In this document: piece by piece, positions 1 to 54,384 of the stretch
Layout of the letters: each line of letters starts with the position of its first letter
Position numbering within the stretch: position 1 is the stretch's first letter
Position numbers and translations under genes: made by a program
The notes under the pieces: generated by a model
Databases searched by the model: none
What the model saw: the letters and a program-made list of their open reading frames with translations, nothing else
What the model was told of the DNA's origin: nothing
DNA from: Callorhinchus milii
Lineage: Eukaryota
Assembly (NCBI RefSeq): GCF_018977255.1
Contig: NW_024704836.1
Coordinates: 124,001 to 178,384 of the forward strand
Reading direction: 5' to 3'
DNA: 54,384 nt

Positions 1-296
1 GTCTGTCACTGGGAGCTTTGGTGACTCAGAGGCCGCGGACAGTCACAGCCAGAGAGGGGGAGACAGTGACTTTGAATTGTCACCAGGACGACAGCTCTCT
101 TACTGTGATGCTCTGGTACATCCAACCCCATCAGGGAGGCCTCACATTGATCGGGTATGTCGTTAACTCAGCGATAACGTATGAGAAATCTGGCCACAAC
201 ATTACCAAGACACCTGACAACATGAACTCCACCCTGGAGATCTCCAGCATAAACCCAACCCAGGACGGGGTGTATTACTGCGCTGCAAGAGAAGGG
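1..296 (+). CDS. TRBV: TCR beta V exon (V1), open frame but defective RSS; leader lies outside the window
   Basis: Encodes LSLGALVTQ..LNC..MLWY..YYCAAREG, an Ig V-set pattern. Followed by heptamer CAAAGCG (297-303, CAC changed to CAA), a 21-nt spacer and nonamer ACATAAACC (325-333). Confidence 0.88.
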
Positions 297-587
297 CAAA
301 GCGTGAGAGAGACAGATCTCTCGTACATAAACCTTACACAGGATACCCAACCACTCGATTCTATACACACACACACCAGCCCCTCCCACGCTAACACCTG
401 CCCTCAGTCTCTGCAGAAATAAAACGCATCAACACAGACGATTGAGAGACAGAGAGAAATAGAGGTTCAGGGCCGGAGTAGCCACGGCTCCATGTCGCCC
501 ACTCCACACTGTTCCCTCTGTGTCTCTGAATCTGGGACCAATTTTGTGATCTGTGTTCCTGACCAATACCCCGGGGGAGGCTGTAAC

Positions 588-1070
588 TTCACTCGGTTAG
601 TTCCTGGGATGAGGGAACTGACCTATGAGGAGAGGCTGAATAAACTGGGACTGTATTTTCTGGAGTACAGAAGAATTAGGGGGGATCTTATTAAAACATA
701 TAAGATTATTAAAGGGCTGATAAAGTAGACACTGAGGGTCTGTTTCCCCGGTGGGAGAATCTATAACCGGGGGTCACAGTCTTAACATTAAGGGTCAGCC
801 TTTTAGAACAGAGTTGAGGAAACATTTCTTCATTCAGAGGGCAGTGACTTTATGGAATCCACTCCCCCAGAAGGCTGTAGATGTCAGTCCTTGAACATCT
901 TCAAGGCTGAGACTGATAGATGTTTAAAAAATAGAGGGATTAGTGGATATGGGGATAGAGCAGGTAATTAGAGTTAGGTCAGAAGATCAGCCATGATCTT
1001 ATCAAATGGCGGGGCAGCTCGAGGGGCCAAATGACCGACTTCTGCTCCTAATTCTTATGTTCTTATGTTC
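588..1070 (+). mobile_element. CR1-type LINE 3' fragment
   Basis: ORF 492-728 contains [35 protein letters not shown] (CR1 ORF2 C-terminus). The fragment ends in a CTTATGTT repeat tail. Confidence 0.85.
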
Positions 1071-1380
1071 ACTCACAGGCTTCCCTTTCCCCACAAAAGA
1101 GCTTCCAATTCAACCCCAATCCCCCGCTCTCTCTCCATAACCTGCAAACTTGTCCTCCCCAAATAGTTATCTGCTTCTCCCTGAGAAGCTGTTATCGAAT
1201 GGGCTTCCACCAGCCTTTCAGGCAACGCATTCCAGATGCATCTGTGTCTCTATCTCTGAATTTGGCACCAATTTTGGGACCCGCTGTACCCAGTTCATAC
1301 CCCGGGGGAGGCTGTAGCTTCACTAAGACACCTCCCCTCCTCCCCAGCTCCACCTCCCATCACTGGGGGGAGGTGAGGCC

Positions 1381-1395
1381 CACTTCCGATGTGGT
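1381..1395 (+). promoter_or_regulatory. ETS+RUNX composite motif in the V promoter (also at 2801-2815 and 3861-3875)
   Basis: CACTTCCGATGTGGT (ACTTCCG plus TGTGGT), about 130-220 nt upstream of the V2, V3 and V4 leader ATGs. Motif match only. Confidence 0.45.
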
Positions 1396-1523
1396 GCAGA
1401 CTTTACTCTGTCAGAGCTTCATTCCAGAGACATAGAGAGAGGGAGAGACAGAGAGACAGTGACAGAGAGAGGAACCTGAGCTCTGGTGTGAGGTTCCCAA
1501 TGTTAATCCAAGTCTCTGCCTCA

Positions 1524-1572
1524 ATGAGTCTGTCCTTTCTCACCGTCTCTCTGATCTCCATCCTCTGGCCCT
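1524..1572 (+). CDS. TRBV: V2 leader exon
   Basis: ATG, MSLSFLTVSLISILWP plus 1 nt, then a GTGAGT donor; phase 1 matches the V exon acceptor. Confidence 0.9.
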
Positions 1573-1756
1573 GTGAGTATCTCTCAACATCTCTCTCATC
1601 CCCGTAAACTCTCAAATCCACAGGGATTACATATCACACCCTCTCTCTGTCCGCCATGATTGCGCTTTGTGTGTGTGCGTAATCCATTGAACACCCCCCA
1701 GGACATTCAGCACAGATTCCCTGTCGGCGGATCTCATTGTTATATTGCCTTTGCAG

Positions 1757-2056
1757 GTCTGTCACTGGGAGCTTTGGTGACTCAGAGGCCGCGGACAGTC
1801 ACAGCCAGAGAGGGGGAGACAGTGAGTTTGAGATGTAGCCACAACGACAAATCCCTTGATATGATGCTTTGGTACATCCAACCCCATCAGGGAGGCCTCA
1901 CATTGATTGGATATAATGAATACTCAACTGTATATGAGGACAAGTTTAAATCCGGCTACAACATTACCAAGACACCTGACAACATGAACTCCACCCTGGA
2001 GATCACCAACATCAACCCAACCCAGGAGGGGGTGTATTACTGCGCTGCGAGAAGGG
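1757..2056 (+). CDS. TRBV: TCR beta V exon (V2), apparently functional
   Basis: TTTGCAG acceptor and an open V-set frame ending YYCAARR. RSS is CACAGCG, 23 nt, ACATAAACC (2057-2095). Confidence 0.92.
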
Positions 2057-2944
2057 CACAGCGTGAGAGAGAGACAGATCTCTCGTACATAAACCTCACA
2101 CAGGATACACAACGACTTGATTCTATACACACACACACACGCCAGCCCCTCCCCCGCCAACACCTGCCCTCAGTCTCTGCAGAAATAAAACCCATCAACA
2201 CAGACGATTAGGAGACAGGGAGAAATCGAGGTTCAGGGCCGGAGTAGCCACGGCTCCATGTCGCCCACTCTCCACACTGTTCCCTCTGTGTCTCTGTCTC
2301 TGAATCTGGGACCAATTTTGTGATCTCGTGTTCCTGCCCAATACCCCGGGGGAGGCTGTAACTTCACTAAAAGTCTTCCCTTTCCCCACAACTCAAACCT
2401 CCCACCAATGCCCCACTGGTGGGTGGGGCACGAGAGCCACTTCCAGTGTAGAATGATAGAATTATACAGCGCAGATGGAGGCCATTCGGCTCATCGTGTC
2501 TGTGTCGGTCTTTGAAAAGAGCTTCCAATTCAACCCCACTCCCCCACTCTCTCCCCATAACCTGCAAACTTGTCCTCCCCAAATAGTTATCTGCTTCTCC
2601 CTTAAAAGCTGTTATCGAATGGGCTTCCACCAGCCTTTCAGGCAACGCATTCCAGATGCATCTGTGTCTCTATCTCTGAATTTGGAACCAATTTTGGGAC
2701 CCGCTGTACCCAGTTCATACCCCGGGGGAGGCTGTAGCTTCACTAAGACACCTCCCCTCCTCCCCAGCTCCACCTCCCATCACTGGGGGGAGGTGAGGCC
2801 CACTTCCGATGTGGTGCAGACTTTACTCTGTCAGAGCTTCATTCCAGAGACATAGAGAGAGGGAGAGACAGAGAGACACAAACAGAGAGAGGAACCTGAG
2901 CTCTGGTGTGAGGTTCCCAATGTTAATCCAAGTCTCTGCCAACA

Positions 2945-2993
2945 ATGAGTCTGTCCTTTCTCACTGTCTCTCTGATCTCCATCCTCTGGCCCT
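2945..2993 (+). CDS. TRBV: V3 leader exon
   Basis: Same 49-nt leader with a GTGAGT donor. Confidence 0.9.
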
Positions 2994-3176
2994 GTGAGTA
3001 TCTCTCAACATCTCTCTCATCCCCGTAAACTCTCAAATCCACAGGGATTTCATATCACACCTCTCTCTGTCCGCGATGATCGCGCTTTGTGTGTGTGCGT
3101 AATCCATTGAACACCCCCCAGGACATTCAGCCCAGATTCCCTGTCGGCGGATCTCACTGTTATATTGTCTTTGCAG

Positions 3177-3475
3177 GTCTGTCACTGGGAGCTTTGGTGA
3201 CTCAGAGGCCGCGGACAGTCACAGCCAGAGAGGGGGAGACAGTGACTTTGAATTGTCACCAGAATAACACAGCCTATCAAACAATGCTCTGGTACCTCCA
3301 ACCCGATCAGGGAGGCCTCACATTGATCGGATATGCTGTTCTGTCAAACCCAACGTATGAGAAAGGCTTTCAATCTGGGTACAACATTACACAGAGAGAT
3401 GACAAGAAGAAATCATCCCTGGAGATCAAGAACCCAACCCAGGAGGGGGTGTATTACTGCGCTGCGAGAGAAGGG
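3177..3475 (+). CDS. TRBV: TCR beta V exon (V3), apparently functional
   Basis: Open frame ending YYCAAREG. RSS is CACAGCG, 23 nt, ACATAAACC (3476-3514). Confidence 0.92.
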
Positions 3476-4094
3476 CACAGCGTGAGAGAGAGACAGATCT
3501 CTCGTACATAAACCTCACACAGGATACACAACGACTCGATTCTATACACACACACACACACCAGCCCCTCCCCCGCCAACACCTGCCCTCAGTCTCTGCA
3601 GAAATAAAACCCATCAACACAGACGATTGAGAGACAGAGAGAAATCGAGGTTCAGGGCCGGAGTAGCCACGGCTCCATGTCGCCCACTTTCCACACTGTT
3701 CCCTCTACGTCTCCGAACCAACGACTACTTTTATGACCTCTTATTCCCGGGCAATACTTTGGGGGAGGCTATAGTTTCACTAAGACACCCCCATTCCCCC
3801 ACATCTCCTCTCCAACCAATGTCCCAGTAGGTGGGTGGGTGGGTGGTGGGAGGGAGTGGCCACTTCCGATGTGGTGCTGACACTTTGGTGTCATTGAAGC
3901 CTTTCCTTTCCAGAGCTTCATTCCACAGAGATAGAGTGAGAGAGAGACAACGTTTAGGAAAGTTGAAGGGGAAAGTTATTGAGAAAGTTAACCCGAGAGA
4001 GAGTGTGAGTGTTAAAGAAAGAGTGTATGTGAGAGAGAGAGGAACCTGTGCTCTGGTGTGAGGTTCCCAATGTTAATCCAAGTCTCTGCCAACA

Positions 4095-4694
4095 ATGAGT
4101 CTGTCCTTTCTCACTGTCTCTCTGATCTCCATCCTCTGGCCCTGTGAGTATCTCCCAAAGTCTCCCAATTTCTCTCAGGCTCCCAATTCCACTGGAATTT
4201 CATATCAATCCCCCTCTCTCTGTCTGAGAAGATCCGGCTCTGTGTTGTGTGTGTATGTGCATGTGTGAGTGTGTGCGCCCGTATGTGTATGTAATTCCGA
4301 GGATCAGACCAGGACCTTCTCGTGGGCAGGATGATGGATGTTATATTGTCTTTGCAGGTCTGTCACTGGGAGCTTTGGTGACTCAGGAGCCGCGGACAGT
4401 CACAGCCAGAGAGGGGGAGACAGTGACTTTGAATTGTCACCAGAAGGACACAGCCTATCAAACAACCTCTGGTACCTCCAACCCTATCAGGGAGGCCTCA
4501 CATTGATTGGATTCAGTTCTTATTCAAACCCAACGATGGAGGATGCTTACAAACTTGAGTACGAAGTTAAACAGACAGACGACTATAAGAACTGTTCCCT
4601 GGAGATCAAGAACCCAACCCAGGAGGGGGTGTATTACTGTGCTGCGAGAGAAGGGCACAGCGTGAGAGAGAGACAGATCTCTCGTACATAAACC
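4095..4694 (+). pseudogene. TRBV: TCR beta V pseudogene (V4): leader 4095-4143, V exon 4358-4655, RSS 4656-4694
   Basis: Net 1-nt deletion near 4466 (AACAACCTCTGG versus AACAATGCTCTGG in V3/V5) splits the domain over ORFs 4249-4506 and 4338-4691. The RSS is intact. Confidence 0.85.
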
Positions 4695-5243
4695 TCACAC
4701 AGGATACACAACGACTCGATTCTATATACACACACACACACCAGCCCCTCCCCCACCAACACCTGCCCTCAGTCTCTGCAGAAATAAAACCCATCAACAC
4801 AGACGATTGAGAGACAGAGAGAAATAGAGGTTCAGGACCAGAGTAGACACGGCTCTTTGTCGCCCTCTCTGTGTCTCTGCCTCTCAATCCGAAACCAATT
4901 TTAGACCAACTGTTCCCATTCCATGCCCTGGCGGAGGCTGTAATTTCTCTGAGACACCTCCCCTCCTCCACCTCCCATGACCTACTGGGAGGGTGGGCGA
5001 GGCCAATGTTGGGCCAATACTTTGGTGTCATTGGTGCGTTTACTGAGCCAGAGCTTCATTCCACAGAAACATAGAGATAGCGAGAGAGAGAGACTGTGAG
5101 ACAGAGACAGATGACGTTGTCAGAGAGTGTTCTTGAGAAAGCTAAATAGAATGAGTGCGAGTGGGATATGAAGAATATATGTTTGAGAGAGAGAGAGAGA
5201 GAGAGACAGAAGTTCCCAAGGTTAATTCAAATCTCTGCCAGCA

Positions 5244-5292
5244 ATGAGTCTGTCCTTTCTCACCGTCTCTCTGATCTCCATCCTCTGGCCCT
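5244..5292 (+). CDS. TRBV: V5 leader exon
   Basis: 49-nt leader with a GTGAGT donor. Confidence 0.9.
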
Positions 5293-5477
5293 GTGAGTAT
5301 CTCTCAACATCTCTCAATTCCCCTCAGGCTCCCAAATACACTGCGATTTCATATCCAACCCCTCTCTCTGTTTGAGATGAGGGATGTGTTTGTGTGAATT
5401 TGAGTGTGTGTAATTCTGGGAATCAGACCAGGACATTCCCTGTGGGCAGGATGATGGATGTTAAATTGTCTTTGCAG

Positions 5478-5782
5478 GTCTGTCACTGGGCGCTTTGGTG
5501 ACTCAGTCGCCGGGAACAGTCACAGCCAGAGAGGGGGAGACAGTGAGTTTGAGATGTTACCAGAAGGACACAGACTATCAAACAATGCTCTGGTACCTCC
5601 AACGCCACCAAGGAGGCCTCACATTGATCGGCTACGTTCTCATGTCATCCCCAACGATGGAGACAGATTTTAAGCCGGACTACAACATTACGCAAACCAA
5701 AGACAAGAAGAACTCGTCCCTGGAGTTCTCAATCGGGAAAGCAGCCCAGGAGGGGGCATATTACTGCGCTGCTAGAGAAGGG
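5478..5782 (+). CDS. TRBV: TCR beta V exon (V5), D-proximal, apparently functional
   Basis: Open frame ending YYCAAREG. RSS is CACAGCG, 23 nt, ACATAAACC (5783-5821). Confidence 0.92.
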
Positions 5783-6189
5783 CACAGCGTGAGAGAGAGA
5801 CAGATCTCTCAAACATAAACCTCACACAGGATACCCAATGCCCCTCACGACACCACACACACACATACACACCTGCGTAGATTCGCATACAATATTGACA
5901 ACCGCACGCTGTGTCCAACTCAACCCAGATGATTGACAAATAGAGAGAGGTGTTTTAGGCAGGACAATACAATTCCTCTATCTCACCAACTTCCTACATT
6001 TTTCCCTGCTCGCTTCTATCTGGGAATATGGCCATCTTGTGGACTGTAGTTCACAGTCCGGCCACTCAAGGAGGCAGCCATCCTGGTGAGTAGACGTTTC
6101 TAATTTTATGGCAGGAACATCCATTTCATCACCGCCCTGACCTTCCCTCCTTGTCCCCATCTCCGTAATTAACAGCAATATTGTGATAT

Positions 6190-6770
6190 TGTGACACTGA
6201 CACCTCTATGTAGCCTGATATTAACAGTGAGAACCTCTATATAGTCTGATATTAATAGTGAGAACCTCTATATAATCTGATAAGAACAGCGACACCTCTG
6301 CATAGTTTGATATCAACAGCGACACCTCTGCATATTCTGATATTAACAGTGACACTTCTATATAGTCTGATATTAACAGCGACACCTCTATATAGTCTGA
6401 TATTAACAGTGAGCACCTCAATATAGTCTGATATTAACAGCGACACCTCTGCATAGTCTGATATTAACAGTGACACTTCTATACAGTCTGATATTAACAG
6501 TGAGCACCTCAATATAGTCAGTTATTAACAGCGACACCTCTATATAGTCTGATATTAACAGTGAGCACCTCAATATAGTCTGATATTAACAGCGACACCT
6601 CTATACAGTCTGATATTAACAGTGAGCACCTCAATATAGTCTGATATTAACAGCGACACCTCTATATAGTCTGATATTAACAGTGTCACCTCTATATAGT
6701 CTGATATTAACAGTGTCACCTTTATATAGTGTCACCTTTATATGGTCTTATATTCAGTGACACCTCTATA
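6190..6770. repeat. About 30-bp AT-rich minisatellite between the V cluster and D
   Basis: Repeats of GACACCTCTATATAGTCTGATATTAACAGT and variants. Confidence 0.9.
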
Positions 6771-6947
6771 TAGGTTGGCATTAGAAGCCATATTTGCTAA
6801 TTTGGATAACATAAGACATTGGAAAAGGTGCCTTAAGGGAGGCAAAGACTGTGCTTTTGCCGTGTAGATCGTGTTGGGGGGGGGCGGGTGGGGTGGGGTT
6901 GTGGGTGGGGGCGTTGTGGTCTTTCTGCCTCTCTCTCTGTCGGTGGG

Positions 6948-7028
6948 TGTTTTTGAACGAGTCTTTCTCATTGTGGGGACAGGGGGGAGCACTGTGGTAC
7001 ATCTCTCGGTAACAGCTGTACAAAAACT
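6948..7028 (+). other. TRBD: TCR beta D segment (coding 6976-6989, GGGACAGGGGGGAG) with 5' 12-RSS and 3' 23-RSS
   Basis: TGTTTTTGA, 12 nt, CATTGTG | D | CACTGTG, 23 nt, ACAAAAACT. GGGACAGGGGG is the conserved vertebrate D-beta core, and all three frames are open. Confidence 0.95.
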
Positions 7029-7404
7029 AGGTGTGGGAGGGGATTCCTGTAGGTCCATCACAGATGGGGTTTACGAGTAACTTCTGGTTGGACTTAGTTG
7101 TGAAGCAGGAGAGAGAGAGAGAGAGATGGTAGGAGTAACAGGAAGGGAAGTTGTGGGAAAGACAGGAGTGAGACCAGAGAAAGAGAGGGGAGGGGGGGGG
7201 GAGAGAGTAAGAGAGATGAATAAGAGGAGGGGAGGAAGCAGATAGCAAATGAGGGAAAGATGTGAGAGCAGGAGAGAGGGGGGTGAGAGAGGCAGAGAAA
7301 GAGTGAGATACAGGGAGATAGAAGGAAGGAAGGAGGAGAGAGTGAGTGAAAGAAGAGGGGGGCGAAGAGATGGAGGTGTTTATGTCAGTCGTTGACATGA
7401 TGTG

Positions 7405-7452
7405 CAAACACTATTGCGTATTTCGGAGAAGGGACAAGACTGAGAGTCCTGG
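7405..7452 (+). CDS. TRBJ: TCR beta J1 (NTIAYFGEGTRLRVL)
   Basis: RSS TGTTTATGT, 12 nt, TGATGTG (7377-7404); FGXG motif; GTAAGT donor. Confidence 0.9.
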
Positions 7453-7561
7453 GTAAGTATTACCTGGATGTGAGGGTCTGTCTGTCTCTCTCTCTGTCTC
7501 TGTCTCCCTCTGTTTCACTGTCTCTCAGACAGGAGATATATGTCAGACACTGCTCGCTGTG

Positions 7562-7610
7562 TACACCAATCCAGCATTCTTCGGTGATGGGACTAAACTG
7601 GTTGTTCTCG
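7562..7610 (+). CDS. TRBJ: TCR beta J2 (YTNPAFFGDGTKLVVL)
   Basis: Heptamer CGCTGTG (7555-7561) with a degenerate nonamer; FGXG motif; GTGAGT donor. Confidence 0.88.
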
Positions 7611-8029
7611 GTGAGTTCAAGACATTTTTAAATACATTTCGCCCACAAATATACGGTCAGTTCACTTTCCAGTCCATTCTGTGAAGCGCTTTGAGACGTC
7701 GAGAAGATGTGAAAAGCGCGATATCAAATGCAAGGATTATTATTATATTATTATAAATCTTAGGTAAAGTTCTGTCCTCTAACCCCACAACCCCTGCTCT
7801 CTCGCGTGGGTCTGCTCTGGTCCTCTTTCCCCCACACTGGAGCTCTCCATTCTCATCCCATTCCCTACTCTCTCTCCCAACCCTCCATCATGTCCTTGTT
7901 GATGTTTGCCTTTGAACTCTGTCTCTCTCTCTGTCTCAATCCGTCTTTTTCTGTCTGTCTGTCTCCCTCTCTTTCTCTCAGTCTTTCTCTCTCTCTCTGC
8001 TTCTCTGTCTCTATCTTTCTCCTGTCTCT

Positions 8030-8072
8030 GATGTAAACTGCTTTTCAAATGGAACAAAGTTAATCCTTATCG
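8030..8072 (+). pseudogene. TRBJ: Pseudo-J (DVNCFSNGTKLILI), paralogue of J3, no recognisable RSS
   Basis: Similar to 8339-8388 with a GTGAGT donor. Preceded by a CT microsatellite instead of an RSS. Confidence 0.65.
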
Positions 8073-8338
8073 GTGAGTTTGAGTGGGTTTTTCTGATTCA
8101 AATATGAGCATCGGACACAACTTTGTCTCAGTCTCCCCGTCTAGTTATCTCTCCATCAGCCTCTGGCTGTCTGTTTGTATGTTACTCTCAGACTCATTCT
8201 CTCAGCTCCTGTGTCTCTCGCTCTATCCACTCTTTCTCTGCCGTGCCTTGTCTCAGTCTCTGTCTGTCTCCCTGATGTTTTTCTCTCTCTCTATCTCTCT
8301 CTATGGTTAAGGTTTTAATACGCCCACCTGTCTCTGTG

Positions 8339-8388
8339 CTCCTCTGGTGTAAACTACTTTGCAGATGGAACAAAGTTAATTGTTCTCG
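8339..8388 (+). CDS. TRBJ: TCR beta J3 with non-canonical FADG motif (SSGVNYFADGTKLIVL)
   Basis: RSS GGTTTTAAT, 12 nt, CTCTGTG (8311-8338); open frame; GTGAGT donor. Confidence 0.8.
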
Positions 8389-8489
8389 GTGAGTTTCAGT
8401 TCATTTCTCCGGTTCAAAATGTCTGCGTCTATCCTGAACTTTGTCTCTGTCTCACTCCCTCAGTCTCTAACTTTAATTCTCTCTCAGCC

Positions 8490-8522
<33 letters not shown>

Positions 8523-8789
8523 GCTGTGTGTGTCTCTGTCTTTAACTCGCTTTGTCTCAGTCTCGCAGGCCGTCTATCCCTCGATTTGTCCCGGTATCTA
8601 TCAGTCTATCTCTCTCTTAGTCCCTCTCTCTCTAAGTCTCTGTCTCTCAGTCTGTGTCTCAGTCTAATTCTCTAAACCTTTCTGTCTCTGTCAGTATCTC
8701 TCTCAATCTCTTCTTCTCTGTTCTCCCCCTTTCTCAGTCTCCCTCTCTCTCTTTCCCGCACCTCGTATCTCTCAGTCTCTCTCTCCATC

Positions 8790-11541
8790 TCTCTATAAAG
8801 TAGATTGTGAAGTGTGAGATACATCGATGATAAGGAGATGAAGATAGAGAGGGATACAGAGGGAACAGAACAAGGTGTGGGTGAGATAGAGTGAGGGTCC
8901 ATTGCTGTCCTGAAAATACTCCTTGATTTAGAGTCAGAAACACGGAGGGAATGGTTCAGGGAGTCGGTGAGATGAGCCTGAAATTGGTCCCAGAATAGGA
9001 ACAGGCACAGAGCGGGACAGAGCGGGGAGATGGTGAGATGGAGTGAAGGTCTACTCCTGCCCTTCAATTAGTTCCAAATTAAGAGATCGAGACACGGAGG
9101 GGAGTTAGGGAGATGGAGAAATAGGGTTGGACGTTGAGAGAGAGAGAGAGAGACAGAGAGATATAAAGAGCCAGAGATAGATCATTTGTGTTTGGACAGT
9201 AAGGTGTCTGGCATATGTGGAAATCCTTCATCGTGCTTGCGAGGATTCAAATCAAATAGTATTCCATGCATTCCACCTGCACACAGAAATGTGATATTTA
9301 TCACAGAGATATTTATTGCAATGGAAGGTCCACACCCGGCTTCAGGAAAGTAGTTAAACACCGTTTAGTAAGAGCCGAGGCTTGCAGATGGAAAAACAGA
9401 AAGAGAGACTGAGAGAGAGGGAGATGGACAAACTGAACCATAGAATAGAAATGTTACGGCAGAAGAAAGCAATTGGGTCCACTGTGTCTGTGCTGACTCC
9501 CTCAGGAGCAATCCTTTCAGTTCCACTTGTCTGCTCTTTTTCATGTGTTTTTCTAGTTCTCTATCGAAACTCTCGATCATGTCAAGCCTCAACATGTTTT
9601 TGTTCCAGTGCAGTGGAAAACTCCCGGTAGTTATCTCCGTCTCTCTATAAAGTAGATTGTGAAGTGTGAGATACATCGATGATAAGGAGATGAAGATAGA
9701 GAGGGATACAGAGGGAACAAAACAAGGTGTGGGTGAGATAGAGTGAGGGTCCATTGCTGCCCTGAAAATACTCCTTGATTTAGAGTCAGAAACATGGAGG
9801 GAATAGTTCAGGGAGTCAGTGAGATGAGCCTGAAATTGGTCCCAGAACAGGAACAGGCACACGGTGGGACAGAGCGGGGAGATGGTGAGATGGTCTACTC
9901 CTGCCCTTCAATTGGTCCAAAATTAAGAGATCGAGACACGGAGGGGAGTTAGGGAGATGGAGAAATAGGGTGGGAAGTTGAGAGAGAGAGCCAGGGAGAC
10001 ACAGAGACAACAACAACAACAACAAGATTCCATTTATAGAGCGCCTTTCACGTCAGGAGGACGTCCCAAGGCGCTGCACAGTTGGGTCATGACCCGAGCA
10101 GGGGGGAAATGGTCAGGGTGAGGGGAGGGAAGGGAGGGAGAGAGGAGGGGGGAAATGGTCAGGGTGAGGGGAGGGAAGGGAGATGGAGAAATAGGGTTGG
10201 ACGTTGAGAGAGAGAGAGAGAGAGACAGAGAGATATAAAGAGCCAGAGATAGATCATTTGTGTTTGGACAGTAAGGTGTCTGGCATATGTGGAAATCCTT
10301 CATCGTGCTTGCGAGGATTCAAATCAAATAGTGTTCCATGCATTCCACCTGCACACAGAAATCCCAGCGATATTTATTGCAATGGAAGGTCCACACCCGG
10401 CTTCAGGAAAGTATTTAGACACCGTTTAGTAAGAGCCGAGGCTTGCAGATGGAGAAACAGATAGAGAGACTGAGAGAGAGGGAGATGGACAAACTGAACC
10501 ATAGAATAGAAATGTTACGGCAGAAGAAAGCCATTGGGTCCACTGTGTCTGTGCTGATTCCCTCAAGAGCAATCCTTTCAGTTCCACTTGCCTGCTCTTT
10601 CTCATGTGTTTCTCTAGTTCTCTATTGAAACTCTCGATCATGTCAAGCCTCGACATGTTTTTGTTCCAGTGGAATATTCCCAGTAGTTATCACCATCTCT
10701 CTGTAAAGAAGATTGTGAAGTGTGAGATACATCGATGATAAGCAGATGAAGATAGAGAGGGATACAGAGGGAACAAAACAAGGTGTGGGTGAGATAAGAG
10801 TGAGGCTCCATTGCTGCCCTGAAAATACTCCTTCATTTAGAGTCAGAAACATGGAGGGAATGGTTCAGGGAGCGGTGAGATGAGCCTGAAATTGGTCCCA
10901 GAATAGGAACAGGCATACGGTGGGACAGAGATGGGAGATGGAGTGATGGTCTACTCCTGCCCTACAATTGGTCCCAAATTAAGAGATCGAGACATGGAGG
11001 GGAGTTAGGGAGATGGAGAAATAGGGTGGGACATCGCGAGAGAGAGCCAGAGAGACACAAAGACATAAAGAGCCAGAGATAGATCGTTTGTGTTTGGACA
11101 GTAAGGTGTCTGGCATATGTGGAAATCCTTCATCGTGCTTGCGAGGATTCAAATCAAATAGTGTTTCATGCATTCCACCTGCACACAGAAATCCCAGAGC
11201 TATTTATTGCAATGGAAGGTGCAGTCTCTCACTGGAAGGACGCACCCGGCTTCAGGAAAGTATTTAGACACCGTTTAGTAAGAGCCGAGGTTTGCAGATA
11301 GAGAAACAGAAAGAGAGACTGAGAGAGAGAGGGAGATGGACAAACTGAACCATAGAATAGAAATGCTACGGCAGAAGAAAGCCATTGGGTCCACTGTGTC
11401 TGTGCTGACTCACTCAGGAGCAATCCTTTCAGTTCCACTTGTCTGCTCTTTTTCATGTGTTTTTCTAGTTCTCTTATCAAAACCCTCGATCATGTCAAGC
11501 CTCAACATGTTTTTTGTTCCAGTGGAAAATTCCCGGTAGTT
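8790..11541. repeat. Three tandem copies of an 0.85-1.05 kb unit in the J-C intron
   Basis: Units start near 8790, 9641 and 10698 (CTCTATAAAGTAGATTGTGAAGTGTGAG-like). Each contains a decayed minus-strand CR1 3' end. Confidence 0.88.
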
Positions 11542-11781
11542 ATAACTGTTATTGCATATTATTAGCCTCTAAAAGTTTGAGTAAATGGACGTGTGTTTTG
11601 CCTTTTCAAACATTAGTTGCCCTCCGAACATCCGGGCGCAATTTTCGCATCCAAGAATGTTAGACAAATTGTAGTCAGAATATTCAACTATATCCTCCCC
11701 AACACTCTCACTGTTCTCGGACACTACAGACTTGACCTCTTTCAGTTCCATTAATTACTGCACATCCTCCTCACCCTGAAG

Positions 11782-12055
11782 GAGTCCTGTAGCTCAGTAG
11801 TCAGAGCTCTCGCCTCGCAAGCAAGAGATCTGGGTTGGATTCCCGGCAGTGCGAAACCTTGGGCGAGTTTCCTTACCCACGCGCCTGACAATAACCCCTC
11901 AAGAGGAAAAAGAAAAACACAGTAAATTGGTCACTCAACCCACCACCGTTTGTGGGGACGGCGCTGTGCGCAATTAATTATACAGTTAATTCGCTTTACG
12001 GTATATTCTGTGAAGCGCTTTGAGACGTCTAGAAGACATGTAAAGCACTTTATCA
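11782..12055 (+). mobile_element. tRNA-derived SINE (Deu-SINE / SacSINE1-like tail)
   Basis: tRNA-like head GAGTCCTGTAGCTCAGT..GGTTGGATTCCC and tail TGTGAAGCGCTTTGAGACGTC. Many related fragments occur elsewhere (e.g. 7660-7750, 20460-20640, 22020-22200, 33790-34150, 35400-35660). The family name comes from recalled consensus. Confidence 0.7.
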
Positions 12056-12689
12056 GTTCCTCGCCCTCGCAAATTTCCATGAGCTGTTCACATACACCCC
12101 CACCACCCCCCACCCCACGTCCCAGTTCCTCTGGCTCCCAATCCACCAAAGATTTGTGTTCAAGAACTTCGTCCTCCCATTTAAAGCCATCCATGGTCTT
12201 GCTCCTCGCTACCTCTGTGACGAAATAAACCTTTACCAACCTGTCCGCTCCCTCCGCTCAGTGGGCATTGGCCTCACCCATGTCCCATCCCTCTGCCATC
12301 AACAATAGGGCCTTCAATCTTCCTGCCCCCATCCTCCATCCCTCTGCCATTCCCCCTCCCATGGCTCCTTCAAGCCACGTCTAAAGACCTTCCACTTCGA
12401 CTGTGCCTTCAGCCACCCACCCGCCCGCTCTCCTTTTGCACTCCACCCTGTTGGTTCCAACTCCCAGGTTGGGTGCAAATCCTCCGCTCTTCAGTGGGAT
12501 ATCCTGCCAACATGAACTGGGGAATATAAACGCAAAGTGATGTTGTTTTATACTCAATAAGTTACGACCATTCTCGTCCATAAAACATTGATGAAATACT
12601 CATTACGTATCTCTGACAGACCCTCATTTTGTATGACTAGATTTCCCTTTTTGCTTCCATCTGACTGTAACTTTCATAGAATCATAATA

Positions 12690-13002
12690 ATAATAATCCT
12701 TGCATTTTGATATAGCGCTTTTCACGTCGGGAGGACGTCCCAAAGCGCTTCACAGAACACACTGTAAAGTGAATTGACTGTATATTTGTGGGCGAACGCG
12801 GCAGCCAATTGCGCACAGCAATGTCCCACAAACAGTCGTAGATTGAAAATGACCCATTTATTATTGTGTTTTGTTTTGGAGGATTATTATTAGGCTCTGT
12901 GTGGAGTAAGGAAACTTGCCCAAGGTTTCGCCCTCTGCCTGGAATTGAACTCAGGTCTCTCGCTTGCAAAGCGAGTGCTCTAACCACTGAGCTACAGGAC
13001 TC
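12690..13002 (-). mobile_element. tRNA(Ala)-like SINE, inverted relative to the 11782 copy
   Basis: Reverse complement head GAGTCCTGTAGCTCAGTGGTTAGAGCACTCGCTTTGCAAGCGAG..GAGTTCAATTCC, then the same body and an (ATT)n tail. Confidence 0.75.
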
Positions 13003-13429
13003 CACTACAGAAATTATGCAGCACAAAAGGAGGCCATTCGGCCCATCGTGTCTGCTTGAAAAGAGCTTGCAAATCAATCACCCTCCCCAGCTCTCTCTCC
13101 CTATATAATTATCTGCTTTCCTCTTAAAAGTTGCTATCAGGCAATGTATTCCAGATCCGAACAACTCGCTGTGTGAAAACATTTCTTCTCACCTCCCGTT
13201 TCTTTAACAACTATAACTATATTCTTTTAACTAGATTTTTTGTGTGGGTCTTTAAAATCTTTTTAGTATTTTTCTATATGCTGCATCTGCGTCTTTCCTT
13301 GTATCCCCTTTTGGTCTTATCAAGTCTCCTTTTTTTTCTCTCTCTCTCTACTTTCTCTATCTGCCTAATGCTCTTTTCGTGTTACTAACATTGCATTTTT
13401 TATATGCAGAGCGCGAGGGAGAGGGGGAT

Positions 13430-15180
13430 ACATAAGAACTTAAGAATTAGGAGCAGGAGTCGGCCATTCGTGCCTGCCCCGCCATTCAATAAGATCATGG
13501 CTGATCTTCAAACCTAACTCTGATTACCTGCTCTATCCCCATATCCCTCTATTTTTCAAGAATCTTATCAGTCTCAGCCTTGAAAATGTTCAAGGACTGA
13601 GCATCTACAGCCTTCTGGGGGAGTGAATTCCATAAGTTCACTACCCTCTGAGTGAAGAAATGTTTCCTCAACTCTGTTCTAAAAGGCTGACCCTTAATTT
13701 TCAGACTATGACCCCCGGTTATAGGTTCTCCATCCGGGGAAACAGTCCCTCTGTGTCTACTTTATCAGCCCTTTAAGAATCTTATATGTTTCAATAAGAT
13801 CCCCCCTAATTCTTCTGTACTCCAGAAAATACAGTCCTAGTTTATTCAGCCTCTCCTCATAGGTCAGTCCCCTCATCCCAGGAACTAACCGAGTGAATCT
13901 ACGCTATACCCCTTCGAGGGCAAGTATGTCCTTTTTTAAATAAGGAGACCAAAACTGCACACAATACTCTCGGTGCGGTCTCACCAAAGACCTACACAGT
14001 TGCAGCGAGACTTCCCTACTCTTATATTCTAAACCTTTTGCAATGAACGCTAACTGCCGTTCGCCTTCTTAGTTGCTGCTGCACCTGCAAACTAACTTTT
14101 TGGGACTGGTGTACAAGGACACCCAAATCCCTCTGAACACTAACACTATCTAACTTCTCCCCTTCCAGAAAATAATCTGTTCTTTTATTCTTGCTACCGA
14201 GGTGAATAATTTCACATTGAATTCCATCTGCCACCTACTTGCCCACTCCCCGAGCCTATCCATATCACGTTGCAATCTTTTTGCATCATCCTGAGAGCTC
14301 ACTCTGTCGCCGAGTTTAGTATCATCCTCGAATTTAGACACATTACATTCAATGTCCTCGTCCAGATCATTGATGTAAATAGTAAATAGCTGAGGCCCAA
14401 GCACTGATCCTTGTGGCACTCCACTAGTTACATCTCCTGCCAATTCGAGAATGATCCGTTTATCACTACTCTCTGCTTTCTACCCGATAGCCACTCTTCT
14501 ATCCATGTTAATATTTTCCCATTAATCCCGTGGGCCTTGATCTTGAGTAACAGCCTTTTGTGTGGCACCTTGTCAAATGCCTTCCTAAAATCCAAATATA
14601 CCACATCTACTGGTTCCCCCTTATCCAACCTGCTGGATACATCCTCAAAAAATTCTAAAAGGTTAGTCAAGCATGACTTTTGTAAAGCCATGTTGACTCT
14701 GCCTAATCTTTTTATGGTCTTCCAGGTATCCCATAACTACGTCTTTTATTAAGGACTCAAGAATTTTCCCTACAACTGACGTCAAACTAACTGGTCTATA
14801 GTTTTCCCTATTTTCTCTCCCACCCTTCTTAAATAGTGGAGTTACGTTTGCAATCTTCCAATCAATGGGAACTTTTCCAGTATCCACAGACTTTTGGAAG
14901 ATTACAGACATGCCATCCACTATCTCAGTAGCCGCCTCCTTTAAAACTCTCGGATGCAGGCCATCCGGTCCAGGGGATTTATCGGTTTTAAGACCCGACA
15001 ATTTACCGAGAACCATCTCTTTACTAATGTTAATCTCCCTAAGTTGCTCGCTAACATTGGCTTCTTGGTCCTCTATTTTTGGTATGTTTCCAGTGTCTTC
15101 TACGGTGAAGACTGTAGAAAAATACTTGTTTAATGACTGTGCCATGTCTTTGTCCCCTATTATAATTCCTCCGGTCTCTG
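13430..15180 (-). mobile_element. 5'-truncated, frameshifted CR1 LINE (reverse transcriptase)
   Basis: ORFs 14663-15145, 14428-14691 and 14150-14443 carry NYRPVSLTS, YLDFRKAFDKVPH, GVPQGSVLGP and DDTKL. CATAAGAA tail at about 13430. Confidence 0.95.
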
Positions 15181-15580
15181 CCCGATACGGAGAGAAATTG
15201 AGAGAGAGAGAGAAATAGAAATATGGAGAGAAAGATAGACAGTTAGGGATAGATTGATAGCGAGAGATACTGAGACAGAGAGAGGGAGAGAAAGATAGTC
15301 AGAGAACGAGACAGTTAGAGAGACAGACAGAGAGACACACACAGAGACAGAGACAGAGGACACAGAAAGAGGTAAACAGTGACAGACAGATATCTATAAC
15401 ATCTCTAATTCTCTCCATGTCTTATTCTCTTACATTTTCTCTCCCATTCTCTCTCTTTCTCGCTCTCCTTCTTATTTTTCTCTCATTCCCTCTTTCCGTC
15501 TTTTATTCTCTCCCTTACTCTTTCTCATTCACACTCTCTCTCTCTCATTCCTTCTCTTTCTCTCCCTATTGCTCCCTCAG

Positions 15581-15732
15581 GGAAAAATGACAAAGTAAAC
15601 CCACCCAACGTCTTCCTGTACGATGCATCCCACGACGAGCTGAGGACAGAGAAACGGGGAACATTTGTGTGTCTTGTCTCCGATTTTTACCCGGACGCAG
15701 TTCAGATAGAGTGGGAAATTAATGATGCGCTG
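15581..15732 (+). CDS. TRBC: TCR beta C exon 1 (N-terminal half of the Ig C1 domain)
   Basis: Polypyrimidine tract and CAG acceptor in phase 1. Encodes KNDKVNPPNVFLYDASHDELRTEKRGTFVCLVSDFYPDAVQIEWEINDAL; GTGAGT donor in phase 0. Confidence 0.93.
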
Positions 15733-16221
15733 GTGAGTATCTCTCAAGAGTGTTAAATAATCTGATTAGAACAAGAAAATTAACAGGAGAATCCCTACAT
15801 TCGGTGTATTGTACCACATTTCACATCCCCAAGCGCGAGGCTGCGATCTTGAATGCACGACTCTCCGATTCAGAGGCGAAACAGCGAGCGACTGATCCGA
15901 GCTGAGATACGGGGTCGGGTTCGAATTTAACAACGGTACCAAAAAAGCTCACAACATGACGACGATCAAACATGGCTGCCACTAACATTCTTGTCCCGAA
16001 ATGGCTGCCCCTGTGGTCTTAAAGTTGGCCTAAGCGAAAAGCACGGTGGTCGGAAAATTATGCATTGGTCAAACCCTGTCAATCAGGCTCCGGTTTCTGA
16101 GTCAGAAGTTTGTGGAGTTGAGATCCCCCCCCTCCCAATCTAGCTTCAGTCAGACTGACACTGTGCCCTTGTGTCCCCTTGAATGGTTAGTCAATTGGCA
16201 GATCGCTTTGGAGGAGAAATA

Positions 16222-17345
16222 GAACATAATTAGGAGCAGGAGTAGGCCATTCGGCCCCTCGAGCTGCCCCGCCATTTGATAAGGTCACGGCTGATCTTCT
16301 GACCTCACTCTAATTACCTGCTCTATCCCCATATCCGCTAATCCCTCTATTTTTTAAACATCTCTCAGTCTCAGCCTTGAAGATGTTCAAGCACTGACAT
16401 CTACAGCCTTCTGGGGGAGTGGATTCCATAAAGTCACAGCCCTCTGAGTGAAGAAATGTTCCCTCAACTCTGTTCTAAAAGGCTGACCCTTAATTTTAAG
16501 ACTGTGACCCCCGGTTATAGATTCTCCCACCGGGGAAACAGACCCTCAGTGTCTACTTTATCAGCCCTTTAAGAATCTTATATGTTTCAATAAGATCCCC
16601 CCTAATTCTTCTGTACTCCAGAGAATACAGCCCTGGTTTATTCAGCCTCTCCTCATAGGTCAGTCCCCTCATCCCAGGAACTAACCGAGTGAATCTACGC
16701 TGCACCCCCTCGAGGGCAAGTATGTCCTTTTTCAAACAAGGAGACCAAAACTGCACACAATACTCTTGGTGCGGTCTCACCAAAGCCCTATAGTTGCAGC
16801 GAGACTTCCCTACTCTTGTACTCTAAACCTTTTGCAATGAACGCTAACTGCCGTTCGCCTTCTTAGCTGCTGCTGCACCTGCAAACTAACTTTTTGGGAC
16901 TGGTGTACGAGGACACCCAAATCCCTCTGAACACTAACACTATCTAATCTCTCCCCCTCCAGAAAATAATCTGTTTTTCTATTTTTGCCACCGAGGTGAA
17001 TAACTTCACACTTACCCGCATTAAATTCCATCTGCCACCGACTCGCCCACTTCCCTCGCCATCTATATCCCGTTGCAATCTTTTTGCATCATCCTCAGAG
17101 CTTACTCTCCCATCGAGTTTAGTGTCATCCGTGAATTTAGATACGTTACATTCAATGTCCTCGTCTGGATCATTGATGTAAACTGAGGCCTACGCACTGA
17201 TCCTTGTGGCACTCCACTAGTCACCGCTGGCCAATTCGAGAATGACCCGTTTATCCCTACTCTCTGTTTTCTACCCGTTAACCACTCTTCAATCCTTGCT
17301 AATATGCTCCCATTAATCCCGTGGGCCTTAACCTTGCAATAAACC
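16222..17345 (-). mobile_element. Truncated CR1 LINE in the intron that splits the C domain
   Basis: ORFs 16553-16783, 16810-17031 and 17102-17479 show CR1 RT motifs ([20 protein letters not shown]). Confidence 0.92.
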
Positions 17346-17834
17346 CTTCCAAGTAAATAAATAATTCCGCGTGTGTTTGTGGGACACGACTGTGCACAAT
17401 TTGCTGCCGCCATTCCCCTGCAAAATAAATGCACAGTCACTCCACTTTGCAATATATTCGGAGAAAGGCTTTGAGACATCTAAATGACGCTTTAAGGGGC
17501 TATATCAAATGCAAGGAATGCTGTCGTTATTTACAGCGGATGTTAAAAATCTCTGCAAGGCTGCTGGCTGGTGGGGAGGGGGGGGGAGTGGAGAGATCTG
17601 CTCACAGCTCAGGGCTGAAATCCCACCCGCTGATAGATCGACTCGAATATGAAGCTGGTCAGGAACTAGGGAAAGAGATACTGCTGTGGTCAACTGTGTA
17701 ATTGGTCACGGATTTTGAGACAGAAACATAGTCGTGGAGTTCACAGCAGTCGTAGAGACGGAGCGATGGTCTGCTCCTGCCCTGAAATTGGTTCCGAGAC
17801 ATTTCCTAATGTGGATTTTTTTTTTTTTTTACAG

Positions 17835-18036
17835 GTTAAGAATGAGGACAGCAGACCAATTCACACCGATTTAAAATCCCTCAAGTCAAAATCCAGCTCA
17901 ACGTATTCTGTGAGCAGTCGCCTCCGTCTCTCTGTAAACCACTGGGCTGATGCCAAACTTATAACCTGCCGCGTCACCCACTTTGGGGAAGGAACTACTA
18001 TAACGAAACACGAGGCAAAGGTGAAACCAAAAGGAG
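17835..18036 (+). CDS. TRBC: TCR beta C exon 2 (C-terminal half of the Ig C1 domain)
   Basis: T-tract and CAG acceptor. Encodes VKNEDSRPIHTD..YSVSSRLRLSVNHW..ITCRVTHF..KPKG; GTAAAT donor in phase 1. Confidence 0.93.
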
Positions 18037-18149
18037 GTAAATACACATAAATCTGTGTGTGTGCGTGTGTGTCAAAGTGTTTGTTTCGTTCATAAAACCC
18101 TCAGGCAGGTGTCAAAATGCATCAAAATACCAGCCGGTCTTGACCCAAC

Positions 18150-18560
18150 AATTTATATTTATATAGTAGTGCCCCAGAGCACTTGACAGAGGTGGAGCAT
18201 GACCCTGAGCAGCGGAGGGGCAAGGTGACCAAGGCTCGGTTGAAGGGGAAGGTCTTCAGGAATGATCGGAACATGGGGAAGGATGGGACAAGATGGAGGG
18301 ATAGGGAGAGAGTGTTCCAGTGTTTTGGGGAGTGCCTGAACGCACAGCCATGATTAGAGGGCATGTGGATTGATGTGGACGTGTCTGCAGGAGGCAGAGT
18401 TTTGGATTAAATGGATTTTGTGGATAGTGTAGCTGGGAAGACTGGCGAGGTGGGCATTTGAGTAGGTGAGATGGGAGTTGATGAACGCGTGGATGAGAGT
18501 TTCGACTGGGTTTGAACCCATCACCATGAGCAGCCGGGGCATCTGACACACACTGTAGCG
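18150..18560 (-). mobile_element. Decayed L2-type LINE 3' fragment
   Basis: ORF 18354-18566 reads ETLIHAFINSHLTYSNAHLASLP..LIQNSA, resembling the L2 ORF2 C-terminus. Similar pieces at 12100-12430 (+) and 26235-26680 (-). Confidence 0.7.
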
Positions 18561-19094
18561 TTCCAAACGAGACTTATCATTTCCACCTGGTCCCTGAAAG
18601 CTCTTTCAGTAGGAAGGTAAGTGAGGTCTTCTTGATGCTGAACTGGCTCCAAGCAGTGTCAGAATCAATTCCACCCCAAATGGTGGCCTCGGTAGTCTGG
18701 TTCCTGAACCAGATAGGTCAGCAGTACTCCAGGGCATGGCTGCTGGCAGCCCAAACCCATCCCCAACAAGACTTAGAGCTGCAGAAAAATCACAGACGTC
18801 AGTCAGGGCTTTCGCTCCGGAGCCGAATGGGAAGAATCCCAGCCTCTCCATGGTGTGCTACCCTCCAAGTACTATCGACCAGACGGGCTGGGCTGGTCTG
18901 TGGGACAGTGACCTACAGGACTGTCAGAGAGAAAGAGAGAGAGAGAGGAGGGTGGTGGGGGGGGGCGGGGGGGTGAGGGGAGAGAGAGGTATCCAGAAAG
19001 GAAATTTCAACATTCCAATCATTTGGAAAGCTATCTCAGGTCTGAGGTGATGAAGCAAAATGTAGTAATTTCTTCTCATTTATTTCCCCTCCAG

Positions 19095-19118
19095 GGATCT
19101 GTTACTCTCTGACAAAAG
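19095..19118 (+). CDS. TRBC: TCR beta C hinge exon (GICYSLTK, interchain Cys)
   Basis: 24-nt exon between CCAG and GTGAGT, phase 1/1, in frame with its neighbours. Confidence 0.85.
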
Positions 19119-19662
19119 GTGAGTGGGAAAGACTGGACATATATTCTGGATAAGTAAGGGGATATTGAGGTATTAAATGAGATGGAGGAACAAACAAACA
19201 AACAAACAACAACAAATTACATTTGCGTAGGAGATAGATAAGAGACTTGGGAGGTATGTAAATGAACCGAAGTACAAACAAACAACAACTTGGATTTATA
19301 TAGCGCCCTCCACTCCGGAGACGGCGTCTCAGAGCGCTTAAGAGGTAGACAGATGGAGACTTGGGGAGTTAGAGTGGATTGGGGTGTGAGAGGAGGATGG
19401 ATGGAGAATTGTGGGGTCAGATCATGGCTTGATCGACAACAGCAGCAGCAAATCACATCGGGAGGCCGTCCCAAGGGGCTGAAGTGTGAGACGGAGATGG
19501 ATTGAGTCTTGAGGATTAAGGGCGTGGATTATGTTGTGAGAAGGAGATGATTTGAGACCTAAGGAGTAAAAGGGTGGTTCGAGATGTGGGAGGGAGGTGG
19601 AGAGAGAATTGAGGGGTGAAGAGGATAGATTCATTGACTTACAAATTTCTGTTGCTTCTTAG

Positions 19663-19769
19663 ATGAAATGCAGGAGAGAATGGTGACTGGAAAATTGACC
19701 TATCTCCTCCTAGTCTGTAAAAGTGTTCTCTATGGCGTTATGATATCCTTCATTGCCTGGAAAACCAAG
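19663..19769 (+). CDS. TRBC: TCR beta C transmembrane exon
   Basis: DEMQERMVTGKLTYLLLVCKSVLYGVMISFIAWKTK, with the TCR-beta Y..K..Y TM motif; TAG acceptor and GTAAAA donor. Confidence 0.93.
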
Positions 19770-19901
19770 GTAAAAATTAAACAGTTTCACTCAATAAGTG
19801 CGAGTTGTTACTAAGCTTTCAGACGTGTGTGAGGTGGGAGCGTTGAGTGTTGTGGGAAACTAAAACTAAATTATACATTTTATTCCCGTTTTTCTCCCCA
19901 G

Positions 19902-19928
19902 TCTCTTTCCAGGAAGCAATTTGACTGA
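19902..19928 (+). CDS. TRBC: TCR beta C cytoplasmic exon (SLSRKQFD-stop)
   Basis: CAG acceptor at 19901, phase 0, TGA at 19926-19928. AATAAA at 19979-19984. Confidence 0.8.
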   Translation, partial: SLSRKQFD

Positions 19929-22419
19929 TTCCGAATCGGTGAAGATATTCCACAAGAGACAGAGAGAATATCATCAAAAATAAACCACTTTTAGTTTAAA
20001 TATTTCTTGGCCGGGGATGGGTTAGAGCAGAGAGCTCTCGAGAGGGGGAGCGAGCAGTACTACGATGGGGGAGATAGAGAGAGAGAGATAGCACTTGGGG
20101 TTAGAATAGAGAGCTTCAGTTTGGGGGGAATGAGCACCATTAAGTGCTCAAGCTGGAGGGAGATGGTTGGGGTTAGAGTAGAGAACTCCAGTGTGGTGAC
20201 ATGTGGGTGTGGTATGACCTTTACTGCACATAACAAATCTTTCGCTATTGTAACGTACAATTTACCGACTTGCACCGAGTAAGTGCTTCCATGTAGCGAC
20301 GTAGTTCCTTCGTTTATTAAATTCTGATTTTTATTCGCATTTAATTCTTATTCAGTTTTTTTCTCTCTCTCTCGTTGGTTTGAGGCCAGCCTCAAAATGG
20401 CTGTCAGAAGTGGCTTCCGGACGCTGTCAAAATGGCCACCAAAGGGAGTGACTCAAAATAATAATAATCATAATAATCCTTGCACTTGGTATCTGGAGCC
20501 TCAGCACGTCATCGCGACGTCTCAAAACGGTTAAGTGAATTGACTGTACGTTTCGTGGGTGAAACACAGCAGCCGACCGCGCAAAGCGGCGTCCCACAAA
20601 CAGTCGTGGATTGAAGTGACCAAACGGTTGGTCGTAGTTAGCGCTGCAGCTGTTTCTGCCTGTGTCTGTCTCTACCTGTCTTTGTATCTTGTGTCTCTCT
20701 CTGTGCCTGTACGCGTTTGTCTCTACGCGCGTTTGCCTGTGTGTGTGTGTGTGTGTGTGTGGGGTGTGTCTTTGTTTGTCTGTGTCGCTCTCCCTTCTGG
20801 CTCTTTCTGTCTGTATTTCTGTCTGGTTCTGTTTCCACTTGTCTGTCTAGGGCCGGGACCTATGTTTCTGTCTGTACGTGTCTGTAATTGTCTCGTCTGT
20901 CTTTGTTTCTGATTGTCTGCCACCCACCCCCACCCGCTCAAGACACTTGGAAAGATTATGACTCAAATTTCTAAGGCTCTGTTGATGTTGTAGAAAAAGG
21001 GTCGGGCGTGCGGGGGGGGAAAGAATTGGAGCGCTCGGATGTGGTGAGGTTTAGTTGTGGAAAGTTCTGCACTTTGTGCGTGTTTTTAATGTGAGCATTA
21101 AAGTGTTTGCAGACACCTGCTATCTCTCCCTTTCCTCCCCCCACCCCATCTCTCCTCAATCCACCCCGACCTAATACTGCATTCACTCTGCTCTCTGTCT
21201 GCATGTCTGTCTCTCCCTCTCTCTCTGTTTGTGTCTCCCACTCGCGCCTTCTCTATCTCTTTACCGTCTCTTTCCATTTCTCTCTTTATCTCTGTCTTTC
21301 TCTCGCTTACGCCGTAGCTCTCTGTCCTGTCTCGTTCGGTTCTCTTTCCCTCCGTATCTCTCTTTCAGTCTTTCCTTCGCCGTCTCACTCTTGTCACTGT
21401 CCAAAATCAAAATGGAAACAGAAGTCGCTGGGAGCACGCAGCAGGTCACAGGCAGCAGCTTGGGGGAAGAAAAGGAGTTAACCTTTCAGGTTGAAAGCCT
21501 TTCACCTGTTCCGACGAAAGGTTGTCGACCTGAAACGTTAGCTCATTTTCCTCTCTCTCCATAGATGCTGCCTGGCCTGGTGCGTGCTCCCAGCGACTTC
21601 TGTTTTTATCTCCAGATTTCCAGCATCTGCAGTGTTTTGCATTTTCTACAAGAATGTGTCTGCGTCCGCGTCTGCGTGTGTGTGTGTGTCTGTGTGTGTG
21701 TCACAAGATTGGTCTGAGTAAAGGAAGCCCTTCATCGCATCTGATCTATTCCCTTCAGAAGCCCCAACCGACCGTCCCCCCCATCACAGCATCGAACAGC
21801 TGTTTAAATGAGTCCCAGCGTCCAGTCCTCAAACGCACCCTCCTCTTGGTGACCTGCTCCAGTCTTTAATTACCCTCTGGATAAAGATAAACTGATCTCT
21901 GTCCTGAAATTGTCCTTTACATCCCTAAACCTGTGTCCTCTTGTTCTACTGTCATGATGCATCCTAAAGAATTGATCTGGGTGTCTTTATCAATTCCGTT
22001 TAAAATAAGAATCCGTGCATTAGATACAGCGCCTGATCACATCGTCGAGGCGTCTCAAAGTGTTTCACAGGATCTACTGCAAAGTGTGGTGACTGTATAT
22101 TTTGCGGGCGAAACACAGCAATCATTTTCCGCACAGCGACGGTCCCACAAACAGCCGTGGAGCGAGCGACCAATTTTGTTTGGGGGAAATGTTGGCCAGG
22201 TCACCAGAGAGAAATACCTTTTTCTTTTCAAATTGCACCACAGGAGATCTTTAACATTCATCTGAACAGGTCCTCCCCCCTCCCTGGACTGCACTGGAGC
22301 ATCAGCACACACTGTGTGATTCCAGCTCCCAACACGGGGCTTGAACCCACAACCTTGTGTTCAAAAGTCCAGATCCCGATGACTGAGCCACGCTGATACG
22401 TAAGCCTCTGGGTGGAATA

Positions 22420-22590
22420 ATGAGGGACCAGGTTTGCGAGTACTTATACAGATGTGGATTTGTGGAGGGCAGATCAAGTTTGACCAGCTTTACACAGCTA
22501 CTTGAGCTAGTTACGGCAAACGTAGATCAGGGCAATTCTATGGCTGTAGTATATCCAGAATTGAAAAGGTATTTGATAAGGAGTCACGTA
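22420..22590 (+). mobile_element. Highly decayed CR1 RT relic
   Basis: Reads RSSLTSFTQLLELVTANVDQGNSMAVVY, a degenerate version of RSCLTNLLEFFE..VD.G..VDVVY. Confidence 0.55.
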
Positions 22591-22793
22591 TAGATTGATG
22601 AAGAAACAATGCACACAGAGCATAGAGGGAAATGTGATTTGGATTTAGCCGTTGAAGAACAAAAAGCAAAGTCGGGCTCTATTTCATTCACTCTGTGTCT
22701 CTGAGTCTGTCTCAGTCTCTCTGGTTTCTGTCTCCTAGTCTCTATCGCTCGCCATCTATCTGGCTTCTCTTGAGATAGATTTGCACATGATAG

Positions 22794-22826
<33 letters not shown>

Positions 22827-23254
22827 GCCTGAAAGAACCAGAGACAGAGAAACTGAGCTAAAAACAAAGAGACTCTGAGATTGAGACAGAGAGTGAGCCA
22901 AAGGGAGAGATAGACAGAAAGAGGGAGAGACAGACAAAGAGAGCAAAAGTCAGAGAAATCGAGATATATTGAGGGAGAGAGAGAGAGACAGATAATGAAA
23001 TATATATAGCCGGAGAGAGGACACAAGTGGGGATGGAGAGAGAGAATGAGAGGGAGATGGGAGAGAGAGACACACACACACACACAGAGACAGAGGGATG
23101 GAAGAGAGGCCAACAAAGAGACACAGATAGAGGGAGAAACAGATAGAGGAAGAGAAGAAACAATAGAGAAAAAGATAGCCTTGACTGTGACCCCAAAACC
23201 CCACAACATGGAGCTCAGACTCAGAACCTTGAGCCCAGAGCCCGAGCTACAAGC

Positions 23255-23365
23255 CTGACACCTGCTAAACCACAGAGCCAAAACAGCACAGCTCCACACA
23301 ATAACAGGATGTCACCGGCCACACTCAGCACAAATCGCAAAGAGCAGATGTGGGCAGATAGTTTG
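23255..23365. promoter_or_regulatory. Candidate TCR beta enhancer (E-beta-like)
   Basis: CACCTG (23259), AACCACA RUNX (23268), AACAGGATGT ETS (23303), CAGATG (23345) and AGATAG (23356), between C and the inverted V. Motif inference only. Confidence 0.45.
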
Positions 23366-23684
23366 CTGCTGGTTTATCCGACCTCAAATTTCCCTTATGC
23401 TCTGTGCTCTCTAAACTAGGTCAAGGGCTGGTGTCTCCACCCTCCCCCACCCCACCACCACTCTCTCTCTCTGTGTCCCTCGGGGAGATATCTGCCCTCT
23501 GTTGGCCAGTTGGCGTGATGATCTACTCATTCTCGCTCTCACGTTCTGTCTCTCTGTCTACATTGCTTTATTCTGTTGGAGAGTACAGGTGCCAGTGTGA
23601 AGCGGGGAGGGAGGTGGAGTGGCAGGAAGGGTGTGTGAGGAGTGAGGTTTATGAGTGAGCTTTCAGTCAATCTCTCTCACTGTG

Positions 23685-23989
23685 CTTATCTCTGGCTGCG
23701 CAGTAATACACCCCCTCCTGGGGCGCTCTCACCATTGAGATGTTCAGCCGAGATGTTGTCTGACCTTGCGATATGATCTCAAAATTACTCTGCTCGTCCT
23801 TCTCCATAGTCGGTGGGCTCGGATAGTAGGTAAAGCCGATCAGTCTCAGGCCCTCTCCATCTCTCTGCTGGTACCAGAGCATTACATCTTTACTGCTGTC
23901 ATTCTGGTGACAACCCAATAGCACAGAGTCGCTCTCTCTCACCACCGTCCTCGGAGGCCACTGATAGATCAGCTCGGCTGTCCCCCAGC
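23685..23989 (-). CDS. TRBV: Inverted TCR beta V exon downstream of C, apparently functional
   Basis: Open frame WGTAELIYQWP..LGCHQ..MLWYQQ..YYCAARDK with acceptor CCCTCAG. RSS is CACAGTG, 23 nt, TCATAAACC (23684-23646). Confidence 0.93.
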
Positions 23990-24902
23990 CTGAGGGAGAC
24001 ACAAGCATTGAAACAAAAGTGGGACTCGTTGCGAAGGGTAGTGACTTGTGTGTTGTGGGCCAACACGGCAGCCACTTCCAGGCAAACAGCCGTGACGATT
24101 GTATCTGTCGGCCGGGCACTGAGAGATAGACTTCGCCCCTCCCACTCCCACCCCACACATTGGTGGCGGTGGGCGGGGGAGTCGTTGCTGGGGTTTGACC
24201 AGCTTGTATCTCATGGCTTTTCCCCCCATTCTCCATTGTGAGCGCTGCGTGGCAAGTTTCACGCTACACAGACCGCCCCCAAACCAGGGCTTTGGATCAG
24301 GAGCTGATTGGGAAGAATCCTTGACCCCAGTGACCAGTCTGCTCCCCTATAAGTCCTGCTGCCAGACAGGCTGGGACCTGGAGAATTGTGGACCCTCTAG
24401 ACTCAGGAACCGGGTGACCAAGAGAACGAGACACACACATACAGATAGAGAACACACACACATATACATACACATGCAGATAGAGAACACCCACAAAGAT
24501 ACTCACACATATATACACACACACACACACACATATACATACACATGCAGATAGAGAACANNNNNNNNNNNNNNNNNNNNNNNNNNNNNNNNNNNNNNNN
24601 NNNNNNNNNNNNNNNNNNNNNNNNNNNNNNNNNNNNNNNNNNNNNNNNNNNNNNNNNNNNNNNNNNNNNNNNNNNNNNNNNNNNNNNNNNNNNNNNNNNN
24701 NNNNNNNNNNNNNNNNNNNNNNNNNNNNNCACAAACACACAGAGAACACATACAAATACTACATATACACACACACACAGATACACACACATGTACTGAT
24801 AGAGAGACAAATATAGAGCCTGAGACAGAGAGAGGGTGTAATATGAAATCCCAGTGTATTCAGGAGCCTGGGGGGAATTGAGAGATGTTGAGAGATACTC
24901 AC

Positions 24903-24951
24903 AGGGCCAGAGGATGGCGATCAGAGAGACGGTGAGAAAGGACAGACTCAT
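24903..24951 (-). CDS. TRBV: Leader exon of the inverted V (MSLSFLTVSLIAILWP)
   Basis: 49 nt with a GTGAGT donor, phase 1. The intron includes an N gap (24561-24729). Confidence 0.9.
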
Positions 24952-25619
24952 TGTTGGCAGAGACTTGGATTAACATTGGGAACCTCACACCAGAGCTCAC
25001 TTCTCTCCCTCTCTCTCTCTCTCAAACACACACACACACACACACATGCGCACAAACAAATACACTCTCTCTGTGATATGAAACCCCGGCAGAGTGAAGC
25101 CACCAATGACACCAAAGTGTATGAACCACATTACAGATGGACCTCCCACCTCGGCGGACTTTTGTGGGATGTGGAGGGGTGATTCAGTGAGGCCACAGCC
25201 TCCCCCCGGGGGACTGACTGGGAACTGCAGGTGCAAAATTGGTCCCAGAATCAAAGATAAGAGAGAAAAGGACTGAACAGAGCGGGGACTGGGCGAGATG
25301 GAGTGATGGTTGACTGAAACGGACCAGATGAGCGCTCCTGTAAGGATAGAGTCGAAACACAATGACTGTGAGAAACAACTACTTGACCTTTCTCACCGAA
25401 TTACAGAATTTATAACAACCGAAACTCTCCCTGATTAAAAAGTAACTGATCAAATATCTAATCTTCTACTTAGTCACGCTTTATTTACTTACCAGATTGT
25501 TTTCAAGTTGTTATTATTTGACAATCTCAATCAAATCAATTATTGCTTTGGACATTTGTTATCAATATTCAAGTTATTATCCATCCCGTTAAAACACTAC
25601 AAAAAAAGTTAAAACTCTA

Positions 25620-26235
25620 CGCTGTCCTTCCACACTCCCAGGTCAGGGTTAGAGACAAAGTAAAGCTCCTCTACACTGTGCGTCCGTCCACACTCCCAGG
25701 TCAGGGGTAGAGACACAGTAACGCTCCCTCTACACTGTGTGTTCACACTCCCAGGTCAGGGTTAGAGACACAGTAACGCTCCCTCTACACTGTGTGTCCA
25801 CACTCCCAGGTCAGGGTTAGAGACACAGTAAAGCTCCTCTACACTGTGCGTCCACACTCCCAGGTCAGGGTTAGAGACACAGTAAAGCTCCTCTACACTG
25901 TGTGTCCACACTCCCAGGTCAGGGGTAGAGACACAGTAACGCTCCCTCTACACTGTGCGTCCACACTCCCAGGTCAGGGTTAGAGACACAGTAACGCTCC
26001 TCTACACTGTGTGTCCACACTCCCAGGTCAGGGTTAGAGACACAGTAAACCTCCTCTACACTGTGCGTCCACACTCCCAGGTCAGGGTTAGAGACACAGT
26101 AACGCTCCCTCTACACTGTGCGTCCACACTCCCAGGTCAGGGTTAGAGACACAGTAACGCTCCCTCTACACTGTGCGTCCACACTCCCAGGTCAGGGTTA
26201 GAGACACAGTAACGCTCCCTCTACACTGTGCGTCC
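25620..26235. repeat. About 42-43-bp minisatellite
   Basis: Tandem CACTCCCAGGTCAGGGTTAGAGACACAGTAACGCTCCCTCTACACTGTGCGTCCA-type units. Confidence 0.92.
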
Positions 26236-26959
26236 AGGTCAGAGATATAGTCACAGTTAAGGTGGAGAGGTAGGAGGGGGCCGATGGTCGGGCGGGCGTG
26301 GCGAGGACAAGGCTGGAGCCTGCTGAGCGGAGGGAGCGGACAGGTTGTTAAGGGGTTAGCAGGTCGGAGAGGGCGAGGCCATAGAGGGCCTTGAGGATGA
26401 GAATTTTGAACTCCACATTCTCTGAAGGATGGGGAGCCAGTGGAGCCGGGCGAGGGTAGGCGCGATGCGGGGGTCACGAAGGGAGAGGACACGGGTTGCA
26501 GTGTTCTGGATGATCTGCAGCCTGTGGGGAGAGAGGAGTTCGAAAGGCCGACCGCCGAGCAGGGCATTGGCATAGTCGAACCTGGTCGTAACGAGGGTTT
26601 CAACAGCCTGACAAGTGGCTCACGGGGCCATCTTTCCACTGTGCCGTGTACCCAGGACGAAATGGTAAAGTTGCTAAATATTCAATCACAAGTAAACAAG
26701 TTCAATTCAGGCAGTGAATTTTTGGATCAGTGTTTGTGAGGGAAAGACTGTTGATGGTGGAACCACAGCACCACCTGGTGTGAAAGAAGAAAGAACCCGC
26801 ATTTTTAACTCCGAAACGCCTCAAAACACATTGCAGGACTTTACTGTCGAGTATAGTAACTGGGTATTTTCTAACAATCCTTCCATTTGATAAAGGGCCT
26901 TATCTTGTCGACAAACCATCTCAAAGCATTTCACAGGAATTTAAAATAAAATGTAGTGA

Positions 26960-28595
26960 CTGGGCGGTTTGTATGTATGTGTGTGTGTATGTCTATGTAC
27001 GTGTGTGTGTCTCTATGTTTGTATGTGTGTCTCTATGTGTGGTGTCCCTATGTATGTGTGTGTGTCTCTATGTATGTGTGTATGTCTCTATGTATGTGTG
27101 TATGTCTCTATGTATGTGTGTCTCTACATTTGTGTGTGTGTGTGTCTATATGTATGTGTGTGTGTGTCTATGTGCGTGTGTGTCTATGTGTGTGTGTGTG
27201 CCTATGTATGGGTGTGTGTCTCTATGTATGTGTGTCTCCACATTTGTGTGTGTGTCTATATATGTATGTGTGTCTATGCATGTGTGTCTATCTATATGTA
27301 TGTGTCTCTCTATGCATTTGAGTGTGTCTCTATGTACGTGTGTATGTGTCTATGTGTGTGTGTGCCTATGTATGTGTGTGTGTNNNNNNNNNNNNNNNNN
27401 NNNNNNNNNNNNNNNNNNNNNNNNNNNNNNNNNNNNNNNNNNNNNNNNNNNNNNNNNNNNNNNNNNNNNNNNNNNNNNNNNNNNNNNNNNNNNNNNNNNN
27501 NNNNNNNNNNNNNNNNNNNNNNNNNNNNNNNNNNNNNNNNNNNNNNNNNNNNNNNNNNNNNNNNNNNNNNNNNNNNNNNNNNNNNNNNNNNNNNNNNNNN
27601 NNNNNNNNNNAGTGTCTATGTATGTATGTGTCTATATATGTAAGTGTGTGTGTCTATGTATGTATGTGTCTATGTATATATGTCTGTGTCTATGTATATA
27701 TGTCTGTGTATGTGTGTCTATGTATGTGTGCCTATGTATGTGTGTCTCTATGTATGTGTGTGTGTCTCTGTATGTCTCTATATAATAACATAATAATCCT
27801 TGCATATGTGTGTGTCTCTAAATTTGTGTGTGTTTGTCTCTATGCATTTGAGTGTGTCTCTATGTACGTGTGTATGTGTCTATGNNNNNNNNNNNNNNNN
27901 NNNNNNNNNNNNNNNNNNNNNNNNNNNNNNNNNNNNNNNNNNNNNNNNNNNNNNNNNNNNNNNNNNNNNNNNNNNNNNNNNNNNNNNNNNNNNNNNNNNN
28001 NNNNNNNNNNNNNNNNNNNNNNNNNNNNNNATGCATTTGAGTGTGTCTCTATGTACGTGTGTGTGTGTCTATCATGTATCTATGTATGTATGTGTGTGTG
28101 AGTGTCTACGTATGTGTCTATGTATGTAAGTGTGTATGTATGTGTGTCTATGCATGTGTGTGTCTATGTATGTATGTAAGTGTGTGTGCGCCTATGTATG
28201 TATGTGCCTATGTATGTGTCTATGTATGTCTGTGTGTCTATGTGTGTGCGTCTGTGTGTGTCTATGTGTATGCGTCTGTGTGTGTATGTATGTGTTTGTA
28301 TGTGTGTGTTTATCAATNNNNNNNNNNNNNNNNNNNNNNNNNNNNNNNNNNNNNNNNNNNNNNNNNNNNNNNNNNNNNNNNNNNNNNNNNNNNNNNNNNN
28401 NNNNNNNNNNNNNNNNNNNNNNNNNNNNNNNNNNNNNNNNNNNNNNNNNNNNNNNNTATGCATACATATGCATGTATATGTGTATGCATGTATGTGTTTC
28501 TACGTATGCATGTATGTATGTGTCTATGTATGTATGTAAGTGTGTATGTATGTAAGTGTGTATGTATGTATGTGTCCATGTACGTATGTAAGTGT
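26960..28595. repeat. TG/TATG compound microsatellite block with three assembly gaps
   Basis: Low-complexity TGTGTATG repeats; N runs at 27384-27610, 27885-28030 and 28318-28456. Confidence 0.95.
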
Positions 28596-28596
28596 A

Positions 28597-29010
28597 GAAT
28601 CATAGAATCGTACATCACAAAAAGAGGCCATTCGGCCCATCGAGTCTGTGCGGCTCTTTGAAAAGAGCAATGCAATGTCAGTCCCACTCCCCGGCCCTTT
28701 CCCCATAACCCGCCAACCCGTCCGCCTCAAATACCCGTCCACCGCGTCTTTAAAAGTAGTTATCGAATCGGCCTCCACCGCCCTCTCAGGTGACGCCTTC
28801 CAGAATCGAACAACTCGCTGCGTGGAAAAAAAATTCTTCTCCCCTCCCCTCGGCTTCTTTTAGAGACTATTTTGAATCTGTGACCTCGCGTCGCCGACAC
28901 ACCCACCAGTGGGAACAGTTTGTCCCTCTCTAACCCATCAAATCCCCTCGTGGTTTTGAAGACCTCTATCAGGTCTCCTCGTCACCTTCTCTGCTCCAAC
29001 AAGAATAACC
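28597..29010 (-). mobile_element. CR1-type LINE 3' end
   Basis: ORF 28524-28778 reads EADSITTFKDAVDGYL..SRTDSMGRMASF, with a TCTATGAT-like tail. Confidence 0.75.
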
Positions 29011-29189
29011 CTCGTGTGTGTGTGTGTGTGTAATAATAATTATAATAATCCTTGCACTTGACGTGTGGGTACGTGTCCGTGTCTGAGCTGCGCGACCTCC
29101 ACGTTATAATCAACACCGAGTTACCTCTCAGGTTCCCCTCAGAAAAAAGAAGCTGTCGACGTCCATCATCCGCGTCGTCGTCGTCGTCG

Positions 29190-29583
29190 TCCTCGTCAAA
29201 GATGGCGCCGGGCGGGCGGCGTCACCCCCAAAAAAGGCGCCAAAACCAAACCACCAACCGCCAAAACCCCAGGCCCCGGATGTGGCGGTTGGCGGGCGCC
29301 TTTCGAATCCCTTTTTTTTTTCGCGGGCTACCCACAATGCCCCGGGCGCGGCTGTATAAGGCAGCGCTACCCACAATGCCACCGGCGCGGCTCTCCATAT
29401 AAGGCAGCGCTACCCACAGTGCCACCGGCTCGGCTCTCCATATAAGGCAGCGCTACCCACAATGCCACTGGCGCGGCTCTCCATATAAGGCAGCGCTACC
29501 CACAATGCCACCGGCGCGGTTCTCGCTCCCTATAAGTTCCGGCCGTGGCCGTCGTTCGGCCATTTTGTCGCCTGCGGTTTCAG
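29190..29583 (+). promoter_or_regulatory. CpG-rich promoter and first exon of the snoRNA host gene; 43-bp repeat carrying ZNF143-like and CArG motifs
   Basis: Five TACCCACA(A/G)TGCC units, three CCATATAAGG (29395, 29438, 29481), TATAAG at 29531 and YY1-like GCCATTTTG at 29559. CAG|GTGAGT donor after 29583. Confidence 0.65.
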
Positions 29584-29776
29584 GTGAGTGGACATGTCGC
29601 TCTGAGAGAGAGCGAGAGAGAGATGGCGGGTCAAGTCAATCCGGCGCCATCCTCCTCTCCCCGGCCTCACCGGGCCCCGAGTCGTACGGCTTTTCACGCC
29701 TCGGTACCCGATGGTTCTTTAGGCGCTATTATTTCTCCGCGCCCCCCCCCCTCCCGCCCGCCCCGGGGCCTCGGCT

Positions 29777-29860
29777 GTCTCGATGATGATGACCTTTCAC
29801 AGACCTGTACTGATGCAACCGTGATCGAGCCATGTTCCTCCTCAATGGAGCTGATGAGAC
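29777..29860 (+). ncRNA. SNORD25: C/D snoRNA U25 homologue (predicted 18S Gm1490)
   Basis: GTCTC/GAGAC stem, ATGATGA, and guide TCACAGACCTGT-A-CTGA complementary to 18S ACAGGUCUGUGA. Matches recalled human U25. Confidence 0.88.
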
Positions 29861-29889
29861 GAGCTGTGACTCCCGAGAAAGAATTGGGG

Positions 29890-30560
29890 GTGGGTGGGGC
29901 CGGGCACGATTTGGGAATTTTTTTTGAGGGGGGGTGGGAGCTGGAGGCGACCTGGGGGTTGGGGAGGAATGTGTGTGTGGGGTCGGGGAGGGGGGAATGT
30001 GTGTGGGGGATGTGTGTGGGGGGGGCGGGGAGGGGGGAAATGTGTGTGGGGGATGGGGAGGGGGAATTTGGGTGGGGAATGGGAGAGGGGAATGTGTGTG
30101 GGGGGGGGATGGGGAGGGGGGAAATGTGTGTGGGGGGGGCGGGGAGGGGGGAAATGTGTGTGGGGGGGCGGGGAGAGGGGAATGTGTGGGGGGGGCGGGG
30201 AGGGGGGAATTTGGGTGGGGGAATGGGGAGGGGGGAATGTGTGTGGGGGGGCGGGGGAGGGGGATGTGTGTGGGGGGGAGGGGAATGTGTGTGGGGGGGG
30301 GGGAGAGGGGAATGTGTGTGGGGGGGGAGAGAGGGGTGTGTGTATGGGGGGGCGGGGAAAGGGGAATGTGTGTGGGGGGGGAGAGGGTGTGTGTATGGGG
30401 GGGCGGGGAAAGGGGAATGTGTGTGTGTGGGGGGGGCGGGGAAAGGGAATGTGGGGGGGGGGGAGTGTGTGTGTGTGGGGGGGGGGAGAGGGGTGTGTGT
30501 ATGGGGGGGGCGGGGAGGGGGGAATGTGGGGGGGGGAAGAGGAAGCCATGGGTGTGGGGA
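29890..30560. repeat. G-rich degenerate tandem repeat (GGGGAGGGGGAATGTGTGTGGGGG) in host intron 1
   Basis: Dense G-runs. The poly-Pro/Gly ORFs here are artefacts. Confidence 0.9.
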
Positions 30561-31050
30561 GAAGGTTAATTGGTAGGTGATAGCCAGAGGGAGAATTACA
30601 AACTTGGGGGTCAAACACAAGGATTATATTATGCTGGAGGTGGAGAGGGAGGGGGGGGGGGGAGTACGGTCTGTTGGTTGTCGTATTTGTGATCGGCCAC
30701 ACGTGGAAATCCATCACTGTTTAAGGGGTGGGGTTTCTGAGGGAGCCATCGAGTCGGGAGAATGTTTAGGAAGACGACTGCAAAGCGATTAAGCGAATGG
30801 TTCAGAATTATTCACGTGTTTTCTTACATATCCCGTGAAATGTCTATTTAAGAAGCTTCCGCTAAATTAATTGGACTGTCCCTTTGCTTCAGGTGCAGCG
30901 GTGGGAGCCCTTTGGCACAGGTAATTGGTCTTAATACAAATGTAATTTAGCCAAGTAATTTAGATGCTCTGTTGGGATGGGGGTGGGGGGGTGCAGAGTG
31001 GGTGTAAATCATAGTATATCATTGCGTTTTGACGGGGGAGGAGCCGTTTT

Positions 31051-31126
31051 GTGCCACCAAGATGAATTCACCTGAACTCTCTCTTTCTGCATAAACTGTG
31101 TAGAAACTTAATATTCTGAGTGGCAC
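31051..31126 (+). ncRNA. SNORD26: C/D snoRNA U26 homologue
   Basis: GTGCCAC/GTGGCAC stem, a GATGA box C variant, guide TGAACTCTCTCTT (28S AAGAGAGAGUUCA) and terminal ATTCTGAG, as in recalled human U26. Confidence 0.85.
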
Positions 31127-31244
31127 TGGTGACCAGTGGGGATGGGGTGAACACAGATCTGAATGACCCATTTAAATTGCACTTGTAAAGCTGCTCCAGA
31201 TACTCACTGCGGCAGTCGCGTAGTGAACCAACTTGGGGGAGTTT

Positions 31245-31277
<33 letters not shown>

Positions 31278-31686
31278 GCTACAAGACCCTCACGCTCCCC
31301 ACCCTCAGCGGGGCTGGTTCCGGCTGGTCGCACGTTCTTTCAGCCGCTCTGCCCCGAGACTTTGGGGCGCGAAAGGCGCTGTACGGAAACAGAAGCTGTT
31401 CCCTTATAGTTCAGTTGTCATTTACCCCACTGCTGCCTTTTTTGTTAGCCCCAGGTTCGAGCAGTGGTTGGCTGCCATCTCAAGTGAGCTTTGATTTCTT
31501 TTTCAGGTTACTTGTCTGTTGTTGGTGCCAGTTCTCTTGAGGTGAGCACTGAGTAAGCTTTTCGTTTTGTAAACCATGTATAAATTAGCATATAAATTTG
31601 GGTGTTTTTTTTTTGTCGTCCATTTTGAAGCTCTGAACCGGGCATATATAGTCTACAGTCTGCAATCTTCAGTCTGCCGTCCTAAC

Positions 31687-31770
31687 TGCTGTTCATGATG
31701 ATTCATAACAAATAGACAAGCATATATCTGAGTAAACCTTGATGCTCAAAACTTGTTCTGAAAAACAGCA
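31687..31770 (+). ncRNA. SNORD27: C/D snoRNA U27 homologue (predicted 18S Am27)
   Basis: TGCTGTT/AACAGCA stem and ATGATGA. Guide GACAAGCATAT puts nucleotide -5 opposite 18S A27; box D lies 84 nt upstream of the acceptor. Confidence 0.9.
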
Positions 31771-32514
31771 GTGGCCAGAAATGAACCGGTTTTTGTTGTT
31801 CCGGGCGCGTCGCAATCTGAAATGTTGTCCCGTTTCTCCCGGCAGGAGCACGCACCGCTGCTGAATGTGACCTCGTTTGTGCAAGCAAACTCGGCTCTAT
31901 CCCGTCGCCAAGGTTTGTATTTCTCTGGTCTCTGCAGACATCTCATAGCTGCGAGCAGCAGCTGTTTGTGGTGTCACCACTTGGACCTCTTAATCCCTGC
32001 CTGAAGTATTTGCCCGCTGCTTTTTGTAGATTTTAGCTGTTCCAAATGATAACAACAATAATCCTTGCATTTTATATCTTATTATTGGAATATAAATATC
32101 AAAATTTGATCTCTCAAAGACAGGATAAGGCACTACGCCAAATGCAAGGATTATTATTATTATACAGCGCTTGGATCACTTTGTTGGGACGTCTCAACGC
32201 GCTTCACAGAATACACTGTAAAGCGAATTGACTGTGATTTGCGGGTGAATCTCGGCAGCCAATTGCGCACAGCGACATCCCACAAACGGTTGTGGGCTGA
32301 GTGAACAAATTTGTTGGTTTATTCTGTGAAGCGCTCCAGCGAGACGTCTCAATATCAAACTCGAGGATGATTATTGTTAAAATGTGTCTTCTAGGCATAC
32401 GTCTGGGTTTGTCAGAAGCTCAGGAGCAGTCACTTAACAATAACTCTTCCCTTGATAGTGGAACACCTTTATTGCGGGGATGGGTCTGTGTGTGTGGTTA
32501 GGGTGTCACGTTCC

Positions 32515-32614
32515 CTGGTTTGAGAGGATGATATGGGTATTGCCCAGAAATAAGTGGACGGCATATTGTCGACTGATAATACTTTTTGAGTCACCAAAGC
32601 CCTGATCAAACCAG
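32515..32614 (+). ncRNA. Unassigned C/D snoRNA X in the U28 position, with 18S complementarity
   Basis: 9-bp stem CTGGTTTGA/TCAAACCAG, box C AGGATGA, D' CTGA at 32573 and D CTGA at 32602, 80 nt upstream of the acceptor. Guide is GAGTCACCAAAGCC. Confidence 0.78.
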
Positions 32615-33114
32615 TTGTACCTTGCGGTGTAGGTAGGCCGTTAGTTTTGAGTCTGTGCTCACGGTCTCCGCTTGTTCTGTTTCAGGAAATGGCCACGGCT
32701 GGGAAAAGGGGGTACACTTGGTGAGTACTAGTCTCGTTTCAATGTCTCTCGACTTGGAGCCTTTGCGTAGCAGAGCAACTTAGCTTGATCAGCGGCTTAA
32801 GCTTGAACGCTGCACCAGGCTGCAATAGCTACATGACCTGCCCCCCCCCTCCCCCTCCCCGCCAGTATCCCCAGCTTCAATCCCCGCAAACTGCGACTGT
32901 GTTCGCCCGCACTAAACTCCCTCTCCCCTGGCTTGGCGTGGGGTTCCGTGCTGCCAAGTGCTCCCGAGACACTGCCCGGCGTGACAGGCGCAGAGCAAGT
33001 GCATGTTGTCGACGGCCAAACCGCCATCGCCTGTAATTTATCCCTGTATCCTGCGTGCCGGGGAGTTGGGTCAGTGGCAGCCAGGCTTGATTTGTGGTCA
33101 GTGGTAGCGCATTG

Positions 33115-33240
33115 GTCCTCAGGATGACTTCATTGCATGTCTTATGTGTTGTCAGGAGCCAGAACCTGCAAAGGTGAACCCACTGGTATCTGCTGCATGA
33201 AATGAGGCGAACCTGTTACTTGTGAACTGTCTGATAGGAC
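33115..33240 (+). ncRNA. SNORD22: U22 snoRNA homologue (18S processing)
   Basis: GTCCT/AGGAC stem; CATGTCTTA, CCAGAACCTGCAAAGGTGAACCCACTGG and GAACTGTCTGA match recalled human U22. Confidence 0.9.
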
Positions 33241-34203
33241 TAATGTTAGCGCTGCTGTCAATGACAGGGACGGAGCCTGCTGACGGGAGTCTTAATGGGT
33301 CATTTTACTTTTTTTTTTGTAGGCATCACAAAGAAAAGTGGGCCAAACCGGTGAGTAACGCTCGGGTGGAACAAAGTGGGCCGTGTCGTCTTGTTTATTT
33401 GTTATCGCCCACAAAGTAAACTTGGTCACTCCACTTGACAGTGTATCCTGTGAAGCCCCTTGATAACGCTCAATGACATGACGAGGCTCTGTGTCAAATG
33501 CAGTAACGGCCACGACACTCCTTGCATTTGGTAGAGCGCCTCATCACGCCGCTGAGACGTCTCAAAGCGCTTCACAGAATAGGCTGTAAAATGGATTGAC
33601 TGCCAGGATTCTTCTTCTTGTGTACGTGACGAGTGTTGCTATGATGGTGTTGTGCCCAGGATTAAAACGAGTTGAGACGCTCTGGGTAGTGTGTAGTCTG
33701 TCGCAGGTCTAGTTGGAAGTCCCAGTTTACCTCGTTTAAATCTTGGCCAGTCTAGAATGAGCGGTGTTAGGCCACTTGCTTATTTCCTCGGCCAGTCGTG
33801 GAGTCCTGTTAGAGCCTGCGAGAGGACCCAGGTTCGATCCCCGGGCGGGGCGAAACGTTGGGCGAGTTTCCTTGCTCCGCACACACCGCTTGCGACTGTT
33901 TACCCAGCAGTAAGGAGGAACCCAGTTGTTCCATCGATTGGCTTTTCCAGGGGTATTGATTCCTTCCATAATAATAATAATAATAAATTGGTTGCTCAAT
34001 GTTTGTGGGGTGTCGCTGAGCGCAGTCGGCTGCCGCGTTTCGCCCACAGAAGACACGCAATCACTGCGCTTTGCAGTATGTCCTGTGGAGCGCTTTGAGA
34101 TACCCTTGAGGCCAAGATAAGGCGCTATATCAAATGCAAGGATCATTATTATCATATAGCCATCAGTTCCCACAGACGATGCTGTCTCTGCAAGCTCTCC
34201 TCC

Positions 34204-34275
34204 GAAGTGCAATGATGAGGAACCTAGCTCACTTTGAATCCGTGTGAAAGCAACATTAAAAGCCTGAGCAACTTC
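34204..34275 (+). ncRNA. SNORD29: C/D snoRNA U29 homologue
   Basis: ATGATGA, guide CCTAGCTCAC (28S GUGAGCUGGG region) and box D at 34264, about 80 nt upstream of the acceptor. Confidence 0.85.
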
Positions 34276-35027
34276 TGATAGTGTGTTAACGTCTCTGGGG
34301 TGCTGCCTTCTATCACCCTGCTGAACTGTCCCTTTCCTTTCCAGTCCAGGCAAATGACCGCTGCGACTGACCGCTGAGTGGTGAGTAAATTCTTGTGCGC
34401 GTTGTCTGAATGTCCACTGTTATCGTCTTAAATCAACAAAGCACAGTGATGGTAACTTAAGGCTGTATCAGTTGAGTCCTATAGCTCAGTGGTAAGAGCA
34501 CAAGCGAGAGGACCTGGGTTCAATTCCCAGGTCAGGGAAGTTTAGACAAGTTTCCTTACCTTTCACACTCACACCGTTGTTTACCGAGCAGTAGGTAGGA
34601 CCCCGGTTGTTAGTCGATCAGTGGATCACTTTTTAAGGGGGGAGTAATCCCTTCAAAGTGCTACTAATATTATTATTGTTGGGTACCAAGTAACCTTGGA
34701 CCGGGTGTTCTGCGCGGGTTACATTTCCAGAAGGCCAAACAACCCCACGCAACACAACCTGCATTTACGCAGTGCCCTTCACGTGGGGCAGGAGTGTCCG
34801 CAGGGCACTTGACCAACGGTGGCATCTGACAACACGCCGAGGGCAGTGAGCGTAAGCACGGTCAAAAAAGGAAGGTCTTTAGGTGGGGTCTGAAGGTCGG
34901 GAGGGGGGAGAGGCAGAGGGATTGGTGGGGGAGAGAGAGAGTTCCATACCTCAGATGTGCGATCGCACACTCCAATCTGGGATGCACCTTATCTGAAACC
35001 CCCCCCCCCTCACCGCCGCCATCTTGT

Positions 35028-35103
35028 TTGCTTGTATGATGATCTCACTCATGGAATCTCGTTCGACTGAACTTGTGATGTTACTCCGTGGTCTGAACAG
35101 CAA
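35028..35103 (+). ncRNA. SNORD30: C/D snoRNA U30 homologue
   Basis: ATGATGA and guide ATGGAATCTCGTTCG-A-CTGA as in recalled human U30; box D lies 80 nt upstream of the acceptor. Confidence 0.9.
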
Positions 35104-35740
35104 CGATCTCTCGTGCGGTGTGGCATTCGTTGGGTACGAGCCTGAGAGTTGAGCGGTTCCTTGCGTTTTATTTCAGAGCGAAAGTGGTCCCGTCGAAATC
35201 CCAACGCCCGCAAACAGCGTTCGAAAAGCGATCCAGGTGAGTGTGGTCGATGTGTTTGACACTCAAGTCAGCATCCAACCTCCCTTGTCTAAACTCCGGT
35301 GGCTTTGTTGGTCAACAATAATTTTGAGGACCTGTTTTTGGTTCCCAGGCGGGGCAAAATCTTTCTTAAGCAAGTTCTCACACACACACGCGTGCACACA
35401 CAAAATACAGTCACTGCTATGTCAAATGCAAGGATTATTATTATTAACTTGCAACGAGTAGGAATCCGGTCGTTGGTGGATTAGGTGAATCAAAATAATA
35501 ATAATTTGGCCACTCAATCCACGCCCGCTTGCCTTACGCAATTGGCTGCCGCGTTTCGCCCACAAAATGTCCAGTCGATGCGCTTGGCGGTGTATGCCGG
35601 AAGCGATCTGAGACGACTCGATGAGCGTGATTGGGACGCTGCATCAAACCCGGGGGTTATTGTGAAAAGTACATGCTGAAGCAGACGCCTAGGGGGTGTC
35701 CGGCTTCGCCCAGAGAGTGCCGGCTGCCCACGTTTGGAAT

Positions 35741-35825
35741 CCATCTGAAATGATGTTTAAACCACTATACCCTGAGTCGGTCTCGCGACTGACTGTGACC
35801 CAGGCAATCCGTTCTGAACAGATGG
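35741..35825 (+). ncRNA. Unassigned (orphan) C/D snoRNA candidate Y
   Basis: CCATCTG/CAGATGG stem, box C ATGATGT, internal CTGA at 35772 and 35789, and box D at 35814, 84 nt upstream of the acceptor at 35901. Confidence 0.68.
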
Positions 35826-36292
35826 GATTTGACAGTGGGCGGGCGGGCCGGAGTGGGGGTACCTGGAGTAACCGACCCCGTTTGTCTGTGTTCCTTTGCA
35901 GGCACGAAACTCGGGAGCAACCGGCAAAGGTGAGCAGCAACCTGGGTAGCGTTGACAGTGGCTGAGCTGGGGGTGGGGTATGACCGTAGGCACCTCTCGA
36001 AGAGGAAGGTCTTCAGACACAACCTGAGGATCAGGATAATAATATTAATAAGACTTGCATTTGACACAGCGCCTCGTCATGTCTTTGAGACGTAGCAAAG
36101 CGCTTCACGGGACACACTGCAAAGTGTAGTAACTGTATTTTCTGGGCGAGAGATGTGGAAGGAAGGGGCAAGGCGGGTGAGGGGAGAGAGGAAGTGTCCC
36201 GGAGTTTCAGGATGTAGTGGCTGAAAGTACACTCATCCATTCCACCACCAGCGGCCGTGCTCTCAGCCGCCGTGCTCTACAGTAAAGCCCGA

Positions 36293-36366
36293 CTTCTTGT
36301 AATGACACTGTTACCGCCCCACTCTGTCTGAAATAAAGTGACTGATTGGTAACGTTCTGACTGGAG
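36293..36366 (+). ncRNA. SNORD31: First U31-like copy (class B prototype)
   Basis: GTAATGA..TTACCGCCCCACTCTGTCTGA..GTGACTGA..GGTAACGTTCTGA. Later class B copies with box C GTGATGA start at 37692, 38969, 40391, 41772, 43094, 44515, 45892, 47311, 48689, 50115, 51534, 52926 and 54297. Confidence 0.7.
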
Positions 36367-36708
36367 CCTTGGAATGCGCTCTCTCTTTCTCTCCTCTCTC
36401 CCTGGAGGGGCGCACCCTGCTTACCCAAGTATTAGGCGCAGGTTGGCAAGAGCCGAGACTTTTTGGCGGGCGGGGTTAACAGAGGTTAGCCGAGATCGCG
36501 GCGAAATTAGACATGATCAGGCGCTGGGTCAAACTCAGAAAGATTATTATTATTTAAGTAACGGGCAAAGTGAACTTTCTCCGCAGGACCTTGTACCTTA
36601 CGGAGCTGTGGAGGACAAAAGAGATCAGACCGAGGTAAGGTCGAGACACGTGTCCGCTCCACTCTTTAGGGGGTGGTGGTTTTCGCTGGAGGAATTAGTT
36701 TTAGCGGC

Positions 36709-36776
36709 TAAATATGTTGAGCCTGTTATCGCCCCAGTCTGATTGTTGGTGACTGAAACGGTAACCTCTGATTCAC
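36709..36776 (+). ncRNA. SNORD31: U31-like snoRNA class A (first of 13 copies)
   Basis: ATGTTGA..TATCGCCCCAGT-CTGA..GTGACTGAAACGGT..CTGA matches recalled human U31 (ACCGCCCCAGTCTGA..GTGACTGAAAGGT). Box C starts at 36714, 38136, 39418, 40839, 42223, 43542, 44958, 46336, 47757, 49139, 50564, 51974 and 53369. Confidence 0.8.
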
Positions 36777-39700
36777 TGCTGCTTTATCAGCATTTAACGG
36801 CCAGAGGACTCTTGTCCAGGGTTGGTTTTCGATCAGCCGGGTGTCTGACCACGCACGGAAACCCGGCACCGTGACCAGCCGGGTGTCTGACACGCACGGA
36901 AACCCGGCACCGTGACCAGCCGGGTGTCTGACACGCACGGAAACCCGGCACCGTGACCAGCCGGGTGTCTGACACGCGTGGACGCCTGTCCCCGTTTGCT
37001 TAAGGGTATCCAAACCCGACTGAGGATTCCCCACGTCCCACCCACACCCCAGAGTGTGCTGTCTGGCCAAGCTTTCCCGCTGCTTGTCCAGCGAGGACCC
37101 ACCCTCCCCGTTACTTATAGGGCTTTGGCTGCAGGATTAACAGGAGCTGAGGGAGGATTCCCTCAGTTTTAGGCCGGTCAGACAGGAGGTAGAGGGGAAG
37201 ACTAACATTGCTGCTTTGCTTGACCTTACCGGACCTTCTTTTCTATTTCAGCTATAACCAGGACATGAAGTGTTTGCTGGATTAAGGGGAACAGTGGGCT
37301 GACTCACTGAGGGCTGAACAGGTTCTTGTGGGACGGTAACCTTTCACCAATAGACACCAATCAATACTGGTGACCATTGAGGTTCACACGCAACTTACTT
37401 ACCTGGTGAGTTTCTGGGATCGCATCACAGAGTGGGGGTGGGGGAGAGGCTCACCTCATATGTTAAGCTGTCGGCTTCCCTTCAGAAAGAAAATAGGGGT
37501 AATAACTCGGTCACTCGACCCACGGCTGTTTGTGGGGACGTCGCTGGGCGCAATGGGCTGCCAGGTTTTGCCCCTCGGGAACGCACAGTCACTACGCTTT
37601 GCTGCGTATCCTGCAATGGGGTTGGAGACCTCTATTTGGGTCAAATGACGAGGGTTATTATCAGGCGGTGTACAGTAAAGCCCGGCTCTCTGTGATGACT
37701 CTGTTCCCGCCCACTTTGTCTGATATAAAGTGACTGAATGGTAACGTTCTGACTGGAGCCTTGGAATGCGCTCTCTCTCTCTCTCCTCCTCCCTCCCTCC
37801 CTGGAGGGGCGCACCCTGCTTACCCAATTCCGGAGAGTATTAGGCGCAGGTTGGCAGGAGCCGAGTCTTTTTGGCGGGGGGGGGGAGTTAACGGAGGTTA
37901 GTCGAGATCACAGCGAAATTTGCGCTTTTGAGACGTGATCAGGCGCTGCGTCAACCTCAGAAAGATTATTATTATTTAAGTAACGGGCAAAGTGATCTTT
38001 CTTCGCAGGACCTTGTACCTTACGGAGCTGTGGAGGACAAAAGAGATCAGACCGAGGTAAGGTCGAGACACGTGTCCGCTCCACTCTTTAGCGGGTGGTG
38101 GTTTTCGCTGGAGGAATTAGTTTTAGCGGCTAAATATGTTGAGCCTGTTATCGCCCCAGTCTGATTGTTGGTGACTGAAACGGTAACCTCTGATTCACTG
38201 CTGCTTTATCAGCATTTAACGGCCAGAGGACTCTTGTCCAGGGTTGGTTTTCGATCAGCCGGGTGTCTGACAACGCACGGAAACCCGGCGCCGTGACCAG
38301 CCGGGTGTCTGACACGCACGGAAACCCGGCACCGTGACCAGCCGGGTGTTTGACACGCACGGAAACCCGGCACCGTGACCAGCCGGGTGTCTGACACGCG
38401 TGGACACCTGTCCCCGTTTGCTTAAGGGTCTCCAAACCCGACTGAGGATTCCCCACGTCCCACCCACACCCCAGAGTGTGCTGTCTGGCCAAGCTTTCCC
38501 GCTGCTTGTCCAGCGAGGACCCACCCTCCCCGTTACTTATAGGGCTTTGGCTGCAGGATTAACAGGAGCTGAGGGAGGATTCCCTCAGTTTTAGGCCGGT
38601 CAGACAGTAGGTAGAGGGGAAGACTAACATTGCTGCTTTGCTTGACCTTACCGGACCTTCTTTTCTATTTCAGCTTTTACCAGGACATGAAGTGTTTGCT
38701 GGATTAAGGGGAACAGTGGGCTGACTCACTGAGGGCTGAACAGGTTCTTGTGGGACGGTAACCTTTCACCAATAGACACCAATCAATACTTGTGACCATT
38801 GAGGTTCACACGCAACTGACTTACCTGGTGAGTTTCTGGGATCGCATCACAGAGTGGGGGGGGGAGAGGCTCACCTCATATGTTAAGCTGTCGGCTTCCC
38901 TTCAGAAAGAAAATAGGGGGAATGACGAGGGTTATTATCAGGCGGTGTACAGTAAAGCCCGGCTCTCTGTGATGACTCTGTGCCCACCCACTTTGTCTGA
39001 TATAAAGTGACTGAATGGTAACGTTCTGACTGGAGCCTTGGGATGCGCTCTCTCTCTCTCTCCTCCCTCCCTCCCTGGAGGGGCGCACCCTGCTTACCCA
39101 ATTCCGGAGAGTATTAGGCGCAGGTTGGCAGGAGCCGAGTCTTTTTGGCGGGGGGGGGGTGGGGTGGAGTTAACGGAGGTTAGTCGAGATCACAGCGAAA
39201 TTTGCGCTTTTGAGACGTGATCAGGCGCTGCGTCAACCTCAGAAAGATTATTATTATTTAAGTAACGGGCAAAGTGATCTTTCTTCGCAGGACCTTGTAC
39301 CTTACGGAGCTGTGGAGGACAAAAGAGATCAGACCGAGGTAAGGTCGAGACACGTGTCCGCTCCACTCTTTAGCGGGTGGTGGTTTTCGCTGGAGGAATT
39401 AGTTTTAGCGGCTAAATATGTTGAGCCTGTTATCGCCCCAGTCTGATTGTTGGTGACTGAAACGGTTACCTCTGATTCACTGCTGCTTTATCAGCATTTA
39501 ACGGCCAGAGGACTCTTGTCCAGGGTTGGTTTTCGATCAGCCGGGTGTCTGACAACGCACGGAAACCCGGCACCGTGACCAGCCGGGTGTCTGACACGCA
39601 CGGAAACCCGGCACCGTGACCAGCCGGGTGTCTGACACGCACGGAAACCCGGCACCGTGACCAGCCGGGTGTCTGACACGCGTGGACGCCTGTCCCCGTT

Positions 39701-42700
39701 TGCTTAAGGGTATCCAAACCCGACTGAGGATTCCCCACGTCCCACCCACACCCCAGAGTGTGCTGTCTGGCCAAGCTTTCCCGCTGCTTGTCCAGCGAGG
39801 ACCCACCCTCCCCGTTACTTATAGGGCTTTGGCTGCAGGATTAACAGGAGCTGAGGGAGGATTCCCTCAGTTTTAGGCCGGTCAGACAGTAGGTAGAGGG
39901 GAAGACTAACATTGCTGCTTTGCTTGACCTTACCGGACCTTCTTTTCTATTTCAGCTATAACCAGGACATGAAGTGTTTGCTGGATTAAGGGGAACAGTG
40001 GGCTGACTCACTGAGGGCTGAACAGGTTCTTGTGGGACGGTAACCTTTCACCAATAGACACCAATCAATACTGGTGACCATTGAGGTTCACACGCAACTT
40101 ACTTACCTGGTGAGTTTCTGGGATCGCATCACAGAGTGGGGGGAGAGGCTCACCTCACATGTTAAGCTGTCGGCTTCCCTTCAGAAAGAAAATAGGGGTA
40201 ATAACTCGGTCACTCGACCCACGGCTGTTTGTGGGGACGTCGCTGGGCGCAATGGGCTGCCAGGTTTTGCCCCTCGGGAACGCACAGTCACTACGCTTTG
40301 CTGCGTATCCTGCAATGGGGTTGGAGACCTCTATTTCGGTCAAATGACGAGGGTTATTATCAGGCGGTGTACAGTAAAGCCCGGCTCTCTGTGATGACTC
40401 TGTTCCCGCCCACTTTGTCTGATATAAAGTGACTGAATGGTAACGTTCTGACTGGAGCCTTGGGATGCGCTCTCTCTCTCTCTCTCCTCCTCCCTCCCTC
40501 CCTGGAGGGGCGCACCCTGCTTACCCAATTCCGGAGAGTATTAGGCGCAGGTTGGCAGGAGCCGAGTCTTTTTGGCGGGGGGGGGGGGAGTTAACGGAGG
40601 TTAGCCGAGATCACAGCGAAATTTGCGCTTTTGAGACGTGATCAGGCGCTGCGTCAACCTCAGAAAGATTATTATTATTTAAGTAACGGGCAAAGTGATC
40701 TTTCTTCGCAGGACCTTGTACCTTACGGAGCTGTGGAGGACAAAAGAGATCAGACCGAGGTAAGGTCGAGACACGTGTCCGCTCCACTCTTTAGCGGGTG
40801 GTGGTTTTCGCTGGAGGAATTAGTTTTAGCGGCTAAATATGTTGAGCCTGTTATCGCCCCAGTCTGATTGTTGGTGACTGAAACGGTAACCTCTGATTCA
40901 CTGCTGCTTTATCAGCATTTAACGGCCAGAGGACTCTTGTCCAGGGTTGGTTTTCGATCAGCCGGGTGTCTGACACGCACGGAAACCCGGCACCGTGACC
41001 AGCCGGGTGTCTGACACGCACGGAAACCCGGCACCGTGACCAGCCCCGGTGTCTGACACGCGTGGACGCCTGTCCCCGTTTGCTTAAGGGTATCCAAACC
41101 CGACTGAGGATTCCCCACGTCCCACCCACACCCCAGAGTGTGCTGTCTGGCCAAGCTTTCCCGCTGCTTGTCCAGCGAGGACCCACCCTCCCCGTTACTT
41201 ATAGGGCTTTGGCTGCAGGATTAACAGGAGCTGAGGGAGGATTCCCTCAGTTTTAGGCCGGTCAGACAGTAGGTAGAGGGGAAGACTAACATTGCTGCTT
41301 TGCTTGACCTTACCGGACCTTCTTTTCTATTTCAGCTATAACCAGGACATGAAGTGTTTGCTGGATTAAGGGGAACAGTGGGCTGACTCACTGAGGGCTG
41401 AACAGGTTCTTGTGGGACGGTAACCTTTCACCAATAGACACCAATCAATACTGGTGACCATTGAGGTTCACACGCAACTTACTTACCTGGTGAGTTTCTG
41501 GGATCGCATCACAGAGTGGGGGGGGGAGGCTCACCTCACATGTTAAGCTGTCGGCTTCCCTTCAGAAAGAAAATAGGGGTAATAACTCGGTCACTCGACC
41601 CACGGCTGTTTGTGGGGACGTCGCTGGGCGCAATGGGCTGCCAGGTTTTGCCCCTCGGGAACGCACAGTCACTACGCTTTGCTGCGTATCCTGCAATGGG
41701 GTTGGAGACCTCTATTTGGGTCAAATGACGAGGGTTATTATCAGGCGGTGTACAGTAAAGCCCGGCTCTCTGTGATGACTCTGTTCCCGCCCACTTTGTC
41801 TGATATAAAGTGACTGAATGGTAACGTTCTGACTGGAGCCTTGGGATGCGCTCTCTCTCTCTCTCTCTCCTCCTCCCTCCCTCCCTGGAGGGGCGCACCC
41901 TGCTTACCCAATTCCGGAGAGTATTAGGCGCAGGTTGGCAGGAGCCGAGTCTTTTTGGCGGGGGGGGGGGGGAGTTAACGGAGGTTAGCCGAGATCACAG
42001 CGAAATTTGCGCTTTTGAGACGTGATCAGGCGCTGCGTCAACCTCAGAAAGATTATTATTATTTAAGTAACGGGCAAAGTGATCTTTCTTCGCAGGACCT
42101 TGTACCTTACGGAGCTGTGGAGGACAAAAGAGATCAGACCGAGGTAAGGTCGAGACACGTGTCCGCTCCACTCTTTAGCGGGTGGTGGTTTTCGCTGGAG
42201 GAATTAGTTTTAGCGGCTAAATATGTTGAGCCTGTTATCGCCCCAGTCTGATTGTTGGTGACTGAAACGGTAACCTCTGATTCACTGCTGCTTTATCAGC
42301 ATTTAACGGCCAGAGGACTCTTGTCCAGGGTTGGTTTTCGATCAGCCGGGTGTCTGACAACGCACGGAAACCCGGCACCGTGACCAGCCGGGTGTCTGAC
42401 ACGCACGGAAACCCGGCACCGTGACCAGCCGGGTGTCTGACACGCACGGAAACCCGGCACCGTGACCAGCCGGGTGTCTGACACGCACGGAAACCCGGCA
42501 CCGTGACCAGCCGGGTGTCTGACACGCGTGGACGCCTGTCCCCGTTTGCTTAAGGGTCTCCAAACCCGACTGAGGATTCCCCACGTCCCACCCACACCCC
42601 AGAGTGTGCTGTCTGGCCAAGCTTTCCCGCTGCTTGTCCAGCGAGGACCCACCCTCCCCGTTACTTATAGGGCTTTGGCTGCAGGATTAACAGGAGCTGA

Positions 42701-45700
42701 GGGAGGATTCCCTCAGTTTTAGGCCGGTCAGACAGTAGGTAGAGGGGAAGACTAACATTGCTGCTTTGCTTGACCTTACCGGACCTTCTTTTCTATTTCA
42801 GCTATAACCAGGACATGAAGTGTTTGCTGGATTAAGGGGAACAGTGGGCTGACTCACTGAGGGCTGAACAGGTTCTTGTGGGACGGTAACCTTTCACCAA
42901 TAGACACCAATCAATACTGGTGACCATTGAGGTTCACACGCAACTTACTTACCTGGTGAGTTTCTGGGATCGCATCACAGAGTGGGGGGAGAGGCTCACC
43001 TCACATGTTAAGCTATCGGCTTCCCTTCAGAAAGAAAATAGGGGGAATGACGAGGGTTATTATCAGGCGGTGTACAGTAAAGCCCGGCTCTCTGTGATGA
43101 CTCTGTTCCCGCCCACTTTGTCTGATATAAAGTGACTGAATGGTAACGTTCTGACTGGAGCCTTGGGATGCGCCCCCTCTCTCTCTCCTCCTCCCTCCCT
43201 CCCTGGAGGGGCGCACCCTGCTTACCCAATTCCGGAGAGTATTAGGCGCAGGTTGGCAGGAGCCGAGTCTTTTTGGCGGGGAGGGGGGGGGAGTTAACGG
43301 AGGTTAGCCGAGATCACAGCGAAATTTGCGCTTTTGAGACGTGATCAGGCGCTGCGTCAACCTCAGAAAGATTATTATTATTTAAGTAACGGGCAAAGTG
43401 ATCTTTCTTCGCAGGACCTTGTACCTTACGGAGCTGTGGAGGACAAAAGAGATCAGACCGAGGTAAGGTCGAGACACGTGTCCGCTCCACTCTTTAGCGG
43501 GTGGTGGTTTTCGCTGGAGGAATTAGTTTTAGCGGCTAAATATGTTGAGCCTGTTATCGCCCCAGTCTGATTGTTGGTGACTGAAACGGTAACCTCTGAT
43601 TCACTGCTGCTTTATCAGCATTTAACGGCCAGAGGACTCTTGTCCAGGGTTGGTTTTCGATCAGCCGGGTGTCTGACACGCACGGAAACCCGGCACCGTG
43701 ACCAGCCGGGTGTCTGACACGCACGGAAACCCGGCACCGTGACCAGCCGGGTGTCTGACACGCACGGAAACCCGGCACCGTGACCAGCCGGGTGTCTGAC
43801 ACGCGTGGACGCCTGTCCCCGTTTGCTTAAGGGTATCCAAACCCGACTGAGGATTCCCCACGTCCCACCCACACCCCAGAGTGTGCTGTCTGGCCAAGCT
43901 TTCCCGCTGCTTGTCCAGCGAGGACCCACCCTCCCCGTTACTTATAGGGCTTTGGCTGCAGGATTAACAGGAGCTGAGGGAGGATTCCCTCAGTTTTAGG
44001 CCGGTCAGACAGTAGGTAGAGGGGAAGACTAACATTGCTGCTTTGCTTGACCTTACCGGACCTTCTTTTCTATTTCAGCTATAACCAGGACATGAAGTGT
44101 TTGCTGGATTAAGGGGAACAGTGGGCTGACTCACTGAGGGCTGAACAGGTTCTTGTGGGACGGTAACCTTTCACCAATAGACACCAATCAATACTGGTGA
44201 CCATTGAGGTTCACACGCAACTTACTTACCTGGTGAGTTTCTGGGATCGCATCACAGAGTGGGGGGGGGAGGCTCACCTCACATGTTAAGCTGTCGGCTT
44301 CCCTTCAGAAAGAAAATAGGGGTAATAACTCGGTCACTCGACCCACGGCTGTTTGTGGGGACGTCGCTGGGCGCAATGGGCTGCCAGGTTTTGCCCCTCG
44401 GGAACGCACAGTCACTACGCTTTGCTGCGTATCCTGCAATGGGGTTGGAGACCTCTATTTGGGTCAAATGACGAGGGTTATTATCAGGCGGTGTACAGTA
44501 AAGCCCGGCTCTCTGTGATGACTCTGTTCCCGCCCACTTTGTCTGATATAAAGTGACTGAATGGTAACGTTCTGACTGGAGCCTTGGGATGCGCTCTCTC
44601 TCTCTCCTCCTCCCTCCCTCCCTGGAGGGGCGCACCCTGCTTACCCAATTCCGGAGAGTATTAGGCGCAGGTTGGCAGGAGCCGAGTCTTTTTGGCGGGG
44701 GGGGGGGAGTTAACGGAGGTTAGTCGAGATCACAGCGAAATTTGCGCTTTTGAGACGTGATCAGGCGCTGCGTCAACCTCAGAAAGATTATTATTATTTA
44801 AGTAACGGGCAAAGTGATCTTTCTTCGCAGGACCTTGTACCTTACGGAGCTGTGGAGGACAAAAGAGATCAGACCGAGGTAAGGTCGAGACACGTGTCCG
44901 CTCCACTCTTTAGCGGGTGGTGGTTTTCGCTGGAGGAATTAGTTTTAGCGGCTAAATATGTTGAGCCTGTTATCGCCCCAGTCTGATTGTTGGTGACTGA
45001 AACGGTAACCTCTGATTCACTGCTGCTTTATCAGCATTTAACGGCCAGAGGACTCTTGTCCAGGGTTGGTTTTCGATCAGCCGGGTGTCTGACAACGCAC
45101 GGAAACCCGGCACCGTGACCAGCCGGGTGTCTGACACGCACGGAAACCCGGCACCGTGACCAGCCGGGTGTCTGACACGCGTGGACGCCTGTCCCCGTTT
45201 GCTTAAGGGTCTCCAAACCCGACTGAGGATTCCCCACGTCCCACCCACACCCCAGAGTGTGCTGTCTGGCCAAGCTTTCCCGCTGCTTGTCCAGCGAGGA
45301 CCCACCCTCCCCGTTACTTATAGGGCTTTGGCTGCAGGATTAACAGGAGCTGAGGGAGGATTCCCTCAGTTTTAGGCCGGTCAGACAGTAGGTAGAGGGG
45401 AAGACTAACATTGCTGCTTTGCTTGACCTTACCGGACCTTCTTTTCTATTTCAGCTATAACCAGGACATGAAGTGTTTGCTGGATTAAGGGGAACAGTGG
45501 GCTGACTCACTGAGGGCTGAACAGGTTCTTGTGGGACGGTAACCTTTCACCAATAGACACCAATCAATACTGGTGACCATTGAGGTTCACACGCAACTTA
45601 CTTACCTGGTGAGTTTCTGGGATCGCATCACAGAGTGGGGGGGGAGAGGCTCACCTCACATGTTAAGCTGTCGGCTTCCCTTCAGAAAGAAAATAGGGGT

Positions 45701-48700
45701 AATAACTCGGTCACTCGACCCAAGGCTGTTTGTGGGGACGTCGCTGGGCGCAATGGGCTGCCAGGTTTTGCCCCTCGGGAACGCACAGTCACTACGCTTT
45801 GCTGCGTATCCTGCAATGGGGTTGGAGACCTCTATTTGGGTCAAATGACGAGGGTTATTATCAGGCGGTGTACAGTAAAGCCCGGCTCTCTGTGATGACT
45901 CTGTTCCCGCCCACTTTGTCTGATATAAAGTGACTGAATGGTAACGTTCTGACTGGAGCCTTGGGATGCGCTCTCTCTCTCTCTCCTCCCTCCCTCCCTG
46001 GAGGGGCGCACCCTGCTTACCCAATTCCGGAGAGTATTAGGCGCAGGTTGGCAGGAGCCGAGTCTTTTTGGCGGGGGGGGGGGGGAGTTAACGGAGGTTA
46101 GCCGAGATCACAGCGAAATTTGCGCTTTTGAGACGTGATCAGGCGCTGCGTCAACCTCAGAAAGATTATTATTATTTAAGTAACGGGCAAAGTGATCTTT
46201 CTTCGCAGGACCTTGTACCTTACGGAGCTGTGGAGGACAAAAGAGATCAGACCGAGGTAAGGTCGAGACACGTGTCCGCTCCACTCTTTAGCGGGTGGTG
46301 GTTTTCGCTGGAGGAATTAGTTTTAGCGGCTAAATATGTTGAGCCTGTTATCGCCCCAGTCTGATTGTTGGTGACTGAAACGGTAACCTCTGATTCACTG
46401 CTGCTTTATCAGCATTTAACGGCCAGAGGACTCTTGTCCAGGGTTGGTTTTCGATCAGCCGGGTGTCTGACAACGCACGGAAACCCGGCACCGTGACCAG
46501 CCGGGTGTCTGACACGCACGGAAACCCGGCACCGTGACCAGCCGGGTGTCTGACACGCACGGAAACCCGGCACCGTGACCAGCCGGGTGTCTGACACGCG
46601 TGGACGCCTGTCCCCGTTTGCTTAAGGGTATCCAAACCCGACTGAGGATTCCCCACGTCCCACCCACACCCCAGAGTGTGCTGTCTGGCCAAGCTTTCCC
46701 GCTGCTTGTCCAGCGAGGACCCACCCTCCCCGTTACTTATAGGGCTTTGGCTGCAGGATTAACAGGAGCTGAGGGAGGATTCCCTCAGTTTTAGGCCGGT
46801 CAGACAGTAGGTAGAGGGGAAGACTAACATTGCTGCTTTGCTTGACCTTACCGGACCTTCTTTTCTATTTCAGCTATAACCAGGACATGAAGTGTTTGCT
46901 GGATTAAGGGGAACAGTGGGCTGACTCACTGAGGGCTGAACAGGTTCTTGTGGGACGGTAACCTTTCACCAATAGACACCAATCAATACTGGTGACCATT
47001 GAGGTTCACACGCAACTTACTTACCTGGTGAGTTTCTGGGATCGCATCACAGAGTGGGGGGGGAGAGGCTCACCTCACATGTTAAGCTGTCGGCTTCCCT
47101 TCAGAAAGAAAATAGGGGTAATAACTCGGTCACTCGACCCACGGCTGTTTGTGGGGACGTCGCTGGGCGCAATGGGCTGCCAGGTTTTGCCCCTCGGGAA
47201 CGCACAGTCACTACGCTTTGCTGCGTATCCTGCAATGGGGTTGGAGACCTCTATTTCGGTCAAATGACGAGGGTTATTATCAGGCGGTGTACAGTAAAGC
47301 CCGGCTCTCTGTGATGACTCTGTTCCCGCCCACTTTGTCTGATATAAAGTGACTGAATGGTAACGTTCTGACTGGAGCCTTGGGATGCGCTCTCTCTCTC
47401 TCTCCTCCCTCCCTCCCTGGAGGGGCGCACCCTGCTTACCCAATTCCGGAGAGTATTAGGCGCAGGTTGGCAGGAGCCGAGTCTTTTTGGCGGGGGGGGG
47501 GGGGGGAGTTAACGGAGGTTAGCCGAGATCACAGCGAAATTTGCGCTTTTGAGACGTGATCAGGCGCTGCGTCAACCTCAGAAAGATTATTATTATTTAA
47601 GTAACGGGCAAAGTGATCTTTCTTCGCAGGACCTTGTACCTTACGGAGCTGTGGAGGACAAAAGAGATCAGACCGAGGTAAGGTCGAGACACGTGTCCGC
47701 TCCACTCTTTAGCGGGTGGTGGTTTTCGCTGGAGGAATTAGTTTTAGCGGCTAAATATGTTGAGCCTGTTATCGCCCCAGTCTGATTGTTGGTGACTGAA
47801 ACGGTAACCTCTGATTCACTGCTGCTTTATCAGCATTTAACGGCCAGAGGACTCTTGTCCAGGGTTGGTTTTCGATCAGCCGGGTGTCTGACAACGCACG
47901 GAAACCCGGCACCGTGACCAGCCGGGTGTCTGACACGCACGGAAACCCGGCACCGTGACCAGCCGGGTGTCTGACACGCGTGGACGCCTGTCCCCGTTTG
48001 CTTAAGGGTATCCAAACCCGACTGAGGATTCCCCACGTCCCACCCACACCCCAGAGTGTGCTGTCTGGCCAAGCTTTCCCGCTGCTTGTCCAGCGAGGAC
48101 CCACCCTCCCCGTTACTTATAGGGCTTTGGCTGCAGGATTAACAGGAGCTGAGGGAGGATTCCCTCAGTTTTAGGCCGGTCAGACAGTAGGTAGAGGGGA
48201 AGACTAACATTGCTGCTTTGCTTGACCTTACCGGACCTTCTTTTCTATTTCAGCTATAACCAGGACATGAAGTGTTTGCTGGATTAAGGGGAACAGTGGG
48301 CTGACTCACTGAGGGCTGAACAGGTTCTTGTGGGACGGTAACCTTTCACCAATAGACACCAATCAATACTGGTGACCATTGAGGTTCACACGCAACTTAC
48401 TTACCTGGTGAGTTTCTGGGATCGCATCACAGAGTGGGGGGAGAGGCTCACCTCACATGTTAAGCTGTCGGCTTCTCTTCAGAAAGAAAATAGGGGTAAT
48501 AACTCGGTCACTCGACCCACGGCTGTTTGTGGGGACGTCGCTGGGCGCAATGGGCTGCCAGGTTTTGCCCCTCGGGAACGCACAGTCACTACGCTTTGCT
48601 GCGTATCCTGCAATGGGGTTGGAGACCTCTATTTGGGTCAAATGACGAGGGTTATTATCAGGCGGTGTACAGTAAAGCCCGGCTCTCTGTGATGACTCTG

Positions 48701-51700
48701 TGCCCACCCACTTTGTCTGATATAAAGTGACTGAATGGTAACGTTCTGACTGGAGCCTTGGGATGCGCTCTCTCTCTCTCTCTCTCCTCCTCCCTCCCTC
48801 CCTGGAGGGGCGCACCCTGCTTACCCAATTCCGGAGAGTATTAGGCGCAGGTTGGCAGGAGCCGAGTCTTTTTGGCGGGGGGGGGGGGAGTTAACGGAGG
48901 TTAGCCGAGATCACAGCGAAATTTGCGCTTTTGAGACGTGATCAGGCGCTGCGTCAACCTCAGAAAGATTATTATTATTTAAGTAACGGGCAAAGTGATC
49001 TTTCTTCGCAGGACCTTGTACCTTACGGAGCTGTGGAGGACAAAAGAGATCAGACCGAGGTAAGGTCGAGACACGTGTCCGCTCCACTCTTTAGCGGGTG
49101 GTGGTTTTCGCTGGAGGAATTAGTTTTAGCGGCTAAATATGTTGAGCCTGTTATCGCCCCAGTCTGATTGTTGGTGACTGAAACGGTAACCTCTGATTCA
49201 CTGCTGCTTTATCAGCATTTAACGGCCAGAGGACTCTTGTCCAGGGTTGGTTTTCGATCAGCCGGGTGTCTGACAACGCACGGAAACCCGGCACCGTGAC
49301 CAGCCGGGTGTCTGACACGCACGGAAACCCGGCACCGTGACCAGCCGGGTGTCTGACACGCACGGAAACCCGGCACCGTGACCAGCCGGGTGTCTGACAC
49401 GCGTGGACACCTGTCCCCGTTTGCTTAAGGGTCTCCAAACCCGACTGAGGATTCCCCACGTCCCACCCACACCCCAGAGTGTGCTGTCTGGCCAAGCTTT
49501 CCCGCTGCTTGTCCAGCGAGGACCCACCCTCCCCGTTACTTATAGGGCTTTGGCTGCAGGATTAACAGGAGCTGAGGGAGGATTCCCTCAGTTTTAGGCC
49601 GGTCAGACAGTAGGTAGAGGGGAAGACTAACATTGCTGCTTTGCTTGACCTTACCGGACCTTCTTTTCTATTTCAGCTATAACCAGGACATGAAGTGTTT
49701 GCTGGATTAAGGGGAACAGTGGGCTGACTCACTGAGGGCTGAACAGGTTCTTGTGGGACGGTAACCTTTCACCAATAGACACCAATCAATACTGGTGACC
49801 ATTGAGGTTCACACGCAACTTACTTACCTGGTGAGTTTCTGGGATCGCATCACAGAGTGGGGGGGGGAGAGGCTCACCTCACATGTTAAGCTGTCGGCTT
49901 CCCTTCAGAAAGAAAATAGGGGTAATAACTCGGTCACTCGACCCACGGCTGTTTGTGGGGACGTCGCTGGGCGCAATGGGCTGCCAGGTTTTGCCCCTCG
50001 GGAACGCACAGTCACTACGCTTTGCGGCGTAACCTGCAATGGGGTTGGAGACCTCTATTTGGGTCAAATGACGAGGGTTATTATCAGGCGGTGTACAGTA
50101 AAGCCCGGCTCTCTGTGATGACTCTGTTCCCGCCCACTTTGTCTGATATAAAGTGACTGAATGGTAACGTTCTGACTGGAGCCTTGGGATGCGGCCCCTC
50201 TCTCTCTCCTCCTCCCTCCCTCCCTGGAGGGGCGCACCCTGCTTACCCAATTCCGGAGAGTATTAGGCGCAGGTTGGCAGGAGCCGAGTCTTTTTGGCGG
50301 GGGGGGGGGGGGGAGTTAACGGAGGTTAGCCGAGATCACAGCGAAATTTGCGCTTTTGAGACGTGATCAGGCGCTGCGTCAACCTCAGAAAGATTATTAT
50401 TATTTAAGTAACGGGCAAAGTGATCTTTCTTCGCAGGACCTTGTACCTTACGGAGCTGTGGAGGACAAAAGAGATCAGACCGAGGTAAGGTCGAGACACG
50501 TGTCCGCTCCACTCTTTAGCGGGTGGTGGTTTTCGCTGGAGGAATTAGTTTTAGCGGCTAAATATGTTGAGCCTGTTATCGCCCCAGTCTGATTGTTGGT
50601 GACTGAAACGGTAACCTCTGATTCACTGCTGCTTTATCAGCATTTAACGGCCAGAGGACTCTTGTCCAGGGTTGGTTTTCGATCAGCCGGGTGTCTGACA
50701 ACGCACGGAAACCCGGCACCGTGACCAGCCGGGTGTACACGCACGGAAACCCGGCACCGTGACCAGCCGGGTGTCTGACACGCACGGAAACCCGGCACCG
50801 TGACCAGCCGGGTGTCTGACACGCGTGGACGCCTGTCCCCGTTTGCTTAAGGGTATCCAAACCCGACTGAGGATTCCCCACGTCCCACCCACACCCCAGA
50901 GTGTGCTGTCTGGCCAAGCTTTCCCGCTGCTTGTCCAGCGAGGACCCACCCTCCCCGTTACTTATAGGGCTTTGGCTGCAGGATTAACAGGAGCTGAGGG
51001 AGGATTCCCTCAGTTTTAGGCCGGTCAGACAGTAGGTAGAGGGGAAGACTAACATTGCTGCTTTGCTTGACCTTACCGGACCTTCTTTTCTATTTCAGCT
51101 ATAACCAGGACATGAAGTGTTTGCTGGATTAAGGGGAACAGTGGGCTGACTCACTGAGGGCTGAACAGGTTCTTGTGGGACGGTAACCTTTCACCAATAG
51201 ACACCAATCAATACTGGTGACCATTGAGGTTCACACGCAACTTACTTACCTGGTGAGTTTCTGGGATCGCATCACAGAGTGGGGGGAGAGGCTCACCTCA
51301 CATGTTAAGCTGTCGGCTTCCCTTCAGAAAGAAAATAGGGGTAATAACTCGGTCACTCGACCCACGGCTGTTTGTGGGGACGTCGCTGGGCGCAATGGGC
51401 TGCCAGGTTTTGCCCCTCGGGAACGCACAGTCACTACGCTTTGCTGCGTATCCTGCAATGGGGTTGGAGACCTCTATTTGGGTCAAATGACGAGGGTTAT
51501 TATCAGGCGGTGTACAGTAAAGCCCGGCTCTCTGTGATGACTCTGTTCCCGCCCACTTTGTCTGATATAAAGTGACTGAATGGTAACGTTCTGACTGGAG
51601 CCTTGGAATGCGCTCTCTCTCCTCCTCCCTCCCTCCCTGGAGGGGCGCACCCTGCTTACCCAATTCCGGAGAGTATTAGGCGCAGGTTGGCAGGAGCCGA

Positions 51701-54384
51701 GTCTTTTTGGCGGGGGGGGGGGGAGTTAACGGAGGTTAGCCGAGATCACAGCGAAATTTGCGCTTTTGAGACGTGATCAGGCGCTGCGTCAACCTCAGAA
51801 AGATTATTATTATTTAAGTAACGGGCAAAGTGATCTTTCTTCGCAGGACCTTGTACCTTACGGAGCTGTGGAGGACAAAAGAGATCAGACCGAGGTAAGG
51901 TCGAGACACGTGTCCGCTCCACTCTTTAGCGGGTGGTGGTTTTCGCTGGAGGAATTAGTTTTAGCGGCTAAATATGTTGAGCCTGTTATCGCCCCAGTCT
52001 GATTGTTGGTGACTGAAACGGTAACCTCTGATTCACTGCTGCTTTATCAGCATTTAACGGCCAGAGGACTCTTGTCCAGGGTTGGTTTTCGATCAGCCGG
52101 GTGTCTGACAACGCACGGAAACCCGGCACCGTGACCAGCCGGGTGTCTGACACGCACGGAAACCCGGCACCGTGACCAGCCGGGTGTCTGACACGCACGG
52201 AAACCCGGCACCGTGACCAGCCGGGTGTCTGACACGCGTGGACGCCTGTCCCCGTTTGCTTAAGGGTATCCAAACCCGACTGAGGATTCCCCACGTCCCA
52301 CCCACACCCCAGAGTGTGCTGTCTGGCCAAGCTTTCCCGCTGCTTGTCCAGCGAGGACCCACCCTCCCCGTTACTTATAGGGCTTTGGCTGCAGGATTAA
52401 CAGGAGCTGAGGGAGGATTCCCTCAGTTTTAGGCCGGTCAGACAGTAGGTAGAGGGGAAGACTAACATTGCTGCTTTGCTTGACCTTACCGGACCTTCTT
52501 TTCTATTTCAGCTATAACCAGGACATGAAGTGTTTGCTGGATTAAGGGGAACAGTGGGCTGACTCACTGAGGGCTGAACAGGTTCTTGTGGGACGGTAAC
52601 CTTTCACCAATAGACACCAATCAATACTGGTGACCATTGAGGTTCACACGCAACTTACTTACCTGGTGAGTTTCTGGGATCGCATCACAGAGTGGGGGGA
52701 GAGGCTCACCTCACATGTTAAGCTGTCGGCTTCCCTTCAGAAAGAAAATAGGGGTAATAACTCGCTCACCGACGGCTGTTTGTGGGGACGTCGCTGGGCG
52801 CAATGGGCTGCCAGGTTTTGATTTCGGACAAATAGCTGCGTATCCTGCAATGGGGTTGGAGATCTCTATTTGGGTCAAATGACGAGGGTTATTATCAGGC
52901 GGTGTACAGTAAAGCCCGGCTCTCTGTGATGACTCTGTGCCCCCCACTTTGTCTGATATAAAGTGACTGAATGGTAACGTTCTGACTGGAGCCTTGGATG
53001 CGCTCTCTCTCTCTCCTCCCTCCTCCCTCCCTGGAGGGGCGCACCCTGCTTACCCAATTCCGGAGAGTATTAGGCGCAGGTTGGCAGGAGCCGAGTCGTT
53101 TTGGGGGGGGGGGGGGGGAGTTAACGGAGGTTAGCCGAGATCACAGCGAAATTTGCGCTTTTGAGACGTGATCAGGCGCTGCGTCAACCTCAGAAAGATT
53201 ATTATTATTTAAGTAACGGGCAAAGTGATCTTTCTTCGCAGGACCTTGTACCTTACGGAGCTGTGGAGGACAAAAGAGATCAGACCGAGGTAAGGTCGAG
53301 ACACGTGTCCGCTCCACTCTTTAGCGGGTGGTGGTTTTCGCTGGAGGAATTAGTTTTAGCGGCTAAATATGTTGAGCCTGTTATCGCCCCAGTCTGATTG
53401 TTGGTGACTGAAACGGTTACCTCTGATTCACTGCTGCTTTATCAGCATTTAACGGCCAGAGGACTCTTGTCCAGGGTTGGTTTTCGATCAGCCGGGTGTC
53501 TGACAACGCACGGAAACCCGGCACCGTGACCAGCCGGGTGTCTGACACGCACGGAAACCCGGCACCGTGACCAGCCGGGTGTCTGACACGCGTGGACACC
53601 TGTCCCCGTTTGCTTAAGGGTATCCAAACCCGACTGAGGATTCCCACGTCCCACCCACACCCCAGAGTGTGCTGTCTGGCCAAGCTTTCCCGCTGCTTGT
53701 CCAGCGAGGACCCACCCTCCCCGTTACTTATAGGGCTTTGGCTGCAGGATTAACAGGAGCTGAGGAGGATTCCCTCAGTTTAGGCCGGTCAGACAGTAGG
53801 TAGAGGGGAAGACTAACATTGCTGCTTTGCTTGACCTTACCGGACCTTCTTTTCTATTTCAGCTATAACCAGGACATGAAGTGTTTGCTGGATTAAGGGG
53901 AACAGTGGGCTGACTCACTGAGGGCTGAACAGGTTCTTGTGGGACGGTAACCTTTCACCAATAGACACCAATCAATACTGGTGACCATTGAGGTTCACAC
54001 GCAACTTACTTACCTGGTGAGTTTCTGGGATCGCATCACAGAGTGGGGGGGGGGAGAGGCTCACCTCACATGTTAAGCTGTCGGCTTCTCTTCAGAAAGA
54101 AAATAGGGTAATAACTCGGTCACTCGACCACGGCTGTTTGTGGGACGTCGCTGGCGCAATGGGCTGCCAGTTTTGCCCCTCGGGAACGCACAGTCACTAC
54201 GCTTTGCTGCGTATCCTGCAATGGGGTTGGAGACCTCTATTTGGGTCAAATGACGAGGGTTATTATCAGGCGGTGTACAGTAAAGCCCGGCTCTCTGTGA
54301 TGACTCTGTTGCCGCCCACTTTGTCTGATATAAAGTGACTGAATGGTAACGTTCTGACTGGAGCCTTGGGATGCGCTCTCTCTC

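Follow-up and report, generated by a model that had tools for sequence, protein, structure and literature searches.

A Putative Intronic Box C/D snoRNA in an SNHG1/UHG-Like Gene of the Elephant Shark and Its Relation to the Xenopus 18S-Um252 Guide

A 100-nt element on the plus strand (32515–32614) of a 54,384-nt stretch of Callorhinchus milii DNA, referred to here as the window, is very probably an intron-borne box C/D snoRNA of an SNHG1/UHG-like host gene, orthologous to the Xenopus tropicalis guide xtmg18S-U252 and sharing its target with the guide of zebrafish Um286/Um287; its expression, assembly into a snoRNP, and methylation activity are what we infer from this assignment. The element adds an ortholog to a family already published but missing from Rfam; it is neither a new kind of snoRNA nor a new site. 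The novelty implied by a preliminary description of the locus did not hold, since the target site and the guide RNA had both been published already (PMC7668251, PMC8797249, PMC6984369).

Anatomy and Predicted Fold of the Candidate

The limits of the candidate were drawn from its sequence, its predicted fold, and an alignment with the frog guide. Its box C and box D ends are joined by a terminal stem of 9 perfect base pairs between CUGGUUUGA (DNA CTGGTTTGA, 32515–32523) and UCAAACCAG (DNA TCAAACCAG, 32606–32614). Box C, AGGAUGA (DNA AGGATGA, 32525–32531), differs from RUGAUGA only at position 2, where G replaces U, and the same departure occurs in the frog, where the box is identical in all 7 positions. 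Box D, CUGA (DNA CTGA, 32602–32605), is also identical in the frog, and flush against it lies the 14-nt antisense element GAGUCACCAAAGCC (DNA GAGTCACCAAAGCC, 32588–32601). The full C/D architecture claimed in the preliminary description is therefore present, from the 9-bp stem and the two boxes to the guide adjoining box D. The predicted fold of the 100 nt retains the terminal stem, with a minimum free energy (MFE) of −28.4 kcal/mol and a z-score of −2.57 relative to shuffled sequences.

Immediately 3′ of box C is an element kept in the frog, UGGGUAUUGCCCA (32534–32546), predicted to form a 5-bp hairpin that appears in both the MFE fold and the consensus fold and is closed by a U-G pair here and by a U-A pair in the frog. 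Neither 18S nor 5.8S rRNA offers this element a target of at least 10 nt. A D′ guide was considered and rejected, as both candidate upstream elements reached at most 9 consecutive pairs with 18S or 5.8S, G-U pairs included. The sequence CUGAUAA at 32573–32579 is a candidate for a degenerate box C′, or alternatively holds a box D′ (CUGA); its UGA aligns with the same three letters in the frog sequence. In this model, the 5′ half of the candidate appears to be a conserved hairpin rather than a second guide, consistent with a single-guide snoRNA.

Complementarity to 18S rRNA

The guide GAGUCACCAAAGCC is the exact reverse complement of the 18S segment GGCUUUGGUGACUC, which occurs once in human 18S rRNA, at 282–295. 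The human reference (1869 nt) was validated by the expected base at 39/39 published Nm positions; the target pairing was computed on this human sequence, and the conservation of the segment in the elephant shark is extrapolated from human, frog, and zebrafish. In agreement with this pairing, which the preliminary description had proposed for the 14 nt before box D, a human 18S FISH probe, 'tatctagagtcaccaaagcc', contains the exact antisense string (PMC13743745). By the D+5 rule, the predicted target is the middle U of CUUUG (GGCUUUGG), which is U286 in human 18S numbering and thus matches, exact to the nucleotide, the position near U286 that had been suggested; +6 corresponds to U287.

The chance that a 14-mer at a fixed place complements 18S is approximately 7e-6, while about 0.76 perfect 14-mers are expected by chance over both strands of the window. 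A chance origin is excluded; this perfect 14-mer, moreover, lies directly against a D box and within a C/D arrangement. Besides the candidate, the only plus-strand matches of at least 12 nt adjoining a D-type box in the whole window are the guides of SNORD25 and SNORD27. Anatomy and complementarity together confirm the candidate, at the level of its sequence, as a genuine box C/D methylation-guide snoRNA.

Frog and Zebrafish Counterparts

Comparison with published methylation maps, which the preliminary description had recommended for fish and frog, revealed that the site is methylated in both zebrafish (PMC7668251) and Xenopus (PMC8797249). RiboMeth-seq in zebrafish mapped SSU-Um286 and Um287, in human numbering, at the base of 9es3b-c, and counted them among ten sites "not known from other vertebrates" (PMC7668251, Ramachandran et al. 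2020). Both are high-confidence sites, defined by a score >0.75, and U287 was attributed to a single assigned guide that modifies both +5 and +6 (PMC7668251). The likeness of the candidate to this zebrafish guide is one of target alone, comprising the same nucleotides and the +5/+6 geometry predicted for the candidate. In X. laevis, RiboMethSeq detected 18S-Um252, which is unmodified in human and is hypomodified in the frog at all stages, with scores of ~0.33 (~33%) (PMC8797249, Delhermite et al. 2022). As the preliminary description had supposed, the site is not a standard human one; the zebrafish and Xenopus papers both report it as unmodified in human (PMC7668251, PMC8797249).

The X. laevis Um252 guide is given as UGAAAGGAUGAAUGGGUUUUACCCACUAUUUACUGGACGACACAAGUCAUAUGACAUUAAGUCACCAAAGCCCUGAUC in S3 Table of Delhermite et al., with a sequence ending in AAGUCACCAAAGCCCUGAUC, and is equated there with X. 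tropicalis xtmg18S-U252 of Deryusheva et al. 2020 (PMC8797249; PMC6984369). Deryusheva et al. described such RNAs as Xenopus-specific or non-human, the modifications being present in frog and not in human rRNA (PMC6984369). A full-text literature search for the guide string or the snoRNA names returned nothing beyond these zebrafish and Xenopus reports.

Alignment of the candidate with the X. laevis guide gave 62 identical positions out of 78. The guide plus box D agree in 17 of 18 positions, the antisense element itself sharing 13 of its 14 nt with the frog element (AAGUCACCAAAGCC). Outside the boxes and the guide, 33 of 47 positions (70%) are identical. The internal alignment score of 46 compares with 22.5 ± 3.9 for shuffled sequences and was equalled by none of 5000 shuffles, a similarity that argues for orthology with the frog guide and against convergence on the guide. 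The hairpin element and the +5 target U are shared along with both boxes, whereas the interior of the candidate exceeds that of the frog RNA by ~9 nt and has an additional U-rich run ahead of the guide; the candidate also comes from a chimaera rather than a frog. On the basis of these two sequences, the candidate is the ortholog of the Xenopus 18S-Um252 guide.

Host Gene and Neighbouring snoRNAs

Splice consensus places the candidate in an intron at 31913–32685 of the plus strand, bounded by AAG/GTTTGT and TTTCAG/G, between a putative upstream non-coding exon of an SNHG1/UHG-like host (31846–31912) and a putative downstream non-coding exon (32686–32720), both exons being drawn from splice consensus only. 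The 3′ end of the candidate is 71 nt from the inferred 3′ splice site (AG acceptor at 32685), compared with 80 nt for SNORD27 and 82 nt for SNORD22. Judged by these signals, the candidate is intronic and at a processing-competent distance from its inferred 3′ splice site.

The host is laid out, again by splice consensus, as short putative exons with one snoRNA per intron, all on the plus strand. SNORD25, the 18S-G1490 guide (~29768–29869), was recognized by an antisense match adjoining a D-type box, and SNORD26 (31054–31124) exceeded the Rfam threshold. SNORD27, the 18S-A27 guide (AGACAAGCAUAU, 31690–31765), is located in the intron directly preceding that of the candidate; it scored 35.7 bits, below the Rfam gathering threshold, and has a 12-nt antisense to 18S 25–36 adjoining AUCUGA. 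SNORD22 (33116–33240; Rfam 72.7 bits, E = 4.9e-14) occupies the intron directly following. Further downstream are SNORD29 (34207–34272), SNORD30 (35032–35101), and a SNORD31-like element (36292–36366), all with sub-threshold Rfam matches, and 13 tandem copies of SNORD31 above threshold, from 36708 to 53430. This set, SNORD25, 26, 27, 22, 29, 30, and 31, is that of the mammalian U22 host gene SNHG1/UHG. The candidate shares with these snoRNAs its host, the arrangement of one per intron, and a similar distance to the 3′ splice site; they differ from it in their guides and in belonging to families conserved to human, where the family of the candidate is not found.

Several other features of the host gene were recorded. 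In the SNORD30 homolog, UCUCGUUCG adjoins ACUGA and is antisense to 18S 1380–1388, a guide that fits the dual 18S-A1383/28S-A3804 role described for SNORD30 of zebrafish. Toward its 3′ end, the host consists of a tandem array (36292–54384, plus strand) with no fewer than 13 units, each ~1.3–1.4 kb in length, that runs off the end of the window. Each unit holds one SNORD31 (48.4 bits; 46.4 bits in 2 of the 13 copies), a second and weaker SNORD31-like C/D snoRNA with C box CUGUGAUGAC, D box CUGA, and a 6-bp stem, and one 41-nt minisatellite. Human SNHG1 has a single SNORD31. A long G-rich minisatellite with 27–28-nt and 56-nt periods (29990–30537, plus strand) fills most of the SNORD25 intron and accounts for the position of SNORD25 at ~1 kb from its 3′ splice site; the distance is ~380 nt for SNORD26 and 71–82 nt for SNORD27, the candidate, and SNORD22. 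Immediately 5′ of the putative first host exon, a 43-nt unit is repeated 4.7 times (29327–29524, plus strand). Every unit includes a CArG-like motif, CCATATAAGG, and a Staf/ZNF143-like one, CCCACAATGC, and the repeat may be a reiterated promoter element. The intron of the candidate also contains, upstream of the snoRNA, two long hairpin-forming inverted repeats (32041–32175 and 32178–32358, plus strand), both with weak scores against unrelated plant miRNA models, which may be transposon remnants. A second AGGATGA in this intron, at 32365, was rejected as a box C; neither a D box nor a stem accompanies it, and it gave only an 18-bit partial match to snoZ7.

Database Searches and Relation to SNORD28

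Rfam searches, run at gathering thresholds and at E ≤ 10, covered the 9.5-kb locus, the 171-nt element, and what remained of the intron. The candidate matched no Rfam family at either setting, even in the 171-nt search, so that neither U28 nor any other known family is indicated for it, a check that the preliminary description had itself proposed. The SNORD28 model (RF00085) in particular had no match at E ≤ 10 to the candidate or to the rest of its intron. The U28-type guide TAGCATGCCAGAG had no match in the window with up to 2 mismatches, and no antisense of at least 9 nt over 18S C1391 stands next to a D box anywhere in the window, in line with the earlier statement that no U28-type guide was noticed.

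Outside the window, a search for GATGA-N(40–70)-guide+D matched one metagenome contig (n = 1), which has no terminal stem and appears protist-like and protein-coding; it was judged to be a chance match. The guide plus box D had 10 matches in MAGs of a bacterial and archaeal genome collection, approximately the chance expectation.

In human SNHG1, SNORD28 (U28) is located in the intron directly after SNORD27. The candidate lies in the intron directly after that of SNORD27 and so, given this human order, in the "U28 slot" to which it had been assigned. SNORD22 directly follows the candidate in the elephant-shark gene, unlike in the human coordinates, which suggests that the order of the snoRNAs is not strictly conserved. 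SNORD28, the 18S-Cm1391 guide, and the candidate are both box C/D snoRNAs of an SNHG1/UHG host and, by the assumed human order, of the post-SNORD27 intron, but the candidate lacks a match to the SNORD28 covariance model, its antisense element differs, and the window has no C1391 guide.

One reading of this placement is that the candidate descends from SNORD28 and that its antisense element was swapped in situ, from 18S-C1391 to 18S-U286. The occupied intron and the absence of a C1391 guide from the window would both be explained, and a comparison of Xenopus with human has shown that snoRNA families can exchange antisense elements (PMC6984369). We nevertheless consider a swap unlikely, given that the SNORD28 model failed to match at E ≤ 10 even in the 171-nt search and that the frog ortholog of the candidate coexists with SNORD28 in Xenopus, so that their shared ancestor must already have had two distinct families. 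The same observation weighs on the proposal, made in the preliminary description, that one snoRNA took the place of another inside a conserved intron: SNORD28 (18S-Cm1353) and the Um252 guide are both present in Xenopus (PMC8797249), and that proposal is not supported. Differential loss of two neighbours fits the data at least as well as a replacement of U28.

Other Features of the Window

Positions 1–5820 (plus strand) and 23667–24236 (minus strand) hold a cluster of germline V-set segments of immunoglobulin/TCR type, spaced 1.2–1.7 kb apart, in which a terminal YYCAAR precedes a CACAGTG heptamer. For the V-set domain encoded at 1660–2211, the database relatives are all C. milii proteins; UniRef A0A4W3IZI8 (C. 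milii) is 100% identical over 112 aa to positions 5480–5815, an identity that marks the window as DNA of the elephant shark, a holocephalan. Minus-strand near matches to the snoRNA guide at 14, 1770, 3190, 4371, and 5491 fall on the sense strand of these V-set segments and were rejected as snoRNAs; they are explained by the V-set coding motif ...LVTQ.... Two convergent tRNA-Ala genes ~1.1 kb apart, at 11783–11854 (plus strand) and 12930–13000 (minus strand), with anticodons CGC and TGC, are located in the stretch that separates the V-segment clusters from the gene hosting the snoRNAs.

A 15-nt perfect antisense to 18S 120–134 (GGAGCGAGCGACCAA) is present at 22159–22173 (plus strand), without an adjoining D box or a C/D frame. 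About 0.2 such matches are expected in the window, and chance is a plausible origin.

Proposed Function

The steps proposed here for the candidate are modelled on established box C/D snoRNP biology. Following splicing, the intron would be debranched and trimmed by exonucleases down to the terminal stem and kink-turn, releasing an RNA that would assemble with SNU13, NOP56, NOP58, and fibrillarin. The 14-nt element would then pair with pre-18S at GGCUUUGGUGACUC (282–295), at the base of expansion segment 9es3, where fibrillarin would 2′-O-methylate the U opposite the fifth nucleotide of the guide (human U286), with possible spill-over to +6 (U287) as in zebrafish. By analogy with the ~33% seen in X. 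laevis, methylation in the elephant shark may be partial.

The low modification of the frog site, ~0.33 at every stage (PMC8797249), together with the length of the 14-bp duplex, could also be taken to mean that the candidate acts mainly as a base-pairing chaperone for the folding of 9es3 in pre-18S, with methylation a minor or dispensable by-product. We regard this as very unlikely, in view of an antisense element that directly adjoins box D, in precisely the placement needed for methylation, of zebrafish sites mapped with high confidence at scores >0.75 (PMC7668251), and of there being no known processing phenotype. It is barely credible that the candidate is a relic that is decaying or not expressed, or that its C/D-like layout arose by chance: the deviation of box C from its consensus at one position would agree with decay, but the boxes are intact and identical to those of the frog, the 9-bp stem and the perfect 14-mer guide have been retained between chimaera and frog, the guide alone has a chance probability of ~7e-6, and the spacing to the inferred splice site is canonical. 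A methylation guide thus remains our preferred reading of the candidate.

Age and Loss of the Guide Family

The family is common to chimaera and frog and the site is methylated in a teleost, which dates the family to the jawed-vertebrate ancestor. The candidate fits an old vertebrate guide that is absent from human rRNA maps and was lost in mammals, and the suggestion of an ancestral guide lost in humans is accordingly the part of the preliminary description's evolutionary argument that we retain: the family occurs in chimaera and frog, a teleost methylates the same site, and the human map lacks it.

As a more tentative possibility, doubtful on present data, Xenopus Um252 and zebrafish Um286/Um287 could be one ancestral jawed-vertebrate modification, made by one ancient SNHG1-resident family that was the original neighbour or alternative occupant of the SNORD28 intron. 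Mammals would then have lost the guide, the elephant shark would have lost SNORD28 together with 18S-Cm1391, and this reciprocal loss could be tied to the remodelling of 9es3.

Apart from the family linkage, the candidate is an ordinary snoRNA that follows textbook rules. The linkage connects three records that have been treated separately, namely, a "non-human" snoRNA of the frog, a "novel" site of the zebrafish, and a gene of a chimaera. Since the family has no Rfam model, it is missed by automatic annotation, and the frog and chimaera sequences (with that of zebrafish) could seed a model of the Rfam type. If these records represent one family, it would be roughly 450 million years old, and the comparison gives a sharper view of the rRNA methylations that are ancestral and of those that disappeared along the line to mammals.

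Follow-up and report, generated by a model that had tools for sequence, protein, structure and literature searches.

SNORD31 (U31) is intron-encoded in the mammalian host gene SNHG1 (UHG), and its yeast counterpart is snR67. In Callorhinchus milii the corresponding locus carries a long series of U31-like genes, which raises the question of which copy, if any, supplies the U31 guide. SNORD31 guides the methylation Gm4166 of human 28S rRNA (PMC13507652), and conservation of both site and guide extends over plants, yeast and human and reaches back to the last eukaryotic common ancestor (PMC3511168); a working guide is therefore expected somewhere in the C. milii genome. An earlier note on this DNA had described two classes of copies with reciprocal defects, class A with a good guide and a broken box C, and class B with good boxes and a changed guide. 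Here, we examine the window, i.e., the whole stretch of 54,384 nucleotides (contig NW_024704836.1, positions 124,001 to 178,384), and find that in this cartilaginous fish the U31 gene of a snoRNA host gene is amplified at least 27-fold and that every visible copy is flawed. Since each copy that is visible deviates from the textbook in its protein-binding box, its guide or the spacing between guide and box, the working copy is not identifiable from sequence alone.

Organization of the host gene and of the tandem array

The region from 28.4 to 54.4 kb of the window is a SNHG1/UHG-type snoRNA host gene on the + strand. Its snoRNAs follow one another in the order U26, U27, a snoRNA in the U28 slot, U22, U29, U30 and an orphan, and then come the U31-like copies; the snoRNA order of the mammalian host gene served as comparison. 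The U31-like copies thus have the intronic placement after U30 that characterizes SNORD31 in a U22/SNHG1-type host, with putative exons called from splice consensus. The array, the start of which was set where blastn homology begins, contains at least 27 U31-like copies, namely 13 of class A, 13 of class B and an edge copy, B0, which is absent from the earlier note (Table 1). The last (13th) unit is cut by the window end and the array continues past it.

Pairwise identity among the 13 units ranges from 98.1 to 100% (mean 99.4%), and the variants common to several units form a mosaic without any simple pattern, for which reason a higher-order repeat structure was rejected. Because the units are nearly identical, the identity of the copies says nothing about selection. 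Nor do the variable columns speak for or against selection within the array: class A has 1 in 68 nt and class B has 3 across the 13 units, indistinguishable from the 3% background save for the clustering of the latter in the guide. The putative 48-nt exon is free of variation in 13/13 units, and the putative 154-nt exon varies in 4 of its 154 columns. Tandem Repeats Finder detected a 41-bp minisatellite in the intron downstream of class A, with 3.5 copies at the tabulated position and 4.5 in one unit.

Beyond A, B and B0, no further SNORD31-like copies were found in the window, and the upstream part yielded neither SNORD25, SNORD28 nor additional SNORD31-like copies at E values up to 0.5. The resemblance to U31 is not due to chance: in addition to the cmscan scores given below, the 12-mer guide with at most 2 mismatches is present 16 times, where 3.5 instances would be expected. 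The literature provided nothing usable on cartilaginous-fish snoRNAs, and no RNA-seq, immunoprecipitation or RiboMeth-seq data for C. milii snoRNAs were found in it.

Table 1. Features of the U31-like array, in window coordinates
Feature	Position	Strand	Remarks
U31-like tandem array	36278..54384	+	partial B0-bearing unit, then 13 units of 1274-1427 bp, ~1.4 kb each
B0, diverged edge copy of class B lineage	36292..36366	+	SNORD31 36.0 bits, E 3.5e-5, below 40
B0 box C GTAATGA	36299-36305	+	A at 36301, consensus G
B0 canonical guide core TACCGCCCCA	36312-36321	+	followed by CT, CTGT (36324-36327) and D' CTGA (36328-36331)
B0 box D CTGA	36357-36360	+	
Putative 48-nt host exon of repeat unit	36587..36634	+	...ttctccgcag before, gtaagg after; splice consensus only
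Class A copy 1/13	36708..36775	+	SNORD31 48.4 bits
Class A copy 1 box C ATGTTGA	36714-36720	+	T at 36717, consensus A
Class A internal helix GTTATCG/CGGTAAC	36725..36765	+	arms 36725-36731 and 36759-36765
Class A copy 1 guide TATCGCCCCAGT	36727-36738	+	D' CTGA directly after
Class A copy 1 D' CTGA	36739-36742	+	
Class A copy 1 C'-like GTGACTGA	36749-36756	+	
Class A copy 1 box D CTGA	36768-36771	+	
Class A, 12 other starts	38130, 39412, 40833, 42217, 43536, 44952, 46330, 47751, 49133, 50558, 51968, 53363		
41-bp minisatellite, intron downstream of class A	36834..36977	+	Tandem Repeats Finder
Putative 154-nt second exon of unit	37252..37405	+	...ttctatttcag before, gtgagt after; splice consensus only
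Class B copy 1/13	37686..37758	+	SNORD31 34.6 bits, E 9e-5, below gathering score
Class B copy 1 box C GTGATGA	37692-37698	+	
Class B copy 1 guide TTCCCGCCCACTTTGT	37704-37719	+	
Class B copy 1 D' CTGA	37720-37723	+	
Class B copy 1 C'-like GTGACTGA	37730-37737	+	
Class B copy 1 box D CTGA	37749-37752	+	
Class B box C, other copies	38969, 40391, 41772, 43094, 44515, 45892, 47311, 48689, 50115, 51534, 52926, 54297		
Class B guide variants	38969 and 48689; 52926; 54297		TGCCCACCC; TGCCC-CCC; TTGCCGCCC, respectively

Class A retains the U31 guide and carries a single lesion in box C

An intact U31 combines RUGAUGA with UACCGCCCCAGU-CUGA. The target used here, ACUGGGGCGGUA, was obtained by complementing the consensus guide of Rfam RF00089 and stands in for the 28S rRNA of the species itself. 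Against this target the guide of class A pairs at 12/12 positions with one G-U, as the earlier note had reported, the duplex terminates at D' just as it does for the family consensus, and the reverse complement of the guide differs from ACUGGGGCGGUA at one position only. The antisense element of class A ends at D' with the conserved G, the second G of ACUGGGGCGGUA, opposite the fifth nucleotide, an arrangement seen neither in B0 nor in class B. By cmscan, SNORD31 (RF00089) scores 48.4 bits in 11 class A copies and 46.4 in the 2 others (E ~5e-8), above the gathering score of 40 bits, with class B (34.6 bits) and B0 (36.0 bits) falling below it. All class A copies have the same sequence except for an A to T change in GGTAACC at 39412 and 53363.

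The D', C' and D boxes of class A are perfect, and its only lesion lies in box C, where AUGUUGA, present as the earlier note described it, puts a U at position 2b. The two trans sugar-Hoogsteen (sheared) pairs of the k-turn core obtain their G1b and A2b from the GA at box C positions 3-4 (PMC5579392), and G1b makes a direct and specific protein contact (PMC5579392; PMC8413462). In a systematic mutagenesis study on C'/D' motifs, Snu13 binding in vitro was found to require both sheared pairs as well as a stem I that is intact (PMC8413462). These studies agree with the role in SNU13 binding that had been attributed to this GA, which is kept in 7/7 single-copy snoRNAs of the host gene. Since both sheared pairs are needed for Snu13, class A is non-canonical and is predicted to be impaired, which supports the suggestion that it may be unstable or non-canonical.

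No UGAUGA-like motif that could serve as an alternative box C occurs in the 5' flank of class A. A shifted k-turn register, with the second GA of AUGUUGAG as 1b/2b, was rejected by hand pairing: G.A, A.G and G.U would be followed in stem II by C.C and C.U, and stem I would be made of U.U, A-U and U.C. The terminal region of class A consists of two A-U pairs beside the boxes and a 6-bp stem, AGCGGC/GCUGCU, located 4-6 nt away from them, for a near-terminal duplex of -9.5 kcal/mol; the terminal duplexes of the single-copy snoRNAs of the host range from -5.9 to -19.6 kcal/mol. An internal helix of 7 bp, which encloses D' and C' and overlaps the 5' part of the guide, appears in both the MFE and the centroid fold (z = -2.37), and both the Rfam consensus (aaUACC/GGUAUu) and B0 (GUUACC/GGUAAC) show complementarity at the same positions.

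Class B and the edge copy B0 share a U31 ancestry

The boxes of class B are the same in 13/13 copies, and its GUGAUGA has the G1b and A2b that box C requires. The GUGAUGA and CUGA boxes and the changed guide of the earlier note were all recovered. That guide is shared by 9/13 copies; the other 4/13 deviate from it, which makes four alleles in total, and three guide columns hold the only variation of the 73-nt RNA. Class B is unable to pair with the U31 site, its longest run being 7 bp and lying 12 nt from D'. A 5-bp stem, GGCUC/GAGCC, stands 3 nt off the boxes, and the near-terminal duplex (-11.8 kcal/mol) is the best of the three lineages.

B0 is 90.4% identical to class B over 125 nt (blastn) and carries the canonical core UACCGCCCCA, which forms a perfect 10-bp run with the U31 target ending 6 nt before D'. 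It also shares with class B a 4-nt insertion between guide and D', and this combination of canonical core and insertion identifies class B as a decayed U31 paralogue. In the alignment with B0, the guide of class B derives from the canonical U31 guide by the 4-nt insertion, one deletion and two substitutions. B0 is itself damaged: its box C, GUAAUGA, has an A at 1b, its terminal pairing is the weakest of the three lineages (-6.8 kcal/mol) and its fold is no better than that of shuffled sequence (z = -0.12). Box D is CUGA in all three lineages. Between class A and B0, 9/10 positions of the guide core agree and D', C', GGTAAC and D are kept, and the D'-C' spacer agrees at only about 1/6 positions. 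The picture of reciprocal defects is too tidy, as there are three lineages, each with a lesion of its own, and in B0 a good guide core occurs together with a bad box C.

Which copy supplies the U31 guide?

The explanation that we favor, while giving it somewhat less than an even chance, is that class A still works as a weakened U31 and that class B is an orphan or pseudogene amplified along with it. An old duplication probably placed two U31 paralogues in adjacent introns, where both were under selection long enough for the spacers to diverge fully, with guide, D', C', the GGUAAC element and box D left unchanged. Unequal crossing-over then probably multiplied a two-exon, two-intron unit with one copy of each paralogue, yielding the 13 or more near-identical units. 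Class A would be the U31 orthologue, its guide putting five nucleotides from D' the conserved 28S G, the site of human Gm4166 and of yeast snR67. The A-to-U change at box C position 4 would convert the A2b.G2n sheared pair to U.G, so that each class A copy should assemble poorly with SNU13, and class A would act as a weakened yet functional guide, its dosage being distributed among many copies. In the class B lineage, the 4-nt insertion between guide and D' probably came first, and the array copies would have lost the guide later, leaving class B as a passenger of the amplification, whether as a snoRNA pseudogene or as an orphan that has competent boxes but no fixed target. B0 would be an edge copy that escaped homogenization, keeping the ancestral guide and losing G1b of box C. 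The SNORD31 score, the 12/12 pairing at D', the intact other boxes, the stem and the helix speak for class A as U31; against it stand the U at 2b and a stem I with only two A-U pairs next to the boxes, which may fall short of intact, since Snu13 binding in vitro requires both sheared pairs and the stem (PMC8413462). A single lesion without other decay fits recent or tolerated damage, and three lesioned lineages would also be expected from relaxed constraint on the whole cluster.

A canonical U31 copy outside the window is nearly as likely as a weakened working class A. The broader proposition that none of the 27 window copies guides methylation, the array being a decaying, concertedly evolving block of snoRNA pseudogenes, and that a canonical U31 lies at the distal edge or elsewhere or the modification has been lost, is a serious contender, only a little less likely in our view than the favored explanation. 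Each lineage has a lesion in an element required in cis, U at 2b in A and A at 1b in B0, to which are added the 4-nt spacing shift in B0 and B and the guide decay in B; as noted above, Snu13 depends on both sheared pairs and stem I (PMC8413462) and the protein contacts G1b directly (PMC5579392). About a third of annotated vertebrate snoRNA copies are expressed, and the non-expressed ones are marked by box mutations and weak terminal stems (PMC10234308; PMC12309372). The array copies lie 220-476 nt from a clear 3' splice site (~476 nt for class A), compared with ~70-82 nt for 6/7 single-copy snoRNAs of the host; because cryptic AG sites exist closer, 47-100 nt downstream of class A and B, this distance is only weak evidence against processing. 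Moreover, the window ends within the array, and a canonical copy may thus sit at its far edge; as B0 shows that edge copies retain ancestral states lost inside the array, the distal edge could keep an intact box C. Conversely, the array occupies the canonical U31 slot of the host gene with no other SNORD31-like sequence in the window, and class A has one lesion only, its guide, spacing, D', C', D and internal helix being intact. Under the Hamming-type rule of SnoBIRD (PMC12309372), which calls a pseudogene at a C box score of at least 2 and a D box score of at least 1, class A scores 1 and 0, respectively, and would not be classed as a pseudogene.

Two further proposals assign a function to the class B lineage. 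The earlier note saw in class B a stable orphan with a new target, in which case its guide (complement ACAAAGUGGGCGGGAA, fifth position from D') would methylate another RNA. This we regard as improbable, in spite of a perfect RUGAUGA box C, CUGA at both D' and D, the best near-terminal stem (GGCUC/GAGCC, relative to -9.5 kcal/mol in A and -6.8 in B0) and one guide common to 9/13 copies. The guide arises from the U31 guide through small lesions, and its four alleles among 13 copies, with variation confined to three guide columns, argue against one conserved new target; the variation looks like drift rather than a fixed new specificity. No convincing target was found in the window, where + strand matches, located in the array intron, need 3 mismatches. 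A 10-nt exact complement read by eye at 35833-35842 puts the target nucleotide at the duplex edge, and these window matches were dismissed as chance. Furthermore, the box-adjacent nucleotides of class B are unpaired, C.C and U.U when read by eye. Still further down the scale, and in our opinion highly improbable, is B0 as the working U31, with the upstream CUGU of CUGU-CUGA serving as a degenerate D' that brings the spacing to the same 28S G back to five nucleotides; its CUGA D' would instead address a nucleotide 4 nt upstream. The canonical core UACCGCCCCA is perfect in B0, the B0 guide with CUGU as D' reads UACCGCCCCACU, one mismatch from consensus, and degeneracy is common among D' boxes, alternative ones being used in yeast (PMC5389607). 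The yeast precedents, however, shift the site by one nucleotide and four are needed here; B0 also lacks in its box C the G1b guanine with specific protein contacts (PMC5579392; PMC8413462), is the most weakly paired of the three at its termini, folds no better than shuffled sequence does, and scores under the Rfam gathering score.

Relation to known snoRNA arrays and implications

Compared with SNORD31/U31 (RF00089), class A has the 12-nt antisense element, the same spacing to D', the C'-like GUGACUGA and the GGUA elements, and the shark array occupies the same slot of the host gene after U30. It differs by AUGUUGA instead of RUGAUGA in 13/13 copies and by a G-U at one guide position, by the presence of at least 13 class A copies beside a guide-dead second paralogue where U31 is single-copy, and by the distance of the shark copies from obvious 3' splice sites. 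In mammalian SNHG14, SNORD115 and SNORD116 form repeated and homogenized exon-intron units, each with a box C/D snoRNA the guide of which has no rRNA target. The shark array resembles them in its homogenized snoRNA-bearing units and, for class B, in a guide that may lack an rRNA target; unlike them, it stems from a still recognizable rRNA guide, alternates two paralogues per unit and is part of a host gene of the housekeeping type with many snoRNAs. PMC10234308 mentions the Snhg14 array of the mouse. Vertebrate snoRNA pseudogenes and non-expressed copies (Fafard-Couture et al., 2023, PMC10234308; SnoBIRD, PMC12309372) are, like the members of the array, duplicates of an ancestral guide with mutated boxes, weak terminal stems or a lost target, but they are scattered in unfavorable loci, whereas the shark copies sit in the ancestral host gene and slot, with no intact parent copy visible in the window.

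The U31 site belongs to a universally conserved stretch of large-subunit rRNA, and it is unusual that all visible copies in the canonical slot break a rule needed in cis. Class-specific sequences make A, B, B0 and the four B guide alleles distinguishable, such that the question is directly testable in one species. An ambitious and rather unlikely scenario is that class A works as U31 without A2b.G2n, in a snoRNP tolerating AUGUUGA, that its amplification to at least 13 copies was selected to offset a poor yield per copy, and that class B is an orphan array caught at its birth from an rRNA guide; if true, class B would be a model for the origin of SNORD115/116-type arrays. If class A fails, the locus would be a clean case of concerted evolution that spreads a dead allele through the array while edge copies keep ancestral states, and it would in addition illustrate how an rRNA guide can give rise to orphan snoRNA arrays. 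If class A does work, it would constitute a natural exception to the two-sheared-pair requirement of the C/D k-turn, and could represent gene amplification offsetting a weak RNP assembly signal.

Host Gene and Array Organization

The U31-like copies (SNORD31) belong to an SNHG1/UHG-type host gene carrying several snoRNAs, on the + strand at 28.4-54.4 kb of the window, where they come downstream of the U26-U30 snoRNAs and of an orphan snoRNA. SNORD27, SNORD29 and SNORD30 run in the mammalian host-gene order. An obvious 3' splice site lies ~70-82 nt past the end of six of the seven single-copy snoRNAs; U26 (31124 onward), unlike the others, lacks one in the 140 nt downstream. Box C departures outside the array are found in U26 (31059, AAGAUGA), the U28-slot snoRNA (32525) and U22 (33121; both AGGAUGA), and the orphan snoRNA (35750, AUGAUGU). 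These changes are confined to positions 2 or 7, and all seven single-copy snoRNAs keep the GA at positions 3-4. Two tRNA matches, 11783-11854 (+) and 12935-12997 (-), precede the host gene, ~1.1 kb apart on opposite strands. Four N runs fall within 24561-28456, and mir-297-like matches at 27.6-28.5 kb lie in (TG)n-type low-complexity sequence.

Repeat homology begins at 36278 (blastn). Thirteen units of 1274-1427 bp follow from 36402, the last one cut by the window end, with 98.1-100% identity (mean 99.4%, 1138 ungapped columns); their length varies through a 41-bp minisatellite, homopolymer and CT tracts, and a ~140-nt piece missing from two units (37801 and 41885). One snoRNA per intron is the rule, and the unit layout predicted from splice consensus would keep to it, with classes A and B (13 copies each) in separate putative introns. 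The next obvious 3' splice site is ~220 nt from B0 (the edge copy of the class B lineage), ~250 nt from class B and ~476 nt from class A, which speaks weakly against efficient splicing-coupled assembly of all three, only weakly because cryptic AG sites lie closer.

The minisatellite (CAGCCGGGTGTCTGACACGCACGGAAACCCGGCACCGTGAC; 36834-36977 and the equivalent place in other units), which follows class A within its putative intron, mostly counts 3.5 repeats (4.5 in one unit), each containing the inverted repeat CCGGGT...ACCCGG. Part of the ~140-nt stretch, which precedes class B within its putative intron, is a dispersed repeat (37511-37602, blastn), probably a SINE fragment, resembled by pieces at 32254-32304 (-), 34000-34074, 11923-11974, 20569-20621 (-) and 22130-22171 (-); one copy adjoins the tRNA match at 11783-11854.

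Features of the host gene and of the array (window positions)
Feature	Position	Strand	Basis or lesion
SNORD26	31054-31124	+	Rfam match above gathering score
SNORD27	31690	+	Rfam, relaxed threshold only
SNORD22	33116-33240	+	Rfam match above gathering score
SNORD29	34207	+	Rfam, relaxed threshold only
SNORD30	35032	+	Rfam, relaxed threshold only
B0	36292-36366	+	A at k-turn position 1b and spacing shift
Putative 48-nt exon	36587-36634 (unit 1)	+	splice consensus
Putative intron holding class A	between 48-nt and 154-nt exons	+	splice consensus
Class A, first copy	36708-36775		U at k-turn position 2b
Putative 154-nt exon	37252-37405	+	splice consensus
Putative intron holding class B	after 154-nt exon	+	splice consensus
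Class B, first copy	37686-37758		spacing shift and guide decay
Class B guide variant UGCCCACCC	copies 38969 and 48689
Class B guide variant UGCCC-CCC	copy 52926
Class B guide variant UUGCCGCCC	copy 54297

Three Lineages with Separate Lesions

The earlier note proposed reciprocal defects, class A keeping the guide with a broken box C and class B keeping the boxes with a changed guide. Inspection of all 13 copies of each class showed its description of boxes and guides to be exact, and its view of class A as non-canonical and of class B as having lost the U31 target was borne out; reciprocity gives way to three differently damaged lineages, and the proposal of a new target for class B is weakened.

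Class A reads alike in 13/13 copies: box C AUGUUGA, guide UAUCGCCCCAGU followed without a gap by D' CUGA, C'-like GUGACUGA and box D CUGA. Against the target, taken as the complement of the Rfam consensus guide (ACUGGGGCGGUA), the guide pairs at 12/12 positions with one G-U, and the duplex ends at D' as in the consensus; the same G is therefore addressed. The k-turn retains G1b, A1n and G2n. Beside the boxes are only two A-U pairs, then a 6-bp stem 4-6 nt off. In the canonical register, set by hand, stem II gains three further Watson-Crick pairs (G-C, A-U, G-C), which are the GAG/CUC helix of the predicted fold and may aid the k-turn or merely favour a regular helix.

The 5' part of the class A guide also pairs with GGUAAC upstream of box D (GUUAUCG, 36725-36731, with CGGUAAC, 36759-36765). 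B0 has the matching helix GUUACC/GGUAAC (36310-36315 with 36348-36353), the Rfam consensus is complementary at equivalent positions (aaUACC/GGUAUu), and two pairs covary between shark and consensus; this pairing may be the reason why the 'D-guide' region of SNORD31, which has no known target, is conserved. Class A copies 39412 and 53363 alone carry an A-to-T in GGTAACC, one change each.

Class B carries box C GUGAUGA, D' CUGA and box D CUGA in 13/13 copies and the guide UUCCCGCCCACUUUGU in nine; the other four differ in the guide only. In the same pairing test it is unable to pair with the U31 site. B0, a 27th copy missing from the earlier note, lies in a partial unit at the proximal array edge and is 90.4% identical to class B (blastn), against 99.4% among array units. 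Its guide core UACCGCCCCA is exactly the vertebrate consensus, a 4-nt insertion (CUCU) separates its guide from D' as in class B (CUUU), and its box C is GUAAUGA, the ancestral box C being retained by class B and gone from B0. Given this common insertion and consensus core, the class B guide is no new invention; it derives from the U31 guide by an A-to-C change, deletion of one C and a C-to-U change. In the last class B copy (54297-54384) a single change restores eight contiguous U31-target pairs, including one G-U, still 7 nt away from D'. Just past the orphan snoRNA, AGTGGGCGGG (35833-35842) of this host transcript is perfectly complementary to the class B guide over 10 nt; it was taken as a chance match, since the would-be methylated nucleotide falls at the duplex edge.

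Aligned with each other, class A and B0 conserve the guide core (9/10), D' (4/4), GUGACUGA (8/8), GGUAAC (6/6) and D (4/4), whereas the D'-C' spacer is alike at ~1/6 positions and the 5' flank at about half. Such conserved modules around a diverged spacer mean that selection held both paralogues as U31 guides long after duplication; their lesions came late. Since the array units are near-identical, the class A box C and class B guide lesions either were already in the unit that was amplified or reached all units through concerted evolution, and differences among the units are uninformative about selection.

Severity of the Lesions and the Likely Methylation Guide

Two trans sugar-Hoogsteen pairs, G1b.A1n and A2b.G2n, form the C/D k-turn core; cross-strand contacts come from the conserved adenines, guanines 1b and 2n are read by the protein, and folding requires protein binding (PMC5579392). 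Systematic mutagenesis of C'/D' motifs led to the conclusion that Snu13 binds only where stem I is intact and both of the tandem sheared pairs are present (PMC8413462). The B0 defect, loss of G1b, is worse than that of class A. Whether a snoRNA copy is expressed in vertebrates is predicted mainly by box mutations, terminal-stem stability and host expression (PMC10234308). Under the coarse SnoBIRD rule (PMC12309372), which is blind to which box position is mutated, class A scores 1 for C and 0 for D and would not be classed as a pseudogene.

SNORD31 guides 28S Gm4166 (PMC13507652), and plants, yeast and human have both the site and the guide family in common (PMC3511168), so the C. milii genome should contain a working guide. 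Within the window, class A alone combines a matching guide with the correct spacing, and no further SNORD31-like sequence was found there besides the listed copies. We tentatively rank first, at somewhat short of even chances, that class A is a weakened yet working U31 with which class B was amplified as a passenger. Ranked second, a possible but more doubtful explanation is that no copy in the window works and a canonical U31 lies outside it; since ancestral states survive in edge copies, as B0 shows, the unseen distal array edge is a candidate location. A new target for class B, third, is improbable in view of B0 and of the guide polymorphism. Least probable, and very unlikely, is a working B0, which could address the site only with an upstream CUGU acting as D'.

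These copies are paralogues of SNORD31 that sit in its usual host gene and are unusually amplified and damaged. The locus is thus open to direct testing of which copy works, at the level of small RNAs, of methylation and genome-wide.
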